This document shows, one piece after another, positions 1 to 64,000 of a stretch of 64,000 nt of DNA. Every line of letters starts with the position of its first letter. Position 1 is the stretch's first letter. The notes beneath the pieces are model-generated. The model was not told the origin of the DNA. It ran no database searches and was given only the letters and a program-made list of their open reading frames with translations. The stretch is from an uncultured delta proteobacterium. Lineage in GTDB: Bacteria; Myxococcota_A; Polyangia; Polyangiales; Polyangiaceae. The position numbers and the translations under genes are program-made. The DNA lies in assembly GCA_963839305.1 (NCBI GenBank), contig CAWIUL010000011.1:2633561-2697560 (forward strand), written 5' to 3'.

Positions 1-50
1 GCTCCGCGTGTCGGATCGCGGCGTTCGCTGGGGTCTCGCCGAGTCACTCG

Positions 51-443
51 TCACGGCCCGCACGGCGGCGCACAGCCGCTGACGCACTGGTCGCACGCGA
101 CGACGCACGCGGCGTTGCACGCGTTCTGAGCGTCGGTGCACTGCGCGTGGCAGGCCTTCGAGCCGTCGTCGAGGTTGCACGCGGCGTTGCACGCCTTCGC
201 GTTGGTGGCGCAGACCTTCTTGCACGCGTCCTTTTCCGCGCTGCACCCGCTCGCGTCGCACGTGCTCGCTTCTAGAACGCTCGCGTCGTGGGCGCTCGCG
301 TCTCCCGGCTCTTCGGCGCCTGCCTCGTCGTTCGTTGCGGTATCGCTCCCGGCGTCCGGTCCCTCCACGCGCGGGTCTCTCCCGACGACCCAGGTGCAGC
401 CAGCGAACGCGAACGCGAGGATGGCCCACCGCAGGTGGCTCAT
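51..443 (-). CDS. Small secreted Cys-rich lipoprotein (130 aa, 16 Cys in repeated A-C-x-x-x-C spacing).
   Basis: Signal peptide with lipobox LAFAGC. Acidic linker, then a Cys-rich C-terminus. Its ATG overlaps the TGA of the upstream gene (TGATG at 441-445). Confidence 0.55.
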   Translation of the reverse strand: MSHLRWAILAFAFAGCTWVVGRDPRVEGPDAGSDTATNDEAGAEEPGDASAHDASVLEASTCDASGCSAEKDACKKVCATNAKACNAACNLDDGSKACHAQCTDAQNACNAACVVACDQCVSGCAPPCGP

Positions 444-1300
444 CAGAACCTCATCGAGAGCGTGGGCGTCGCGTGACGCGTGTGCGACGTCGCGAGCAAC
501 ACGATGCTCGTGACGACGAGCACCGCGCCCACACCCAGGAAGACGTCGCTCGCGATCGCGAACGAGTGAGCGGCGTCGTGCGCGCTCACGCCCTCGGGCG
601 TCGTGCAGATCCCGTTCGGACACTGGGCGTTGCTCGCCGAGAGGCTCGTCAGCGCGAAGACGCCGGTCACGGTGCCGGCGACGAGCGACGCGAGGCCCAC
701 CCCGCCGAGCGTGAACCCGACGGCGCGCTTCGGGTCCGGCCGACTCGCGCCGTGCTCGACTTGGAGATCGCGCTCTTCGCCGCGACGCACGATCACGGTG
801 TACGACTGCTCGCGATATCCGCCCTCGCGAACGACGACGAAGTGTCGGCCCGGATCGACGGGCAGCGCCACGCCGAGCGTCATGTCGCCGAGCTCGACGC
901 CATCGCGAAACACGCGCGCCGTCTCGGAGGCGTGCGCGAGGCGCACGCGAAGCTTCGGCATCGAGCGCTCGAGGTTTCGCGCGCGCTCGAGCGCCACGGC
1001 CTTTCGGTCGTCGGTCTCCGGGAGCGCGTCGGCGAGCGCGAGGAAGTCGCGCCACGCGCGGGTGAGCTGCCCGCGCGTCTCCTCGCAGTCGGCGAGGTTC
1101 AAGAGCGTCCCGGGCGCGGGGTCGAGCCTGTGGCTCGCCTCGAACTTCTCGCACGCGACGGCGAAGTTCCCGAGATCGGCCGCGCGGCGGCCTTCGCGAA
1201 ACAGGAGCTCCGCGTCCACCGCGGAGCGCCCGTCTGCTCGAGCTGCACCTGCGGACGAGATCACGAACGCGAGCGCGAGGAGCGACGAGTGCGTGCGCAT
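443..1300 (-). CDS. Secreted/membrane-anchored hypothetical protein (285 aa) co-transcribed with the Ser/Thr kinase.
   Basis: N-terminal signal peptide, TPR-like helical region, C-terminal TM segment. Tightly coupled to the kinase stop (1303) and the downstream lipoprotein. Confidence 0.6.
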   Translation of the reverse strand: MRTHSSLLALAFVISSAGAARADGRSAVDAELLFREGRRAADLGNFAVACEKFEASHRLDPAPGTLLNLADCEETRGQLTRAWRDFLALADALPETDDRKAVALERARNLERSMPKLRVRLAHASETARVFRDGVELGDMTLGVALPVDPGRHFVVVREGGYREQSYTVIVRRGEERDLQVEHGASRPDPKRAVGFTLGGVGLASLVAGTVTGVFALTSLSASNAQCPNGICTTPEGVSAHDAAHSFAIASDVFLGVGAVLVVTSIVLLATSHTRHATPTLSMRF

Positions 1301-1302
1301 GG

Positions 1303-2679
1303 TCAGTATCGCCGGTCGAACAGGGTGCTTCGGCGGGAGAGGCGGCTGACGCTGCTCGCGCGCGAGCCGATCACGTCTTCGTGCGATCGCGCGTGCGTCA
1401 TCTGCGGCTGGATCTGGATCGCGGGCGACGCGTTCGGCTTGGCCCGCAGCGGCGCGTCGTCGTCATCGACGTCTTGCACGTCTTGCACGGCGAGCGGCGC
1501 GAGCGGAGGCGGTGGCTCGACGTTCGCGGCAGCCGCAGCGAGCGGTACGAGGGGCGAGACGGCCACGGCGCCCTCCGAGGGCTCCGTTCGCGCGTGCGCG
1601 CTCACGACGAACGCCCCGATGAGCGCGACAGCGACCGGCGCGACGAGCGCGGCGAGGAGCGGCGTGCGAGCGCGGCCGCGGCGGATCGTCGTCGCGAGGC
1701 GCGCGCGGATCGACGACGCGATGGACACCGCGGGTGTCGACGTGTCCACGCTCGGGGAGGGCGTCGGAGGGATCGGCTCGCCCGTGAGCGCGACGTGCGC
1801 CGCTTCGACCGCGGCGCGCATTTCGACCGCGTCCGCGTAGCGCGCGCGTTTGTCGTACGAGAGCGCGCGATCGATGATCTCCGCGACGACGCCGGGCACG
1901 TCGCCGGCTTGCTTCACGGGCCGCGCGGGGCGCGTGATGACCGCGACGAGCAGCTCGGCCACCGTCATCGCACCGGGGTGAATCGGCTCCCCGGTCGCGA
2001 GCGAGAACATCGTCGCCCCGAGCGAGTAGAGGTCGCTCTGCGCGTCGACCGCTCGCCAGTGTCCGCGCGCTTGCTCGGGCGCCATGAACGCAGGCGTGCC
2101 AATCGGCTCACCCGATTGCGTCACGCGCTGCGCCTCGCCGAGCGCGTTCCATCGCGCGATCCCGAAGTCGAGGATCTTCACCATCCCGTCGTTCGTGAGG
2201 AGCAGATTCTCCGGCTTCACGTCGCGATGCACGATGCCTCGCGCGTGTGCGCACGCGAGCGTGTCGAGGATCTGCGCGGTGAGTCGCAAGAGCTCGCTCG
2301 GCGGAAGCGTTCCGCCACGATCGAGCGCGAGGTGGTCGAGCGTCTTGCCCGCGAGCAGCTCCATCACGAGGAAGGCGCTGCCGTCCTCCGTCTCGTCGTC
2401 GTCGAGCACGCGCACCGCGCCGACGTGAGCGACCTCGTTGGCGAGGCGACCTTCACGCAGGAAGCGCTCGCGACAATCCTTCGTGCGCGAGAGCGCGACG
2501 TCGAGGACCTTCACGGCGCCGCGCATCCCGTTGCGGTGGCGCGCTTCGTAGACGGCGCCCATCCCGCCGACGCCGATGAGTCGCTCGAGGCGCCACTTCC
2601 CACGAAGCGTCGAGCCGATGCGCTGATGCGCTTCGTCCTTCTGAACACTTTCGGGCGGCTCCAGCAGAACGGTCGGCAC
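1303..2679 (-). CDS. Serine/threonine protein kinase.
   Basis: Hanks kinase motifs: GVGGMGAVY...AVK, HRDVKPENLLL, DFGIA, GTPAFMAPE. GTG start in track. C-terminal Pro-rich region plus TM. Confidence 0.9.
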   Translation of the reverse strand: MPTVLLEPPESVQKDEAHQRIGSTLRGKWRLERLIGVGGMGAVYEARHRNGMRGAVKVLDVALSRTKDCRERFLREGRLANEVAHVGAVRVLDDDETEDGSAFLVMELLAGKTLDHLALDRGGTLPPSELLRLTAQILDTLACAHARGIVHRDVKPENLLLTNDGMVKILDFGIARWNALGEAQRVTQSGEPIGTPAFMAPEQARGHWRAVDAQSDLYSLGATMFSLATGEPIHPGAMTVAELLVAVITRPARPVKQAGDVPGVVAEIIDRALSYDKRARYADAVEMRAAVEAAHVALTGEPIPPTPSPSVDTSTPAVSIASSIRARLATTIRRGRARTPLLAALVAPVAVALIGAFVVSAHARTEPSEGAVAVSPLVPLAAAAANVEPPPPLAPLAVQDVQDVDDDDAPLRAKPNASPAIQIQPQMTHARSHEDVIGSRASSVSRLSRRSTLFDRRY

Positions 2680-3013
2680 GGAGACCCGTCGAGCAAGAAG
2701 CGTGCGCTTGGCCGAAACGGGCCGCTTCGTGGGGTTTGCCGGGCGGTCGCAGCTTCGTCCTCACCACGAACGCCACAACCCGCACGGGGTCGCCCCAACG
2801 GTCAGAAACACAAAAGCACACCTTATTGATTTGCATCAATGAAAGCGGCCTTCGATTGGTTGACAAGACGAGGTCTAAAAAAGTAGAGTGCGCCTGCCTG
2901 ATCCTCTAGCCGCGGTTCGACAGTTACGAACGAACGGCTTACCGGCAATCTCACGCTCCGACTGCAACTCGGGAGCGCGCGATGTTTTTTGTCGAGAACA
3001 CCAAGGAGACGCC

Positions 3014-3520
3014 ATGCAAGTTGGAACGGACGTCAAGTTCAAGGTTGGCGACAAGGCGGTTTACCCGGCGCACGGCGTCGGCGAGATCGTCCGCATCGTG
3101 GAGCTCGACATCGCTGGCGCGCGTCAGAAGTTCTACGAGGTTCGCATCCTCGACAAGAACCAGAAGACCGTGAAGATCCCGGTCGCCACGGCCTCGAACG
3201 TCGGACTCCGCCAACTGGTCGGTGAGCAGGAGATCGAGGAGATCTTCGACATCCTCCGCGAGCGCACGATCAACTTCGACAAGCAGACCTGGAACCGCCG
3301 CTATCGCAGCTTCCGCGCGAAGATCCAGACCGGCTCGATCTACGACGTCGCCGAGGTGCTTCGCGATCTGTACCGTCTCAAGACGGACAAGCAGCTCTCG
3401 TTCGGCGAGCGGTCGATGCTCGACATGGCGCGCACGCTCATCGTCAAAGAGATCGCGTGCTCGCGCGGCCAGACCGAAGAGCAAGTGAAGACCGAGATCG
3501 AGTCGATCTTCGTCAACTGA
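3014..3520 (+). CDS. cdnL: CarD_CdnL_TRCF family transcriptional regulator (CdnL).
   Basis: MQVGTDVKFKVGDKAVYPAHGVGEI... is the typical CdnL N-terminal RNAP-interacting domain. RBS AAGGAG sits 7 nt upstream of the ATG at 3014. The ORF extension from 2888 was rejected. Confidence 0.9.
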   Translation: MQVGTDVKFKVGDKAVYPAHGVGEIVRIVELDIAGARQKFYEVRILDKNQKTVKIPVATASNVGLRQLVGEQEIEEIFDILRERTINFDKQTWNRRYRSFRAKIQTGSIYDVAEVLRDLYRLKTDKQLSFGERSMLDMARTLIVKEIACSRGQTEEQVKTEIESIFVN

Positions 3521-3521
3521 C

Positions 3522-3770
3522 TCACGTCTCGAGGAGCCCGAACTCCCAGCTCTCGTCCGGCTCGCGTAAGCCGGCGATCGCCGCCTCCACGCGCTGAAGG
3601 AGCTCTTGCGGGCTCGCGCGTGGGGAGGGGCGCACGGCGACGGCGATTCGTTTCAAGCCGTTCTCCGCTGGCCATTGCCACACGCGGGCCGCGGCGACGC
3701 CGTCGACTGCGTAGACGATCTCCAACATGCGACGCATGCGGGGTGAGAGCTCCGTTCCGGTCTGGGTCAT
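3522..3770 (-). CDS. Small hypothetical protein (82 aa), last gene of the nosL-like ABC operon.
   Basis: ATG at 3768-3770 overlaps the stop of the upstream NosL-like gene (ATGA). The sequence is coding-like and not Arg-rich. Confidence 0.5.
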   Translation of the reverse strand: MTQTGTELSPRMRRMLEIVYAVDGVAAARVWQWPAENGLKRIAVAVRPSPRASPQELLQRVEAAIAGLREPDESWEFGLLET

Positions 3771-4153
3771 GGTGCGAGCGCCTTTTCGTCGACGTCGGCT
3801 AGCGCGAGCGCGCGCGTGCCGCCGTGATCTTTTTCGAACTTGGCGACGCGCGCGGCGTCGACCGGGACGAGATCGGGTCCCATCGGGCCGACGACGTCGC
3901 TCCCGATGACGAAGCGCACGTCCGACGCGGGGCGGAGCGCGCGATCGTAGTAGTCCTGCACGCGCACGGCGCCGTGCTTTCCGCCCTCGAGCCACGTCGA
4001 GAGCGCGCAGCGCGGCGTGTCGAAGCGTCGAGCGTCGAGCTCCGCGTTCCACGGGCTCGTGGGATCGATCTTCATGCCGCAGCGCGCGCATCGCGCGCCG
4101 TCCTGCTTGCAGGAAGCGACGAGGAGTAGCGCGAAGAGCGATCGAGCTCTCAT
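3767..4153 (-). CDS. NosL-like copper-chaperone lipoprotein (128 aa).
   Basis: Lipobox LLVASC. Motif CARCGMKIDP matches the C-x-x-C-G-M-x-I copper-binding motif I recall from NosL. Further similarity to P. stutzeri NosL in ...CALSTWLEG... and YVIGSDVVGPMG. ATGA overlap with the upstream permease gene. Confidence 0.75.
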   Translation of the reverse strand: MRARSLFALLLVASCKQDGARCARCGMKIDPTSPWNAELDARRFDTPRCALSTWLEGGKHGAVRVQDYYDRALRPASDVRFVIGSDVVGPMGPDLVPVDAARVAKFEKDHGGTRALALADVDEKALAP

Positions 4154-5169
4154 CGGAAGAGCGAGGCTCCGTTCGAGACGAACGCCCAGCGCGCGACCGG
4201 GATGATGCACATCACGGTGCAGACGACCCACGCGATCGCGCCGCGACGAAAGCGCGACGACGCGAAAGAGCCCCACGATTCGCGGAGCGCAGGCGCGCGC
4301 GCCAAGAGCGCGGACGCGCCCGCGCCGAAGAGCCAGATGGCGCCGAGGAGCATCGCGCCGAAGAGCGGGTAGCCGATCGCGGCGAAGTCGGGACGAAGGA
4401 GACAGAACGGGCAATGGTGCTGCGGCGCCTCGAACGCGTACGGCGCGACGTGCAAGACGACCGCGGCGAGCCCGAGCGGCAGGGCCAGCGACGCGAGCGC
4501 GCCGGTGAGCACCGCGAGCGGACGGCGCGGGCGGCGAGCGCACGCGAGCGCGAGCGCGATCGACGTGGTGCCCGCGATCGCCGCGAGGACGACCGACACG
4601 ACGCGGGGTCCCGCGGCGGTGCCCGCGCGCGCGGACGCGACGGCGTCGAGCTGCACCGAGCAGCACGAGGCGACGACGCTCAGATCGAGGTCCAGCAAGA
4701 ACACGATCTGAAGCGCGAGATCGATCGCCGCGAGCGGCGCGACGAAGAGCGTGGCCCACGCGAGCGAGCGAACGAGCTCCATGCCTCGAACGCGCGCGTC
4801 GAACGCGAAGAGCTGCGCGAGCGTTCCCGCGGCGAGCGCTGCGACGAGGCTCGCGCCGAGCGCGCGGAACCCCCACGGGCTCGAGTTGAACGTGCCGTAC
4901 GCGCACATCGCGCCGCGGATGCCGCGACTCAGCTTGTCGGCCGCGAGCGCGGAGAGGAGCAGCGCGACGACCTGCGCCGCGGCCCCGACGCGAACGAACG
5001 TGGCCGCGAGCTCGACGCGCCGCTCGAGCGCGAGCTGGCCTTCGGTCGCGCGCATCACGTCGAAGCGGCGAATCACGGTGAGCGCGGTGAAGCTCGCACG
5101 GACCAGCAGCGCGGTCGCGACGACTCCTGCGATGACGCGGAGGAATACCCACGGCTCGAGGAGCTGCAC
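4150..5169 (-). CDS. Polytopic membrane protein (339 aa), probable ABC transporter permease partner.
   Basis: About 8 hydrophobic TM segments. Positioned between the ABC ATPase and the NosL-like gene. Contains an HHCPFC motif. Confidence 0.7.
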   Translation of the reverse strand: MQLLEPWVFLRVIAGVVATALLVRASFTALTVIRRFDVMRATEGQLALERRVELAATFVRVGAAAQVVALLLSALAADKLSRGIRGAMCAYGTFNSSPWGFRALGASLVAALAAGTLAQLFAFDARVRGMELVRSLAWATLFVAPLAAIDLALQIVFLLDLDLSVVASCCSVQLDAVASARAGTAAGPRVVSVVLAAIAGTTSIALALACARRPRRPLAVLTGALASLALPLGLAAVVLHVAPYAFEAPQHHCPFCLLRPDFAAIGYPLFGAMLLGAIWLFGAGASALLARAPALRESWGSFASSRFRRGAIAWVVCTVMCIIPVARWAFVSNGASLFR

Positions 5170-5173
5170 GGCC

Positions 5174-5848
5174 CTATTCTAGCGTGCGAATGCGGCCATC
5201 TGTGACCTCGATGATGCGCGTGACGCCGGGCGCGGCCGTGACGCGCGCGTCGTGGGTCGCGGTGACGATGGCACAGCCGTCCTTCGCGATCGCGCCGATC
5301 TCGCCGAGTATCTGCGCGGCGCGAGCGTCGTCGAGGTGAGCCGTGGGCTCGTCGAGCAGGAGGAGCTTGGGGTTTCCGAGCATCGCGCGTGCGATCGCGG
5401 CGCGCTGGCGCTCGCCGCCCGAAAGCTGCCGCGCCTTGGTATGCGCGAGCGACGCGATCCCGAAGCGCTCGAGGAGCGCGTCGGCGCGCGCGCGATGCTC
5501 GTCGCGAACGCCCACGGGCACGAACGGCAGAAGCACGTTGTCGCGCACGGTGAGGTCGTCGATGAGCTGCAGGTCTTGAAAGACGAACCCCACCGTCGTC
5601 CGTCGAAGGACCGCGCGGTGCTCGTCGCGAAGGCGAGAGGTCGGCTCGTCGTCGAAGAGCACCTCGCCGGCGGTCGGTCTCGACATGGCGCCGATGAGCG
5701 CGAGGAGCGTCGTCTTGCCGCTCCCGCTCGGCCCGCGCAGCACGATCCACTCGCCACGCGCGACCTCGAAGCTCGCGTCGTCGACGATCGTACGGCGCGC
5801 GCGCCCATCCCAGACCTTCTTGGTGACGTTGCGAACGGCGAGCAGCAC
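5174..5848 (-). CDS. ABC transporter ATP-binding protein (FtsE/LolD/MacB-like).
   Basis: Walker A GPSGSGKTTLL, signature LSGGERQR, Walker B LLLLDEP, H-loop. GTG start. Confidence 0.9.
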   Translation of the reverse strand: MLLAVRNVTKKVWDGRARRTIVDDASFEVARGEWIVLRGPSGSGKTTLLALIGAMSRPTAGEVLFDDEPTSRLRDEHRAVLRRTTVGFVFQDLQLIDDLTVRDNVLLPFVPVGVRDEHRARADALLERFGIASLAHTKARQLSGGERQRAAIARAMLGNPKLLLLDEPTAHLDDARAAQILGEIGAIAKDGCAIVTATHDARVTAAPGVTRIIEVTDGRIRTLE

Positions 5849-5983
5849 GGCGTGCCATCATGTGTCATGCGCTTGGGGGCTGACAACCGCGTCGTGCTCG
5901 CACCGCGGGAAAATCGCTAAACAAGGTGGTTGCCAGCTGTTGTGCCGCTGGCACTTGGCGTGCATGCTTGGGGCTGGGCCTCC

Positions 5984-6289
5984 ATGCGCCTTCGCGTCTT
6001 CACCCTCGTCTGTCTTTTTTCCGGCGCCGCCGCGGTCTGGGGCTGTTCACTCAACCCGCAGCCGCTCCCGCCGGACACGGCAGACGGCGGGATTGACGCG
6101 TCCCAGCTCTCTGGGCCGGACGCGACGGGTGGCGCCGATGCAGGCAACACTGCGGACACGTCTCCTCCCCCTACGGGCGACGCGTCGATCGACGCGACGG
6201 AAGATGCGGGCGAGGACGCCAACGACGCCAGCGATGCCAGCGACGGGAGCGAGAGCGACGCGCTCGCCGACGCGGGAGAAGACGGATGA
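5984..6289 (+). CDS. Acidic Asp/Ala/Gly-rich lipoprotein, paralog A.
   Basis: Signal peptide with lipobox VWGC, followed by a conserved SLNPQPLPP motif and a low-complexity acidic tail. The start at M19 of the longer ORF was chosen. Confidence 0.6.
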   Translation: MRLRVFTLVCLFSGAAAVWGCSLNPQPLPPDTADGGIDASQLSGPDATGGADAGNTADTSPPPTGDASIDATEDAGEDANDASDASDGSESDALADAGEDG

Positions 6290-6582
6290 AGCTCCGTACG
6301 CTCCTCGTCGCGCTCGTGGCTTTCGCTTGCAGCGCAGGTGCGTGCTCGCTCAACCCGCAACCGCTTCCGCCGGGCCAGTACGACGCGGCCACGACCGGAA
6401 GCCCTGACGCGGGCAAAGGCGACGACGGCGGCGCGTTCGGCGACGGCGGCGTGCCGACGAGCGAGGACGCAGGAAGCGACGCGAGCGAGGAGGACGCGGG
6501 CGACGCAGAGACCGACGCGGGCGCGGGCGACGCCGAGGTCGACGCCGAGGTCGACGCGGTCGCCGACGCGCCGAGCGACTAA
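6286..6582 (+). CDS. Acidic Asp/Ala/Gly-rich lipoprotein, paralog B (tandem duplicate).
   Basis: MKLRTLLVALVAFACSAGACSLNPQPLPP... has the same motif as the upstream gene. ATGA overlap with paralog A. Confidence 0.6.
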   Translation: MKLRTLLVALVAFACSAGACSLNPQPLPPGQYDAATTGSPDAGKGDDGGAFGDGGVPTSEDAGSDASEEDAGDAETDAGAGDAEVDAEVDAVADAPSD

Positions 6583-7100
6583 CGCACGTACTCGTCGAGC
6601 ACGTTCGCGGCGATGTCCGCGAGGATCCCGTCCGTCACGCGGAGGCGACGCGAGAGATCGCGCGCCACGTTGAGCACGACGATCGCGTACGATTTCACGT
6701 CGTGCCGATAGAGCGAGTCGAGATCTTCGGCCGCGATGCGGAGCAGGCGCGTGGGCGCGAGCGAGCGCACGGTCGCCGAGCGCGGCTGGACGTCGATGAT
6801 CGACATCTCGCCGAACGCGTCGCTCGGGCCGAGGATCGCGATGCGTTGCGTGCGGCCGCGACGGCTCTTCTTGAGCACTTCGACCTCGCCGTCGAGGACG
6901 ACGAACATGTCGTGGCCTTGATCGCCCTCTTGGAACACCGTGGCGCCCGGCGCGACGCGGCGCTGCTGGAGCATGCTCGCGAGGTGCGTGAGGACCTCAT
7001 CGGAGAGCGCGCCGAAGAGGCCGATTTCGCGCAGACGATCCGTCGTCGGGGGGCCGTCGACCGGCGCGGCGTTTGGCATGCGCGGCTGACTGCTACTCAT
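6579..7100 (-). CDS. Cyclic nucleotide-binding domain protein.
   Basis: cNMP-binding fold motifs (FQEGDQG..., FGEMS). The internal ATG at 7098-7100 was chosen because it overlaps the GNAT stop. The longer ORF to 7244 was rejected. Confidence 0.75.
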   Translation of the reverse strand: MSSSQPRMPNAAPVDGPPTTDRLREIGLFGALSDEVLTHLASMLQQRRVAPGATVFQEGDQGHDMFVVLDGEVEVLKKSRRGRTQRIAILGPSDAFGEMSIIDVQPRSATVRSLAPTRLLRIAAEDLDSLYRHDVKSYAIVVLNVARDLSRRLRVTDGILADIAANVLDEYVR

Positions 7101-7540
7101 GACGCGAGCTCCTTCGAGAACACGATGCGCTTTCGCCCCGGTCCCGCGTAGTCGTCGATTTCGTGCGCGGCCCACCCCTGCGAGGTGTGGAAGCGAATGG
7201 AGCCTTCGTTGCCCGTGGTCGTGATCGCCTTCAGCTTCGTGCAACCCGCGGCGACAGCGCCCTCGGTGAACTTCGCGTAGAGGCGGCGACCCACGCCCTT
7301 GCGGCGGTGATCGGGGTGAATTCCGACGAGGTGCACGTAGCCCGTGCGCGTCGGCTCGTGGGCGATGAACCCGAGGAGGAAGCCGATCATCTCACCGCCT
7401 TCTTCCACGACGAGGGCCATGCCGCCGAGCTCGTAGAAGAAGATCGGGTGCGCGAAGGTGCTGATCGGACCACCCCACCAGTGGTCGATGACCTCGACGA
7501 TGCGGTCGAAGTCGGCTTTGGTGATCTTCCGCGTGTCCAT
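7097..7540 (-). CDS. GNAT family N-acetyltransferase.
   Basis: GNAT motif A region HRRKGVGRRLY. 147 aa. Confidence 0.85.
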   Translation of the reverse strand: MDTRKITKADFDRIVEVIDHWWGGPISTFAHPIFFYELGGMALVVEEGGEMIGFLLGFIAHEPTRTGYVHLVGIHPDHRRKGVGRRLYAKFTEGAVAAGCTKLKAITTTGNEGSIRFHTSQGWAAHEIDDYAGPGRKRIVFSKELAS

Positions 7541-7601
7541 CCCGGGTTGAGCCGAAACATCGAACTTTTGGAGGGCCGGCGCAACGCCTTTCGGTTAGAT
7601 C

Positions 7602-8273
7602 GTGCGCATGACCCGCCTCCGCATCGCTCCGTCGATCCTGTCCGCCGATTTCGGACGTCTGGCGGACGAGGTGCGCGCCGTCGAGGCCGCGGGAGCCGAT
7701 GTGATCCACGTCGACGTGATGGATGGCCGCTTCGTCCCGAACATCACCATCGGCCCGCCCGTCGTGGCCGCGTTGCGCAAGGTGACCAAGCTCCCGCTCG
7801 ACGTCCACCTGATGATCGTCGAGCCCGAGCGGTACGTCGAATCATTCGCGGAGGCGGGGGCCGACACGATCCTCGTGCACGTCGAGGCGTCGCCCCACCT
7901 CCACCGTACGCTCCAGTCGATCCGCAAGCTCGGCAAGCGCGCGGGCGCGGTGCTCAACCCTTCGACGCACGAGAGCACGCTGCTCTACGTGATGGACGTG
8001 GTCGACCAGATCCTCGTGATGAGCGTGAACCCCGGGTTCGGCGGGCAATCGTTCATCCCGGAGGTCCTCCCCAAGGTGCGCGCGGTGCGCGCGATGATCG
8101 GCTCGCGCGACGTCGACATCGAGATGGACGGGGGGATCGCGCCGGGCACGATCGGACCGGCCGCGGAGGCGGGCGCGAACGTGTTCGTCGCGGGCAGCGC
8201 CGTGTTCGGATCGAAGGACTACGCGAAGACGATCGCGGCGCTCCGGGCGGAGGCCGAGCGCGCGACGCGATGA
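7602..8273 (+). CDS. rpe: Ribulose-phosphate 3-epimerase.
   Basis: Full-length match to the Rpe family: [25 protein letters not shown]. Confidence 0.95.
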
Positions 8274-9409
8274 GGGCGCTCGCGGCGCTGCCCGTGATCG
8301 CGATCGCGCTCGCGTGCGGCGCCTCGAAGCCGCCGAGCCTAGACTCGCGGGAGCTCTTGCCTGCGCCGAGCGCCAAGCCGGACGCGCCCGCGATCGATCC
8401 CGTGCTCGCTCGCATGGCGCGCGCGAGAGAGCTCGACGCGGTGCGTCCCGTGCGGCGCGTTTCGGTCGATCGCGCCGAGTGGATCGCGACGCTCGAGGCC
8501 CACGTCGCGCGAGAGGTGCCGCGTGACGAGATCGACAGCGAAGAGTCCTTCTTGAAGGCGCTCGGCGCGCTCCCGCTCGACGTGGACTACGAGCGCGGCG
8601 TCTACGACTCGATCCGTGGAAGCGGCGGCGGGATGTACGAGCCGTTCGATCGCACGATCTACCTGCCCGATGATCTTCCTCCCGGAGAGCTCGAGCGCAC
8701 GCTCGAGCACGAGTCGGTTCACGCGCTTCAGGATCAACGTTTCGATCTGCGCGCGTTCGAGCGGTATTTGCCTGGCGCGACCGACACGATGCTCGCGCGG
8801 TCGTGCCTCGCGGAGGGCGACGCCTCGGTCGCGGCGAACGAGCGCTTCTCGCCGAGCGCGGCCACGTACATCGAGCGCGAGCTCGCCGCGCCGTACGTCT
8901 ACGGCTCGGCGTTCGTCTCGGCGCTCCGCGCGCGAGGCGGGTGGGCCGAGGTCGATCGCGCGTGGAAGCGGGAAGCGCTGACGACGCACGAGATCCTCCA
9001 CCCCGAGAAGTGGCCGAGCGCGCCGCCAGCGCAAGTCCCCGCGCCCACCTTCGCGACGCTCGGCGGCGCATTTCACGTGGCGAGCGTCGACGTGAAGGGC
9101 GAGCTCTCGCTCTTGCTCGTGCTCCAGTCGATCGGCGCGAGCGCGCGCGTCGAAGCGCCCGCCGCGGGTTGGGCCGGTGATCGCGCCGTGCTCGCGCGCG
9201 ACGGAAAGCGCACCGCCCTCGCGTGGCGGATTCGCTTCGAGGACGACGTCACGGCGAGCCGCACGGCCGCGCTCTTCGGCCCGTGCGACGAGCGCCGCTT
9301 GAGCCCGATCGCCGCGTTTCGAGCCGCGCGCGACGTCCTCGTCCTTTCGGGACCTGCCGGCGCGCGGTGCGATCTCTTGGCGCGCTGGTCGAAGGAAGTT
9401 TTGCCGTAG
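8270..9409 (+). CDS. Putative zinc-metallopeptidase-like lipoprotein (HExxH).
   Basis: Signal peptide with lipobox IALACG and an HESVH motif. ATGA overlap with the rpe stop. Sits in the true frame inside a long spurious 748-aa ORF. Confidence 0.65.
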
Positions 9410-9424
9410 TAAGGTCCCAAGACC

Positions 9425-11113
9425 GTGACGCACGAGAACGAGAAGAAAGACCCGCTCGCGTTCCTCAAGAGCGATCACGCGATCGGTTTGGGCATCGGCG
9501 TCGTGTACGTCGCGTGGCTCCTCTCGACCTCGCGCGAGCTCGGCTTTCCGCGCGACGAGGGCTTCTACTTCCACGCGGCCACAGACTACGCGCGCTGGTT
9601 CGACATGCTCTTCGAGCACCCGTCGCAAGCGTTCGACCGCGCGACCATCGACGGCATCTGGCAGGAGAACCACGAGCACCCCGCGCTGATGAAGAGCCTC
9701 TTCGCGCTCTCGTGGCACTTCTTCTACGAGAAGTGGCACTGGTTCAAGGACGCGAGCACGGCATTCCGCTTTCCCGGCATGGTGATGGGGGGCCTTTCGC
9801 TCTACGTGACGTACCTCTTCGGCGCGCGCGCGTTCTCTCGGCGCGCGGGCGCGCTCGCCGCGGTGCTCCTCGGCTGCATGCCCGCGGTGTTCTTCAACGC
9901 GCACCTCGCGTGCTTCGACGCGCCCATCATGACGATGTGGCTGCTCAGCGTGTTCGTGTACTGGCAGTCGATCAAGCGCGGCGGCCTCGGGTGGGCGATC
10001 GCGGCGGGCGTCGTCTACGGGCTCACGCTCGAGACGAAGCACAACGCGTGGATCATGCCGGCGGTGTTCTTGCCGCACGCGCTCTTCGTGATGCGAAAGC
10101 CGATCGCGCGCGAGGTCCGCGTCGGTCGCCTTCCGCTACCGACGAGCATTCTCTCGATGGCGATCCTCGGGCCGCTCACGTTCTGGGCGCTCTGGCCGTG
10201 GATGTGGAACGACACGCTGCCGCGAGTTCAGGAGTACCTGAACTTCCACATGAACCACGTCTATTACAACATCGAGTACCTCCACAAAAACTACTTCGGG
10301 CCGCCTTCGCCGCGCTCGTACGCGCCGGTGCTCATCTTCGCGACCGTTCCGACGACGACGATCGCGCTCTTCCTCGTGGGCGCGTTCGATCGACTTCGCG
10401 TCCTCGCGCTGCGCCTCTACGCGGCGGTTCGAAAGCAGGCGGGCGCCGTATCCGGCGACCGCGCGGAGACCGATCTGCTCCTCTTCCTCGCGCTCTCTGC
10501 GCCGCTCGCCGTGTTCGTGCTGCTCTCGAAGACGCCGATTTTCGGCGGCACGAAGCACTGGCTACCCGCGTATCCGTTCCTCGCGCTCTTCGCGGGACGC
10601 GGGTTCGACGTGATCGGCGAGAAGGTCATCGCGGCGATCGATCGCATCAAGACCGACGCGCAGCGCACGGGCGCGTGGGCGGCGCTGTTCGCGCTCCTCG
10701 CCCTTCCGCCCGCGATCATCACGCGGCACTCCGACGTCTACGGGCTCGCGACGTACATGCCGTTCGTCGGCGGAAACCAGGGCGGCGCGGACCTCGGGCT
10801 GAACCGGCAATTCTGGGGTTACACGACCGAGCAGCTCGAGCCGTACTTCGAGAAGAACGCGCCGCCGCGCGCGACGGTGTTCATCCACGACACCGCGTGG
10901 GACTCCTGGGGCCGCATGCAGGCGGAGCACCGCATCCGCCCCGATTTGCAGGCCGTGGGCTCGCCGGGCGAGGCGATGTTCGGCATCGTCCACCACGAGC
11001 TCCACATGAGCGAGGTCGACTATCAGGAGTGGATCGCGTTCAACACCGACGCGCCCGACTACGTGCTCACGCACGACGGCGTGCCGATCATCTCGGTGTA
11101 CCGCCGCAGGTGA
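9425..11113 (+). CDS. Glycosyltransferase family 39 (ArnT / PMT-like) membrane protein.
   Basis: Many TM helices, a DEG-containing first loop and the PMT_2-type topology. Confidence 0.8.
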   Translation: MTHENEKKDPLAFLKSDHAIGLGIGVVYVAWLLSTSRELGFPRDEGFYFHAATDYARWFDMLFEHPSQAFDRATIDGIWQENHEHPALMKSLFALSWHFFYEKWHWFKDASTAFRFPGMVMGGLSLYVTYLFGARAFSRRAGALAAVLLGCMPAVFFNAHLACFDAPIMTMWLLSVFVYWQSIKRGGLGWAIAAGVVYGLTLETKHNAWIMPAVFLPHALFVMRKPIAREVRVGRLPLPTSILSMAILGPLTFWALWPWMWNDTLPRVQEYLNFHMNHVYYNIEYLHKNYFGPPSPRSYAPVLIFATVPTTTIALFLVGAFDRLRVLALRLYAAVRKQAGAVSGDRAETDLLLFLALSAPLAVFVLLSKTPIFGGTKHWLPAYPFLALFAGRGFDVIGEKVIAAIDRIKTDAQRTGAWAALFALLALPPAIITRHSDVYGLATYMPFVGGNQGGADLGLNRQFWGYTTEQLEPYFEKNAPPRATVFIHDTAWDSWGRMQAEHRIRPDLQAVGSPGEAMFGIVHHELHMSEVDYQEWIAFNTDAPDYVLTHDGVPIISVYRRR

Positions 11114-11568
11114 GTTGCTTCGTGGGCGAGGAGCCACTTCTTTCGCGGGACGCCGCCCGCGTAACCGACGAGCGCGCCGCTCGAGCCGATGATGCGATGG
11201 CACGGGACGATGATCGCGATCGGGTTCTTGCCGTTCGCCGCGCCCACGGCGCGCGAGGCTGACGGGTTTTTGATCGCGCGCGCGATCTCGCCGTAGCTCG
11301 CGGTGCGCCCGAAGCCGATCGTGACGAGCGCCTTCCACACGCGCGCCTGGAACGGCGTGCCGCGCGGCGCGAGCCGAAGATCGAACCGCACGCGCTCGCC
11401 TGCGAAGTATTCATCGAGCTGCTTCGTCTCTTCGGTGAACGCTCGCGCGTCGCGTCTTCCGTCGATCGCGGGCACGAGCCCTTCGAGGTACGCGCCCGTG
11501 AGCGCGTCTTGGTCCTTGGTGAGGGTGATCGTCCCAACGGGGCTCGCGTATTCGAAGGACCAACTCAT
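11059..11568 (-). CDS. ogt: Methylated-DNA--protein-cysteine methyltransferase.
   Basis: Active site PCHRII, HTH-like helix ARAIKNP...AVGAANGKNP. ATG at 11566-11568 overlaps the TGA of ada/alkA. Confidence 0.9.
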   Translation of the reverse strand: MSWSFEYASPVGTITLTKDQDALTGAYLEGLVPAIDGRRDARAFTEETKQLDEYFAGERVRFDLRLAPRGTPFQARVWKALVTIGFGRTASYGEIARAIKNPSASRAVGAANGKNPIAIIVPCHRIIGSSGALVGYAGGVPRKKWLLAHEATHLRRYTEMIGTPSCVST

Positions 11569-13019
11569 GATTTTCTCCAGAGGTGCATCGCCGCGTAGGC
11601 GCGCCATGGGCTCCAAGCGGCTGCGCGCTCGCGTAGCGCGCCGGCCGAGAGATCGAGCGCGCGTGCGAGCGCGAGGTCGCCGAACGGAAACGCGTCGGGC
11701 GCTCGGAGCGCTCGCATCGCGACGTACTGCGAGGTCCACGGGCCGATGCCCGCGATGGTCGCGATCGACTCGTCGCACGCGTCGCGCGCGGCGAGCGCGC
11801 GGAGAGCTGCGGCGCGCACGGGCGTGATGCCCACGGCGCAGAGCTCTCGCTGCGAAGCGCTCGCGAGACGCGCGCGCGTCGGGAACGCGAGCGAGAGCTC
11901 CGCGTGCGGCGTCGCCACCGGCTCGCCCAAGGCGCGCGCGAGGCGCCCCGCCAGCGTCGTCGCGCCGCGCACCGTGACCTGTTGACCGAGGACCGCGCGC
12001 GACGCGAGCTCGAACGCGTCGAATCCTCCGGGGACGCGCAAGCCTGGCGCCGCGCGCACGAGCGGACGAAGCGCCGGATCGCGCGCGAGGTGCGCGTCGA
12101 TCGCGTCGGGTCGCGCGTCCAGGTCGAACGCCGCGCGCGCGGACGACGCGATGCCCATGAGCGAGCGCGCGAGCGACGTGCTCACGTCGACGTTCACGAC
12201 TCGCCGCGCGTCATCGAGCGACGCGACGACGAACCCCGCGCGCTCGCCGATCCGCAGCGTGCGCGAGTACGTGAGCCGCTCGAGATCGACGTGCTCTACG
12301 CCGGGCGTCGCGCGGAGGGCCAGGAACTCGAGCATCGGTCGCCACGCGAGCGGCGCGCGATAACCGAGCGCGATGCGCACGACGTCGTTCGCGGACGCGC
12401 TGCGCCGCCGGCGCATCTCGGAGGGCGCGCGGCCGAAGCGATCGCGAAACGCCGCGTTGAAGCGCCGCACGCTCGAGAATCCGCTCGCGTGCGCCACGTC
12501 GACGATCGCGCCCGAGCCGTCTTGAAGGAGCTGCTTGGCGAGCGCGAGCCGCGCGGAGAGCGCGATTTGGACGGGCGACAGCCCCATCTCGCGCTCGAGC
12601 GCTCGCCGCACGTGGCGCCCCGTGACGCCGAGCTCGGCCGCGAGCTCCTCGAGCGATCCGTCGTTGAGCGCGCCCGCCTCGATGCGCGCCGCGGCCGTGC
12701 GCGCGAGCGCCGAGACCGCGTCGACGTTCGAGTGGCCTGGCGCGAGCTCGGGCCGGCAGCGGAAGCACGCGCGAAAGCCGTCCCGCTCGGCCTCCGCAGC
12801 GCGACGAAAGAACACGCACCGCGAGCGCGCCGCGAGCCGCGCGGTGCAAACCGGACGGCAATAGATCCCGGTCGTCGTGACCCCGACGAAGAAGATCCCA
12901 TCGAAGCGCGCGTCACGCGCGACGAGGGCTCTGTATCGGGCGTCGTCGCTGAGGCCGTTCACGACACTCGAGTTAACGCAGCGCGCGCGTTTCGTCTGGC
13001 CGTTTTCGGACCTCGACAC
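11565..13019 (-). CDS. ada: Ada-type regulatory protein fused to a DNA-3-methyladenine glycosylase II (AlkA) domain.
   Basis: N-terminal Ada Zn-binding Cys cluster (CRPVC...C), AraC-type HTH, C-terminal HhH-GPD glycosylase domain. Confidence 0.85.
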   Translation of the reverse strand: MSRSENGQTKRARCVNSSVVNGLSDDARYRALVARDARFDGIFFVGVTTTGIYCRPVCTARLAARSRCVFFRRAAEAERDGFRACFRCRPELAPGHSNVDAVSALARTAAARIEAGALNDGSLEELAAELGVTGRHVRRALEREMGLSPVQIALSARLALAKQLLQDGSGAIVDVAHASGFSSVRRFNAAFRDRFGRAPSEMRRRRSASANDVVRIALGYRAPLAWRPMLEFLALRATPGVEHVDLERLTYSRTLRIGERAGFVVASLDDARRVVNVDVSTSLARSLMGIASSARAAFDLDARPDAIDAHLARDPALRPLVRAAPGLRVPGGFDAFELASRAVLGQQVTVRGATTLAGRLARALGEPVATPHAELSLAFPTRARLASASQRELCAVGITPVRAAALRALAARDACDESIATIAGIGPWTSQYVAMRALRAPDAFPFGDLALARALDLSAGALRERAAAWSPWRAYAAMHLWRKS

Positions 13020-13025
13020 CAGAAA

Positions 13026-14678
13026 TCAGCCGCGCGCGGCGCGCTCGAGCTCGAAATAGAACGAGACGAGGTCGCTCTCGCGCGACCCTTGCTGGAAGAA
13101 GCGGTAAACGCGCCCGATCGGCCACACGCGCGTCGTCGGGGGCACCATCATCGACCAGCGGCCCGGCTCGTCGCCCTCGGTCTCGATCCACTGCGCGCCG
13201 AGGCGGCGCGCGAGGATCTCGCTGAGCAGCGCGCCGTGACGCGTCAGCTCGGTCTCGAGCATGCGCGCTTGGCGCTCGTCGCGCTTGGCGTCACCGAACC
13301 TACGCCGCAGGTGGCGCTGCATCGCCTCGATAGCGACCGGATCGGTCTTGAGCGTCGTCCCGTACGAGAGGCGGTAGTCGCGCGCGAGCTCTCGCGCGAG
13401 CTCGGTCATCTTCGCGCGCGCCGCGTCGCCCTCTGGGATGGCCATCGTCTCGACGACCTCGGCCCCCGAGCGCGCTCCTCCTTCGATGCTCGGCATCGCC
13501 GGCGCGCGCGGGATCGCTTGAGCGGGCGGGAGCGACGCGCCCGCGGGCGCCGCCGCGGGACGATCGCTGATCACGACGTCCGGCGGCCGGAGCGACGCCG
13601 CGGGCGGCGGCCGCATCGACTCGTTGGTCTTCGCGGTCGACTCGAGGATCTCGACCGCGGAGATGCGCGCGCCCGATCCCGCGACGGGGTCCTCGGTCAC
13701 GCGGCGCGCGAAATACCGCGCGTACGCGATCTCGCCGCTCGCGAGCCACGCGCGCGCGGCGAGCACCGCGAGCTCGGACTCGGGTTTGTCACCGCCGGCC
13801 ATCGCGGTGAGAAAGTGCGCGACCTCGCGCAAGCGCGTCTCGCCGTGGAGCATCGCCGAGTGCGCTCGGAGCTCGTCGATGAGCGGCGCGGGCGCGTGCT
13901 CCGCGTGCTCGTCCGCGACGATCATGTCGGGGAGCGCAGCCGCTTGCACCGGGTTCGACGGCGGGCGACGCGACAGCGCGGAGGCGAGCGCGTGGAGGCG
14001 CGGACGCTCTCGGCTCAGCGCGGCCCGCGCGCGCAAATCCGTCACGACGTCCGCGTCCACCTCGGCCTCGTTCGCGGCTCGCCTCGCGTCGATCGGCCGC
14101 TTCGTGAGCGCGAGCGCGTGCGGGAGGTCCTCGATGGCGTCGACGGTCATCCGTCGCCACGTTCGCTGGTTCGCCTTCGTGCGATCGGGGTCGGTCAAGA
14201 GGCGCACGGGGGTGTCGTCGGGCACCTCCGCGAGGACCATCGCGAGGTGCACGAGCTGCAGCGCGAACGCACCGCGTTCCATCGGGCACGCGTCGGCGAT
14301 CGCCCCAAGGTCGAGCCAGGTCCCTCCGTAGTGACGCGCGGTCGCATCGTAGACGCCACCCTGAAACGCCTCGCACGGACCGAGCTGCGACGCGACGCGC
14401 ATGATCGCCGCCGTACGCGCGAGGCTTTCACACGGCCCGAGCGATCGAAACGCCGCGCGCGCGAGCTCCGTCGTCGCACCTGCTCGAACGAGACGATCGC
14501 GCGCGATTGACGCGGTCGTCAGATACCCCTGCTCGCGCACGCCCACGCCCCCAGAAGGCGCCGCGAGGAGCACCTCGGACGCGTCGAAGAGCGCGTACTC
14601 GATCTCGAGCACCCCTTCGGATCGTGCAACGACCCAGTCACCCACGACGAGGCTCGTAGCCACTGCTGGCCATGCTAC
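13026..14678 (-). CDS. Hypothetical protein; start uncertain.
   Basis: Long minus-strand ORF with coding-like composition. The 5' part of the 692-aa ORF overlaps the PilZ gene on the opposite strand and is probably not translated. No recognised domain. Confidence 0.4.
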   Translation of the reverse strand, partial: VAWPAVATSLVVGDWVVARSEGVLEIEYALFDASEVLLAAPSGGVGVREQGYLTTASIARDRLVRAGATTELARAAFRSLGPCESLARTAAIMRVASQLGPCEAFQGGVYDATARHYGGTWLDLGAIADACPMERGAFALQLVHLAMVLAEVPDDTPVRLLTDPDRTKANQRTWRRMTVDAIEDLPHALALTKRPIDARRAANEAEVDADVVTDLRARAALSRERPRLHALASALSRRPPSNPVQAAALPDMIVADEHAEHAPAPLIDELRAHSAMLHGETRLREVAHFLTAMAGGDKPESELAVLAARAWLASGEIAYARYFARRVTEDPVAGSGARISAVEILESTAKTNESMRPPPAASLRPPDVVISDRPAAAPAGASLPPAQAIPRAPAMPSIEGGARSGAEVVETMAIPEGDAARAKMTELARELARDYRLSYGTTLKTDPVAIEAMQRHLRRRFGDAKRDERQARMLETELTRHGALLSEILARRLGAQWIETEGDEPGRWSMMVPPTTRVWPIGRVYRFFQQGSRESDLVSFYFELERAARG

Positions 14679-14756
14679 TCCGAAGCGCTCGTTCGTCGAA
14701 ACAAGGCGCTGGCGTGGCCGAGCCGCAGGCGTATCCTCGATGTTCGGAGGTAGTCG

Positions 14757-15083
14757 ATGGAGGAACGCCGTCAATTTCGACGACTGCAAGTTCCCGTCTA
14801 CTGCCGCGCAGCCGGCATGGAGGTGATGACGCGTCGTCACCCGATCGACTTGAGCCTCGGCGGCGTTCGTATCTACAGCGATCAGCGCTTCGCCAAAGGC
14901 GAGCTTTTGACCCTCGAGCTCATGACCGTCGATGCCCCCGCGAGCACCTTCACCGCCGAGGTCATGTGGATCGAAGACCTCCCAGCTGGATCCCCCGCTC
15001 TGTACGATGTTGGCCTGAGATTCCGCAGCGTTGACCCCACCCAGGCCACCGCGCTGGAGCGGATGTTGGCGAAATCCGAGTAG
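14757..15083 (+). CDS. PilZ domain protein.
   Basis: PilZ c-di-GMP-binding motifs RRQFRR and DLSLGGVRIY. 108 aa. Confidence 0.8.
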   Translation: MEERRQFRRLQVPVYCRAAGMEVMTRRHPIDLSLGGVRIYSDQRFAKGELLTLELMTVDAPASTFTAEVMWIEDLPAGSPALYDVGLRFRSVDPTQATALERMLAKSE

Positions 15084-15177
15084 TTTCGACCACATCGCAC
15101 CCACGAAAACATTTCGGCACCTCGGAGTACAAGGTGGGATAGGTTGTCATGGGCTTTGCATCAGCCTCCCTACTAAG

Positions 15178-16551
15178 ATGTCCCTCTCCCGTCGTACCTG
15201 GCAGAACATCAACTTGATCGGTGACTGCCTGCTGCTGTTTCTCGCAGCCAGCGCAGCGACCGTCTTCCCTGGCGGCATCCACTGGATGGTCGCCCTCGGC
15301 ATGGCCACCGGCGCGATGTTGCTGTGGATTGTCGGCAGCCGTGTGCTTCGGCATTACGACATCGGAAACGGCCGCGGAATCCCGGGCGATGTGGCGCTCA
15401 CGCTCGTCTTGCTCTTCGCCACGGTCGTGCCGATGTTCGCGCTCCGCTACATGGTGCCGCGCTACGCGGCCGTCGCGGACATGACGCGCTTCGTGACCGT
15501 GTTCGTGATGGGCGTCGTGTGGCTTCGCCTCTTGACGAGCTGGCTCAAGACGCGCCCGCCGCAGCCGCCCGAGGAGATTTTGATCGTCGGTGTCGGCCCG
15601 CTCGGACGTCACACGGGTCTCGAGATTCATGCGCAAAAGCGCAACCGACGCGTGACCGGTTATCTCCGCTTGGTCGACGAGCCGGAGCACAAGCGTTTGC
15701 CCGCGGGCATCTTCGGCATGGTCGACGAGCTCGAGAACGTGCTGAAGACGCACGTCGTCCACGAGGTTTACCTCGCGAGCAGCGAGGAGACGCACCGCGC
15801 GCAGATCCAAGAGGCGATCCGCGTCTGCGAGCGCTTCGGGATCCCGTTCGCGCTTCCGGCGAACCGCTTCCGCATCGCGCGCGCCGAGCCGCGCGATCGC
15901 GCCGCGCTGGGCGACGGCTACGTCCACTACCTGTCGTTCCGCCACAAGCCGGTGCAGCTGCTGCTGAAGCGCGCGTTCGACATTTTCGCGTCGAGCGTCG
16001 CGATCGCGCTGCTCTCGCCGATCTTCATCGGCGTGGCCATCGCGATCAAGCTCTCGTCGAAGGGCCCTGTGCTCTTTCGCCAGCCGCGCGTCGGTCGCTA
16101 CGGGCGCATGTTCAACATGCTCAAGTTCCGCTCGATGGTCGTGAACGCCGAGGAGCTCAAGGCGAAGCTCATGGCGCAGAACGAGCAGACCGGCCCGGTC
16201 TTCAAGATGACGCGCGACCCGCGCGTGACGGGCATCGGGCGCTTCATTCGCAAGTACTCCATCGACGAGCTGCCGCAATTCATCAACGTGCTGCGTGGCG
16301 AGATGACCATCGTCGGGCCGCGCCCGCCGGTTCCGAGCGAGGTCGCTCAGTACGAAGCGTGGCAGCGCCGCCGTCTTTCCGTGCGCCCCGGCATCACTTG
16401 CGTGTGGCAAGTGAGCGGACGGAACCAAATCGGCTTCGAGGAGTGGATGTATTTGGACATGCAATACATCGACAACTGGAGCATCACGCAGGATTTCCAG
16501 TTGATTTTCAAGACCGTGCCGGTCGTGCTCTTCGGCAAGGGCGCGAGCTGA
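15178..16551 (+). CDS. Polyprenyl-phosphate glycosyl-1-phosphate transferase (WbaP/EpsZ-like initiating enzyme).
   Basis: Five N-terminal TM segments. C-terminal bacterial sugar transferase domain (KFRSM, DELPQFINVLRGEMTIVGPRP). Start chosen at ATG 15178. Confidence 0.9.
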   Translation: MSLSRRTWQNINLIGDCLLLFLAASAATVFPGGIHWMVALGMATGAMLLWIVGSRVLRHYDIGNGRGIPGDVALTLVLLFATVVPMFALRYMVPRYAAVADMTRFVTVFVMGVVWLRLLTSWLKTRPPQPPEEILIVGVGPLGRHTGLEIHAQKRNRRVTGYLRLVDEPEHKRLPAGIFGMVDELENVLKTHVVHEVYLASSEETHRAQIQEAIRVCERFGIPFALPANRFRIARAEPRDRAALGDGYVHYLSFRHKPVQLLLKRAFDIFASSVAIALLSPIFIGVAIAIKLSSKGPVLFRQPRVGRYGRMFNMLKFRSMVVNAEELKAKLMAQNEQTGPVFKMTRDPRVTGIGRFIRKYSIDELPQFINVLRGEMTIVGPRPPVPSEVAQYEAWQRRRLSVRPGITCVWQVSGRNQIGFEEWMYLDMQYIDNWSITQDFQLIFKTVPVVLFGKGAS

Positions 16552-16602
16552 TCCGCAGCGCGTCTGTCCGCGGCGCGGTGTTTGCTCTACACCTGGGTGG
16601 AT

Positions 16603-17028
16603 ATGCCCATGGCCCGACGTGTCGTTCTCGTCGTCGAAGACGAACCCCTCCAGCGTGAACGTGTGAAGCTCTGGCTCGAGTCGGAGAAGTTCGATGTCGA
16701 GTGCGCTTCCGAGTACAGCTCGGCGCTCAAGGCGCTCGACAAGACGATCCCCGCCATCGCGTGCGTCGACCTGACGCTCCCGCGAGAGTCCGGTTTGGAC
16801 CTCGTGGAGGCGATCCGCAAGCACACCAAGGGCACTGCGGTGCCGATCATCGTGATGAGCGAGCGGCACTCGCCCGAGGACATGGCCGAGGCCGAGCGCG
16901 TCGGCGCGAACGCGTTCTTGAAGAAGCCGTTCGCGAGGCCGCTGCTCCTCAAGTACGTGCGGTGGATTCTCGACGGCCCCCACGCGAGCTCTCCGAGCAT
17001 CCGCGGGCTACGTCGCGTCGAGGGCTGA
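16603..17028 (+). CDS. Single-domain response regulator (receiver).
   Basis: VVLVVEDE...D...VDLTLP...K receiver motifs. Confidence 0.8.
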   Translation: MPMARRVVLVVEDEPLQRERVKLWLESEKFDVECASEYSSALKALDKTIPAIACVDLTLPRESGLDLVEAIRKHTKGTAVPIIVMSERHSPEDMAEAERVGANAFLKKPFARPLLLKYVRWILDGPHASSPSIRGLRRVEG

Positions 17029-17064
17029 GTCCACGACGGCGCGTCGTTCGTTTCGTCGGCCGCG

Positions 17065-17826
17065 TCACGTTACCCTCTTGCTTGGTCCGCCGCGCATCTG
17101 GCGCAAGACCACGAGCGCGAACTCGGGATCACGCAGCAGATAGCGGCGCCAGAGACGCTTCGGCTCGCGGCCGAGCCGGTAGAGCCACTCGAGCCCTGCG
17201 CGCGACATCCACTGCGGCGCGCGCGGGACCACGCCCGCGAGGAAGTCAATCGTCGCGCCGACGCCGAGGAGCACCGCGGGCTTCACGCGCTCGGCGACGG
17301 CGTAGGCGAAGAGCTCCTGCTTGGGCGCGCCGAGGCCGACGAGCACGAGGTCCGGCTCGGCGCGCGCGATCGTCTCCGCGAGCTCGCGGTGCGCGTCGAG
17401 CGACGCGCTCGCCCGCACACGCGGAGACGAAAAACCTGCGACGCGAATATGTCGCTCCTCGAGCGCGCAACTTGCACGCTGTGCGCTGCCCTCGTGGCCG
17501 CCGAGGAGGTACACGCGCCAGCCGCGTTCCGCTGCGCGTTCGAGCAAGGCCGGCACGAGATCCGAGCCGGATATCTTCTCGGGCAGCGGCTCGCGTAGCG
17601 CGCGCGAAGCCCACAAGACGGGCATCCCGTCGACGACCGAGAGGCTCGCGTGCTCGTAGGCCTCGCGAAAAGCCACGTCGTGCTCGGCCATGACGACGTG
17701 GTCCACGTTCGGCGTGAACACAGTGCCGCCAGTCTTGTCGTCGATCATGCGCTCGATGGCCGCGAGGGCGTCGGCGAAGGTCACACGATCGATGGGCAGG
17801 CTTCCGATTCGAACCCGATCCTTCAC
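17065..17826 (-). CDS. WecB/TagA/CpsF family glycosyltransferase.
   Basis: Family-typical full-length sequence. GTG start overlaps the stop of the upstream gene (GTGA). Confidence 0.85.
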   Translation of the reverse strand: MKDRVRIGSLPIDRVTFADALAAIERMIDDKTGGTVFTPNVDHVVMAEHDVAFREAYEHASLSVVDGMPVLWASRALREPLPEKISGSDLVPALLERAAERGWRVYLLGGHEGSAQRASCALEERHIRVAGFSSPRVRASASLDAHRELAETIARAEPDLVLVGLGAPKQELFAYAVAERVKPAVLLGVGATIDFLAGVVPRAPQWMSRAGLEWLYRLGREPKRLWRRYLLRDPEFALVVLRQMRGGPSKRVT

Positions 17827-19460
17827 GATGGAGCGGAGTCTTTCTTGTGCAAAGACCCGGCCACGCGCTGCGTCACGCGTGGGTGGACTTCGGCATCGGG
17901 CGCGCTCACGAGCGAGCCCGGCGGGACGTCGTCGCGGACCACGCAGCTCGCCATGATCTTCGAGTCTTCGCCGATCGTGATCGGTCCGAGGAGCGTCGCG
18001 CCCGGTCCGATGTGGACGTTGCGGCCAACGTTCGGCGCGCCGGTCGCAGATCGGCCGGAGGCGGCCTGCGCAGCCGTGGATGCCGACTCGCCGAGCGTGA
18101 CGTTGTGAAAGAGGATCGCGTCTTTCCCGACGCGGGCCTTCGGCGAGATCGCGAGGCCCATGCCGTGGACGATCTGCACGCCGGGCTCGATCTGCGCGTC
18201 CCAGTGGATGTCGGAGCCGTAGAGGTGGCGGATGAGGCGCGACGTGATCATCGCGAGCGGCGTCGCGCCCGCGTCGCGGAAGAAGTGCATGAGCCTCACG
18301 GCGACCATGATCTGGAAGCCGATTCGGACGACCGCGTCGCGCGGAAGATCGCCCTCGTCGCCGTCGCGGCCGCCGTATTTCGCGCCGTAGTGGCGGAGCG
18401 TCGCGTGGTCCTGGCGGACTGCCTCGCGCAGCTGGCTCGCCGCGACGAGCGTTCGTTCCGTGCGCGACGCGGGGCCCGCGCGGCGCGCGTAGTCGAGCCA
18501 GTCGGTGATCGCGTTGCCGATCGCGCCCGCCTCGGCGCGCATGCCGCGCGCGTACTCGAGCCCGAAGACGAGCGTCATGCCGCGGAGCGCCGCGCGCTCG
18601 AGGCCCGCGCGCTCGAGCCGCGACGCGAGCGCGACGGCGGCGGTCGCGAGCTTCTCACCCGCGCCGGGCGCCGCCAGCGAGAGGACGAGGAGCGGTCGCG
18701 AGAGCGACGAGAGCTCGCGGAAATAGCGCCACGGGCTCGCGTGCGGCGCGTCGGGGTGCTTCTTGCCGATTCGCGAGTCGAACGTGCCGTACGCCTTCGC
18801 GCGCTTGCGAAAACCCGCGAGGCTGTCGCGGTCGGACGAGTGGATGCTCGCCGCGACGTCGCTCAGGTAGAACGTCGCGCCGTTCTTCTCGAGGCGCACG
18901 CCGAGCTCGGCGTCCTCGGAGTGGCCTAGCGTCGCGTCGAAGCCGCCCGCGCGGAGGTACGCGTCGCGCTTCATCGAGAGGTTGCCCGTGTAGACGTTGG
19001 GCCCGCGAAACGTCACCTTGCCCGAGATCACGTCGTTCGCGAAGCGCTCGAGGACGTCCGCGTGGAAGCGCTCGAAGAGCTCGAGCTTCATCTCGGGGTC
19101 CGGCTTGATGCGACCGAGCACGACCGCGTTCGGATCGCGATCGTGGATCGCGAGGTGCGCGGCGACGAGGCCCTCGTGGACCTGCATGTCGTCGTCGAGG
19201 AAGAGGATCACCGGGCCGCGCGCGCGTGTGACGCCACGGTGTCGCGCGGCCGCGGCTCCCGCGTTCTCTTGGCGCTCGACGACGAGCGTGAACGGGACGT
19301 CGAGGGCGCGGAGGCGCGGCGTCGGATCCTCGCGCGAGCCATCGTCGATGATCACGACCTCGAGATCGCTCGCGACCGTCTGCGCGGCGAGCTGGCGCAC
19401 GAGGCGCTCGATCGAGGCGCCGCGGTTGTAGGTCGCAACGACGATGGAGGCGCGTATCAC
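17823..19460 (-). CDS. Family 2 glycosyltransferase fused to a C-terminal serine-acetyltransferase-like hexapeptide domain.
   Basis: N-terminal GT-A fold (SIVVATYNRG, DDGS, DDD). The C-terminus resembles CysE: helical region plus a left-handed beta-helix with GVQIVHGMGLAI...G. No stop between the two domains. GTG start with GGAGG 9 nt upstream. GTGA overlap. Confidence 0.75.
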   Translation of the reverse strand: MIRASIVVATYNRGASIERLVRQLAAQTVASDLEVVIIDDGSREDPTPRLRALDVPFTLVVERQENAGAAAARHRGVTRARGPVILFLDDDMQVHEGLVAAHLAIHDRDPNAVVLGRIKPDPEMKLELFERFHADVLERFANDVISGKVTFRGPNVYTGNLSMKRDAYLRAGGFDATLGHSEDAELGVRLEKNGATFYLSDVAASIHSSDRDSLAGFRKRAKAYGTFDSRIGKKHPDAPHASPWRYFRELSSLSRPLLVLSLAAPGAGEKLATAAVALASRLERAGLERAALRGMTLVFGLEYARGMRAEAGAIGNAITDWLDYARRAGPASRTERTLVAASQLREAVRQDHATLRHYGAKYGGRDGDEGDLPRDAVVRIGFQIMVAVRLMHFFRDAGATPLAMITSRLIRHLYGSDIHWDAQIEPGVQIVHGMGLAISPKARVGKDAILFHNVTLGESASTAAQAASGRSATGAPNVGRNVHIGPGATLLGPITIGEDSKIMASCVVRDDVPPGSLVSAPDAEVHPRVTQRVAGSLHKKDSAPS

Positions 19461-19990
19461 GTCTTGACGCCTCCTCGCGCCGGCATCTTCACGGTCTGAT
19501 GAGCGGGATCGGGCGCCTTCGCCGTCGCTTCGCTCGGGGCGGGCTGCGCGACCTTCGCGCGTGACTTCTTGCGCGCGAGGATCGTCCCCACGAATTTGTC
19601 GTGGCCGATCTCTTCGACGGTCTTCACTGCGGCCTTCATCGGCGTCTCGCCGAGGCGCACGACGAGCACCGCGGTGTCCGCTCCCTTCGCGAGCGCGATC
19701 GAAGTCGGGTTCTGCTGGATGGACGCGAGCGCGATGATCACGCAGTCGCCCTTCTTCACGTGCTCGTCGATTTCCTTCTTGTGGTAGTCGACGAGGCGCA
19801 TCGTGATGTCGCGCAGATCGAGCACGACGGTGGGCTCGCCGCGGTATTGCCACGCGACCTCGGCGATCGCGCTCGCGACGTCGAGTGACGCGATTTGGCG
19901 CATCGTGGGTACGACGGCGAGCACGCGCCACGTCTTCTTCTGCAGCGCGAGCCAGAGGCTTTGGAGCTCGAATTCTGCTTCGGGGGTCAC
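19457..19990 (-). CDS. Degenerate BY-kinase-like (ParA/MinD-fold) domain protein lacking the Walker A motif.
   Basis: Fold-like pattern VLAVVPTMRQIASLDVASA...VVLDLRD in place of the PGEGKST P-loop. GTG start overlapping the GT2 stop. Lies between a GT2 and the PCP gene, the position typical for the Wzc kinase half. Confidence 0.55.
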   Translation of the reverse strand: MTPEAEFELQSLWLALQKKTWRVLAVVPTMRQIASLDVASAIAEVAWQYRGEPTVVLDLRDITMRLVDYHKKEIDEHVKKGDCVIIALASIQQNPTSIALAKGADTAVLVVRLGETPMKAAVKTVEEIGHDKFVGTILARKKSRAKVAQPAPSEATAKAPDPAHQTVKMPARGGVKT

Positions 19991-21198
19991 TTCGCGGCCT
20001 TCTCCCTCGTCGTACGAACCCACGTGCTCGGTCGGTCCGACGCGGCCAGTCCGAGCTTCCAGACGACGTACACCGGCGCCCACGCGAGGTCGAGCGCTGC
20101 CCGCGGCCCGAGCCGCGTGAGCTGAACACCACGGAAGACGTACGCGCCGACCATGGCGCCCGCGACGGTCCACGGGATCCACGCGACCGGGCGCGAGCCG
20201 GTCGCGATCGCGAGGGCTGCCGTGATCGCGGACGCGCCGAGGCCGAGTACGATCGAAACACCGAGCTTCGAGAGCGGCGGCGTCAGGAGATCGGCGCCGA
20301 GGTCGAACAGCATCGCGTTGCGCTCGACGATACCGCGCTTCAAGAGGCGCCAGCCGTGCTTGTCCGTGAGCTCGCGGCGGCCTTCTTCCCAGCGTTGCCG
20401 CTGCGAGCGCGCGGCCTTGCCCGTCGAGACCATCTCGCCGAGCACCGCGGCCTCGCCCACGTACGCGACGCGATGGCCCGCTTCGCCGAGGCGAATGCCG
20501 TACTCGACGTCCTCGACGATCGAGAACGCGTCGTGAGGGACCTCTCGGAGGACGCTGCACGCGAAGCCCATCCCGTTTCCGCGCAGGCCGCACGAGACAC
20601 CGAGTCGCTCGCGCGCGTTCGAGCGCACCACGTGGAAGAGCGACATCGCGATGACCATGAGCCGCGTGCGCCAAGAGGCCTCCGGGTTTCGCACGCCGTA
20701 CTCGGCTTGCACGGCGACCTCGCCCGCGGAGAAGCGCGCGGCGAACGCCATGAGCAGGTTCTTCGTGACGCGCGTGTCAGCGTCGACCACGACGACGGCG
20801 TCGGCGTGACCTCGAGCGAGCGCCTCTTCGAACGCGCGCGCGAGCGCGTAGCCTTTGCCGCGTTTCTCCGCGTCGACGCGCTCGATCACCTCGGCGCCAG
20901 CCGCTCGTGCGCGAGACGCGGTGGCGTCGCTGCAGTTGTCCGCGACGACCACGACGCGAAAGCGATCGCGCGGATAGTCCACGGCGAGCAGGCTCGCGAC
21001 GGTCTCGGCGATGTTCGCCTCCTCGTCGTGCGCGGGGACGATCACGTCGAAGTACGGGCGCTTGCCGTTCGCCTTGGGCGCCGCCTTCGGCTTCGACAGC
21101 GCGGTGAGCGCGCCGAGGTAGCCGGACGCGGCGAGCGTGGGGAGTGACGCCGCGGCTACCGCGCCGTCGAGGAGCCGAAAGGCGGTCCGGAGTCTCAC
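19987..21198 (-). CDS. Family 2 glycosyltransferase, membrane-anchored.
   Basis: DVIVPAHDEE, VVVADNCSD, VVVDAD, QRQRWEEG (QxxRW), C-terminal TM helices. GTG at 21198 overlaps the PCP stop. An alternative ATG lies at 21249. Confidence 0.8.
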   Translation of the reverse strand: MRLRTAFRLLDGAVAAASLPTLAASGYLGALTALSKPKAAPKANGKRPYFDVIVPAHDEEANIAETVASLLAVDYPRDRFRVVVVADNCSDATASRARAAGAEVIERVDAEKRGKGYALARAFEEALARGHADAVVVVDADTRVTKNLLMAFAARFSAGEVAVQAEYGVRNPEASWRTRLMVIAMSLFHVVRSNARERLGVSCGLRGNGMGFACSVLREVPHDAFSIVEDVEYGIRLGEAGHRVAYVGEAAVLGEMVSTGKAARSQRQRWEEGRRELTDKHGWRLLKRGIVERNAMLFDLGADLLTPPLSKLGVSIVLGLGASAITAALAIATGSRPVAWIPWTVAGAMVGAYVFRGVQLTRLGPRAALDLAWAPVYVVWKLGLAASDRPSTWVRTTREKAAK

Positions 21199-22676
21199 GT
21201 CTCGAGCTCCCCCAGGATCGGCAACTTGAGCTTCCGCTCGACCTGCCACGGTTCGACGATGACCCCGAGGCGCCGCTCGCGCAGCACGACGCCGCCGAAC
21301 GCGAAGACGAAGATCGCGAACGCGATGCCCAAGAAGAGCGCGATCGGGTTGGGGTTACGCGGGCGCCTCGTGACCTCGGCGGGGTGGACGATGCTGAAGC
21401 GGTATTTGTGCGCCGTCTTCGCGATGTCGAGCTCGATCTGCGCGCCGTCGATGCGGTTCTCGAGATCCGCGTATTTCTGGGCGCATTGCTGCAATTTCAT
21501 CTGCGCGACGGTGACCGCGGGATCCTCCTCCATGATGAGCCGCGAGCTCGGCGAACCCGTGAGCGCGGCGATCGTCGCGGCGGACGAGTGCGTCGTCGAC
21601 GCCGCGGCGATCGCGGTCGCGAGCGGCGGCGCGTTCACGGCCACCTTGTCGATGAGCGCGCGCTCCTCGTTGCGCAGGCGCGCGAGGTCCGGCGGCTCGG
21701 CCTGAGCCTCCACGAGCTTCTGCTTGAGCGCGACGACCGTCGGGTGCTCGGGCCTGTACTGAACGAGCGCGTCCGAGAGCTGCTTGTTCAGCTCGTTGAT
21801 GCGCTGCGTGCGCTGCGACTCGACCTGTTGGATCTCGTTGCGCTTGTCCTGGAGCGCTTGGAGGAGCGCGGGATCGACGGCCGGCGCGTTGGCGCTTGCC
21901 TTCGGCGCGGGCGGCGCCATGAAGCGCGGCTGAGCGACCGCGTTGTTCGCCTTCGCCGCCGGTTTCTTCTTCATCTCCAGCGACTCGAACTCGTCGCGCG
22001 CCTCGTCGAAATGCGACTTCTCCTCTTTCGCGTGCTGCTGCAGAATGTCGATCGCGTCGTTGATGACGCTGATCTCCGCGTCGTAGCGCGCGTCGATGAA
22101 GTTCTTCTCGACCGCGGAAGCGAGGTCATACGCCATCTGCGCGTCGGTCCACTCCGCGGTGATCGTGATCGTCGTGTCGTCGCTCGTGACGGTGAGCCGC
22201 TTCTCGAGCACTCCTTCGATCGCTCGCATCCGGTCTTGCTCATCCGGCCGTCCCGCGAGCTTCTCGGTGACGCGATCCCTCCAACGGAGGAGGGTCGGCC
22301 GCGACCCCGCCCACCGGTCGACGAGGTTCACTTGCTTGATGAGCCCGACGAGGTTGTCGTGCTGGAGGATCGTGTCGCCGACGTTCTTCGTGGGGTTGTC
22401 GGCCTCGCGCGGGACGGTGCGGTTCGGGTTTCCGAGCGCGGGGAGCACCAGGTTGCGCTGCGCGAGGATTTTCACCTCGGTCGAATACGTCCGCGGGTAG
22501 AGGACGAACAGCGCACCGCCCAGACCGAGCGACAGCACGAGGAGGGCGATGAACCTGTACGGGTTCCTCCTCGGAGCGCGCAGCACGTAGCCGACGAAGT
22601 CGGAGATGGCGTGTAGGTCAAGCCCCTCCTCTTCCTCCTCGTCTTCGTGCCGATTGTGATCTTCGCCTTTGGGCAT
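21195..22676 (-). CDS. Polysaccharide co-polymerase (Wzz/Wzc periplasmic domain) protein without a kinase domain.
   Basis: N- and C-terminal TM helices flank a long coiled-coil periplasmic region. Acidic N-terminus. Ends right after the second TM. Confidence 0.8.
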   Translation of the reverse strand: MPKGEDHNRHEDEEEEEGLDLHAISDFVGYVLRAPRRNPYRFIALLVLSLGLGGALFVLYPRTYSTEVKILAQRNLVLPALGNPNRTVPREADNPTKNVGDTILQHDNLVGLIKQVNLVDRWAGSRPTLLRWRDRVTEKLAGRPDEQDRMRAIEGVLEKRLTVTSDDTTITITAEWTDAQMAYDLASAVEKNFIDARYDAEISVINDAIDILQQHAKEEKSHFDEARDEFESLEMKKKPAAKANNAVAQPRFMAPPAPKASANAPAVDPALLQALQDKRNEIQQVESQRTQRINELNKQLSDALVQYRPEHPTVVALKQKLVEAQAEPPDLARLRNEERALIDKVAVNAPPLATAIAAASTTHSSAATIAALTGSPSSRLIMEEDPAVTVAQMKLQQCAQKYADLENRIDGAQIELDIAKTAHKYRFSIVHPAEVTRRPRNPNPIALFLGIAFAIFVFAFGGVVLRERRLGVIVEPWQVERKLKLPILGELET

Positions 22677-22742
22677 ACAGGCTCCAGTATATCAATGGTC
22701 GTGCCATGAGGCACTGCGGAGGCGTGGTATCGTGCCGGCTGA

Positions 22743-23159
22743 ATGTACGCCGCAGTCGGTTTCGACCTCGTCGACGTACGTGAGGTGCAAGACTCTATCG
22801 ATCGCTTCGGTGAGCGATACCTCACGCGCGTCTACACGCCAGCGGAGATTGAGTACGCGATGAGCGCGCCCGATCGCGCGACGGCAGCGCGCAGGCTGGG
22901 GGCGCGCTTCGCTGCCAAGGAAGCCACGATCAAAGCGCTCGGCGCGAGCGAGCGGGGCATTAGTCCTCGCGAGATCGAGGTCGCGAGGAGTGCTGACGGC
23001 GCGATCCGGATCATCTTGCACGGTCCGGCATTTGCTGCAGCTCGGGAAGTGGGTGCAACGGCGTTCGTCGTCAGTGTGTCGCATCAAGGCGATTTGGCGG
23101 GCGCAGTCGTAGTCATGGAGAAAAAGCCGACGAGTCGAATCAGGTGGAAGAAGAAATGA
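22743..23159 (+). CDS. 4'-phosphopantetheinyl transferase (AcpS-type).
   Basis: AVGFDLVDVREV...RF...EA..KA.G. AcpS-size (138 aa). Confidence 0.8.
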   Translation: MYAAVGFDLVDVREVQDSIDRFGERYLTRVYTPAEIEYAMSAPDRATAARRLGARFAAKEATIKALGASERGISPREIEVARSADGAIRIILHGPAFAAAREVGATAFVVSVSHQGDLAGAVVVMEKKPTSRIRWKKK

Positions 23160-23404
23160 ACGATCGCATTCGGACGATTTTGAAGGAACACGGACGCCTC
23201 GCTGTGGAAATATCGACACTCGCCGACGACGCGGACTTATACGAAGCGGGAATGACCTCGCACGCGAGCGTCAACGTGATGCTCGCCCTCGAAGGCGCGT
23301 TCGACGTGGAGTTCCCCGACCGCATGCTTCGGCGCGGCGTCTTCGAGAGCGTCGTGGCGATCGCCACCGCGCTGAACGAGCTCACCCAAGGGAAGGCATC
23401 ATGA
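23156..23404 (+). CDS. Acyl/aminoacyl carrier protein.
   Basis: About 82 aa with a four-helix pattern. Ser in DLYEAGMTSHASVNVMLALE. The ATG at 23156 overlaps the PPTase TGA. Confidence 0.75.
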   Translation: MNDRIRTILKEHGRLAVEISTLADDADLYEAGMTSHASVNVMLALEGAFDVEFPDRMLRRGVFESVVAIATALNELTQGKAS

Positions 23405-24561
23405 GCGAAACAGTCGAGCTGGTCGCGCGGATTGGCCGTGAGGTCGCCGCGCCGAACGCTGATTCAGTCGATCGAGAGGCCCGCTTTCCGACCGAAGCGA
23501 TCGACGCGCTGAAGAAGGCGAAGCTGATGAGCACGCTCGTGCCGCGCGCCCTCGGCGGTCACGGCACCGGGATGATCGAGCTCGCCGCGATGTGCGAGGC
23601 CCTCGGCCAGCACTGCGCGTCGACGGCGATGGTCTTCGCGATGCACCACATCCAAGTGGCGAGCATCCTCCGCCACGCGATGAAGCAGCCGTATTACGAG
23701 CGCTACGTCGCGGAGCTCGTCGAGAAGCAGCCGCTCATCGCGTCGGCGACGAGCGAGGTCGGCATCGGCGGCGAGATGCGGACGAGCCGCTGCGCCGTGG
23801 TCCGCGACGAGGACGCGCGGTTCAAGCTCGACAAGGACTGCTCGACGATCTCGTACGGCGCCCAGGCCGACGACATCTTGTTCCAGGCTCGGCGCGGGCC
23901 GGACTCGCCGCCGAACGATCAGATCTTCGTCCTCGTGCGAAAGCCCGAGTGCACGCTCACGCAGAAGGGCAACTGGGACACGCTCGGCATGCGCGGGACG
24001 TGCAGCCCGCCGTTCATGCTCGAATCGAGCGGCGAGGTCGGTCAGATCTTCGACACGCCGTTCTCCGACGTCGCGAGCGAGACGCAGGTGCCGTTCAGCC
24101 ACGTGCTCTGGTCGAACGTGTGGCTCGGGATCGCCACGGCCGCCGTCGGCCGGGCGCGCGCGTTCGTGAGGCAGCAAGCGCGCGCGAAGCCCGGCACCGT
24201 GCCGCCCACCGCGCTCCGCCTCGCGGAGGCCTCGAGCATGCTCCAGACGATGCGCACCAACGTGCACGACGTCGCGAGCGAGTGCGACCGCTTGATGCAC
24301 GACGACAAAGAGGGCACCGCCGCGCTCTCGTCGATCGGGTTCGCGCTCAAGATGAACAACCTGAAGGTGAGCTCGTCGCAGCTCGTCGTTCAGATCGTGA
24401 ACCATGCGCTCTCGATCTGCGGGATCATGGGCTACAAGAACGACTCGAAGGTGTCCGTCGGACGCCACCTGCGCGACGCGCACTCCGCCGCGCTCATGGT
24501 CGGAAATGACCGCATCTTCGCGACCAACGCGTCGATGCTCCTCGTTCTCAAAGACGATTGA
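23401..24561 (+). CDS. Acyl-CoA / acyl-ACP dehydrogenase family protein (FkbI-like).
   Basis: Full-length ACAD fold. ATGA overlap with the carrier-protein gene. Confidence 0.8.
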   Translation: MSETVELVARIGREVAAPNADSVDREARFPTEAIDALKKAKLMSTLVPRALGGHGTGMIELAAMCEALGQHCASTAMVFAMHHIQVASILRHAMKQPYYERYVAELVEKQPLIASATSEVGIGGEMRTSRCAVVRDEDARFKLDKDCSTISYGAQADDILFQARRGPDSPPNDQIFVLVRKPECTLTQKGNWDTLGMRGTCSPPFMLESSGEVGQIFDTPFSDVASETQVPFSHVLWSNVWLGIATAAVGRARAFVRQQARAKPGTVPPTALRLAEASSMLQTMRTNVHDVASECDRLMHDDKEGTAALSSIGFALKMNNLKVSSSQLVVQIVNHALSICGIMGYKNDSKVSVGRHLRDAHSAALMVGNDRIFATNASMLLVLKDD

Positions 24562-24569
24562 GGCAAACC

Positions 24570-25475
24570 ATGTCGTACTCGCCGCAGGAGCTCTACGAAG
24601 GGCTCGTCTCGAACAGGTTGATCATCCCCGTCGGCGTGCAGGGCATCTTCGGGCGCGGCCCGGTGTTCGAGGAAGTCCTCGCGCGGTTCGACGACTACGT
24701 CTCGCGCGTCGCGAAGGACGACGGCGCGGAGAAGATGATGTTCCCGCCCACGCTCGACCGAAGGGTGTTCGAGAAGGTCGAGTACATGGACTCGTTCCCG
24801 CATTTGTCGGGCGTGATCTTCTCGTTCAAGGGGACCGAGCGTCAGGCGCTCGAGCTCGGCGCGAAGATCCACGCGGGCGAAAACTGGGACGGGCTCATGG
24901 CGTCGACGGAGTGCGTGCTCACGCCGGCCGCTTGTTATCCGGTCTATCCGAGCTTCGCGGGGACGGTGCCCGAGCAAGGTCGGCTCGTCGACATGCAAAA
25001 CTGGGTGTTCCGTCACGAGCCCTCGCCCGAGCCGACGCGCATGCAGGCGTTCCGCGTTCGCGAGTTCGTCCGCGTGGGAACGCCCGACGTGGTCCTCGCG
25101 TGGCGCGACATGTGGCTCGAGCGCGGGCTTCAAATCATGAAGTCGCTCGGGCTGCCCGCGAAGAGCGACGTCGCGAGCGATCCGTTCTTCGGCCGCGGCG
25201 GCAAGATGCTCGCTGCGAACCAGAAGAACGCGCGGCTCAAGTTCGAGGTGCTCGTGCCCGTCATCTCCGAGGAGAACCCGACGGCGCTCTGCTCGTTCAA
25301 CTGGCACCAAGAGCACTTCGGTCAGGTGTTCGACATCAAGACGACGGACGGCGCCGTCGCCAACACCGCGTGCCTCGGCTTCGGCATGGAGCGCGTGTGC
25401 ATGGCGCTCTTCAAGCACCACGGGTTCGATCCCGCGAAGTGGCCAGCCGAGGTGCGCGCGAAGCTCTGGCCATGA
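24570..25475 (+). CDS. Amino acid--[carrier protein] ligase: truncated class-II aaRS (atypical SerRS-like) catalytic core.
   Basis: Class II motif 2 (FRVREFVRVGT) and motif 3 (GFGMERVCMALF). Cys residues (ACYPVYP) resemble the Zn site of methanogen-type SerRS. No tRNA-binding domain. About 300 aa. Adjacent to the carrier protein and the PPTase. RBS GAGG upstream of the ATG at 24570. The track ORF begins with TTG at 24558. Confidence 0.7.
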   Translation: MSYSPQELYEGLVSNRLIIPVGVQGIFGRGPVFEEVLARFDDYVSRVAKDDGAEKMMFPPTLDRRVFEKVEYMDSFPHLSGVIFSFKGTERQALELGAKIHAGENWDGLMASTECVLTPAACYPVYPSFAGTVPEQGRLVDMQNWVFRHEPSPEPTRMQAFRVREFVRVGTPDVVLAWRDMWLERGLQIMKSLGLPAKSDVASDPFFGRGGKMLAANQKNARLKFEVLVPVISEENPTALCSFNWHQEHFGQVFDIKTTDGAVANTACLGFGMERVCMALFKHHGFDPAKWPAEVRAKLWP

Positions 25476-26461
25476 GCGCCATCGTCCACGCCCTGCCGCG
25501 CATCGACGCGTCCACGTACGCGCCCCACGAGCTCCATCGCGGCGAGCGCGCCTGGGGCGAGTCGAACTGTTACATCGACGTGTGGATCGAGGTGCTGAAC
25601 GCGCTCGGGTGCGATCCGCACGCGTGCCTCTCGTTCGTGACGAGCCTCGACTGGGAGGGCGATCAGTTCACGTTCTTCAAGCCGCCGCACGAGGATCTCT
25701 ACGAGCTCTACGGCGTCGACATCCAGGAGCTCACGATCTACAGGCCGCTCGTCGAGAACGCGATCGAGCAGCTGAAACAGGGCAAAATCGTGCTCTCCGA
25801 GATCGACGCGTACTACCTGCCGGACACCGCGGGCACGGACTATCGCGCGCAGCACACGAAGACGACGATCGGGATCCAGGAGATCGATCTCGAGGCGCGC
25901 ACGCTCGGGTACTTCCACAACTCGAGCTACCACGTGCTCGAAGGCGCGGACTTCGTCGGGCTCTTTCGGCTCGACGCGGCGCCTGACCCGACCTTCATGC
26001 CGTTCTTCGCCGAGCTCGTGCGGACGAAGCGCGTCGTGCGCCACGAGCCGCGCGCGCTCGTCTCGCGCTCGGTCGCGCTCTTGAAGAAGCACCTCGCGCG
26101 GAGGCCCGACCAAAACCCGATCCCGCGCTTCGCGGAGACGTTCAAGGCAGACATCGAGCGCCTCAAAAGCGAGGGGCTCGCCGCGTATCACCTCTACGCG
26201 TTCGCCACGATTCGCCAGCTCGGCGCGGCGTTCGAGTTCGCCGCGCTCTACCTCCGCTGGCTCGAGCGAAACGGCGAGGGCGATCTCGAGCCCAGCGCGC
26301 TCGCGTTCGACGCGATCTCGAGCGTGTCCAAATCGCTCGTGTTGAAGGCCGCGCGCGCCGTGGGCGCCAAGAAGGACGTGGACCTTTCGTCGATGCTGCA
26401 CGAGATCGAGTCGCAGTGGACGAGCGGGATGACGCACCTCGCGAAGCGGTACGGCGTGTGA
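25472..26461 (+). CDS. Conserved hypothetical protein (329 aa), co-transcribed with the aa:CP ligase.
   Basis: ATGA overlap with the ligase stop. No motif recognised. Confidence 0.6.
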   Translation: MSAIVHALPRIDASTYAPHELHRGERAWGESNCYIDVWIEVLNALGCDPHACLSFVTSLDWEGDQFTFFKPPHEDLYELYGVDIQELTIYRPLVENAIEQLKQGKIVLSEIDAYYLPDTAGTDYRAQHTKTTIGIQEIDLEARTLGYFHNSSYHVLEGADFVGLFRLDAAPDPTFMPFFAELVRTKRVVRHEPRALVSRSVALLKKHLARRPDQNPIPRFAETFKADIERLKSEGLAAYHLYAFATIRQLGAAFEFAALYLRWLERNGEGDLEPSALAFDAISSVSKSLVLKAARAVGAKKDVDLSSMLHEIESQWTSGMTHLAKRYGV

Positions 26462-26462
26462 G

Positions 26463-28857
26463 ATGAGGCTCGACGAGGGGTGGGAGATGGCGCTCGGAGC
26501 GCCCGTGGCTTGGAGACCGATCCCACGCGAGCGATTCGGCACCGTCGCGCGCGTCCTCGGAACGACCCTCGACGGCGACGTGACCGATTTCGACGCGACC
26601 GAGGTTTGGTATCGCAAGCGGCTCGCGCCCGGCGAGACGGGCGATCTCCTGAGGCTCGGCGGTCTCGCGACGCTCTGCGACGTGCGCGTCGACGGCGAAG
26701 AGGTGCTCCGCACGGACAACATGTTCGTGGAGCACGAGCTCACCGTCGCGCGACCCGCGCGAGATCGAGCTTCACTTTGCGCCGCTCGCGAAGGCGCTCG
26801 CCGAGCGTCGTCCGCGCCCGCGGTGGAGGGCGACGATCGTGGCGCAGCAGCAGCTCCGGTGGTTTCGCACGAGCCTGCTCGGGCGGATCCCGGCGTGGAC
26901 TCCGCCGATCGCGCCGGTGGGACCGTGGCGGCCCATCACGCTGGAAAGGGCGTCGCCCATCGCCGCGCACGACCTCAAGACGCGACTCGAAGGGCGCGAC
27001 GGCGTGGTCGAGGCCACGATCGCGCTGCGAGGCGACGTGAAGACCGTCGAGCTCGCCGTGGGCGAGCATCGCGCGACCCTCGAGGTCGACGGCGTCGCGC
27101 GCGGCACGCTGCGCGTCCCGAACGCGCCGCTCTGGTGGCCGCACACGCACGGTGCGCAGCCCCTCCTTCCGGTGCGCGCGCGGGTCGACGGAGCCGACTT
27201 CGAGCTCGGCGCGACCGGGTTTCGCAAGCTCGACGTCGATCAGCAGGGCGGCGCGTTCACGCTGCACGTCAACGGCGTTCGCGTCTTCGCGCGCGGCGCG
27301 TGCTGGACGCCGCTCGACCCGATCGGCCTCGGCGCCACGAAGGCCGAGCTCCGCGCTGCGCTGACGCAGGTGAAGCGCGCGGGGATGAACATGGTCCGCC
27401 TCTCGGGGACGATGGTCTACGAGTCGCGAGACTTCCACGAGCTGTGCGACGAGCTCGGGATCCTCGTCTGGCAGGACTTCATGTTCGCGAACATGGACTA
27501 TCCGATCGCGGACGAGCGCTTCGCCGCGTCCGTGCGCCGCGAAGCGACGCAGGCGATGTCGCGTCTTCAGCTCTCACCGAGCCTCGTCGTGTGCTGCGGC
27601 GGAAGCGAGGTCGAGCAGCAAGCGGCGATGATGGGGCTGCCCGAGAAGGACTGGTCGAGCCCGCTCTTCGCGGAGGTCTTGCCGGGGATCGTGCGCGAGG
27701 CGCGCCCCGACGTCGCGTACGTGCGCTCGACCCCCGCCTCGCATTTGGGGGGCGGCGTCCTGCCTTTTCACGTCGATCGCGGCGTGTCGCATTATTACGG
27801 CGTCGGCGCGTACCTTCGCGATTTCGACGACGCGCGGCGCGCGCGCGTGCGCTTCACGTCCGAGTGCCTCGCGTTCGCGAACGTGCCGCGCGACGAGACT
27901 ATCGAGGCGCTCATGCGCGACGGTGAGTCGCCTCCGAACCACCCGCGCTGGAAGAGCCGCGTGCCGCGCGACCGCGGCACGCCGTGGGACTTCGACGACG
28001 TGCGCGATCACTACGTGAAGGAGATCTTCGGCGTCGATCCACGCGCGCTCCTCTTCGGCGACGGCGCGCGGTACCTCGAGCTCGGGCGCGTCGCGACGGG
28101 CGAGGCGATGGCCGCGGCCATGAGCGAATGGCGTCGCGCGGGGTCCGAGTGCGCGGGCGCGCTCGTGTGGTTCCTGCGCGATCTGTGGGACGGCGCGGGT
28201 TGGGGCGTCATCGACGCGCGCGGCGCGCCCAAGGCGGCGTACCACCACTTGAAGCGCGTCCTCGCGCCCGTCGCGCTGCTCGCGATCGACGAAGGGCTCA
28301 ACGGGCTCGCGCTCCACGCGGTGAACGACGCGCCGAGCGCGATCGACGCGGAGCTCCGCGTCGCGCTTCATCGTGGCGAGGGGATCGTCGCCGAGGGCAC
28401 GCGCGCCGTCGCGCTCGGAGCGCACGACGCCATCGCCGTCTCCGCGGACGAGGTCATCGGCCGCTTCACGGACGTCACCTACGCGTATCGCTTCGGGCCG
28501 CGCGGTCACGACGCCACGCTCGCGACGCTTCGCGATCGCGCGAGCGGCGCGCTCCTCGGGCGCGCGTTTCATTTCCCGCGCGGCGCTCGCGCAGAGCGCG
28601 CGAGCGATCTCGGCCTCGAGGCACGCGCCGAACGCGTCGACGAGGGCTCGTGGAGGCTCACGGTGCGCACGAAGAAGGTCGCGTACGCGGTCGCCATCGA
28701 CGCGCGCGGATTCGTCGCCGACGACGACTTCTTCCACGTGGCGCCCGGCGACACTGGCGCGTTCTCGACCGTGCTCACGGGGCGAGGCGACACGATCTCG
28801 GGGACGGTTAAGGCGCTCAACGCCACGACGCCGACGAAGATCGTTTGCGCGCGTTGA
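26463..28857 (+). pseudogene. Glycoside hydrolase family 2 (beta-mannosidase-like), reading frame broken near 26750. Pseudogene or sequencing indel.
   Basis: The N-terminal sugar-binding domain is in frame 26463 (…TDNMFVEHELTVA). The rest is in the frame of ORF 26839..28857 (…REIELHFAPL…, GH2 TIM-barrel). The switch falls within about 26745-26760. Confidence 0.65.
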
Positions 28858-28888
28858 CAGCTCGAGTTTCCGTAGTCACGCCATATGA

Positions 28889-29698
28889 ATGACGGCAGTA
28901 CAAGACGCGCTGAATCGTTCGACGTGGTCGCAGCGCTCGTCGCGACGCTGGCTCGACTCGGTGCGCGACTTCACCGACCCTGGCGAGGAGGCGGCGCTCG
29001 CGGTCGTGCGCGAGCGCGCGCGCGGAAAGCCGATCCTCGACCTCGGCGTCGGCACGGGCCGAACGATACCGATGCTCGAGCCGCTCACGCACGATTACCG
29101 CGCGATCGACTATCTGGAGGGGATGGTCGACGCGTGCCGAGCGCGTCACCCGCGCGTCCGCGTCGAGCTCGGTGACGCTCGGGCGCTCGACGGCGTGCCT
29201 GACGCCCACTTCGGCCTCGTGAATTTCAGCTTCAACGGGATCGACGCGGTCGATCACGACGATCGCACGCGCGTGCTCGGCGAAATGCGGCGCGTCGTTC
29301 GCCGCGACGGATACGTCCTGTTCTCGACGTTGAACCTGGACGGCCCCGCGTTCCGCGAGCGGCCTTGGACGCCGCGCGCTGCGACCCAGTGCAGCCTGCC
29401 CCGCGCGGCCGCGCGCACCGCCATCGCGCTCGCGAGCGTGCCCTTCGACGTCGCGCGGTGGATGCGCATTCGTCCTGGCGCGCATCGCGGCGACGGTTGG
29501 GCGATCGCGCCGCTCAGCGCGCACCACTACGGCGTGCTCGCGCACTTCACGACACTGGAGCGCGCGCTCGAGGAGCTCGCGAGCGCGCGACTCGATCGGG
29601 ACGTCGTCGTCCTCGAGAACACGCGAGGGGCTCACGTGAAGCCTGGCGACGACACGAGCGACGCGGACTGGTTCCACTTCGTCGCGCGCCCGGCCTAG
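28889..29698 (+). CDS. Class I SAM-dependent methyltransferase.
   Basis: Motif I ILDLGVGTGR, plus post-I and motif II regions. Confidence 0.8.
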   Translation: MTAVQDALNRSTWSQRSSRRWLDSVRDFTDPGEEAALAVVRERARGKPILDLGVGTGRTIPMLEPLTHDYRAIDYLEGMVDACRARHPRVRVELGDARALDGVPDAHFGLVNFSFNGIDAVDHDDRTRVLGEMRRVVRRDGYVLFSTLNLDGPAFRERPWTPRAATQCSLPRAAARTAIALASVPFDVARWMRIRPGAHRGDGWAIAPLSAHHYGVLAHFTTLERALEELASARLDRDVVVLENTRGAHVKPGDDTSDADWFHFVARPA

Positions 29699-29701
29699 GT
29701 A

Positions 29702-30163
29702 CTAAGGCAGGTCGGTGACGAACGTCGCCGGGTTTCCCGCGACGAGCGTGTTCGGCGCGACGTCCGCCGCGACGACCGAGCCCGCGGAGACCACGCAGCC
29801 GCGACCGAGACGAACGCTGGGCAGGACGATCGCGCCGAGGCCGATCCATACGACGATCGCGTTGCCGATGATCGCAGGCGACATGCGCCGCGCGGACGGG
29901 CCGAGCGCGTGCGTGCCCGTGTGGAGCGTCACGCGAGGACCGATCGACGCGCCGCGGCCGATCGTGATGCGCTCGTCGAGCCCGAACGTGACGTCGGGGC
30001 CGATCGTGACGTCCGGGCCGATGCGGAGGTTCTTGATGGCGCCGCGAGGACCGATCAAATAGACGTCGCCGAGGACCGCGGCGCCGCGGCGAACGTCGCA
30101 ACCCGCGAAGCGGAGTAGCTGCGCGCGGACTCCGGGGAACGTGAAGTCCGGGAGCATGCGCAT
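29702..30163 (-). CDS. Hexapeptide-repeat (LbH) sugar O-acetyltransferase (maltose/galactoside acetyltransferase-like).
   Basis: Tandem [LIV]-G-x-x-x-x hexapeptides: IGPDVTIGPDVTFG...IGRGASIGPRVTL...IGNAIVVWIGLGAIVLPSVRLGRGCVV. Confidence 0.85.
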   Translation of the reverse strand: MRMLPDFTFPGVRAQLLRFAGCDVRRGAAVLGDVYLIGPRGAIKNLRIGPDVTIGPDVTFGLDERITIGRGASIGPRVTLHTGTHALGPSARRMSPAIIGNAIVVWIGLGAIVLPSVRLGRGCVVSAGSVVAADVAPNTLVAGNPATFVTDLP

Positions 30164-30326
30164 CGCGAGCTTCGCACCGAGTCGGGAGCGTCGACGACGA
30201 GCGTCGCCCCGCGCGCTTCGCGCATGACGCGCGCGAGCCTCCCGCGAGGCTGCTCGGACGCGTCCTCGGCGGTCGTGGACGCGGGCGATTCGAAGGTCGC
30301 AACGAGCGGCTTGGCGAGCGGGCTGG

Positions 30327-30974
30327 TCACGGTGGCGATTCTCCTCGAGCGAACGCGGCGAGTGAATCGAAAGTCCGCGGGCGCGCGAACAGGTCGTGCG
30401 GGAAGCTCACGCCGAGCTCCTTCTCGAGCGCGACGAGCACTCGAAGCGCGGCGAGCGAGTCGAAGCCGCGCGCTCTCCGCACGTCGCTCGCGTCGTCGAG
30501 CTCCGCGGCGGCCGCGACGATGCGGCAGACCACGTCGCGCACGCGCTCGCGGGTCGCGTCCTTCGCCGGCGCGCCGTTCGCCTTCTGGGCGTGGGGCATC
30601 TCGCCGGTGCCGGTCACCACCGCCCCATCAGCGATCCACGCGTTGTCGGCGATCGAGAGGTCGCCCGCGATCTCGTCGTCGACGATGCACCCGACGCCGA
30701 TGCGCGCGCCGCGACCGACGACGACGCGACCGCGCGCGCGGATCACGGCGCCGCTCTCGATGAGCGCGTCTTCGCCGATCTCGAGCTACGCGCCCGGGCG
30801 TACGACGATCGTGATCGGCGCGGGCGTCGACACGAGCACCGCGCGCGCCCCCACGACGAGCGCTCCCTCCACTGCGACGCTCGGCATCCCCAGCACCCGA
30901 ACGCCCGAGCCCACGCGAGCGCCGAGCGTGAAGCGCGCGCGCGCGGCGTCCAAGCGCCCGGCCACGGCACGCAC
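30327..30974 (-). pseudogene. Hexapeptide-repeat acyltransferase fused to a C-terminal acyl carrier protein, interrupted by an in-frame TAG at 30786-30788.
   Basis: ORFs 30786..31103 and 30327..30746 share a frame. Hexapeptide repeats continue across the TAG. The C-terminal 80 aa are a canonical ACP (GFDSLAALRVLVALEKELG). Probable GTG start at 30974. Confidence 0.6.
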
Positions 30975-30988
30975 GAGCTTGCGTCGGA

Positions 30989-32524
30989 TCAAGCGAGCCC
31001 CTCGACGGTCACGAGCGAGCGCGCCCCGGGCATTTCGCCGAGGTCCACGCGCCACGCCTCGCCGTCTCGCGCGAGCCGCGCGCGCGCGAAGAAATCGACG
31101 CACGGCTTGTTCTTCTTCGTCGGGATCGGCTCGACCGAGAGAGAGAGCGCGCGCTGAGCGCCTTCGCGCGCGACACCGCCGCCCAGAGGATCGTCTCCTC
31201 GACTCGGCGCCCCATCACGCGGCAGCTCAAGAGGTAATCCTCCAGCGTCGCGCGATCGCCCTCGCGCGAGACGCCGAAGAGGCCCGTCAACCCTGCGTCG
31301 CCGAAGCGGTCGGAGACGTGCGCCGCCCAGACCTCGTGGCCAGGAGCGGCGGCCCACGCGAGGAGCTCGCTCTCGCTCATGCGGCGCGTGCGGAGGTTCA
31401 TCTGGTTCGTCTTGTTGAGGAGCTGCGCGGCGCGCGCGACGTTGCCCTTCGCGACGCGCTCGAAGCGAACGACGAGACCGAGCGTCGCGAGCCAGTCGTC
31501 GATCGACGTCGACACGCTGCGTAGCGCGGTCCGCTGGCGCTCGGTCGCGTACATCGCGTTGCGCTCGAGGTCCTCCTTGCTCACGTGCGGCGTGTCGAAG
31601 CAGCGAAGCGACTCCAGCGCGCGGCCGTAGTGCGTCGGGTCGAGCGCCCACTCCGGCACGTAGACCTCGGGCAACGCCTCGCTGACGCGGCCGCGTTCGA
31701 CGGGGTTGTCGTCGATGAACACGACCGACTGAAGGCCGAGGTTCAGCTCCGTCGCGATCTCGACGATGTTACGCGCCTTGTCGCTCCAGTTGATGCGATA
31801 CGAGGCCAGCATCTCCGGCCGGATGATCATCTCCGGGCGCCCAGACGAACGCGAGATCGACTTTCGAATCGCGCGAGCCGAGCCCGATGAGCGTGGGGAT
31901 CACGTGGTCGAACGGCGCGACCTCGGCCTCGATGGAGAGGCCGTCGAAGTCGATGTCCGCGAGCTTGTGGGCGAGCTCGTCGATCGTGAAGTCGGCGGCG
32001 AGCACTGCGCGGACGCGCGTCATCGTGGGCGCGCCTCGCACGGTTTGTGCAGCGAAAGGGGCGTGTTTGGCCGGCGCGCGTTGCTCGGAGGGGACGGTGG
32101 ATCCGGGTGGCACTACTGCGCCCCGTGGCACGACGCAGCCCGCGACGATTCGCGCGCCCGCGCCGATGCGTACGCCCGCTTCGATCGTGATCGCCGAGGA
32201 GACGCCGTCCGCGCCGCGGTCGCATATCGTCACGTTGGGGCCAATGATCACGTCCTGGTGCACGCGCACCTCAGAGTCCGAGAAGATGGCGACGCCGGGC
32301 TCGATCGTGACGCGCTCACCGATCGTGATCGTTCCCGCGTTGGTGGTCGCGAGGCGAACCGGCGAGGCGCTCGAGTGGATCGTGACCTCGTCTCCGATCT
32401 CGATGCGGCCCTCGTTGCGAACGAGCGGGCGGCCCGAGACGCGAACGTCGCGTCCGACGCTGTCGCAATCGTCCAGGCGCAGCATCGCGGAGAGGCCACG
32501 AAGCATCATGAGCGGTGCGATCAT
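30989..32524 (-). pseudogene. LbH (hexapeptide) domain fused to an FkbH-like (HAD-IIIC) domain, with two apparent frameshifts.
   Basis: LbH repeats run from the ATG at 32524 (ITIGERVTIEPGVAIF...). The FkbH-like N-terminus (IDFDGLSIEAEV...SKVDLAFVWA) is in the frame of ORF 31769..32932. The central part (RINWSDKARNIVEIATELNLGLQSVVFIDDNPVERGRV) is in the frame of ORF 31009..31830. The C-terminus (VEPIPTKKNKPCVDFFARA) is in the frame of ORF 30989..31651. Shifts fall near 31835 and 31140. Confidence 0.55.
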
Positions 32525-32566
32525 CGAGCGTTCGACGTCAGAGCACGGAGCATGCCGTGTCCTGTG

Positions 32567-34356
32567 GTACTCTGCCGGGTCGCCCTGTGAGCACTGCGCA
32601 CGCGTTTTGGTTCGGGCCGAAAGGACGGCGTGCGTTCGGTTGGTTTCATCCACCGGTGGGGAAGGCGCGCGCTCTGGGCGTCGTCTTGTGTCCGCCGCTC
32701 GGTCACGAAATGTTGTGCACGCATCGCGCTTATCGTCACCTCGCCGAAGGTCTGGCCGAGCTCGGATTTCCGGTTCTGCGCTTCGATTACCACGGGACAG
32801 GCGATTCGCCAGGGGGCGATCGTGACGAGGATCGCGTCGGCGCGTGGCTCGGGACGATCGACGACGCGATCGAAACGCTGAGGCAGACGGGGATCGCGCG
32901 CGTGGCGCTCTTCGGCATGCGCGTCGGCGCAACCTTCGCCGCTGCGGCCGCCGCGCGACGCGGCGGGGTCGACGAGCTCGTGATGGTCGCGCCGTGCGTC
33001 TCTGGCGGCACGTTCCTCCGCGAGCTCCGCGCGTTGCACAAGCTCCGCGAGCGCGGCGAGGCGAGGCCGCCCTTCCACGGACAGCGCGAGGGCGACGAGG
33101 AGGCGATCGGCTTCGTATTCCGGCGCGAGACGATCGAGGCGCTCGCGAAGGTGGACTTTCGCACGCTCGCCACGAAGCCCGCGGCGCGCGCGATGATCGT
33201 GCCGCGCGACGACATGCCTGGCGGGGAGACGCGCATCGCGGACCGCCTCCGCACGCTCGGCGTCGACGTCGAGGTCGTTTCGGCGCCGGGCTACGCGACC
33301 GCGGCGAGCGACGATCCGTACGTCGCCGAGGTGCCCACGGAGATCTGGCGCGCCGTGACGGCCTGGCTCGAGCGCGCGAACCCGGAGAGAGACATCACTC
33401 ACGCGAGCCCGGAGGGCGACAAGGTCGAGCCGATCGACTCGCGCGTCGTCGAGTCCGCGATCCGCTTCGGCGAAAACGACCGGTTCTTCGGCGTCCTCAG
33501 CGAGCCCATCGGATCGCGCAGCGAACTCGCGGTCATCGTTCCAAACACGGGCGCGAACTCGCGCGTCGGGACGAACCGCTTCAACGTCGCGCTCGCGCGT
33601 CGCCTCGCTTCGCGCGGGCACGCGGTCCTTCGCATGGATCTCGGGGGAATCGGCGACAGCGCACCGCACGACGGCGCGCGAGAAAACGACCTGTTCGCGG
33701 ATCGGTCGATCGCCGACGTGCGCGCCGCGATCGACGCCACCGCCGCGCGCGGATACCGCCACTTCGTCACGATGGGTCTCTGCGCCGGCGCGTACATGTC
33801 CTTCCACACGGGCCTCACGGATCCGCGCGTCGCGGGGATGGTTCTGATGAACCCGCCCGCGTTCGAGTGGACGCCGGGGCGCAAGGTCGAGCGCATCGTG
33901 ACGCGGCCACACGGCAACGTGCGTTCGATGCGCTACTACCGAAATCGCGCGCTCCGGCTCGACACGTGGCGTCGGCTCGCGCGCGGCGAGGTCCAAGCCG
34001 GCGCGATCGGTCGCGTGCTCGCGGCGCGCGCGAGAGGTCGCGCCGCGACGGCGGTGAAGCGCGCGGCGATCATCCTCGGTCGTCCCGAGTGGGTGATGAG
34101 CGATCTCGCGCAGAAATTCACGGCCCTCGTGCTGCGCCGCACCCGCGTGCTCTTGTTGTTCAACGACGAGGAGGCGATGCTCGACGAGCTCGACAAACAC
34201 CTCGGCGGCCTCATGGTTTGGCTGACGAAGCGCGGCGTCGAGCTCGAGACCATCGACAACACCGATCACATCTTCGCGCCCGTGTGGTCGCAGGAACGCG
34301 CCTCGGACGTCCTCACGGACTTCATCGATCGGGTGGCGAGGGAGAAATCGCGATGA
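32567..34356 (+). CDS. Tandem alpha/beta-hydrolase fold protein (two hydrolase domains).
   Basis: Two repeats of an alpha/beta-hydrolase core, with nucleophile-elbow-like GMRVGAT and GLCAGAY. A GTG start at 32567 with GGAG upstream was chosen over the longer ORF, which overlaps the divergent gene. Confidence 0.6.
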
Positions 34357-34757
34357 TCGACTACAAGACCGGAAACGACCTCGATCTCGATCAAGTGATC
34401 GCGCTCTACCGCTCTTCCACGCTCGGCGAGCGGCGGCCGGTCGACGATCGCGAGCGCATGCGGGAGATGCTCGAGCGCGCGAACGTCGTCGTCAGCGCGT
34501 GGGACGAGACGCGCCTCGTCGGGATCGCGCGCAGCTTGAGCGATTTTGCGTGGTGCACATACCTCTCGGACCTCGCCGTCGACGCCGCGTACCAGCGCCA
34601 CGGCATCGGCAAAGAGCTCGTGCGGCGCACCCAGCAGATCGGCGGACGCGCGACGATCGTGCTCTTCGCGGCGCCCGCCGCCATCGACTACTACCCGCGC
34701 ATAGGCTTCACCGCCGGCAGCGGCTGGATGCTCCGTGAGCACGAACGCGTACGCTGA
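34353..34757 (+). CDS. GNAT family N-acetyltransferase.
   Basis: QRHGIGKELV motif A. ATGA overlap with the upstream hydrolase. 134 aa. Confidence 0.8.
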   Translation: MIDYKTGNDLDLDQVIALYRSSTLGERRPVDDRERMREMLERANVVVSAWDETRLVGIARSLSDFAWCTYLSDLAVDAAYQRHGIGKELVRRTQQIGGRATIVLFAAPAAIDYYPRIGFTAGSGWMLREHERVR

Positions 34758-34761
34758 GCCT

Positions 34762-35628
34762 TCAACGGAGCGCACGATCGAGGAACTCGATCACGACGCG
34801 TTCGTATTCCTCGGGCGCGGCCGCGGCGTATTCGCCGTGTTCGGCTCCGGGCACGATCCAGAATTGCTTCGGGTCCGGAGACGCGTCCACCACGCGCCGC
34901 ATGACGGCGGGGGGCGTGTCGTCGTCCTCGCTCCCGGCGATGAAGAGCTTCGGCCGCGAGCCGAGCTCAGCGGCGTGATCGATCGGCCGCACGCGCGAAA
35001 AGTCGATGCCCGAGCGCTTCATCGCGAGCACCGCGGGATAGCGAGAGAGCGCGCCGCGGCCACCGGCCTTGCGCGTCATCTCGTCGTCGATGTCGGGCCA
35101 GATCGCCTCGAGGATGACCGCCCGCACGCGCGGATCGGTCGCCGCTTCGAAGAAGACCGGCGTCGTGCCGACGGAGAAACCGAGCGTCACGACCTTCTCT
35201 GCGCGCGCCGCCGCGAAGGCGACGGCCGCCTCGACGTCGCGCTGCTCGTCGATCCCCCACGTCGCGCGATCGCCGTCGCTCTCGCCGTGCGCCCGCGAGT
35301 CGTAGAAGAGCGCTCCGTAGCGGTGCCGCACGAGCATCTCCGCGACGGCGAGGAAGTGCATTCGGTTCTGGCCGAGCCCGTGGGCCATCACGACGACGGC
35401 GCCGTTCTTGGGCGCGGCGAAGCTCCCGCGGAGCGTGAGGCCGTCGCTCGTCACAAACGTGACCTCTTCGGAGAATTTCTTCGCGCGCTCTCGGTCTGCC
35501 GCCTCGATGGGGCGGCGCGGGGGATGCACTTGAGCGAGGCCGTACCGGTAGTAGCGAATCTCCTCGATCGCGCTCACGATGGCGAGCACGGCGAGAACCG
35601 CCCCCACGATCTTCCACCGACGCGCCAT
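34762..35628 (-). CDS. Membrane-anchored alpha/beta hydrolase.
   Basis: N-terminal TM helix. GxSxG-like GFSVG. Asp/His candidates near the C-terminus (AEHGEY). Confidence 0.75.
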   Translation of the reverse strand: MARRWKIVGAVLAVLAIVSAIEEIRYYRYGLAQVHPPRRPIEAADRERAKKFSEEVTFVTSDGLTLRGSFAAPKNGAVVVMAHGLGQNRMHFLAVAEMLVRHRYGALFYDSRAHGESDGDRATWGIDEQRDVEAAVAFAAARAEKVVTLGFSVGTTPVFFEAATDPRVRAVILEAIWPDIDDEMTRKAGGRGALSRYPAVLAMKRSGIDFSRVRPIDHAAELGSRPKLFIAGSEDDDTPPAVMRRVVDASPDPKQFWIVPGAEHGEYAAAAPEEYERVVIEFLDRALR

Positions 35629-35645
35629 CACCTCTCCGCTACCAC

Positions 35646-37136
35646 ATGATCGACGAGCACAAGGCACGAAGACGGCACGAGACGCAGCTCGCCATGCGCA
35701 ACATGGCGATCGTGGGCACTTCGCTGGTCGCCACGTGGAGCGTCGCGCTGCTCGTGCGGCTCGTCCTCCCGCGCCGGCTCGGACCGGCGATCTTTGGGCA
35801 ATACAGCTTCGCTGAGGCGCTCGCCATCAACGGCTTCGCGTTCCTCGGGCTCGGCGTCGACATGTACATCCAGAAGGAAATCCCGCGCAGGCCGGAGCAC
35901 GCGTCGGACTTCTTCGGCGGGACGCAACTCATTCGCGTGGCCGGCAGCGTCGTCATACTCGCCGTGCTGGCGCTCACGGCGCGGCGCGCAGGCTACGGCG
36001 CGGAGGTCGTCGGCACCACGCTTGCTTTTGGCGTTGCACAGCTGTGCGTACTGCTCGCCAACACGTGCGCCACGCTGCTCTACGCGGCCCGGCGCGTCGG
36101 CAGGCTCTCGGCGCTGAACATCGCGACGAAGGTCGTCTGGGCGGCCGGCGTGAGCCTCGCGCTCGTGCGCCGCGCGAGCTTGTGGACCTACGCGGCGGTC
36201 GCGGTGCTGAGCGAGGCGATTCGGCTGGTCGTGCTCTATCGCCTCAGTCAGACCGTGGCGGACGTGCGCGTGCGCATCGAGCCGCGCCAGACGTTCACCG
36301 TCCTCAGGCGGAGCGCGCCGTTCTGGGTGAACCAGGTCGCGATCGTCCTCTACTCGAAGATCGACGTGGCGATCATGGGCATGCTCGTGACCGATCGCGA
36401 GCTTGGGTTCTACGGCGCCGCGACGAACATCTCGAGCGTCGCGATGCTGATGTCGCCGTTCGTGGGATGGGTGCTGACGCCGCAGCTCGCGCGCGTGGTG
36501 GACGATCGCGTGGAGTTCGTGTCGCTGCTCCGGCGCTCGTTCGAGTGGACGCTGGCGCTGGCCATCCCGATCGCGATGATCCTCGGGCTCGGCGCGGACG
36601 TGATCGTCCACGGGGTCTTCGGCGCGAAGTTCGACCCCGCGATCGGCGCGATGCGAATGCTGATGCCGATCTTCGTCGTCGTCTACGTCGCGATGCTCGG
36701 CGCGACGGCGATGATCCTGCTCGATCGATCGTGGACGGTGACGATCGTCACGCTGCTCTCGCTCGTCGCGAATGCATTGCTCAACCTGATCGTCGTGCGC
36801 CCGGCTTGGCACGCGCTCGGCGAGGGCGGCGCGGGCGTCGGCGCGGCCGCGATCTCGGTGAGCACGGAGGCGGTGGTCGCGGTGACGTACATCTGGTACC
36901 TGCGCCGCGAGATCCTCGACGCGCGAAACGTCACGTCGGCCTTGAAATCGCTGGCGGCGTGCGCCGTCGTCGTGGCGTTCCACGTGCTCAGCCCCGACCT
37001 GCGCGCTTGGCGCCTGCCGATCGATGTGGTGCTCTACAGCGCGCTCGTCGTCGGGACGCGAGCCGTGCGAGTCTCGGAGCTTGTCGCGCTCGTACGAACC
37101 ACGTTAACTCGGAGAGGAAGTCATGCGAATTCGTGA
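35646..37136 (+). CDS. wzx: Wzx-type oligosaccharide flippase (polysaccharide biosynthesis protein, MOP superfamily).
   Basis: About 14 TM helices in the Polysacc_synt family pattern. The start may be the internal ATG at 35694. Confidence 0.8.
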   Translation: MIDEHKARRRHETQLAMRNMAIVGTSLVATWSVALLVRLVLPRRLGPAIFGQYSFAEALAINGFAFLGLGVDMYIQKEIPRRPEHASDFFGGTQLIRVAGSVVILAVLALTARRAGYGAEVVGTTLAFGVAQLCVLLANTCATLLYAARRVGRLSALNIATKVVWAAGVSLALVRRASLWTYAAVAVLSEAIRLVVLYRLSQTVADVRVRIEPRQTFTVLRRSAPFWVNQVAIVLYSKIDVAIMGMLVTDRELGFYGAATNISSVAMLMSPFVGWVLTPQLARVVDDRVEFVSLLRRSFEWTLALAIPIAMILGLGADVIVHGVFGAKFDPAIGAMRMLMPIFVVVYVAMLGATAMILLDRSWTVTIVTLLSLVANALLNLIVVRPAWHALGEGGAGVGAAAISVSTEAVVAVTYIWYLRREILDARNVTSALKSLAACAVVVAFHVLSPDLRAWRLPIDVVLYSALVVGTRAVRVSELVALVRTTLTRRGSHANS

Positions 37137-37710
37137 GCTGATCCTCGTGTGTGCGCTCGGTGCGGGCGCATGCGGCCCCTCGGGGTCGTACGTCTGGGTG
37201 AAAGACCTTCCGCCAACCGGCGATTTCTCGACGGACTACCTCATCGCCACTGGCGACGTGATCAGTGTGCGTGTGATCAATCAAGATTCGATGAGCACAC
37301 GCGCGCGCGTCCGCAACGACGGCCGCGTGGCGCTCCCGCTCGTCGGTGACGTCGAGGTCCGCGGGAAGAAACCGGCGTCGGTGCGCCTCGAGCTCGAGGC
37401 GCGCCTCAAGGAGTACCTCGTTGCGCCGAGTGTCACCGTGAACGTCGAGGAGGTGGCACCCGTGACGGTGAGCGTTCTCGGCGAGGTCACGCACCCGGGC
37501 GTCGTGCAGATGGACGGCTCGGGCGGCGTCGCGCAGGCGCTCGCGTCCGCGGGCGGCCTCACCGACTACGCGTACCGCGATCGCATCTTCGTCGTACGCT
37601 CCGGTGGCAAGCCTTCGCGCGTGCGCTTCACGTTCGACGAGCTCGCGGGCGGCGATTCGGCTGCGTCGCGCTTCACGCTGCGACGCGGAGACGTCGTCGT
37701 CGTCGAGTGA
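37123..37710 (+). CDS. Short outer-membrane polysaccharide export (OPX/Wza-like) lipoprotein lacking the C-terminal OM-spanning helix.
   Basis: Lipobox LGAGAC. Poly_export (PES) motif PLVGDVEVRGK with SLBB-like regions. Only 195 aa. Confidence 0.8.
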   Translation: MRIRELILVCALGAGACGPSGSYVWVKDLPPTGDFSTDYLIATGDVISVRVINQDSMSTRARVRNDGRVALPLVGDVEVRGKKPASVRLELEARLKEYLVAPSVTVNVEEVAPVTVSVLGEVTHPGVVQMDGSGGVAQALASAGGLTDYAYRDRIFVVRSGGKPSRVRFTFDELAGGDSAASRFTLRRGDVVVVE

Positions 37711-37790
37711 GGCGGCTGATGAGCGCGCTCATGTTCGGCTGGTCTTGTCCTCAACCTGCGCGCGATGTGCGAGCCTCGGCTGCGGGGTGA

Positions 37791-39263
37791 TCAGCCGTGG
37801 GCAAGTTCATCGTCTTCAGCATCCTCGGCGCGACGGTCATCATTCCCCTCATTTATGCGCGCGAGGGGCGTCGTACCAAGCGAGGGCTTCGGAGGACCCT
37901 CGTCGCCTTCGGCGTGTACTGCGCGCTCTGGGTCCTCGCCACGCTCTTCATCGCTCCCCGCCTTTGAGGGCTTCGCCTCGGGCCACGCGCCGCTGAGGAC
38001 TGGCACGCGGATCGCGACGCCGATCGAGACCGCCATGAGCACGTCCGGCGAGAGCGTGACCCAGCCCATGTCGCCCCACATCTGCAGGATGAACGTCGTG
38101 ATCGTCGTCAGCCCCAAGATCGCCGCGACGCGCACCGTGCCCGACCGCGAGGCGCGCACGGATATCAAGAGGAAGAACGACGCGACGACGAAGAGCTGCC
38201 AGCACAGCCAGAAGCCAAGGATCCCGCTGAACGCGAGGAGCCCGAGCACGCTGTTGTGCGGGATGAACCGGTACTGCGGGAAGACCTCCTTGATGCTGAG
38301 CGCGACGGACTGCTCGTCGTACTCGTGGCCCCACCCCGTTCCGAGGAGCGGGTTCGTGCGCAGCGTCTGGACGAGGTTGTAGTTCTCGATGTCGCGCATC
38401 TCGCTCGACGTGTCCTGGTGCGTGCCGAACATCGTCGAGATCGAGCCGACGGGCTTGAACACCCCCTCGGTGCGGCCCCAGCCGACCGCGACGTAGAACG
38501 CGAAGAGCGGGACCGCGCCGATCATGAGCCAGTTCATGCGCCGCTTGAAGCGCGTCCGCGGGAGTACGTAGTAGAAGAGCGCGAGGCCGACCATCAGGCT
38601 CAGCCACGCGAGGCGCCGGTTGTTCCACTTGATCGCGAGCGCCAGCGGGACGCACGCGGCGATCATCCACAAGAACGAGGTGAGCCTACGACGCTCGATC
38701 GCGTTGGCGATCACGACGAGCATGCCCGTGACGAAGAGCGCGCTGTCGGCGTGCGTCGTCATCACCTGCAGCGGCGGGTCCAGCCCACGCGCGACGGTCA
38801 AGTAGAAGACGATGAGCACGAGCGCGCGATAGACCGCGGCGAAGAGCACCACCTTGCCGAGCGCCGCGATGTGCTTCGCCGTGCGGCACGTCGCCGCGAC
38901 GGCGAACGCGAGCGCGAGCGACATGACGAAGCTGTGGAGCTGCCACATCGTTTGCCGCACGTCGCCGCCCCGGATGACGCCCCAGATCCAGAAGCCCGCG
39001 ATCGAGAGCAGGGCGACCTTCGCCGACTTGACCACGGGCTTCGCGCGGTCCTTCGACGCGCCCTTCGCGCCAAGCGCGACGAAGAGCGTGATGAGGAGCG
39101 CGATGTCCCAGAGTGGGAATTTGATGCCCGGGAGCGGCTTGAAGATCGCCGTGCCGATCGTCGTGAGCGGCGTCTCCCACTTGCCCGAGAAGGTGTCGCC
39201 CTCGATCTCCGCCGTGAGGGCCAGCCAGGCGAGCAGGAGTGTGAAGCGTCGGGCCACGATCAA
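37791..39263 (-). CDS. wzy: Wzy-type polysaccharide polymerase / O-antigen ligase family membrane protein.
   Basis: About 11 TM helices with a large periplasmic loop, in the Wzy_C family pattern. Acidic C-terminal tail. Confidence 0.8.
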   Translation of the reverse strand: MIVARRFTLLLAWLALTAEIEGDTFSGKWETPLTTIGTAIFKPLPGIKFPLWDIALLITLFVALGAKGASKDRAKPVVKSAKVALLSIAGFWIWGVIRGGDVRQTMWQLHSFVMSLALAFAVAATCRTAKHIAALGKVVLFAAVYRALVLIVFYLTVARGLDPPLQVMTTHADSALFVTGMLVVIANAIERRRLTSFLWMIAACVPLALAIKWNNRRLAWLSLMVGLALFYYVLPRTRFKRRMNWLMIGAVPLFAFYVAVGWGRTEGVFKPVGSISTMFGTHQDTSSEMRDIENYNLVQTLRTNPLLGTGWGHEYDEQSVALSIKEVFPQYRFIPHNSVLGLLAFSGILGFWLCWQLFVVASFFLLISVRASRSGTVRVAAILGLTTITTFILQMWGDMGWVTLSPDVLMAVSIGVAIRVPVLSGAWPEAKPSKAGSDEERGEDPERAVHAEGDEGPPKPSLGTTPLARINEGNDDRRAEDAEDDELAHG

Positions 39264-39266
39264 TCC

Positions 39267-40655
39267 TCAGAGAACAAACCTGGGTTCGTGCCAAACGAAC
39301 GTGAGGAACAGGTTCGCCGACCAGAACTCTCCGGTGAAGGGGTCATGCTGCCAAGCGCCGCGGAGGCCGAGGCCCGCTTCGATGCGCTTGTCGAGCCTGC
39401 GCAGGACCTCGGCCTCCCCCGTGACGTACGTCGCGTCGAGCGACGAGCCCCAAAGGCTGCGCACGAACGCGACGTCGCCCCTGAGCGAGTGCCTCTCGTC
39501 GATGCGCTTGAGCGCGGCGGCGCCGACCTCGAGTCGCGGGTCGATGATGCCATAGTGCATGTCCACGACCGGGCCGACGCGCGTGTAGACGTACGCCGCG
39601 GGTCGCGGCAGGGTCATCGGATGGAGGGCAGGACGATCGGCCTGCGCGTTCTGAAGCGTGTACGTGAGGATCGCGCCGAAGACCGGGTATGGCACGACGC
39701 GGTACGGTTGCGCGGGGTTGCCGTCTTTGAACGTGAGCGTGTCGATTGACGACGACGGGTAATAGATTCGTTGCGAGCGGTCGTCCGTGTCGTTGACGGT
39801 CACCCGCGCGAGCGTCGCGCCGCCGACGAGATCGATCATGATTCGCCTCGCGATGGCGTGACTCCACACCTCGCGCACGCCCACCCACTGGCCGCTCGGC
39901 GCGCACAGCGGAGGATTCGGGGTGGTGAGGTTGAGCTGCGGCCCTCCGGTCGCCGGATCGCACGGGCGTTGCGTCGAATCCGCGGCCGTTGCATCGCCCT
40001 GCGTGACGAGGGTGTCGCGGCGCGTGACGCGTTGCGCGACGGTGAGGTCGACGTGCGGAACCGACACGAGGGGTACGAGCGCGCGCGAGGGTTCGTCGAG
40101 GCCACCGTTCAGGCTGTAGCTGGCCGAGATCGAGAACGTCGTCTTGCGGTGGGTGTAGTGCAGCATCGCGCTCGTGGACGACGAGCCGTACGTCACGGTC
40201 TCGCTGGCGCAGTGAGCCAGGTCGGTGCAGGGAAGGAGCTGCACGGGCGGTGGGCCGCCCAGCACCTGTCCCGGCGCGATGGCGTACGGCGTGAGGAACG
40301 AGAAGTTCATCTGCCCGAACGAGGCGCCTTCCGACGCGCTGATGCCCCAGTGGCGAGACGCGTACGAGGCCGACGTCTCCGCATACTGGAAGAGCAGCGG
40401 CGCTTGCGGCGTGGTGAAGAGCATCTCGAGATCGGGCTCGGTGATCTGCGCCGCGTAGCTGAACCTGAAGTCGAACTGGCGCGACTTCGTCTCGAAGTGC
40501 GCGTAGGGCGACGTCATCAGATCGAGCCCGGCAGTCGGCACCTGCGCGCCCGTCGCCGAGATCGTCGGGGTCAAGCGCAGGCGAAGCTCGTTGACCGCGC
40601 CGATGTCGATCGTGGAGAGGAGACCGCTCGCGACGAGGACGATGCTGCCCAGCAT
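39267..40655 (-). CDS. Predicted outer-membrane beta-barrel protein, probable partner of the short OPX.
   Basis: Alternating amphipathic beta-strand pattern, with aromatic residues at the C-terminus (…HEPRFVL). Gene context between wzy and the glycoside hydrolase. Confidence 0.55.
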   Translation of the reverse strand: MLGSIVLVASGLLSTIDIGAVNELRLRLTPTISATGAQVPTAGLDLMTSPYAHFETKSRQFDFRFSYAAQITEPDLEMLFTTPQAPLLFQYAETSASYASRHWGISASEGASFGQMNFSFLTPYAIAPGQVLGGPPPVQLLPCTDLAHCASETVTYGSSSTSAMLHYTHRKTTFSISASYSLNGGLDEPSRALVPLVSVPHVDLTVAQRVTRRDTLVTQGDATAADSTQRPCDPATGGPQLNLTTPNPPLCAPSGQWVGVREVWSHAIARRIMIDLVGGATLARVTVNDTDDRSQRIYYPSSSIDTLTFKDGNPAQPYRVVPYPVFGAILTYTLQNAQADRPALHPMTLPRPAAYVYTRVGPVVDMHYGIIDPRLEVGAAALKRIDERHSLRGDVAFVRSLWGSSLDATYVTGEAEVLRRLDKRIEAGLGLRGAWQHDPFTGEFWSANLFLTFVWHEPRFVL

Positions 40656-40659
40656 TGCG

Positions 40660-42762
40660 TCACTCGACCGCTACACCGATGGGCGCGACGAGGTGCGCGT
40701 CGATGACGCTGATCGAATAGGCGGGCAAGGTGAGCTTCACGTGGCCCGTCGCGGCGGTCGCCGGCGTGCTCGTGAACGCGTCGCCCTGGCCCGTGTAAGT
40801 GTACGCGGTCGTCTTCTCGGTCTCGCCGCACGATCCCATGTCGACGTCCGCGGCGATCGCGGCATCGGGCGAGAAGTTGAGCACGACGAGGACCACGTGC
40901 TTGCCGTCGCGATCGCGCGACGCGAAGAGCGACGTCTGGAGCGAGGCCTTCGTCGGGATGGAGAAGTCCTCGAAGCGCGCTCCCTTGCCGTCGAAGTTAC
41001 GATATGCGTTGAACGCGGCCGCAGCGGGCGAACCAGCGGGCGGGACGGTCCAGTAGTACGCCGCGGTCACGCCGTACTCGCCGAAGCGACCGAGCGCCTC
41101 CGCGTCCGCGAGCCCGCCGCTCATGTGCGGCTCGCCGCCGAAGCTCCACTCGCCGATCATGATGCCGAGCCCCGGGTAGCTCTCGTCGATCCACTGGCGC
41201 ATGCGCGGCAGCAGGTACACCGGTTCGTTGATCCACGACTCGTCGGTGTAGCTGCGATCCCAGAGGCCGCGCGTCATGTTGATGCGGAGCGCGGCGGTCT
41301 TCGGATCCGAGGCGGCGGAGTAGACGTTCTGCCCCTGCGGGTAGAAGTGCAGGTCGAGGAGATCGAGCAGCCTCGTGTTCGTCTTGTCGGCCTCGGCCTT
41401 CACGCGCTTGAGGAGCCACGGCACGAGCGGCTCGTCGCCGTGGGCGCGCCGGTCGGGCTTGATGCGGAAGCCGGCCTTCGCGTCCTTTGCGGAATACAAA
41501 TATCCGGGCCATCCCCACTCGGCGGGTCCGGCGATCTTCACGTCGGGCGCGGCCTTGCGCACCGCGGCCGCGTACTGGAGGGTCTTCTCGAGGAGCTCGT
41601 CGTACGTGGTCGGGTCGGGGTGGACGTCGCCGTGCGTGCTGTTCCAGAGGGCGGGCTCGTTGTCGAGGATGACGATGTCGATCTTGCGGCCGTCCTTCTT
41701 GAGCGCCTCGAGCCAGCGCGCGTCGAAGCTCGGATCGATGCGGATGCTCGTGCGTTCGGGAGGACCCGGCGTGACCGGCTTGCCGTCGGGTTTCATGCCG
41801 TTGCCCGCGTCCTTGCGGAAGTCGTCCACGCGCTGCTGCGCGCCGAAGACGCTCACGGGGTACGACGACGACGTCGTGTCCTTCGCGACCCAGCCGAGGA
41901 TCGGCACGGTCAGCGCGCTCGACATCCCCATGCTGACGTTCTCGTTGAAGAACGCCGAGACCGGCTTGGCCTCGACGTTCTCGAAGAACCAGTCGTTCCC
42001 TGTGTTCCAGGCGTTGAGCTGCCAGTTGTATCGCGTCGTCGGGTTGCCGCCCCAGCGGCGCGAGGTCGCATGCACCGTCGGCGGAGCCTTCGCCATCGCG
42101 TTCCACGCGATGCCGTACACGAGCGGGCTGATCGCCTTGCCGTGCGCGCGGCAGTCGACGCGGAGCGTGGCGCTCGCCGACGGGATCGGCGAAGGCGGGG
42201 GCGCGCCGCCGTCGGCGCCGGCGGCGACGAGCGCGATCTTGTCGATCAGCACGCGGTCCGAGGGCATGTCGCGAAACGCGCGCAAGACGATGCGATCGAA
42301 CGGCGCGTCGTCCGGATCGAGCTCGCCGATCGGCACGTAGACCTCTTCCCAGCCATCGGCGAGATCGGCCTTCTGATCGGCGCGCACCATCACGCGCGGG
42401 AAGATCTTCTTGTCGCGCGAGTCGAGCCGCACCTCGAGGAACTCGGCCTCACCCGGCGGCACCTTCACGTGCAACACCAAGCCTCCGAAGCGTCCCTTCA
42501 GGTTCGGCTTCGTGAGCATCCACCCGCCGCGCTTCGAAAAATCGATGCTCGCGGGGCCATGACCGATCTCGTGAGGCGACCACCCCGAGTCTTCCCAGCC
42601 GGCCTTGAGCGCGCCGTCATAGACGCTCTCGGCGATCGGGCGCGTCGCGGGGAGCGCGCCCGCCGACGACGCGAGCGGCTGTCCGCCGCGCGAGTGAGGG
42701 CATCCAAGCGCGCCGCAAGCGAGCAGTGCGAGAGCGGAGAGGTGTCGTATGCGAGTCGTCAA
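40660..42762 (-). CDS. Secreted glycoside hydrolase lipoprotein (GH44-like by motif recollection).
   Basis: Lipobox LLACGALGC, an RWGGNPTTRYNW motif and a TIM-barrel-like catalytic region. 700 aa. Confidence 0.6.
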   Translation of the reverse strand: MTTRIRHLSALALLACGALGCPHSRGGQPLASSAGALPATRPIAESVYDGALKAGWEDSGWSPHEIGHGPASIDFSKRGGWMLTKPNLKGRFGGLVLHVKVPPGEAEFLEVRLDSRDKKIFPRVMVRADQKADLADGWEEVYVPIGELDPDDAPFDRIVLRAFRDMPSDRVLIDKIALVAAGADGGAPPPSPIPSASATLRVDCRAHGKAISPLVYGIAWNAMAKAPPTVHATSRRWGGNPTTRYNWQLNAWNTGNDWFFENVEAKPVSAFFNENVSMGMSSALTVPILGWVAKDTTSSSYPVSVFGAQQRVDDFRKDAGNGMKPDGKPVTPGPPERTSIRIDPSFDARWLEALKKDGRKIDIVILDNEPALWNSTHGDVHPDPTTYDELLEKTLQYAAAVRKAAPDVKIAGPAEWGWPGYLYSAKDAKAGFRIKPDRRAHGDEPLVPWLLKRVKAEADKTNTRLLDLLDLHFYPQGQNVYSAASDPKTAALRINMTRGLWDRSYTDESWINEPVYLLPRMRQWIDESYPGLGIMIGEWSFGGEPHMSGGLADAEALGRFGEYGVTAAYYWTVPPAGSPAAAAFNAYRNFDGKGARFEDFSIPTKASLQTSLFASRDRDGKHVVLVVLNFSPDAAIAADVDMGSCGETEKTTAYTYTGQGDAFTSTPATAATGHVKLTLPAYSISVIDAHLVAPIGVAVE

Positions 42763-42799
42763 GGGCCAGCTCGTGAGGGTAGCGGATGGAAACGTCTGC

Positions 42800-43792
42800 T
42801 CAAAGCATCGCGCGGTCTTTCGACTGCTCGAGCGCGCGGATCGTCAAGAGGGTGACGCGATGGAGAGGCGAGTCGGGGCTGATGACCGTCACGTCCTGGC
42901 GAAGCTGGTCGGCGATGCCTTGGAGGATGCCGGCGACGGCCGCCTCGTGGCGCGCCTGCGGCGGCGCGCTCGGGTTCGGGATCGGGTGGCGCGCCTGGCG
43001 CGCGACGTCGGTGAGGTAGAGTAACCATCCGCCGCGCTCGAGCGGACGCGCGGCGTCGTGCGGCAGCGCGGGTGGCGTGCCTCCGAAGACGATGCGCAGC
43101 GGCTCGGCGACGACGTACGGCTTGAGGTGCACGGGAAGCTCTTCGGCGACGCGCATGCGATCGAGCAAGACCATCAGCGTGAGCGCGTGCGCCTCGCCGC
43201 CGAGCTCGCCCGCGTCGACGCGATAGAGCTCGGAGAACGCGAGGGACGACTCGAGCTCGGGCAGCGCGAACGCCTCTTCGACGTCGAGCTTCTCGCGCTC
43301 GTGATCGAAGTCACGCGTGATGCGATGCGCCGCGCGGCGAGCGAGCGTCGTCTCGCGCTCGGCGGCCGCGAGCTTCGTGAAGAGCCTCTGGAGGGCGTCG
43401 GCGTTGCGCGCCTCGGTGGGATCGTGGAGCGCGCGGCGACCGAGCGTCGCGTTGATCGCGTCGAGCGTCTCTGGCTCGAACGCGCGAAGCTGGAGGTAAC
43501 GCGTGTGATCGGCCTTGCCGAAGACGTTCTGGATGACGGCTTCGCACCGGAGCTCCGACGACGCGGCGCGCTCAGCGGGCGTCTCGCCTTGGACGTCGCC
43601 CCAGATGCCGCCCATCCAGCACGATGCGGTGTCGACGAGGAGAGCGTGCGCGGAGTGCGCGTGCGCGGCGCCGACCGCTGCGCTCGTGACGGTCGTAGAG
43701 CCGGAGGTGGATTGCGCGCACGCCGCGAGGGCGCACGTGAGCACCATCGCAGATCCGTTGAGGCGCTTTTGCTTCGTGTTCATGATGCTCAC
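42800..43792 (-). CDS. Hypothetical lipoprotein.
   Basis: Signal peptide with lipobox LTCALAAC. 330 aa. Confidence 0.55.
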   Translation of the reverse strand: MSIMNTKQKRLNGSAMVLTCALAACAQSTSGSTTVTSAAVGAAHAHSAHALLVDTASCWMGGIWGDVQGETPAERAASSELRCEAVIQNVFGKADHTRYLQLRAFEPETLDAINATLGRRALHDPTEARNADALQRLFTKLAAAERETTLARRAAHRITRDFDHEREKLDVEEAFALPELESSLAFSELYRVDAGELGGEAHALTLMVLLDRMRVAEELPVHLKPYVVAEPLRIVFGGTPPALPHDAARPLERGGWLLYLTDVARQARHPIPNPSAPPQARHEAAVAGILQGIADQLRQDVTVISPDSPLHRVTLLTIRALEQSKDRAML

Positions 43793-44069
43793 CCGGCTCT
43801 AGGGGAAGCATCGGATGTGCCACGCGCCTCAGGAGCTGCGCCTGCGATGGCGCGCCGCGGGAGCGCTCGTCTTGCGCTCGCGGCGACGCGAAGTTCGTGT
43901 CGGGCTTGCTCCGGTTCGCGCTCTTGCGCGTGGACTTCCGTGACGGGCGAGCGCTCGCGGTGCGACGCACGAGCGCGTACGTAGCTTTTCGTCCCGCCCT
44001 GCGGTTGGGCGCACTTTTGCGCCCTTGCGCGTCGTGTGCGCCGTGCGGTTCTTGGGTCCGGGTTTCGCG

Positions 44070-45258
44070 TCACGCGCGCCGCACGAACGCGAACGCCGCG
44101 ACCACGGCGACCGTCGCGAAGCCTCCGGCGACGACCGTCGCGGGCGCGCCGAAGCGCTCGCCGAGCGCGCCCGCGGCCAAGCTGCCGAACGGCGTCATGC
44201 CGAAGAACGCCATCGTGAAGAAGCTCATCACACGACCGCGCTTGTCTTCCTCGACGAGCGTCTGGATCAGCGTGTTCGTCGCGGCCATCGTGATCATCAT
44301 CCCCGCGCCTGTCGTCACCATCAGCGCGAGCGAGAGCGCCATGTCGGTCGAGAACCCGAACGCGACGAGCGACGCGCCGAAGAGCGCGCCCGCGAGGATC
44401 ATCGCGCGCTCCATGCGCGACGCGTCCTTGCGCGACGCGAGCCAGAGCGCGCCCGCGATCGCGCCGACGCCGGAGCCAGCCGTGAGGATGCCGAGCGTGT
44501 GCGGCCCGCCGCGGAGGACGACCTTCGCAAAGATGGGCAAGAGCACCTGAAACGGCGCGCCCACGAGGCTCACGAGCGCGAGGAGCATCAGCGCAGAGCG
44601 GATCGGCACGTGAGCCGCGACGTAGCGGAATCCGTCGCGAAGCTCGAGGAGCGGGTGGCGCGGCGCGCGCCGCGGCCGGAGCGCGACGCGCATCATGAGG
44701 AGCGACGCGATCACGGCGACGTAGCTCGCGGCGTCGATCGCGAAGCACCACCCCTCGCCGAACGAGGGCGATGAGCACGCCCGCGATCGACGGACCGACG
44801 AGGCGCGCGATGTTCACGATGGTCGAGTTGAGCGCGATCGCGTTCGGCAGATCCTCGCGCGCCTCGACCATCTCGACGACGAACGCCTGCCGCGCGGGCG
44901 TGTCGAACGCGTTCACCAGCCCTTGGACGATGACGAGCGCGATGACGTGCCAGACCGTGATGCGCGTGAGCGCGAACGCGGCAAGCGCCGCGGACTGCGC
45001 CATCGAGAGCACCTGCGACCAGACGAGCACGCGGTGGCGGTTCCACCGGTCGACGGCGACGCCCGCGAACGGCGCGAGCAAGAACGTCGGGATTTGCCCC
45101 GCGAAACCGACGATCCCGAGGAGCCACGCCGACCCCGTGAGCCGGTAGACGAGCCAGCTCGTCGCGACGCGCGTGATCCACGTGCCGATGAGCGAGATGC
45201 CTTGTCCGACGAAGAAGAGCCGGTAGTTCCGGTGCCGAAGCGCCCGCCCGACGTTCAT
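44070..45258 (-). pseudogene. MFS transporter (EntS-like), apparent single frameshift near 44760.
   Basis: N-terminal 6 TM in the frame of ATG 45258 (MNVGRAL...GVLIAL). C-terminal 6 TM in the frame of ORF 44070..44714. Hand translation shows continuity (...FGEGWCFAIDAASYVAVIASLL...) after a 1-nt shift. Confidence 0.65.
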
Positions 45259-46855
45259 ACTTCGACGTGCGCGTCGATCTTCACCACTTCGCCGCCGTCG
45301 TGGTCGGGCGACTTCAAGAAGAGGAGCAGCGGCAGCACGAACAAGAACGCGATCCCCGAGAAGAGGAACAGCTTCTCGAACATGAGCACCGCCGCTTGGC
45401 GCGCGACGAGACCTTGCATGGCGCGCTCGGCCGCCTGCGTCGCGGATTGGAAATCGTACCCGCGCGACTCGAAGGCCTGCGTGATGCCCATCACGCGCCC
45501 GGAGACCTCGGGGCGCGTCATCGTGACGTGCGCGCCGACGGACTGCATCGCGCTCTGCGTGAAGCGCGGGATGAACGTCGCGATGACGGCGAGCCCCATC
45601 GACCCGCCGATTTGGCGCAAGAGCGAGTTCAGCCCCGTCGCGTCCGGGAGCTTGTGGCGCGGCACCTGCGCGAGCGCGACCGTCGTCAGCGGGATGAACA
45701 AGCACGCGAAGGCGATGCCTTGGATGATGAGGACCGCGATGATGTCCTTTTGCGTCGTGTCGAGCGTGTAGTGGCTCATCATGTACGCGCTGATCGAGAA
45801 CATGCAGATGCCGAACGCGACGGTGAGCCGCGGGGAGACCTTGTTGTAGAGGCGCCCGATGATGGGCATCATCACCATCATCGTGAGCGCGCGCGGCATG
45901 AGCGCCATGCCGGACTGCACGGCCGTGAAGCCGAGCATCTCTTGCATGAAGACGGGCAAGAGGAACGTGAGCGAGATCAGCATCGCGAACATCACCGCGC
46001 CGATGAGCGTGCCGGACGTGAAGACCGCGTCGCTGAAAGAGAGACAGGTTCACGACGGGCGCCGTCGCGGTGCGCTCGCGGATGACGAACGCGGCGAGCG
46101 CAAATCGCGGCGACCGCCGCGCACACCGTGATGAGCGGCGACTCGAACCAGTCGTCCTTTTGACCTTCTTCGAGCACGTACTGGAGCGTCGCGACGCCGA
46201 CGGTGAGCAGCGCGATCCCCGCCCAGTCCATGTTCCTGCGCTGTTTTTCGGCCATCGCGACGTTCACCGCGCGGACGTCCTCTGGCTCGTGCACGAACGT
46301 GCTCACCATCACGAGCGCGAGCGCGCCGACGGGGAGGTTGATGTAGAAGATCCACGGCCAGCTGTAGTTGTCGACGATGTACCCGCCGAGCGTGGGACCG
46401 AACGCTGGGCCGATGACGACCGCGACGCCGAAGAGCGCCATCGCCATGCCCTGCTCTTTCGGCGGGAAGGTCTGCCGGAGGATCGCTTGCTCCGTCGGTT
46501 GGAGCGCGCCTGCGCCGAGGCCTTGGAAGAACCGGCACACGACGAGCATCGGCAGCGAGCGCGCGAGGCCGCAGAACGCCGAGCCGAGGACGAACATCGT
46601 GAGCGCGATCATGTAGACGCGCTTCTGCCCGAAGAGCCGACCGAGGAACGCCGTGAGCGGCATCACGATGACGTTGGCGATGATGAACCCCGTCGACACC
46701 CAGGTGATCTCCTCGACGGTCGCGCCGAGCGAGCCGCGGAGGTGCGGCGTCGCGACGTTCACGATCGACGCGTCGATCGTTCCCATGAGCGTGCCGAAGG
46801 TCACCGAGAGCGCGACGAGCCACTTGTTCTGCGGACGCGCTGCCATCGCGGGAGC
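45255..46855 (-). pseudogene. DHA2-family (EmrB/QacA-like) MFS efflux transporter with two closely spaced frameshifts.
   Basis: N-terminal part from ATG 46855 (MAARPQNKWL...). A middle 22 codons (RFALAAFVIRERTATAPVVNLS) is readable only in the third frame, between about 46046 and 46112. The C-terminal part is in the frame of ORF 45255..45995. Confidence 0.65.
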
Positions 46856-46876
46856 GAGTAGCATATCCTCGTCGCG

Positions 46877-48379
46877 GTGCCGACGCTTCGCATCGTTTCG
46901 GTCAACGACGTCTACACGCTCGAGCATTTGCCGCGGCTCAAGAATCTCGTGCGCCATTTTCGCGCCGCGCCCGGCGCAAACGTGACGCTCGTCGTCCTCG
47001 CCGGCGACTTCCTCGCGCCGAGCTTGCTGTCGAGCTTGGACGCGGGGCGCGGGATGATCGACTGCATGAACGACGTCGGGTTCACGCACGTCGTGCTCGG
47101 AAATCACGAGGATGACATCCCGACGACCGAGCTCCACCGTCGCATCGCGGAGCTCCACGCGACGTGGCTCGTGACCAACGTACGCTTCGACCCGAAGACC
47201 AAGCACCACGAGGTCATCGACGTGGACAACGTGCGCGTCGGTCTCCTCGGCGTGGTCGTCGTCGATCGCAACCTCTACCGTGACGGCCCATTCGGCGGCG
47301 CGCCGTCCGAGCCGGCGAACGCGTGCGCGCTGCGCGAGGCCAAGAAGCTCGTCGACGAGGGCTGCGCGTGCGTCGTGCCGATCACGCACCAGTCGATCGA
47401 GGACGATCGCGCCCTCGCGCGCGCGGGGATGTGGCCGCCGTTTCCGGTCATCGTCGGCGGGCACGAGCACACGCCGTTCCTCGAGAAGATCAACGGAACC
47501 GAGATCGTCAAAGCAGGCTCGGACGCCGTCTCCGCGGTGATCACCGAGGTCACGTGGCCCGGTCCCTCGGTCACGTCGCACCTCGAGCCCGTCGCGAAAT
47601 ATCCCGAGGACCCCGAGCTCCGCGAGCGCGTCGACGCGCACATGCTCAAGGTCCACGAGATCCAGACCGCGACGCTCGTCGTCCTTCCGCCGGGCGAGAA
47701 GCTCTCGTCCATCGGCTCGCGACGCGCTGTGACCTCGCTCGGCACGCTCCTCTGCTCGCGCATGCGCGACGCGCTCGGCGCCGAGCACTGCCTCTTCAAC
47801 GGCGGAGGCATCCGCGGCGCTCGCGACTACGAGGAGCGGCTCACCTACGGAGACATCGAGACCGAGGTCCCGTTCGACAACGAGATCGTCGTCGTGCGGA
47901 TGCCCGGCCGCGTGCTGCGCGAGGCCGTGATCGCCTCGCGCTCGCACGCGCCCGAGGAGTCCGGCGCGTTCCTCCAAGTCGACGACGCGCTCGAGCTCGA
48001 CGCGCTCGAGGACGACCGCGAGTACCGCGTCGCGCTCGTTCGAAACCTCCTCACGGGGATGGACCACGTCGAGCCGCTCGAGCGCTTCGCGAAGGAGCAC
48101 CCCGAGAAAGTCCCGCCGGTCACGACCGGTCGCGACGTGAAGCACGTGCTCGTCGACGCGTTCGCGGTCGAGCTCTGGCGCAAGCTCGGCGGCTTCGACC
48201 AGATCGACGCGAACCACGACGGCGTCATCACCGAGCCCGAGGTCGCCGCGGCGCTCGCGCGCGTCACCGCCGAGGCGCCCTCGCACGTGACCGCGCACCT
48301 CTTGATCCACGCGATCGACCGAAACGCCGACGACGTGATCTCGCCGAGCGAGCTCGAGCAAATCGCCAAGCGCACATGA
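46877..48379 (+). CDS. Metallophosphoesterase / 5'-nucleotidase-like protein with a C-terminal EF-hand pair.
   Basis: Calcineurin-like motifs (GDF, GNHE). 5'-NT C-terminal-like region. Two canonical EF-hand loops: DANHDGVITEPE and DRNADDVISPSE. Confidence 0.75.
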   Translation: MPTLRIVSVNDVYTLEHLPRLKNLVRHFRAAPGANVTLVVLAGDFLAPSLLSSLDAGRGMIDCMNDVGFTHVVLGNHEDDIPTTELHRRIAELHATWLVTNVRFDPKTKHHEVIDVDNVRVGLLGVVVVDRNLYRDGPFGGAPSEPANACALREAKKLVDEGCACVVPITHQSIEDDRALARAGMWPPFPVIVGGHEHTPFLEKINGTEIVKAGSDAVSAVITEVTWPGPSVTSHLEPVAKYPEDPELRERVDAHMLKVHEIQTATLVVLPPGEKLSSIGSRRAVTSLGTLLCSRMRDALGAEHCLFNGGGIRGARDYEERLTYGDIETEVPFDNEIVVVRMPGRVLREAVIASRSHAPEESGAFLQVDDALELDALEDDREYRVALVRNLLTGMDHVEPLERFAKEHPEKVPPVTTGRDVKHVLVDAFAVELWRKLGGFDQIDANHDGVITEPEVAAALARVTAEAPSHVTAHLLIHAIDRNADDVISPSELEQIAKRT

Positions 48380-49272
48380 TGTTCGACCCAGTCACGCTCG
48401 ATCAGCTCCGCGCTTTCGTCACGGTCGTCGAGGAGGGCAGCTTCTCCGCGGGCGCGCGCAAGCTCCGGCGCGTGCAGTCCGCGATCAGCACGGCAATGGG
48501 AAACCTCGAGGAGCAGCTCGGCGTGACGCTCTGGGATCGCTCGACGAAGATCGCGAAGCTCACGCCACAAGGACGCGCGGTGCTCGCGGCGTCGCGCCGC
48601 GTCCTCGTCGAGGTCGACTCGCTGAAGCAGCTCACCGCGGGGATGGTCGCTGGGCTCGAGCCCTCGGTCTCGCTGTGCGTCGACGCGCTCTTTCCGGTCC
48701 CCGCGCTCGTCGACATCTGCGCGGCGTTCGCGAAGGAGTTTCCCACGGTCGATCTGCGCGTCGACACGCAGGTTCTCTCCGGCGTGAGCGCTGCGGTCCT
48801 CTCGGGGACGGCGACGATCGGCGTCGTCGGCCCGCCCGCGCTCCCGCCTGCGCTCGAACGAAAGCAGCTCGCGTCGATTCGCATGATCCCGGTCGTCGGC
48901 CCGAAGCACGCGCTCGCCGCCGAGAAGAAGGCGATCTCGACCGCGCGCCTCTCGGAGTTCGTTCAAATCGTCCTCTCCGAGCGCGGCGAGAGCGGCGTCC
49001 CCGATCAAGCCGTGCTCTCGCCTCGAACGTGGCGCGTCGCCGATCTCCACACGAAGCACGCGATGCTGCGAGCGAACCTCGGCTGGGGAAACCTGCCCGA
49101 TCACCTCGTTCTCGAGGACATCGAGCGAAAGCGCCTCGTGGCCATTCGCCCGCAGGCCTGGAGCGAGTCCGAGACGCGGCTTCCGTTCTACGCGATTTAC
49201 CGCGGAACGACGTTCGGGCCGGCGCACGAGTGGCTCCTCGCCGCGCTCGAGGGCCATCTTCAAAATCGATGA
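48376..49272 (+). CDS. LysR family transcriptional regulator.
   Basis: N-terminal LysR HTH (LDQLRAFVTVVEEGSFSAGARKL) plus a substrate-binding domain. ATGA overlap with the upstream gene. Confidence 0.9.
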   Translation: MMFDPVTLDQLRAFVTVVEEGSFSAGARKLRRVQSAISTAMGNLEEQLGVTLWDRSTKIAKLTPQGRAVLAASRRVLVEVDSLKQLTAGMVAGLEPSVSLCVDALFPVPALVDICAAFAKEFPTVDLRVDTQVLSGVSAAVLSGTATIGVVGPPALPPALERKQLASIRMIPVVGPKHALAAEKKAISTARLSEFVQIVLSERGESGVPDQAVLSPRTWRVADLHTKHAMLRANLGWGNLPDHLVLEDIERKRLVAIRPQAWSESETRLPFYAIYRGTTFGPAHEWLLAALEGHLQNR

Positions 49273-49343
49273 TACACATCGAGATTTCATCGATTCCGCT
49301 CATCATTTAAAGTCGTACGTTGAGCGGCATCGGAGGTCTTCAG

Positions 49344-49871
49344 ATGGCTACGTACAGCGTCGATGGTTCTCACTCGGAGATTGGTTTCAGCGTTCGCCAC
49401 ATGATGTTCGCGAAGGTGCGCGGGCAGTTCAAGACGTGGACCGCGAAGCTCGGTTACGACGCGGCGAGCCCGGCCAAGTCGACGATCGAGGTCGAGGTCG
49501 ACACGGCGAGCATCGACACGCGCGACGAGAAGCGCGACGGGCACCTCAAATCCGGCGACTTTTTCGATGCGGAGAAGCACCCGAAGATGATCTTCAAGAG
49601 CACGGCCATCGAGCCGGCGGGCTCGGGCAAGTACAAGCTCACGGGCGATCTCACGATCCGCGGCGTCACGCACCCGCTCACCCTCGAGGTCGAGCAGACG
49701 GGCAGCGGCAAAGACCCGTGGGGCAACGATCGCCTCGGTTTCTCCGCGCGCGGCTCGATCAGCCGCGGCGAGTGGGGCCTCAAGTGGAACCAGGCGCTCG
49801 AGGCCGGCGGCGTCCTCGTGAGCGACAAGGTCGACATCGAGGTCGAGGCGCAGGTCGTTCAGGGAAAGTAG
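49344..49871 (+). CDS. YceI family periplasmic polyisoprenoid-binding protein.
   Basis: YceI family pattern (HSEIGFSVRHMMFAKVRGQF...LTIRGVTHP...). GGAGG RBS 7 nt upstream of the ATG at 49344. Confidence 0.85.
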   Translation: MATYSVDGSHSEIGFSVRHMMFAKVRGQFKTWTAKLGYDAASPAKSTIEVEVDTASIDTRDEKRDGHLKSGDFFDAEKHPKMIFKSTAIEPAGSGKYKLTGDLTIRGVTHPLTLEVEQTGSGKDPWGNDRLGFSARGSISRGEWGLKWNQALEAGGVLVSDKVDIEVEAQVVQGK

Positions 49872-49936
49872 GCGCCGCGCGTCCGTGCGCGAGTGCTTGC
49901 ACGCGGGGGCCGCGAAAAGTATGTTCCGCGGCCTTC

Positions 49937-50024
49937 GGAGAGGTGACCGAGTGGCCGAAGGTACTCGCTTGCTAAGCGAGCGTAGGTCAAAAGCCTACCG
50001 CGGGTTCGAATCCCGCCCTCTCCG
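49937..50024 (+). tRNA. tRNA-Ser (anticodon GCU).
   Basis: Cloverleaf: acceptor GGAGAGG/CCTCTCC, anticodon stem CTCGC/GCGAG with loop TTGCTAA, long variable arm, T-arm GCGGGTTCGAATCCCGC. Confidence 0.9.
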
Positions 50025-50037
50025 CTAAGCTTCCGCG

Positions 50038-50454
50038 ATGAGCTTTGAAGAGGCGTGGGTCCTCCCGAAACCGGTCGAGTCGTATGGGACCGACGATCTC
50101 ATCGCGCGCGTCCGCGCGCTCTTGCCCGAAGGCGTTACCATCTCCGCCTTCGGCGACGTCGATCGCGCGATCACCGTCGAGTTTCCCGCGACGCTCGTCG
50201 ACGCGATCGCCGCGAAGCTCTCGGCGCGCGATGGACAGCTCGATTGGGACTGGCGCCGCGAGCTCGACCCGCCGCGCAAAGGCGATCGTTATCGCGTCGA
50301 CCTCGACGTCGTCGACGACGAGCGCCCGCTGATTCGCGTCGCGTCGAACGACGGCGACAACCGCGAAGCGTGGCCGCTCGTCTTCAGCATCGCGTCGAGC
50401 CTCGCCGAAGATCTCGGCGCGGTCGACGCGGAGGACGAAATCCCGCCGCGCTGA
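50038..50454 (+). CDS. Hypothetical protein (138 aa).
   Basis: ORF begins 14 nt after the tRNA. Acidic, coding-like. No motif. Confidence 0.45.
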   Translation: MSFEEAWVLPKPVESYGTDDLIARVRALLPEGVTISAFGDVDRAITVEFPATLVDAIAAKLSARDGQLDWDWRRELDPPRKGDRYRVDLDVVDDERPLIRVASNDGDNREAWPLVFSIASSLAEDLGAVDAEDEIPPR

Positions 50455-50596
50455 GACATCCGCGATCCACCCTTTTGTCGCATGGAGTCCCATGTTTCGT
50501 TCAGCGCGGCGGCATTGTTTCGTCCATGCTGCTTTCGCGGTGATTTTCAGGTGGATTTAGACTTCATCTCGGATGAGCCATTCGTAAGCTTCGTGC

Positions 50597-51274
50597 ATGG
50601 ATCAGCACGACGACGACATCTGGCTCGTTCAACTCGTAGGCGGAGCAGTGCGCGCGATGACGCTCGACGAGCTCGACGCGGCCTTCCAAGACGGCTCGAT
50701 CGACGAAGACACTTTCGTCCGTCGCGACGGCGCGTCGAAGTGGAGCCGCCTTCGTGACGAGCTCGGTGGCGAGGAGCCCGCAGCGCCTGTCCCGATGCAG
50801 ACGTACGCGCCGCCCGCGCCCGTCGTGTCGTATCCCACGAGCTACAGCGTTCGACCCGTCGTGTCGGAGATCGACACGAGCGAGCTCGTCTCGCCGTTCG
50901 CGAGGAAATCGAAGAAGCCCATCTTCATCGGCGCGGGCCTCGCCGCCGCGGCCGCCGTCGCGATCGCCGCGTTCGGCGCGACGAAGCTGAAGAACGCACC
51001 CATCGCCGACGTGAACGCGTCCGTCGCGAACGCCGTGCAGGCGCCGCAAGTGGTCACGCCGCCGCCGCCGGTCGATCCGCAACCGGTCGCGAAGCCCGCG
51101 CTCAACGAGGACGTGAAAAAAGCCCTCGCCGCGAAAGACACGCAGTTCACCCAGAAGATGGATCAGAAGCGAAAGGACCGCGCCAAGTACGTCGCGCCGA
51201 CGACGCACAAGACGCAGCCTCCGCCGTTCCACAAGGGCGGCAACGCGTACGACCCGCTCAACGCGAAGCTCTAA
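50597..51274 (+). CDS. Hypothetical membrane-anchored protein with an N-terminal GYF-like (DUF4339-type) domain.
   Basis: DIWLVQLVGGAVRAMTLDELDAAFQDGSIDEDTFVRRDGASKWSRL, then a Pro-rich linker, a TM helix and a Pro/Lys-rich tail. Confidence 0.5.
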   Translation: MDQHDDDIWLVQLVGGAVRAMTLDELDAAFQDGSIDEDTFVRRDGASKWSRLRDELGGEEPAAPVPMQTYAPPAPVVSYPTSYSVRPVVSEIDTSELVSPFARKSKKPIFIGAGLAAAAAVAIAAFGATKLKNAPIADVNASVANAVQAPQVVTPPPPVDPQPVAKPALNEDVKKALAAKDTQFTQKMDQKRKDRAKYVAPTTHKTQPPPFHKGGNAYDPLNAKL

Positions 51275-51819
51275 GCCACGAACGGAACCTTTCCGGGCGG
51301 ATCGCCAGGCTCGATCAGCCAAAACCAATAGTCTTCCGCCTCCCACGTGTAGAGGCTCCGCCGACCGCGAAACCGTGGCCGCGTCCGAAACATTCTCGCG
51401 AGCGCAGTGCACGAGTGAAGAAACGCGTTGCGCCGATTCATGGCGTCCGCCTCCGCGTGCCCGTCCGTCAGCCCGTAATCCATTTCAACCGCGATGTTGC
51501 CGCTCTCGACGCAGTCATCGAACGCGCTCTCGAAGATCGCGCGCCCGCGCTGCGTCAACATGACGAGCCACGTTCGCCCATCGGCCGCCCGCACGCGCTT
51601 CACCCACGAAAGCGCTTGGAGCACGCGCACCATCTCGGAGATCACCGAGCGCACCACGTTCAGCCGCTTCCACAAGTCGCTCTGTTTCAGCCCCTTTCTT
51701 CCGAGCGCGTTCATCAGGTCGAACCGCGCAGGCGTGAGCCCATAAGGTCGCAGCCGCTTCCGTCCTACACCCTGAACCGCCAGATGCGCGGCCTTCGTCT
51801 CGAACATCAAAGCATCCAT
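51271..51819 (-). CDS. MarR family transcriptional regulator.
   Basis: Winged-helix region LTPARFDLMNALGRKGLKQSDLWKRLNVVRSVISEMVRVL...RTWLVMLTQRG. Internal ATG at 51819 chosen. Confidence 0.75.
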   Translation of the reverse strand: MDALMFETKAAHLAVQGVGRKRLRPYGLTPARFDLMNALGRKGLKQSDLWKRLNVVRSVISEMVRVLQALSWVKRVRAADGRTWLVMLTQRGRAIFESAFDDCVESGNIAVEMDYGLTDGHAEADAMNRRNAFLHSCTALARMFRTRPRFRGRRSLYTWEAEDYWFWLIEPGDPPGKVPFVA

Positions 51820-51961
51820 GGGGCGCGCCAAAGCACCCACCATGCCGTTCCAACCCACCCACTCCAAGACGCAAAATTCCGCCAGATCGTTCGGATCCGA
51901 ACGACCTGCCTCCTTTTTTGTCCTTGGCGGGGCCGGCATTGGGCCGGCCGCGGGCCAGGGG

Positions 51962-53005
51962 TTAGTCGTCCGTAAGGTCCATGACGCGCTGCTCGAGGCC
52001 GCGGCCCTTCGTGACGCCACTAATGCGGATTTGCGCGTTGAGCAGGATCCACAAGACGGCGCCGATGATGGTCTCGGCGTCCGTCTGTTTGCGCTCGAAG
52101 AAGACGCCGAGATCGCGCGCGTCCTCGTCGTACTCGTAGCGCGTCACGCCAGCGATCGCCTTGATCGCGTCGAACGGGATCGTCTGCGTCTTCGAGGCGC
52201 CCGCCGCCACAGCAGCCTTCGAGACGCGTCCGATGCGCACGTGCACCTCTTCGCTCGCCGCGGTGAGCTCGGCGATCGTGCCTGACGTGATGAGCTTTCC
52301 GTGATCGAGGATCGCGGCGGCGTCGCACACCTCTTCGAGCTCTTGGAGGTTGTGGCTCGAGATGATGACGGTGCACTTGCCCTTGAGCGCTTTGACGAGC
52401 TGACGGACCTCGTAGGCGACGCGCGGATCGAGGCCGGCGGTCGGCTCGTCGAGGAGCACGACGTCCGGATCGCCGAGGAGCGCTTGCGCGAGCGCGACGC
52501 GCTTGGCCATGCCGTGCGAGAGGTTCGAGCAGCGCATGTCCCACCACTCGAGACCGCCGACCTCGCGGAGCGCGTCACGCGCTGCGGCGATGGCCTTCGT
52601 GGGCGGGATGTCTTGCAGGCGCGCCATGTGAATCAAGAACTCGCCGACGCGATCGAGCGCCGGGAGCAGCGCGTCCTGCGGGAGGACGCCGAGGCGACCG
52701 CGAAGCTCGTCGACGCTGCGCGAAGAGAAGCCGAGCACCTCGACGCTGCCGCCCGTCGGCTCGAGGTAGCCCGCCATCATCGAGAACGTGGTCGTCTTGC
52801 CGGCGCCGTTTGGCCCGATGAGGCCGTAAATCCAGCCTGCGCGGATGTTGAGCGTGAGCTCGTCGACCGCGAGCTTGTCGCCGAAGCGCTTGGTCACGTT
52901 CGTCAGCTTCACGGCCGACTCGTGGACCTTCTTCTTTTTGGCCGGTTTGTCCGCGTCGGACTTCTCCTCGGACTTCTCCGGCTCCTGCGTGCTCTCGGCG
53001 ACCAT
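51962..53005 (-). CDS. ABC transporter ATP-binding protein (ABC-2 type).
   Basis: Walker A GPNGAGKTT, signature LSHGMAKR, Walker B VVLLDEP. ATG at 53003-53005 overlaps the permease stop. Confidence 0.9.
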   Translation of the reverse strand: MVAESTQEPEKSEEKSDADKPAKKKKVHESAVKLTNVTKRFGDKLAVDELTLNIRAGWIYGLIGPNGAGKTTTFSMMAGYLEPTGGSVEVLGFSSRSVDELRGRLGVLPQDALLPALDRVGEFLIHMARLQDIPPTKAIAAARDALREVGGLEWWDMRCSNLSHGMAKRVALAQALLGDPDVVLLDEPTAGLDPRVAYEVRQLVKALKGKCTVIISSHNLQELEEVCDAAAILDHGKLITSGTIAELTAASEEVHVRIGRVSKAAVAAGASKTQTIPFDAIKAIAGVTRYEYDEDARDLGVFFERKQTDAETIIGAVLWILLNAQIRISGVTKGRGLEQRVMDLTDD

Positions 53006-53910
53006 CAGACGTCCTTCTTCGCGAAGAGAACCGTCGCGAGCCCGACGAACACGAGCATGTAGATCGCGCACGCCGCCGTCCCTTTCGCGAAGTCGATCGG
53101 CTTCGGCGAAAGCAAGAGGTCGTCGTAGCCGTTCGGGTAGAGGTACTCGTACCAGTGGATGTTGGTGACGATCGATCGCGAGACGCCCTTCGACGCGGCG
53201 CTCGATTGCTGGAGCGCGGTCCCCCAGCGCACCGCCCACCCGATGAAGCCGGGTAGCCACATGCAGAAGAACGCGGCGAACGTCGTGAGGAGCGCGAGCA
53301 GCGGCGTCTTGAAGCGCGAGCTGACGAACGTCGCGACCGCGGTCCACGTGCCGACGATCATCGCGGAGATGAACCAGCAGCGAAGGCCCCACGTGAAGAA
53401 ATCACCGATGGTGATGTAGCCGCGGATGAGCACCGCGATGCTCGAGATCACCGTGAGCGCGAGGGTGACGATCGAGACGATGCCCCAGAGGCCGAAGAAC
53501 TTTCCGAGGAGGTACGACCAGCGGCGCGTGCGCACGGTCCAGTAGCGGACGCTGCGGTGCTGCAGGTCCCCGCTGATCGAATCGAACCCGAGGAGCGCGA
53601 CGAGCGCAGGGCCGATCCACACGAGCACCTTCAAGAAGGTGACGAGCGAGAGCGGCATGTGCGCGACGTAATGCGCGACCGTGGGATCGGCGCCGGCCTT
53701 CGCGGCGGCGGCTTCGTATGCCTCTTGGTAGGCTGCGGTGGAGTCCGCGCCGAGGTCTTGGCGCACGCCGGACTCGATCCAGATGCAGATCAAGACGGCG
53801 AGGAAGCTCCCAAGGAGCGTCAGGATCCCGAAAATGATGCCTTTGACGCTGCGGATGCTCTTTTTGAGCTCGCGTCCGGCAACGAGTGCGATTTCGGTAG
53901 CGGGGCTCAC
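53005..53910 (-). CDS. ABC-2 family transporter permease.
   Basis: Six TM helices. GTG start at 53910 with AAGGAAG upstream preferred over the ATG at 54138. Confidence 0.7.
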   Translation of the reverse strand: MSPATEIALVAGRELKKSIRSVKGIIFGILTLLGSFLAVLICIWIESGVRQDLGADSTAAYQEAYEAAAAKAGADPTVAHYVAHMPLSLVTFLKVLVWIGPALVALLGFDSISGDLQHRSVRYWTVRTRRWSYLLGKFFGLWGIVSIVTLALTVISSIAVLIRGYITIGDFFTWGLRCWFISAMIVGTWTAVATFVSSRFKTPLLALLTTFAAFFCMWLPGFIGWAVRWGTALQQSSAASKGVSRSIVTNIHWYEYLYPNGYDDLLLSPKPIDFAKGTAACAIYMLVFVGLATVLFAKKDV

Positions 53911-54204
53911 GGGCTTCCTTTTGTAGTCTGCGAGTGCTACGAAGTCATCAGCGGGATTGTTCCCCGCTTTTGTGGCCTCATCGACTCGGAAGCGTGAACC
54001 CCGCCAGGCCCGAGAGGGAGCAACGGTAGCGTGGAAGGGTGTGATGGGGCCTTTGCCTTTAAGGGCCGAAGGCGCTAGACCAGCCTTCAGGGAGCTCCCT
54101 CCCCAAAGTTTTTCGGTTCCGTTGATGCCCTCGGGCATCCGGAGCTTTCCTCACCACCTCAAGCTTCCGGTCGTGCCGCTCTGCGGCAGACCTTTTCGAG
54201 ATCC

Positions 54205-56405
<2,201 letters not shown>

Positions 56406-56409
<4 letters not shown>

Positions 56410-56723
56410 GCGACCAAAAGCGCGCGGAAGAGCGGCTCACCATCAACAAAGAGTTCGAGTCGTTCGACGCGTTCATCCAGGAATACGTCACGAACATCTC
56501 GAAGACCGGCGTCTTCGTGCGAACGCAAACGCCGCTGCCGATCGGCACGAAGGTGAACCTGTGCTTCTCGGTCATCACCGACACCGTCGAGACGATCGAG
56601 GGCGTGGGCGAGGTCGTCCGCGTCGAGACGAACGCAAACGGGCCCATGGGCATGGGCGTCGTCTTCCGCGAGCTCTCGAGCTTCTCGCGCGATCTCCTCG
56701 ACAAGCTCCTCACGCGCCGCTGA
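56406..56723 (+). CDS. PilZ domain protein (105 aa).
   Basis: PilZ-like beta-barrel motifs (TGVFVRTQTPLPIGTKV). ATGA overlap with the RNase E/G stop. Confidence 0.7.
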
Positions 56724-56730
56724 AGCGGCG

Positions 56731-57769
56731 TTACTGGATGCGCTCGGCGAGGTACTTCATCGCCTTCGGGTAGCGGTACTCGATGGCGGCGTGGGTCGCG
56801 TCGAAGAGCTCGAAGAAGTAGTGCTTGTCGCGCTGCATGCCGAGCTTATCGAGCTCGCGGCGGAACGCTTCGGCGCCGATGTCGAGGAAGTACTCGTCGC
56901 GTTTTCCCGCGTCGATGTAGATTGCACGCATCGATTGGAGCGCCTTGGCGTAATCGGGCTTGCGCGCCATGTAGACGGGATCGAGCGCTTGCCAGCGGGC
57001 CCACACCTCGGGGATGCGCTCGCCGGTGTCGGTGTCGAACGGCATGCGGACGGTGCCGTCGGGGTCCGCGGAGTAGCAGGCGGCCATGCAGTAGTCGTTG
57101 AGGAGCGTGTGGTCGCTCGATTTGCTCAGCGCGGGGCGCGAGCGGAAGTCGGCCCAGAATTTTTCGAAGCTGCCGCCGTAGTTGTCGCGGAGAGCGCGGA
57201 CCGTGTCGCCGAACGAGCGCGCGTAGCAGAGGTCGAACATCGCGTCGCCCGCGTGCGTCGCGAGCGCGCCGAAGACGTCGGGGCGCATCATCGGGACGAC
57301 CATCGCGCCGTAACCGCCGCTCGATTTTCCGGTGAGCGCGCGGTGCGCGCTTGCGGCCTTCGTGCGGTATTTCGCGTCGACGAATGGCACGACATCGTCG
57401 CACAAGTACGTCATGTATTTCCCCGTGCCGGGGGAGTCGACGTATTGGCTTCCGCCGAGCGACGTCCACGCGTCGACCATCACGACGAGGCACGGGGCGC
57501 GCCGCGTCGCTCGAGAACATCTCGTCGACGAGCTCGATCACGTTGGGCCGAAACGCGGCGCGGTTGCGCCACATGTCGACCTGGCCCGTGAGGCCTTGAA
57601 TCAAATAGATGGTCGAGAACCGCTGCGCGGCGTTCTTTTCGTACGCCGGTGGGCGATACACCCAGAGCGGTCGCACGTGCGGATCGCCCAGCCGATTGCC
57701 CTGGAGCGCGCGGCTGTCGATCTCGAGCTCATCGAGCTTGCCGCGCAGCGGAGTCGACCACGGCTTCAC
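56731..57769 (-). pseudogene. Esterase D / S-formylglutathione-hydrolase-like esterase, apparent frameshift near 57485.
   Basis: N-terminal third in the frame of ORF 56846..57769 (…VDEMFSSDAA). The remainder is in the frame of ORF 56731..57483 (VDAWTSLGGSQYVDSP, GKSSGGYGA nucleophile elbow). Confidence 0.65.
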
Positions 57770-58344
57770 TCGTCCTCTTTTTCTTCCTCGTCCTCGTCGT
57801 CGTCGTCTTCGTCTTCGTCATCGAGCTCGTCGGCGATCTCTTCCCAGAGCTCGTCGTCGCTCTCGGTCTCGTAGTCCGCTTCGTCCTCGCCGACGTCGAC
57901 GAGCGATGCACGGAACTCGTCGAGCGACTTGGCGATCATGTAGACGCCGGTCGTGTAACCGTCGCCGTCCTCGCGGAAGTTCTCTTCGTTGAAGAGGCCC
58001 ACGGGACAGCTCGGGTCGTCGATTTTCGCGACGATGTAGCTCGACTGCTCGACGCCGAAGATCGGAACGAACCGATCGGCGTCTTCCCACTCGCCGTCCT
58101 CGCCGACGACGGCGTCGTCGAGGTTGGCCGCGGCCGCGGCCTCCCACGACGGAGGAACGGTGACGAGTCGGAACGTGCCGGGCTCGAAACCCGGCACGTC
58201 CAACTTCGCGCATTTGCCCTCGCAATTGAACGCGGCGCCGCTCGCGAAGAAGACCTGGAGCTTCTTCGGGATCTCGACGTCGTAGAGGTCCGCGAACCGT
58301 TGCAAGAGCGCCGCAGCGACTTGCTGCTTTTCGTCGAATTCCAT
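57766..58344 (-). CDS. Hypothetical protein with a SMI1/KNR4(SUKH)-like core and a poly-acidic C-terminal tail.
   Basis: Internal ATG at 58344 chosen because the upstream part of the ORF is Arg-rich junk. The tail ends DDEDEDDDDEDEEEKEDE. Confidence 0.5.
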   Translation of the reverse strand: MEFDEKQQVAAALLQRFADLYDVEIPKKLQVFFASGAAFNCEGKCAKLDVPGFEPGTFRLVTVPPSWEAAAAANLDDAVVGEDGEWEDADRFVPIFGVEQSSYIVAKIDDPSCPVGLFNEENFREDGDGYTTGVYMIAKSLDEFRASLVDVGEDEADYETESDDELWEEIADELDDEDEDDDDEDEEEKEDE

Positions 58345-58355
58345 CGAGCTCCTGA

Positions 58356-58958
58356 CTAGTGCGAGTGCGTCGCCGCGGCGAATCGCTTCGCGACGTTGTC
58401 CCAGTTGACCACGCTCCACCAGGCCGCGACGTAGTCGGCGCGCTTGTTCTGGTACTTCAGGTAGTACGCGTGCTCCCACGCGTCGCAGATGAGGAGCGGG
58501 ATCGCGCCGGGGAACGCGCTGTTCTGGTGGTTCATGAGGGCGAGCGTGATGAGGCGCTTGCCGAGCGGCTCCCACGCGAGGAGACCCCAGCCCGAGCCCT
58601 CGACGGTGACGGTCGCCGCGGTGAGCTCCTTCTTGAACGCTTCGAACGAGCCGAAGTCGCGCTTGATCTGATCGGCGATCGGACCCGACGGCTCGCCGCC
58701 GCCGCCCGGCTTCATGTTCTCCCAGTACTGCACGTGGTTCTGGTGACCGGCGCCGTGGAACGCGACGAGGCGCTCGTAGTGCTGCACGAGCGCGAAGTCG
58801 CCGCTCTTGCGCGCCTCTTCGAGCTTGCCGAGCGCGGCGTTCAAACCATCGACGTAGCCCTTGTGGTGCTTGTCGTGGTGGAACTCGAGCGTCGCCTTGT
58901 CGATGTGCGGCTCGAGGGCGTCGTATGCGTACGGCAGCGGGGGAAGTTCGTAGGCCAT
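58356..58958 (-). CDS. sodB: Fe/Mn superoxide dismutase.
   Basis: Full-length SOD_Fe N- and C-terminal domains (HHDKHH, DAWEHAYY). Confidence 0.95.
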   Translation of the reverse strand: MAYELPPLPYAYDALEPHIDKATLEFHHDKHHKGYVDGLNAALGKLEEARKSGDFALVQHYERLVAFHGAGHQNHVQYWENMKPGGGGEPSGPIADQIKRDFGSFEAFKKELTAATVTVEGSGWGLLAWEPLGKRLITLALMNHQNSAFPGAIPLLICDAWEHAYYLKYQNKRADYVAAWWSVVNWDNVAKRFAAATHSH

Positions 58959-59010
58959 TGCGGCTCCTTCGTGGTTGGGCCGCGTAGCCTAAGGACCAGC
59001 CGCCACCCAG

Positions 59011-59628
59011 TCAATCCAAGTACGGCTCCAGGTACCGCTGAACGAGGACTTTTGCCTCATCGAGGAGCGCGTTCGCTTGCGCGCGCGGCTTGTCGGCCGA
59101 GAGCAGGAGGAGCGCGGACATCGTCTCGATGGTGACCGTCGCGAGGAGCTTTCGGCGCGCGGGCGGGACCTTTCTCGCAAACTGCCCGAAGACCAGCTCG
59201 GACCGCTCGGCGAGCTCGCGGTTCATCGCCTGCCCCGCGTCGAGGAACCGGCGCGAGTAGAAAATGTTCGACCAGATGGCGCGAAACGTCACGCTGGTTC
59301 GATGGAGCTCGGCGAACGCGTCGATCGTCGCGTCGATGATCTTGCGCCAAGGCACGCTCGGCGCGTCGCTGCTCACGAGCACCGCGAAGAGCGCGCGCAC
59401 CTCTTCGAGGTACCGGTCGCCGATGGCGTCGTAGATCGCGAGCTTGTTCGGGAAGAATTGGTAAATCGAGCCCACCGACGTCTCGGCGCGCTCGGCGATG
59501 CTCTCGATCGTCGCGGCCTCGACCCCGCGCTCGGCGAGCTCGTGCGACGCGGCGTCCAAGATCCGCGCCACGCGCTCGCGGCTCCGTTCCTGCGCCGGCA
59601 CGCGGCGGCGCACTTTCTTCGACTTCAC
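59011..59628 (-). CDS. TetR/AcrR family transcriptional regulator.
   Basis: HTH (RVARILDAASHELAERGVEAATIESIAERAETSVGSIYQFF). GTG at 59628 preferred, so the gene does not overlap the divergent P450 start or the operator palindrome. Confidence 0.75.
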   Translation of the reverse strand: MKSKKVRRRVPAQERSRERVARILDAASHELAERGVEAATIESIAERAETSVGSIYQFFPNKLAIYDAIGDRYLEEVRALFAVLVSSDAPSVPWRKIIDATIDAFAELHRTSVTFRAIWSNIFYSRRFLDAGQAMNRELAERSELVFGQFARKVPPARRKLLATVTIETMSALLLLSADKPRAQANALLDEAKVLVQRYLEPYLD

Positions 59629-59643
59629 GCCTTGACAATAACA

Positions 59644-59657
59644 TGAGGGCGCCCTCA
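59644..59657. promoter_or_regulatory. Perfect 14-bp palindrome TGAGGGCGCCCTCA between the divergent tetR and P450 genes. Candidate TetR operator.
   Basis: Seen directly in sequence. Located 18 nt upstream of the P450 ATG. Confidence 0.45.
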
Positions 59658-59674
59658 CATTCGAGGACCCAAAC

Positions 59675-61069
59675 ATGAGGCAATCTTCACATTTGCTTTT
59701 CCCGCCCGGCCCGCCGGGTTTGCCCGTCGTCGGCAGCGCGTTCACGGCGCTCCGCGATCCGCTCGGCCTGTTCATGCAGGCGACGCGCGAGCACGGCGAC
59801 ATCGTCGGCTTCCGGATGCTGCACCTTCGTTACGTGCTCCTCACGAACCCGGACGCGATCCGTCACGTGCTCGTCGAGAACCACAAGAACTACACGAAGA
59901 GCCGCAACTACAAGGGCCTCAAGGTCATCCTCGGCGAGGGGCTCGTCACGAGCGAGGGCGAGACGTGGCGAAAGCAGCGGAGGCTCATGCAGCCCGCGTT
60001 TCACCGCGAGCGCATTCAGTCCTTCGTGCAGGCGATCACCGAGTGCACGCGCGACATGCTCGCGCGGTGGGGCGGAGAGACGGAGCTCGACGTCCACCGG
60101 GAGATGAGCCGGCTCACGTTCCGCGTCGTCGGGCGCGCGCTCCTCTCGCGCGAGCTCGAAGGCGAGGCGAGCGCGATCGGCGAGGCGCTCACCGTCGGCC
60201 TCCACTGGGCCAACGACTACGCCGAGGCGCTCGTGCCCATCCCGCCGTCGATCCCGACGCGAAAGAACCGGCGCCTCAAGGAGGCGATGCGCACGTTCGA
60301 CGCGCTCATCCAGCGCACGATCCAGGAGCGTCGGCGCGACGGGCACAAGGACGATCTCCTCTCGATGCTGCTCGAGGCGCGCGACGAGGAGACGGGCGAG
60401 GCGATGAGCGACAAACAGCTCCGAGACGAGCTCATCACGATGGTCTCGGCGGGCCACGAGACGACGGCGAACGCGCTCGCCTTCGCGCTCTATCTCCTCT
60501 CGAAGAACCCGGAGTGGATGCGCGCGGTGCGCGAGGAAGCGAGCGAGGTCTTCGGCGATAGGCTGCCGAGCTTCGACGACGTGAAGAAGCTTCGCGTCGC
60601 GTCGATGGTGATCGAAGAGGCGATGCGGCTCTATCCGCCGGTGTGGACGTTCGAGCGGCGCGCGCTCGAGGCCGATCGCGTCGGCGGGCTCGAGATCCCG
60701 AAGGACGCGACCGTGGGCATCTCGCCGTACGCGCTCCATCGGTCGCCGAAGCTCTGGGACGACCCGGAGCGCTTCGACCCGACGCGCTTCGAGCCGCGCG
60801 CCAAGGAGACGAGGCACAAATACGCGTACATGCCGTTCGGCGGCGGGCCGCGCACCTGCATCGGGAACGTGTTCGCGCTGACCGAGGCGACGATCGTGCT
60901 CGCGATGATCGTGCGGCGGTTCGCCTTCGAGCTCGTGCCGGGCTACGAGCTCGCGCTCGAGGCGCAGGTCACGCTTCGACCGAAGAACGGCGTCCGGATG
61001 CGCCTCGGTCAGCCGCCCGCGAGATCGCGGCGGAGCGAGGCGAGCGCTGGCGTCACGCCGCTCGGGTAG
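59675..61069 (+). CDS. Cytochrome P450.
   Basis: Heme-binding loop FGGGPRTCIGNVFAL, ExxR (EEAMRLYPP), I-helix AGHETT. Confidence 0.95.
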   Translation: MRQSSHLLFPPGPPGLPVVGSAFTALRDPLGLFMQATREHGDIVGFRMLHLRYVLLTNPDAIRHVLVENHKNYTKSRNYKGLKVILGEGLVTSEGETWRKQRRLMQPAFHRERIQSFVQAITECTRDMLARWGGETELDVHREMSRLTFRVVGRALLSRELEGEASAIGEALTVGLHWANDYAEALVPIPPSIPTRKNRRLKEAMRTFDALIQRTIQERRRDGHKDDLLSMLLEARDEETGEAMSDKQLRDELITMVSAGHETTANALAFALYLLSKNPEWMRAVREEASEVFGDRLPSFDDVKKLRVASMVIEEAMRLYPPVWTFERRALEADRVGGLEIPKDATVGISPYALHRSPKLWDDPERFDPTRFEPRAKETRHKYAYMPFGGGPRTCIGNVFALTEATIVLAMIVRRFAFELVPGYELALEAQVTLRPKNGVRMRLGQPPARSRRSEASAGVTPLG

Positions 61070-62433
61070 CGAGCGGGCACGGTCGGCCTCTTGTGCTTCG
61101 GCAAGAGCGAGCCCACGGCGCGCAGGGCTCGCTCGCGGAGCTCGCGCGCGGGCTCCATTTCTTGGACGCGCTTGCCGGCGCGCATGACGTTGCGGAGGAG
61201 CGGTGCGCTCGAGACGGCGTCGTGGAGCTTCGTCGTGCGACCCGTCTGCACGCACACGAGCTTCGCGTCGCGCGCCGCCGAGTGGCGCTCGTTGGCCGCG
61301 TGGGCGATGTCACCCACTGGGTGACCGTCGGCGTCGAAGTATCGGAGCACGACCTTGCGCCCTGGAACGCCGCGCGCGCCGAGAGAGGCGCTCACGCGAA
61401 GGCGCGGAGACCAGCTGCCGCCCTCCTCGATCGCGACGATGTCGTAGCTCGCGTGCGGCTCGGCGCGAACGAGCGGGGCGATGACGAAGGCCGCGATGGG
61501 CGCGCCGCTGCGGCGCAAATCGGCGAGGTGCTCCGGCGATGACGTACCCGAGACGACGACCACCGGCTCCTTGAGACCCGCCTTCGCGAAGCGCTCGTAG
61601 GCGGCGGGCCAGGCGTCGAGCACGTCGGTCGCGCTCATCTCGATCGCGATCGGCGCGTCGCTCCACGAGGCCGTCGCCTTCGCGCGCGCCGCGGCGACGA
61701 TCTTCTCGATGCCCTCGAGGACGTCGCGCACGTCGACGCGCACGATCGGCTGCTCGGGCACGGCGCGAAGCCAGGCCTCGAACGCGGCCTGCTCGTCCTT
61801 CGCGGCGAGAATGAAAGACGCGGGTTGCAGCGCGCGCACGGGGATCCCGTAGCGTCGGCCCGCGAGCGCGTGCGTGGTCGCCCCGGCGCCACCCACGAAC
61901 GCGGCGCGCGCGTGGAGCACGTTTCCGCCGAGCCGGCCGAGGAGCGTCGAGCCGGCCTCGATGATCTCGGCGCCCTCCGCGGCGATCACGCAACGCGCGA
62001 CCTGCGAGGCGACCTGCGTCGCGCCGTCGATCGAGCTCAAGACCCACGCCGCGACGAGCTGCGCCTGCCAGAACGGTCCCTCGATCGTGAGCACGGGTTG
62101 GCCCGCGCAGACGACCGAGCCTTCGGGCACGGCGTCGACGTCGCACGTGAAGCGCGCGCCGTCGATCTTGCGCGCGAGCTCGCCGCTGATCGCGCCGGCC
62201 TCCTTCAGGTACGTCGCCTCCTCGCTCTTGATCCGGAAGCGCTCGAGCGCGTCGATGAGCGGCTCGATCCCCGCGAGCACCGAGAGCGGATCGTCCGCGG
62301 TGCCGTCGAGCGTGCACTCGAACGTCGTCCGCGCCGTCTCGAAGCCCGCGTAGTGCGCGGCGGCGACGGCGTGAAATGCATCGAGCCCGACCGAGAGCGG
62401 GTTCACCGTGAGCGTGGGGATCGGCGGCGGCAT
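61009..62433 (-). CDS. pncB: Nicotinate phosphoribosyltransferase family protein.
   Basis: NAPRTase family-like throughout (474 aa). Convergent overlap with the P450 3' end. Confidence 0.75.
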   Translation of the reverse strand: MPPPIPTLTVNPLSVGLDAFHAVAAAHYAGFETARTTFECTLDGTADDPLSVLAGIEPLIDALERFRIKSEEATYLKEAGAISGELARKIDGARFTCDVDAVPEGSVVCAGQPVLTIEGPFWQAQLVAAWVLSSIDGATQVASQVARCVIAAEGAEIIEAGSTLLGRLGGNVLHARAAFVGGAGATTHALAGRRYGIPVRALQPASFILAAKDEQAAFEAWLRAVPEQPIVRVDVRDVLEGIEKIVAAARAKATASWSDAPIAIEMSATDVLDAWPAAYERFAKAGLKEPVVVVSGTSSPEHLADLRRSGAPIAAFVIAPLVRAEPHASYDIVAIEEGGSWSPRLRVSASLGARGVPGRKVVLRYFDADGHPVGDIAHAANERHSAARDAKLVCVQTGRTTKLHDAVSSAPLLRNVMRAGKRVQEMEPARELRERALRAVGSLLPKHKRPTVPARYPSGVTPALASLRRDLAGG

Positions 62434-62449
62434 GCTTGGCTCGAGCGTA

Positions 62450-63178
62450 CTATTTCCGCGCTCGTTTGCGCGGGCGCGTCGCAGGCGGCGGCTTCGACGG
62501 CGCGGCGGGCTCCGCCGGGGCCTCCGTCCAGCGATAGAGCTGCGCGGGGCGATGGCGGCCCGTTCGGTGCGCGGACGCGACCGGCTCGACGAGGTTCTGC
62601 GAGATGAGCTTCGCGCGGAAGTTCCGCTTGTCGAGGCGACGACCGAGCACCGCCTCGTGCACGTGCTGGAGCTCGCTCAACGTGAAGCGCGCCGGCACGA
62701 GCTCGAGTCTGGGGCGCGAGGGTGCGTCGTGGCCCGCGAGGTGATCGCGCAGCCGCATGGCCGCGAGCGCGATGATGCGCGAGTGATCGAACGCGACGCG
62801 CGCGCGCATGATGGTCGCGAGCGGGACCCACTGCGCGTCCGCGGCGTCGTCCGCGGCGACGGGCCTGGTCGCGGCGACGACGAACGCGAAGAACGCGACG
62901 CTCACCGTGTGACCGCGCGGATCGCGCCCCGGATCGCCGAACGCGCCGAGCTGCTCGAGCTGGGTCTGCACGAGGCCCGTCTCTTCTTGGAGCTCTCGCG
63001 CCGCGGCCCGCTCGAGCGTCTCGCTCTCCTCGACGAAGCCTCCGGGGAGCGCCCAATGACCTTTGAACGGCGGACCGCCTCGGCGGATCATGAGCACCGC
63101 GAGGTCGCCCGCGCGGATCGTGAAGAGGACGACGTCGACTGTGACCGCGGGGCGCGGATATTCGTACGTGTACGGCAC
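62450..63178 (-). CDS. NrtR-like regulator: Nudix hydrolase domain fused to a C-terminal winged-helix domain.
   Basis: Nudix box GGFVEESETLERAAARELQEETG. About 90 C-terminal residues beyond the Nudix fold. Adjacent to the NAPRTase gene. Confidence 0.7.
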   Translation of the reverse strand: MPYTYEYPRPAVTVDVVLFTIRAGDLAVLMIRRGGPPFKGHWALPGGFVEESETLERAAARELQEETGLVQTQLEQLGAFGDPGRDPRGHTVSVAFFAFVVAATRPVAADDAADAQWVPLATIMRARVAFDHSRIIALAAMRLRDHLAGHDAPSRPRLELVPARFTLSELQHVHEAVLGRRLDKRNFRAKLISQNLVEPVASAHRTGRHRPAQLYRWTEAPAEPAAPSKPPPATRPRKRARK

Positions 63179-63239
63179 GGGCTGGGCACACTAGATTGAG
63201 ACCATGCGGTGGGGAAGCCACGACGACCAAGTACTGCCG

Positions 63240-63746
63240 ATGCGCGCCTCGTTGGCGCTCATCGTCCTCCTCTCCGGGTGCCTCGACAAGGCGAAGTCCG
63301 ACTACGACAAGTGCATCGAGCGCGACCGAAACTACGACGTCGCGGGCGCGGTCGCCGCGTGCCAGGCCGCGGTCGCCGCGGATCCGAAGAGCACGAGCGG
63401 CCAGGCCGCGGCGAAGAAGCTCTTCGATTTGCAGACCGTCAGCGACAAGATGAAGGTCGAGCGCGAGGAGAAATCGCAGCGCGAGACGAGCATCAAGAAG
63501 GACGACCCGCCGCTCGTCATCGTTCATCCCAGCGCTTCCGCCGCGCCTTCTGGCGGCGTGCCCGTGCTCGCGCAGGCGCAGGCGCTCGCGACGAAGGGCG
63601 ACGAGAAGGGCGCGCGCGCCCTCATTCAGGATCGCGTGCTCGCAGGCGAGGGATCACCGGAAGAGGTGAAGCTCCTCAAGAGCATCTGCAGGACGCAGAA
63701 GGACAAGGCGTGCCTCGTCGCGATCTCGAAAGCCGGCAACAAGTGA
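63240..63746 (+). CDS. Hypothetical lipoprotein (TPR-like).
   Basis: MRASLALIVLLSGC lipobox. Start chosen at the internal ATG at 63240. Confidence 0.55.
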   Translation: MRASLALIVLLSGCLDKAKSDYDKCIERDRNYDVAGAVAACQAAVAADPKSTSGQAAAKKLFDLQTVSDKMKVEREEKSQRETSIKKDDPPLVIVHPSASAAPSGGVPVLAQAQALATKGDEKGARALIQDRVLAGEGSPEEVKLLKSICRTQKDKACLVAISKAGNK

Positions 63747-63754
63747 CGCTTTGA

Positions 63755-63994
63755 TCAGAGGCGCTTCGCGAGCTCTTTGATCGCGGGCGGGCGCGCGGCG
63801 TCCTCGAAGAGCAGCGGGAAGAACGCTGGCGCGATCGGGAGCTCTTTCTCGAGACGCGCGAGGCTCTCGGCCTGAACGCGCTCTCGGATCGCGCGCGAGC
63901 ACGCCGAACCGAGCGCCGAGGTCCCCGCGTCTTTCGGAACTATCACGAGCGGCTCGAGCTTCTCGCGCTCCGCGCGCGAGAAGAGCGGCGGCAA
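63755..63994 (-). CDS. Hypothetical protein, 3' part only. The gene start lies beyond the window edge.
   Basis: Minus-strand ORF open to the window end. Confidence 0.3.
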   Translation of the reverse strand: MPPLFSRAEREKLEPLVIVPKDAGTSALGSACSRAIRERVQAESLARLEKELPIAPAFFPLLFEDAARPPAIKELAKRL

Positions 63995-64000
63995 GACGCC

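Follow-up and report, generated by a model that had tools for sequence, protein, structure and literature searches.

The composite Class-3 OPX/beta-barrel translocon was described in 2022 (PMC9601211, PMC9603273) and dissected in 2026 (PMC12819527). In Myxococcus xanthus, EpsY (WzaX, MXAN_7417) and EpsX (WzpX, MXAN_7418) form such a translocon in the EPS pathway (PMC9601211, PMC9603273), where each of the two proteins stabilises the other and both can be purified together (PMC9601211). WzaB of the M. xanthus BPS pathway binds both WzpB and WzcB, and for the WzaB/WzpB/WzcB system, also Class-3 OPX, structure and biochemistry have been characterised (PMC12819527; PDB 9n9a). Contact between OPX and barrel or their mutual stabilisation, both being needed for export, is a mark of such translocons known only from M. 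xanthus (PMC9601211, PMC12819527). Class-3 (D1D2) OPX proteins are defined by a PES domain, one or two SLBB domains, a length of at most 280 aa, the lack of a Wza_C helix and a type II (lipoprotein) signal peptide with an acylated Cys. Also counted among the closest known systems are the Class-1 OPX protein Wza of E. coli (PDB 2J58) and the barrel secretins of synthase-dependent pathways (AlgE, PgaA, BcsC and PelB).

Here we describe a locus in a stretch of 64,000 nucleotides (the window). We put the probability at about 85% that it serves the export step of a Wzx/Wzy-dependent exopolysaccharide pathway of M. xanthus EPS type in a distant myxobacterium, with a composite OPX/barrel translocon. 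The OPX/barrel pair in the window is predicted to belong to the known Class-3 (D1D2) OPX/beta-barrel translocon as a new and divergent member, i.e. a diverged copy of EpsY/EpsX.

Results

The following genes of the window are considered.

15031-16551, forward strand: epsZ-like initiating phosphoglycosyl transferase (PGT); Bac_transf 6.7e-68 (Pfam), EPS_EpsZ 5.4e-168 (NCBIfam)
21195-22676, reverse strand: epsV-like polysaccharide co-polymerase (PCP), 493 aa; EpsV 7e-80 (NCBIfam)
35646-37136, forward strand: Wzx flippase (EPS type), 496 aa; Polysacc_synt_3 3.5e-17 (Pfam), Wzx_EPS 6e-93 (NCBIfam)
37123-37710, forward strand: epsY-like Class-3 (D1D2) OPX protein (putative lipoprotein), 195 aa; Pfam and NCBIfam
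37791-39263, reverse strand: Wzy-type repeat-unit polymerase (EPS type), 490 aa; Wzy_C 1.9e-14 (Pfam), Wzy_EPS 1.2e-84 (NCBIfam)
39267-40655, reverse strand: epsX-like outer-membrane beta-barrel, 462 aa; PF28089, NCBIfam EpsX and hhalign
40660-42762, reverse strand: epsB-like GH44 glycoside hydrolase, 700 aa; Glyco_hydro_44 9.7e-65 (Pfam), EPS_EpsB 6.4e-216 (NCBIfam)

Between 15 and 43 kb the window encodes relatives of EpsZ, EpsW, EpsA, EpsD/C, EpsU, EpsV, Wzx, EpsY, Wzy, EpsX and EpsB, the epsZ-like gene marking the upstream edge of this EPS-type cluster, and the genes of a Wzx/Wzy pathway (Wzx_EPS, Wzy_EPS, EpsV PCP and EpsZ PGT) all lie within the window. By these matches the 15-43 kb region is a diverged M. 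xanthus-type EPS cluster, although none of the NCBIfam scores reaches the equivalog cut-off. The Wzx/Wzy setting with EpsZ, EpsV, EpsB and other EPS-type genes is shared with EpsY/EpsX, and the presence of a partner barrel and a PCP in the same cluster is shared with the WzaB system; the EpsV-like PCP is presumed to be the inner-membrane partner of the OPX protein. The ORFs for the OPX protein, Wzy and the 462-aa protein are all present at the coordinates listed and have a third-position GC bias like that of real genes (GC3 of 0.84, 0.92 and 0.88, respectively, in a window of about 68% GC).

Given that the Wzx gene overlaps the start of the OPX gene by 14 nt, these two genes appear to form one operon. 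It converges with a second one in the order lipoprotein, GH44, barrel and Wzy, in which the GH44 stop codon is located 4 nt upstream of the barrel ATG. The OPX and barrel genes are non-adjacent and the Wzy gene sits between them, as the first-pass annotation had stated in placing the barrel two genes away from the OPX; the identity of Wzy is confirmed by the Wzy_C and Wzy_EPS matches. The separation by Wzy and the convergent operons are unlike the arrangement of EpsY/EpsX. The distance from the short OPX gene to the gene for the 18-stranded barrel is inside the limit of five genes used as criterion. The block of GH44, barrel and Wzy, followed by convergent OPX and Wzx, is kept in 6/6 clade loci (the window and five related loci, one of which comes from a Polyangiaceae MAG), and in all six the GH44 gene adjoins the barrel gene. 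As in M. xanthus, the two genes are neighbours in a more distant relative, where 18 nt separate the EpsX gene from the OPX gene upstream of it. A promoter/terminator scan of positions 37000-43900 found none.

In the Pfam scan the OPX protein contained a Poly_export domain (PF02563; D1, PES) at residues 37-108 (E 6.5e-20; 71.5 bits, cut-off 28) and a single SLBB domain (D2) at residues 116-194 (E 3.9e-12), with no second SLBB and no match to Wza_C at E≤0.01. The protein thus has the domains, the length and the lack of a helix of a Class-3/D1D2 OPX protein. Among the NCBIfam families EpsY was the best (E 3.3e-59, 199.6 bits, under the equivalog cut-off of 320). A D1D2 OPX protein of about 200 aa is a feature shared with EpsY/EpsX, and the window protein is predicted to be of lipoprotein type as well. 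The N-terminus is MRIRELILVCALGAGAC, and residues 1-17 are a putative signal peptide with a lipobox-like ...LGAGAC. Cys17 is invariant in four orthologues, two of which have the canonical L-x-[GA]-C lipobox; in the window protein the -3 residue is Ala instead of Leu. The C-terminus is ...RRGDVVVVE, and its end point, with Glu195 as the last residue, is invariant in four orthologues.

A short OPX gene might also be an assembly artefact, i.e. a truncated classical Wza, and the assembly does have frame breaks, two nearby MFS genes being split across reading frames. Against truncation, three orthologues from independent assemblies (196, 197 and 205 aa) have the same final residues, ...GD(V/I)V(V/E)VE, and the OPX genes in three further clade loci are 194-195 aa as called. 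The alignment to EpsY also reaches the end of the 211-position profile. The stop-to-stop spacer between the OPX gene and the convergent Wzy gene is 80 nt, and it encodes neither an extension nor a helix in any of the three reading frames. The short spacer, the lack of an extending frame and the shared ends of the orthologues together mean that sequence correction cannot add an outer-membrane helix, which was the outcome that the first-pass annotation had named as fatal to its reading, and its description of a 195-aa Wza-like protein without the C-terminal helix therefore stands. The orthologue C-termini and the non-coding spacer rule out truncation for practical purposes, leaving it a vanishingly small probability.

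The best solved relative of the OPX protein is 9n9a_A (E 2.8e-17, residues 41-194), a 186-aa chain that we take to be soluble WzaB. The two-domain fold and an N-terminal Cys for lipidation (predicted in the window protein) are common to both. In contrast to WzaB, the window protein lacks the WzpB-binding C-terminal Ser-Phe-Phe tail, Glu195 following directly after the last strand; it ends one residue past the SLBB fold and the 9n9a_A alignment, and the 9n9a chain runs five residues further. The PCP-binding Arg106-Arg107 of WzaB aligns to Val100-Ala101, with Val100 invariant in the orthologues (YVRRPQV of 9n9a_A aligns to YLVAPSV, residues 98-104, and the orthologues have VAPSV or VSPSV). Since both the Phe-Phe tail and the twin arginine are absent, the docking details would have to differ from those of WzaB. 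E. coli Wza has D1 (PES) and D2 (its first SLBB) in common with the window protein (E 1.4e-12, residues 58-192), but the latter is without the second SLBB (D3) and the amphipathic Wza_C helix (D4) that forms the outer-membrane pore, and its match to 2j58 extends no further than residue 227 of the 359-residue chain.

The region 39267-40655 had been proposed to encode a beta-barrel, and this was borne out by a confident structure model that folds the 462-aa protein into an 18-stranded barrel and not into a soluble protein; a partner barrel of 18 strands and about 410-460 aa is again a feature shared with EpsY/EpsX. A crude test of inside/outside hydrophobic alternation over the DSSP strands was not significant (1.47 versus 1.22 ± 0.21 after shuffling), which makes the estimate of the lumen charge (net -2) unreliable. 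The N-terminus, where a member of the EpsX family is expected to have a type I signal peptide, has a short hydrophobic segment, MLGSIVLVASGLL, of about 12 residues after Met1 and with no basic residue. An in-frame stop six codons upstream of the start rules out a longer N-terminus, and a short N-terminus is common across the family. Of the Cys232/Cys251 pair, the second residue is invariant in a 73-sequence family sample and the first is kept in at least 90% of it. The C-terminus is ...FVWHEPRFVL and most relatives end in Phe; the conservation of the two cysteines and the terminal Phe would fit an exported outer-membrane protein.

The barrel carries the precomputed Pfam label PF28089, named EpsX, which is likewise listed for all clade relatives (marked 'weak' for two of them). 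A local Pfam-A scan of the 462-aa protein gave no match, PF28089 being newer than the library scanned. The NCBIfam EpsX model (NF041842) matched residues 127-224 only, with E 5.4e-8 and 32 bits (cut-off 550), and this low score and partial match imply that orthology to M. xanthus EpsX is distant. When the clade was aligned to the wider EpsX-like family using hhalign, the probability was 100% over 407 columns, i.e. full-length homology. The clade profile found 462 cluster representatives of about 400-440 aa, and most of the full-length representatives listed match it over nearly its whole length; the EpsX model was matched by 69 of the 73 sampled family members. Judged by the Pfam label and the wider-family homology, the barrel is assigned to the EpsX family, without NCBIfam equivalog status. 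Against the PDB sequences the clade profile gave nothing better than E ~1. Whether the query was the clade alignment or the 73-sequence alignment, searches of 5.8 billion proteins gave the same 13 proteins (at 90% clustering) and no others. The source databases give none of the 13 a functional name and label two of them only 'hypothetical protein'.

The best or only NCBIfam matches of the window pair are the EpsY and EpsX models. The comparison with EpsY/EpsX suggested in the first-pass annotation thus revealed homology and goes beyond analogy (EpsY 3.3e-59; EpsX 5.4e-8 and PF28089), and these family matches, together with the matching EPS pathway genes, support its preference for an OPX plus beta-barrel type over a classical Wza. 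The window scores below the equivalog cut-offs and the restriction of the EpsX match to residues 127-224 set the pair apart from EpsY/EpsX, as do three clade-specific additions to the barrel: a PCTDxAHCA Cys pair (Cys143/Cys149, invariant within the clade), a Pro-rich connection of 19 residues joining strands 12 and 13 (residues 334-352, with R341, P342, P350 and P352 invariant) and a 16-aa insertion that only the window protein has. By strand parity the connection would face the periplasm.

The non-adjacency of the OPX and barrel genes and their opposite strands would be compatible with an OPX protein that acts without this barrel, either using another outer-membrane protein encoded elsewhere or serving only as a periplasmic adaptor, the 462-aa protein then being a general porin that lies in the cluster by chance. 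The missing WzaB-type Phe-Phe tail for docking onto WzpB points the same way, and between 7/48 and 47/162 of the short OPX genes in myxobacteria are reported to lack a syntenic barrel (PMC9601211, PMC9603273). However, in none of the six clade loci are the OPX and barrel genes more than two genes apart, and in one relative they are adjacent, the barrel belongs to the EpsX family, and no other OPX or barrel candidate was found among the window ORFs scanned. We therefore regard an OPX protein independent of this barrel as highly improbable. The coupling of the barrel gene to the GH44 gene rather than to the OPX gene is counted against the main explanation. A barrel serving mainly the GH44 enzyme (for its export or anchoring, or for uptake of its oligosaccharide products), and not as the exit pore of the OPX protein, is in our view improbable.

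Discussion

The composite translocon proposed for this locus is based on the observed domain make-up, the missing outer-membrane helix, the barrel fold, the EpsY/EpsX homology, the pathway context and the synteny. By analogy with experiments in M. xanthus (PMC9601211, PMC12819527), we infer lipidation and oligomerisation of the OPX protein, its contact with the barrel and passage of the polymer. In the proposed pathway the EpsZ-like transferase and the glycosyltransferases would build repeat units on undecaprenyl phosphate, Wzx would flip them, and Wzy with the EpsV-like co-polymerase would polymerise them. The polymer would then exit via the composite translocon, in which an acylated Cys17 would tether the OPX protein to the inner face of the outer membrane, the OPX protein would oligomerise into a periplasmic ring and the 462-aa EpsX-like protein would cross the outer membrane as an 18-stranded barrel.

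This reading is an ordinary one, since it amounts to an exit channel of the same kind as already described in M. xanthus, and it opens no new question. With this pair, whose value is comparative, the composite Class-3 OPX/beta-barrel translocon gains a further, divergent lineage. The pair's own features are the non-adjacent genes, the tight coupling of barrel and GH44, the clade-specific insertions and the lack of the WzaB Phe-Phe and Arg-Arg motifs. Given that these two motifs are absent here, the corresponding contacts are probably not universal in Class-3 systems. Given also that the barrel is too diverged for equivalog annotation and that its relatives lack functional names, some of the short OPX genes that surveys list as unpaired may have such partners.

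A further idea, tentative and on balance unlikely, is that the OPX-barrel interface of this clade differs from that of WzaB/WzpB, with the Pro-rich connection of the barrel as a possible docking site, and that the strict coupling of the GH44 and barrel genes reflects a three-part exit station (OPX ring, barrel and glycanase). If true, such a station would recall the pairing of hydrolase and porin in synthase-dependent systems, set within a Wzx/Wzy pathway. As to the origin of the relatives, their sources also include 'uncultured delta proteobacterium'.

Gene layout of the OPX and barrel locus

With GC content at about 68% across the window, third-position GC (GC3) served to tell real genes from the many spurious ORFs. 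The interval 37123-40655 is occupied by three genes, OPX, Wzy and barrel, which lie with their neighbours as follows.

35646-37136, plus strand: Wzx gene, 496 aa, overlapping the OPX start by 14 nt
37123-37710, plus strand: OPX ORF, 195 aa, GC3 0.84
37791-39263, minus strand: Wzy ORF, 490 aa, GC3 0.92
39267-40655, minus strand: barrel ORF, 462 aa, GC3 0.88
40660-42762, minus strand: GH44 gene, upstream of the barrel gene
42800-43792, minus strand: 330-aa predicted lipoprotein (...LTCALAAC...), 37 nt upstream of GH44

The minus-strand genes run lipoprotein, GH44, barrel, Wzy, separated by 37, 4 and 3 nt, and the gene spacing suggests two convergent operons, Wzx-OPX (plus) and lipoprotein-GH44-barrel-Wzy (minus). 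Pfam and NCBIfam scans of the 330-aa lipoprotein gave zero matches; the same slot in the related loci L006 and L007 holds genes of 310 and 387 aa, also lacking a Pfam match. The convergent OPX and Wzy genes are 80 nt apart, stop codon to stop codon, and this spacer contains a perfect 14-bp palindrome, ATGAGCGCGCTCAT, at 37719-37732, which lacks a T-tract, was not called in a terminator scan and may be a chance match.

The OPX protein is short but not truncated

Pfam identified Poly_export at residues 37-108 of the OPX protein (6.5e-20) and a single SLBB domain at 116-194, and no domain beyond these two. The top NCBIfam model was EpsY (3.3e-59, 199.6 bits, below the equivalog cut-off of 320), and this profile of 211 positions aligned with the protein up to its final position. 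The nearest solved structure by sequence was 9n9a_A, a 186-aa 'polysaccharide export protein' (E 2.8e-17, residues 41-194), which by its chain length and an Arg-Arg at chain residues 88-89 would fit soluble WzaB residues 20-204 (Mellouk et al., PMC12819527). The last residue, Glu195, lies one past the final aligned strand, and the alignment with E. coli Wza (2J58) covers D1 and D2 only.

A truncated Wza could be excluded as the origin of the short protein, since a reading-frame check of the 80-nt spacer found no frame that extends OPX and since orthologues in three other assemblies are of like length (196-205 aa) with an identical ending, ...GD(V/I)V(V/E)VE. Frame breaks do occur elsewhere in the assembly, though they are not the cause of the short OPX. 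The absence of a C-terminal outer-membrane helix, proposed in the first-pass annotation, was thus upheld. By sequence inspection the N-terminus, MRIRELILVCALGAGAC, combines a basic n-region with a hydrophobic core, and its Cys17 is invariant; two orthologues carry a canonical lipobox at that position.

The barrel belongs to a divergent clade of the EpsX family

The barrel protein gave zero matches in the local Pfam library; precomputed annotation places PF28089, named EpsX, on it and on all its relatives. The NCBIfam EpsX model matched residues 127-224 only (5.4e-8; 32 bits, where the cut-off is 550). The barrel has few close relatives: 13 in all among 5.8 billion proteins, at 46-59% identity. 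Two MAGs, one of Polyangiaceae and one labelled 'uncultured delta proteobacterium', encode relatives of the barrel. A profile built from the 13 close relatives retrieved 462 cluster representatives (E<=0.001). Of the full-length ones listed, most are 400-440 aa and cover nearly the whole profile, and 69 of 73 sampled representatives matched the NCBIfam EpsX model. Alignment of the clade with the remaining family by hhalign gave a probability of 100% (E 1.7e-76, 407 aligned columns).

AlphaFold2 with a 12-sequence alignment returned an all-beta model of moderate confidence (pLDDT 64), and with a 73-sequence alignment one of pLDDT 85.7 and pTM 0.82, in which 18 strands lie within residues 13-456 and only three inter-strand connections were of low confidence. 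One of these segments, between strands 11 and 12, includes a private 16-aa insertion, RIYYPSSSIDTLTFKD (residues ~296-312), missing in 11/11 clade relatives. In the 73-sequence sample Cys251 is present in every sequence and Cys232 in almost every one, and the two should be on one extracellular loop. Most relatives end in a hydrophobic or aromatic ...PxLRF and the window barrel in ...PRFVL; the conserved Cys pair and this type of C-terminus would fit an exported outer-membrane protein.

Two features set barrels of the clade apart from the wider EpsX family. One is a PCTDxAHCA Cys pair; the other is a Pro-rich stretch of 19 residues that connects strands 12 and 13 (residues 334-352, DRPALHP..DPPKP; R341, P342, P350 and P352 invariant), is lacking in the wider family and, by strand parity in the model, should face the periplasm. 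An in-frame stop lies six codons before the start codon, which fixes the start and precludes a longer N-terminus; the N-terminal hydrophobic segment is therefore only ~12 residues and contains no basic residue. A very short hydrophobic N-terminus (ML plus 8-12 residues) without a basic n-region was seen family-wide in EpsX-like proteins.

EPS-type pathway context

Between 15 and 43 kb of the window, a series of genes matched NCBIfam models of the M. xanthus EPS pathway. Every score was below its equivalog cut-off, as expected for a distant lineage.

NCBIfam EPS-pathway models matched in the window (E-value)
EpsZ: 5.4e-168
EpsW: 1.2e-22
EpsA: 3e-84
EpsD: 1.9e-103 (same ORF as EpsC)
EpsC: 1.3e-29 (same ORF as EpsD)
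EpsU: 3.8e-150
EpsV (PCP): 7e-80
Wzx_EPS: 6e-93
EpsY: 3.3e-59
Wzy_EPS: 1.2e-84
EpsX: 5.4e-8
EpsB (GH44): 6.4e-216

Three further features were observed in this region and upstream of the cluster.

17823-20261, minus strand: one ORF matching EpsD (GT2, residues 272-583) and EpsC (serine O-acetyltransferase-like, 645-787)
23401-34356: decoration-type gene block between the EpsV-like PCP and Wzx
44121-45258 and 45261-46846, minus strand: two MFS transporter genes, upstream of the cluster

The first looks like a gene fusion, because EpsD and EpsC have separate NCBIfam models; as listed, it overlaps the EpsU-like gene at its 5' end, and the true start is therefore probably internal. The block encodes an acyl-CoA dehydrogenase-like protein, an amino acid-[ACP] ligase (NF005479, 3e-123), a 672-aa unknown, a methyltransferase, a hexapeptide acyltransferase, an ACP, an FkbH-domain protein and a 613-aa ORF matching exosortase-A-associated hydrolase 2 (TIGR03101, residues 31-177) and hydrolase 1 (TIGR03100, 323-604). 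This gene content suggests that the polymer carries acyl or aminoacyl groups; in related loci there are also AMP-binding, PP-binding and Hydrolase_4 genes. Both MFS genes are broken across reading frames relative to intact orthologues in the related locus L008 (frames -2 and -3 in one, -1, -2 and -3 in the other); they are pseudogenes, or else the breaks are indel errors of a long-read MAG assembly.

A divergent member of the OPX/beta-barrel system

A beta-barrel encoded two genes from OPX with Wzy between them had been proposed previously and was borne out by the 18 modelled strands, as was assignment to the OPX plus beta-barrel translocon type, by the EpsY match, PF28089 and the EPS-type gene context. 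By homology and context, the locus would provide the composite type of outer-membrane exit for a Wzx/Wzy pathway, in which lipid-anchored D1D2 OPX protomers would form a periplasmic ring beneath the 18-stranded barrel. The observations made here comprise the parts list and folds only; OPX-barrel assembly and polymer passage at this locus are inferred from the experiments in M. xanthus.

The system itself is already known, being named in Pfam and NCBIfam and experimentally studied, and what is new is a divergent member of it. In M. xanthus, EpsX is required for EPS, and EpsX and EpsY co-purify and stabilise each other (PMC9601211), and lipidated WzaB oligomerises and binds WzpB and WzcB (PMC12819527). 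Across myxobacteria, ~71% of Class-3 OPX genes are paired with Wzp barrels (PMC9603273). In contrast to the M. xanthus models, the OPX and barrel genes are non-adjacent here and the barrel gene is coupled to GH44. The order GH44-barrel-Wzy followed by convergent OPX and Wzx was found in 6/6 loci (the window, L001, L002, L006, L007 and L008). In the more distant member P0157 (L003-L005), only 18 nt separate a 205-aa OPX gene from the EpsX gene downstream of it, an adjacency like that in M. xanthus, with GH44 three genes further on. The Ser-Phe-Phe tail of WzaB is missing from the window OPX, and WzaB Arg106-Arg107 aligns with Val100-Ala101. Given the gene order, the GH44 coupling, the missing WzaB motifs and the clade-specific barrel additions, one might speculate that OPX and barrel dock with a different geometry in this clade.
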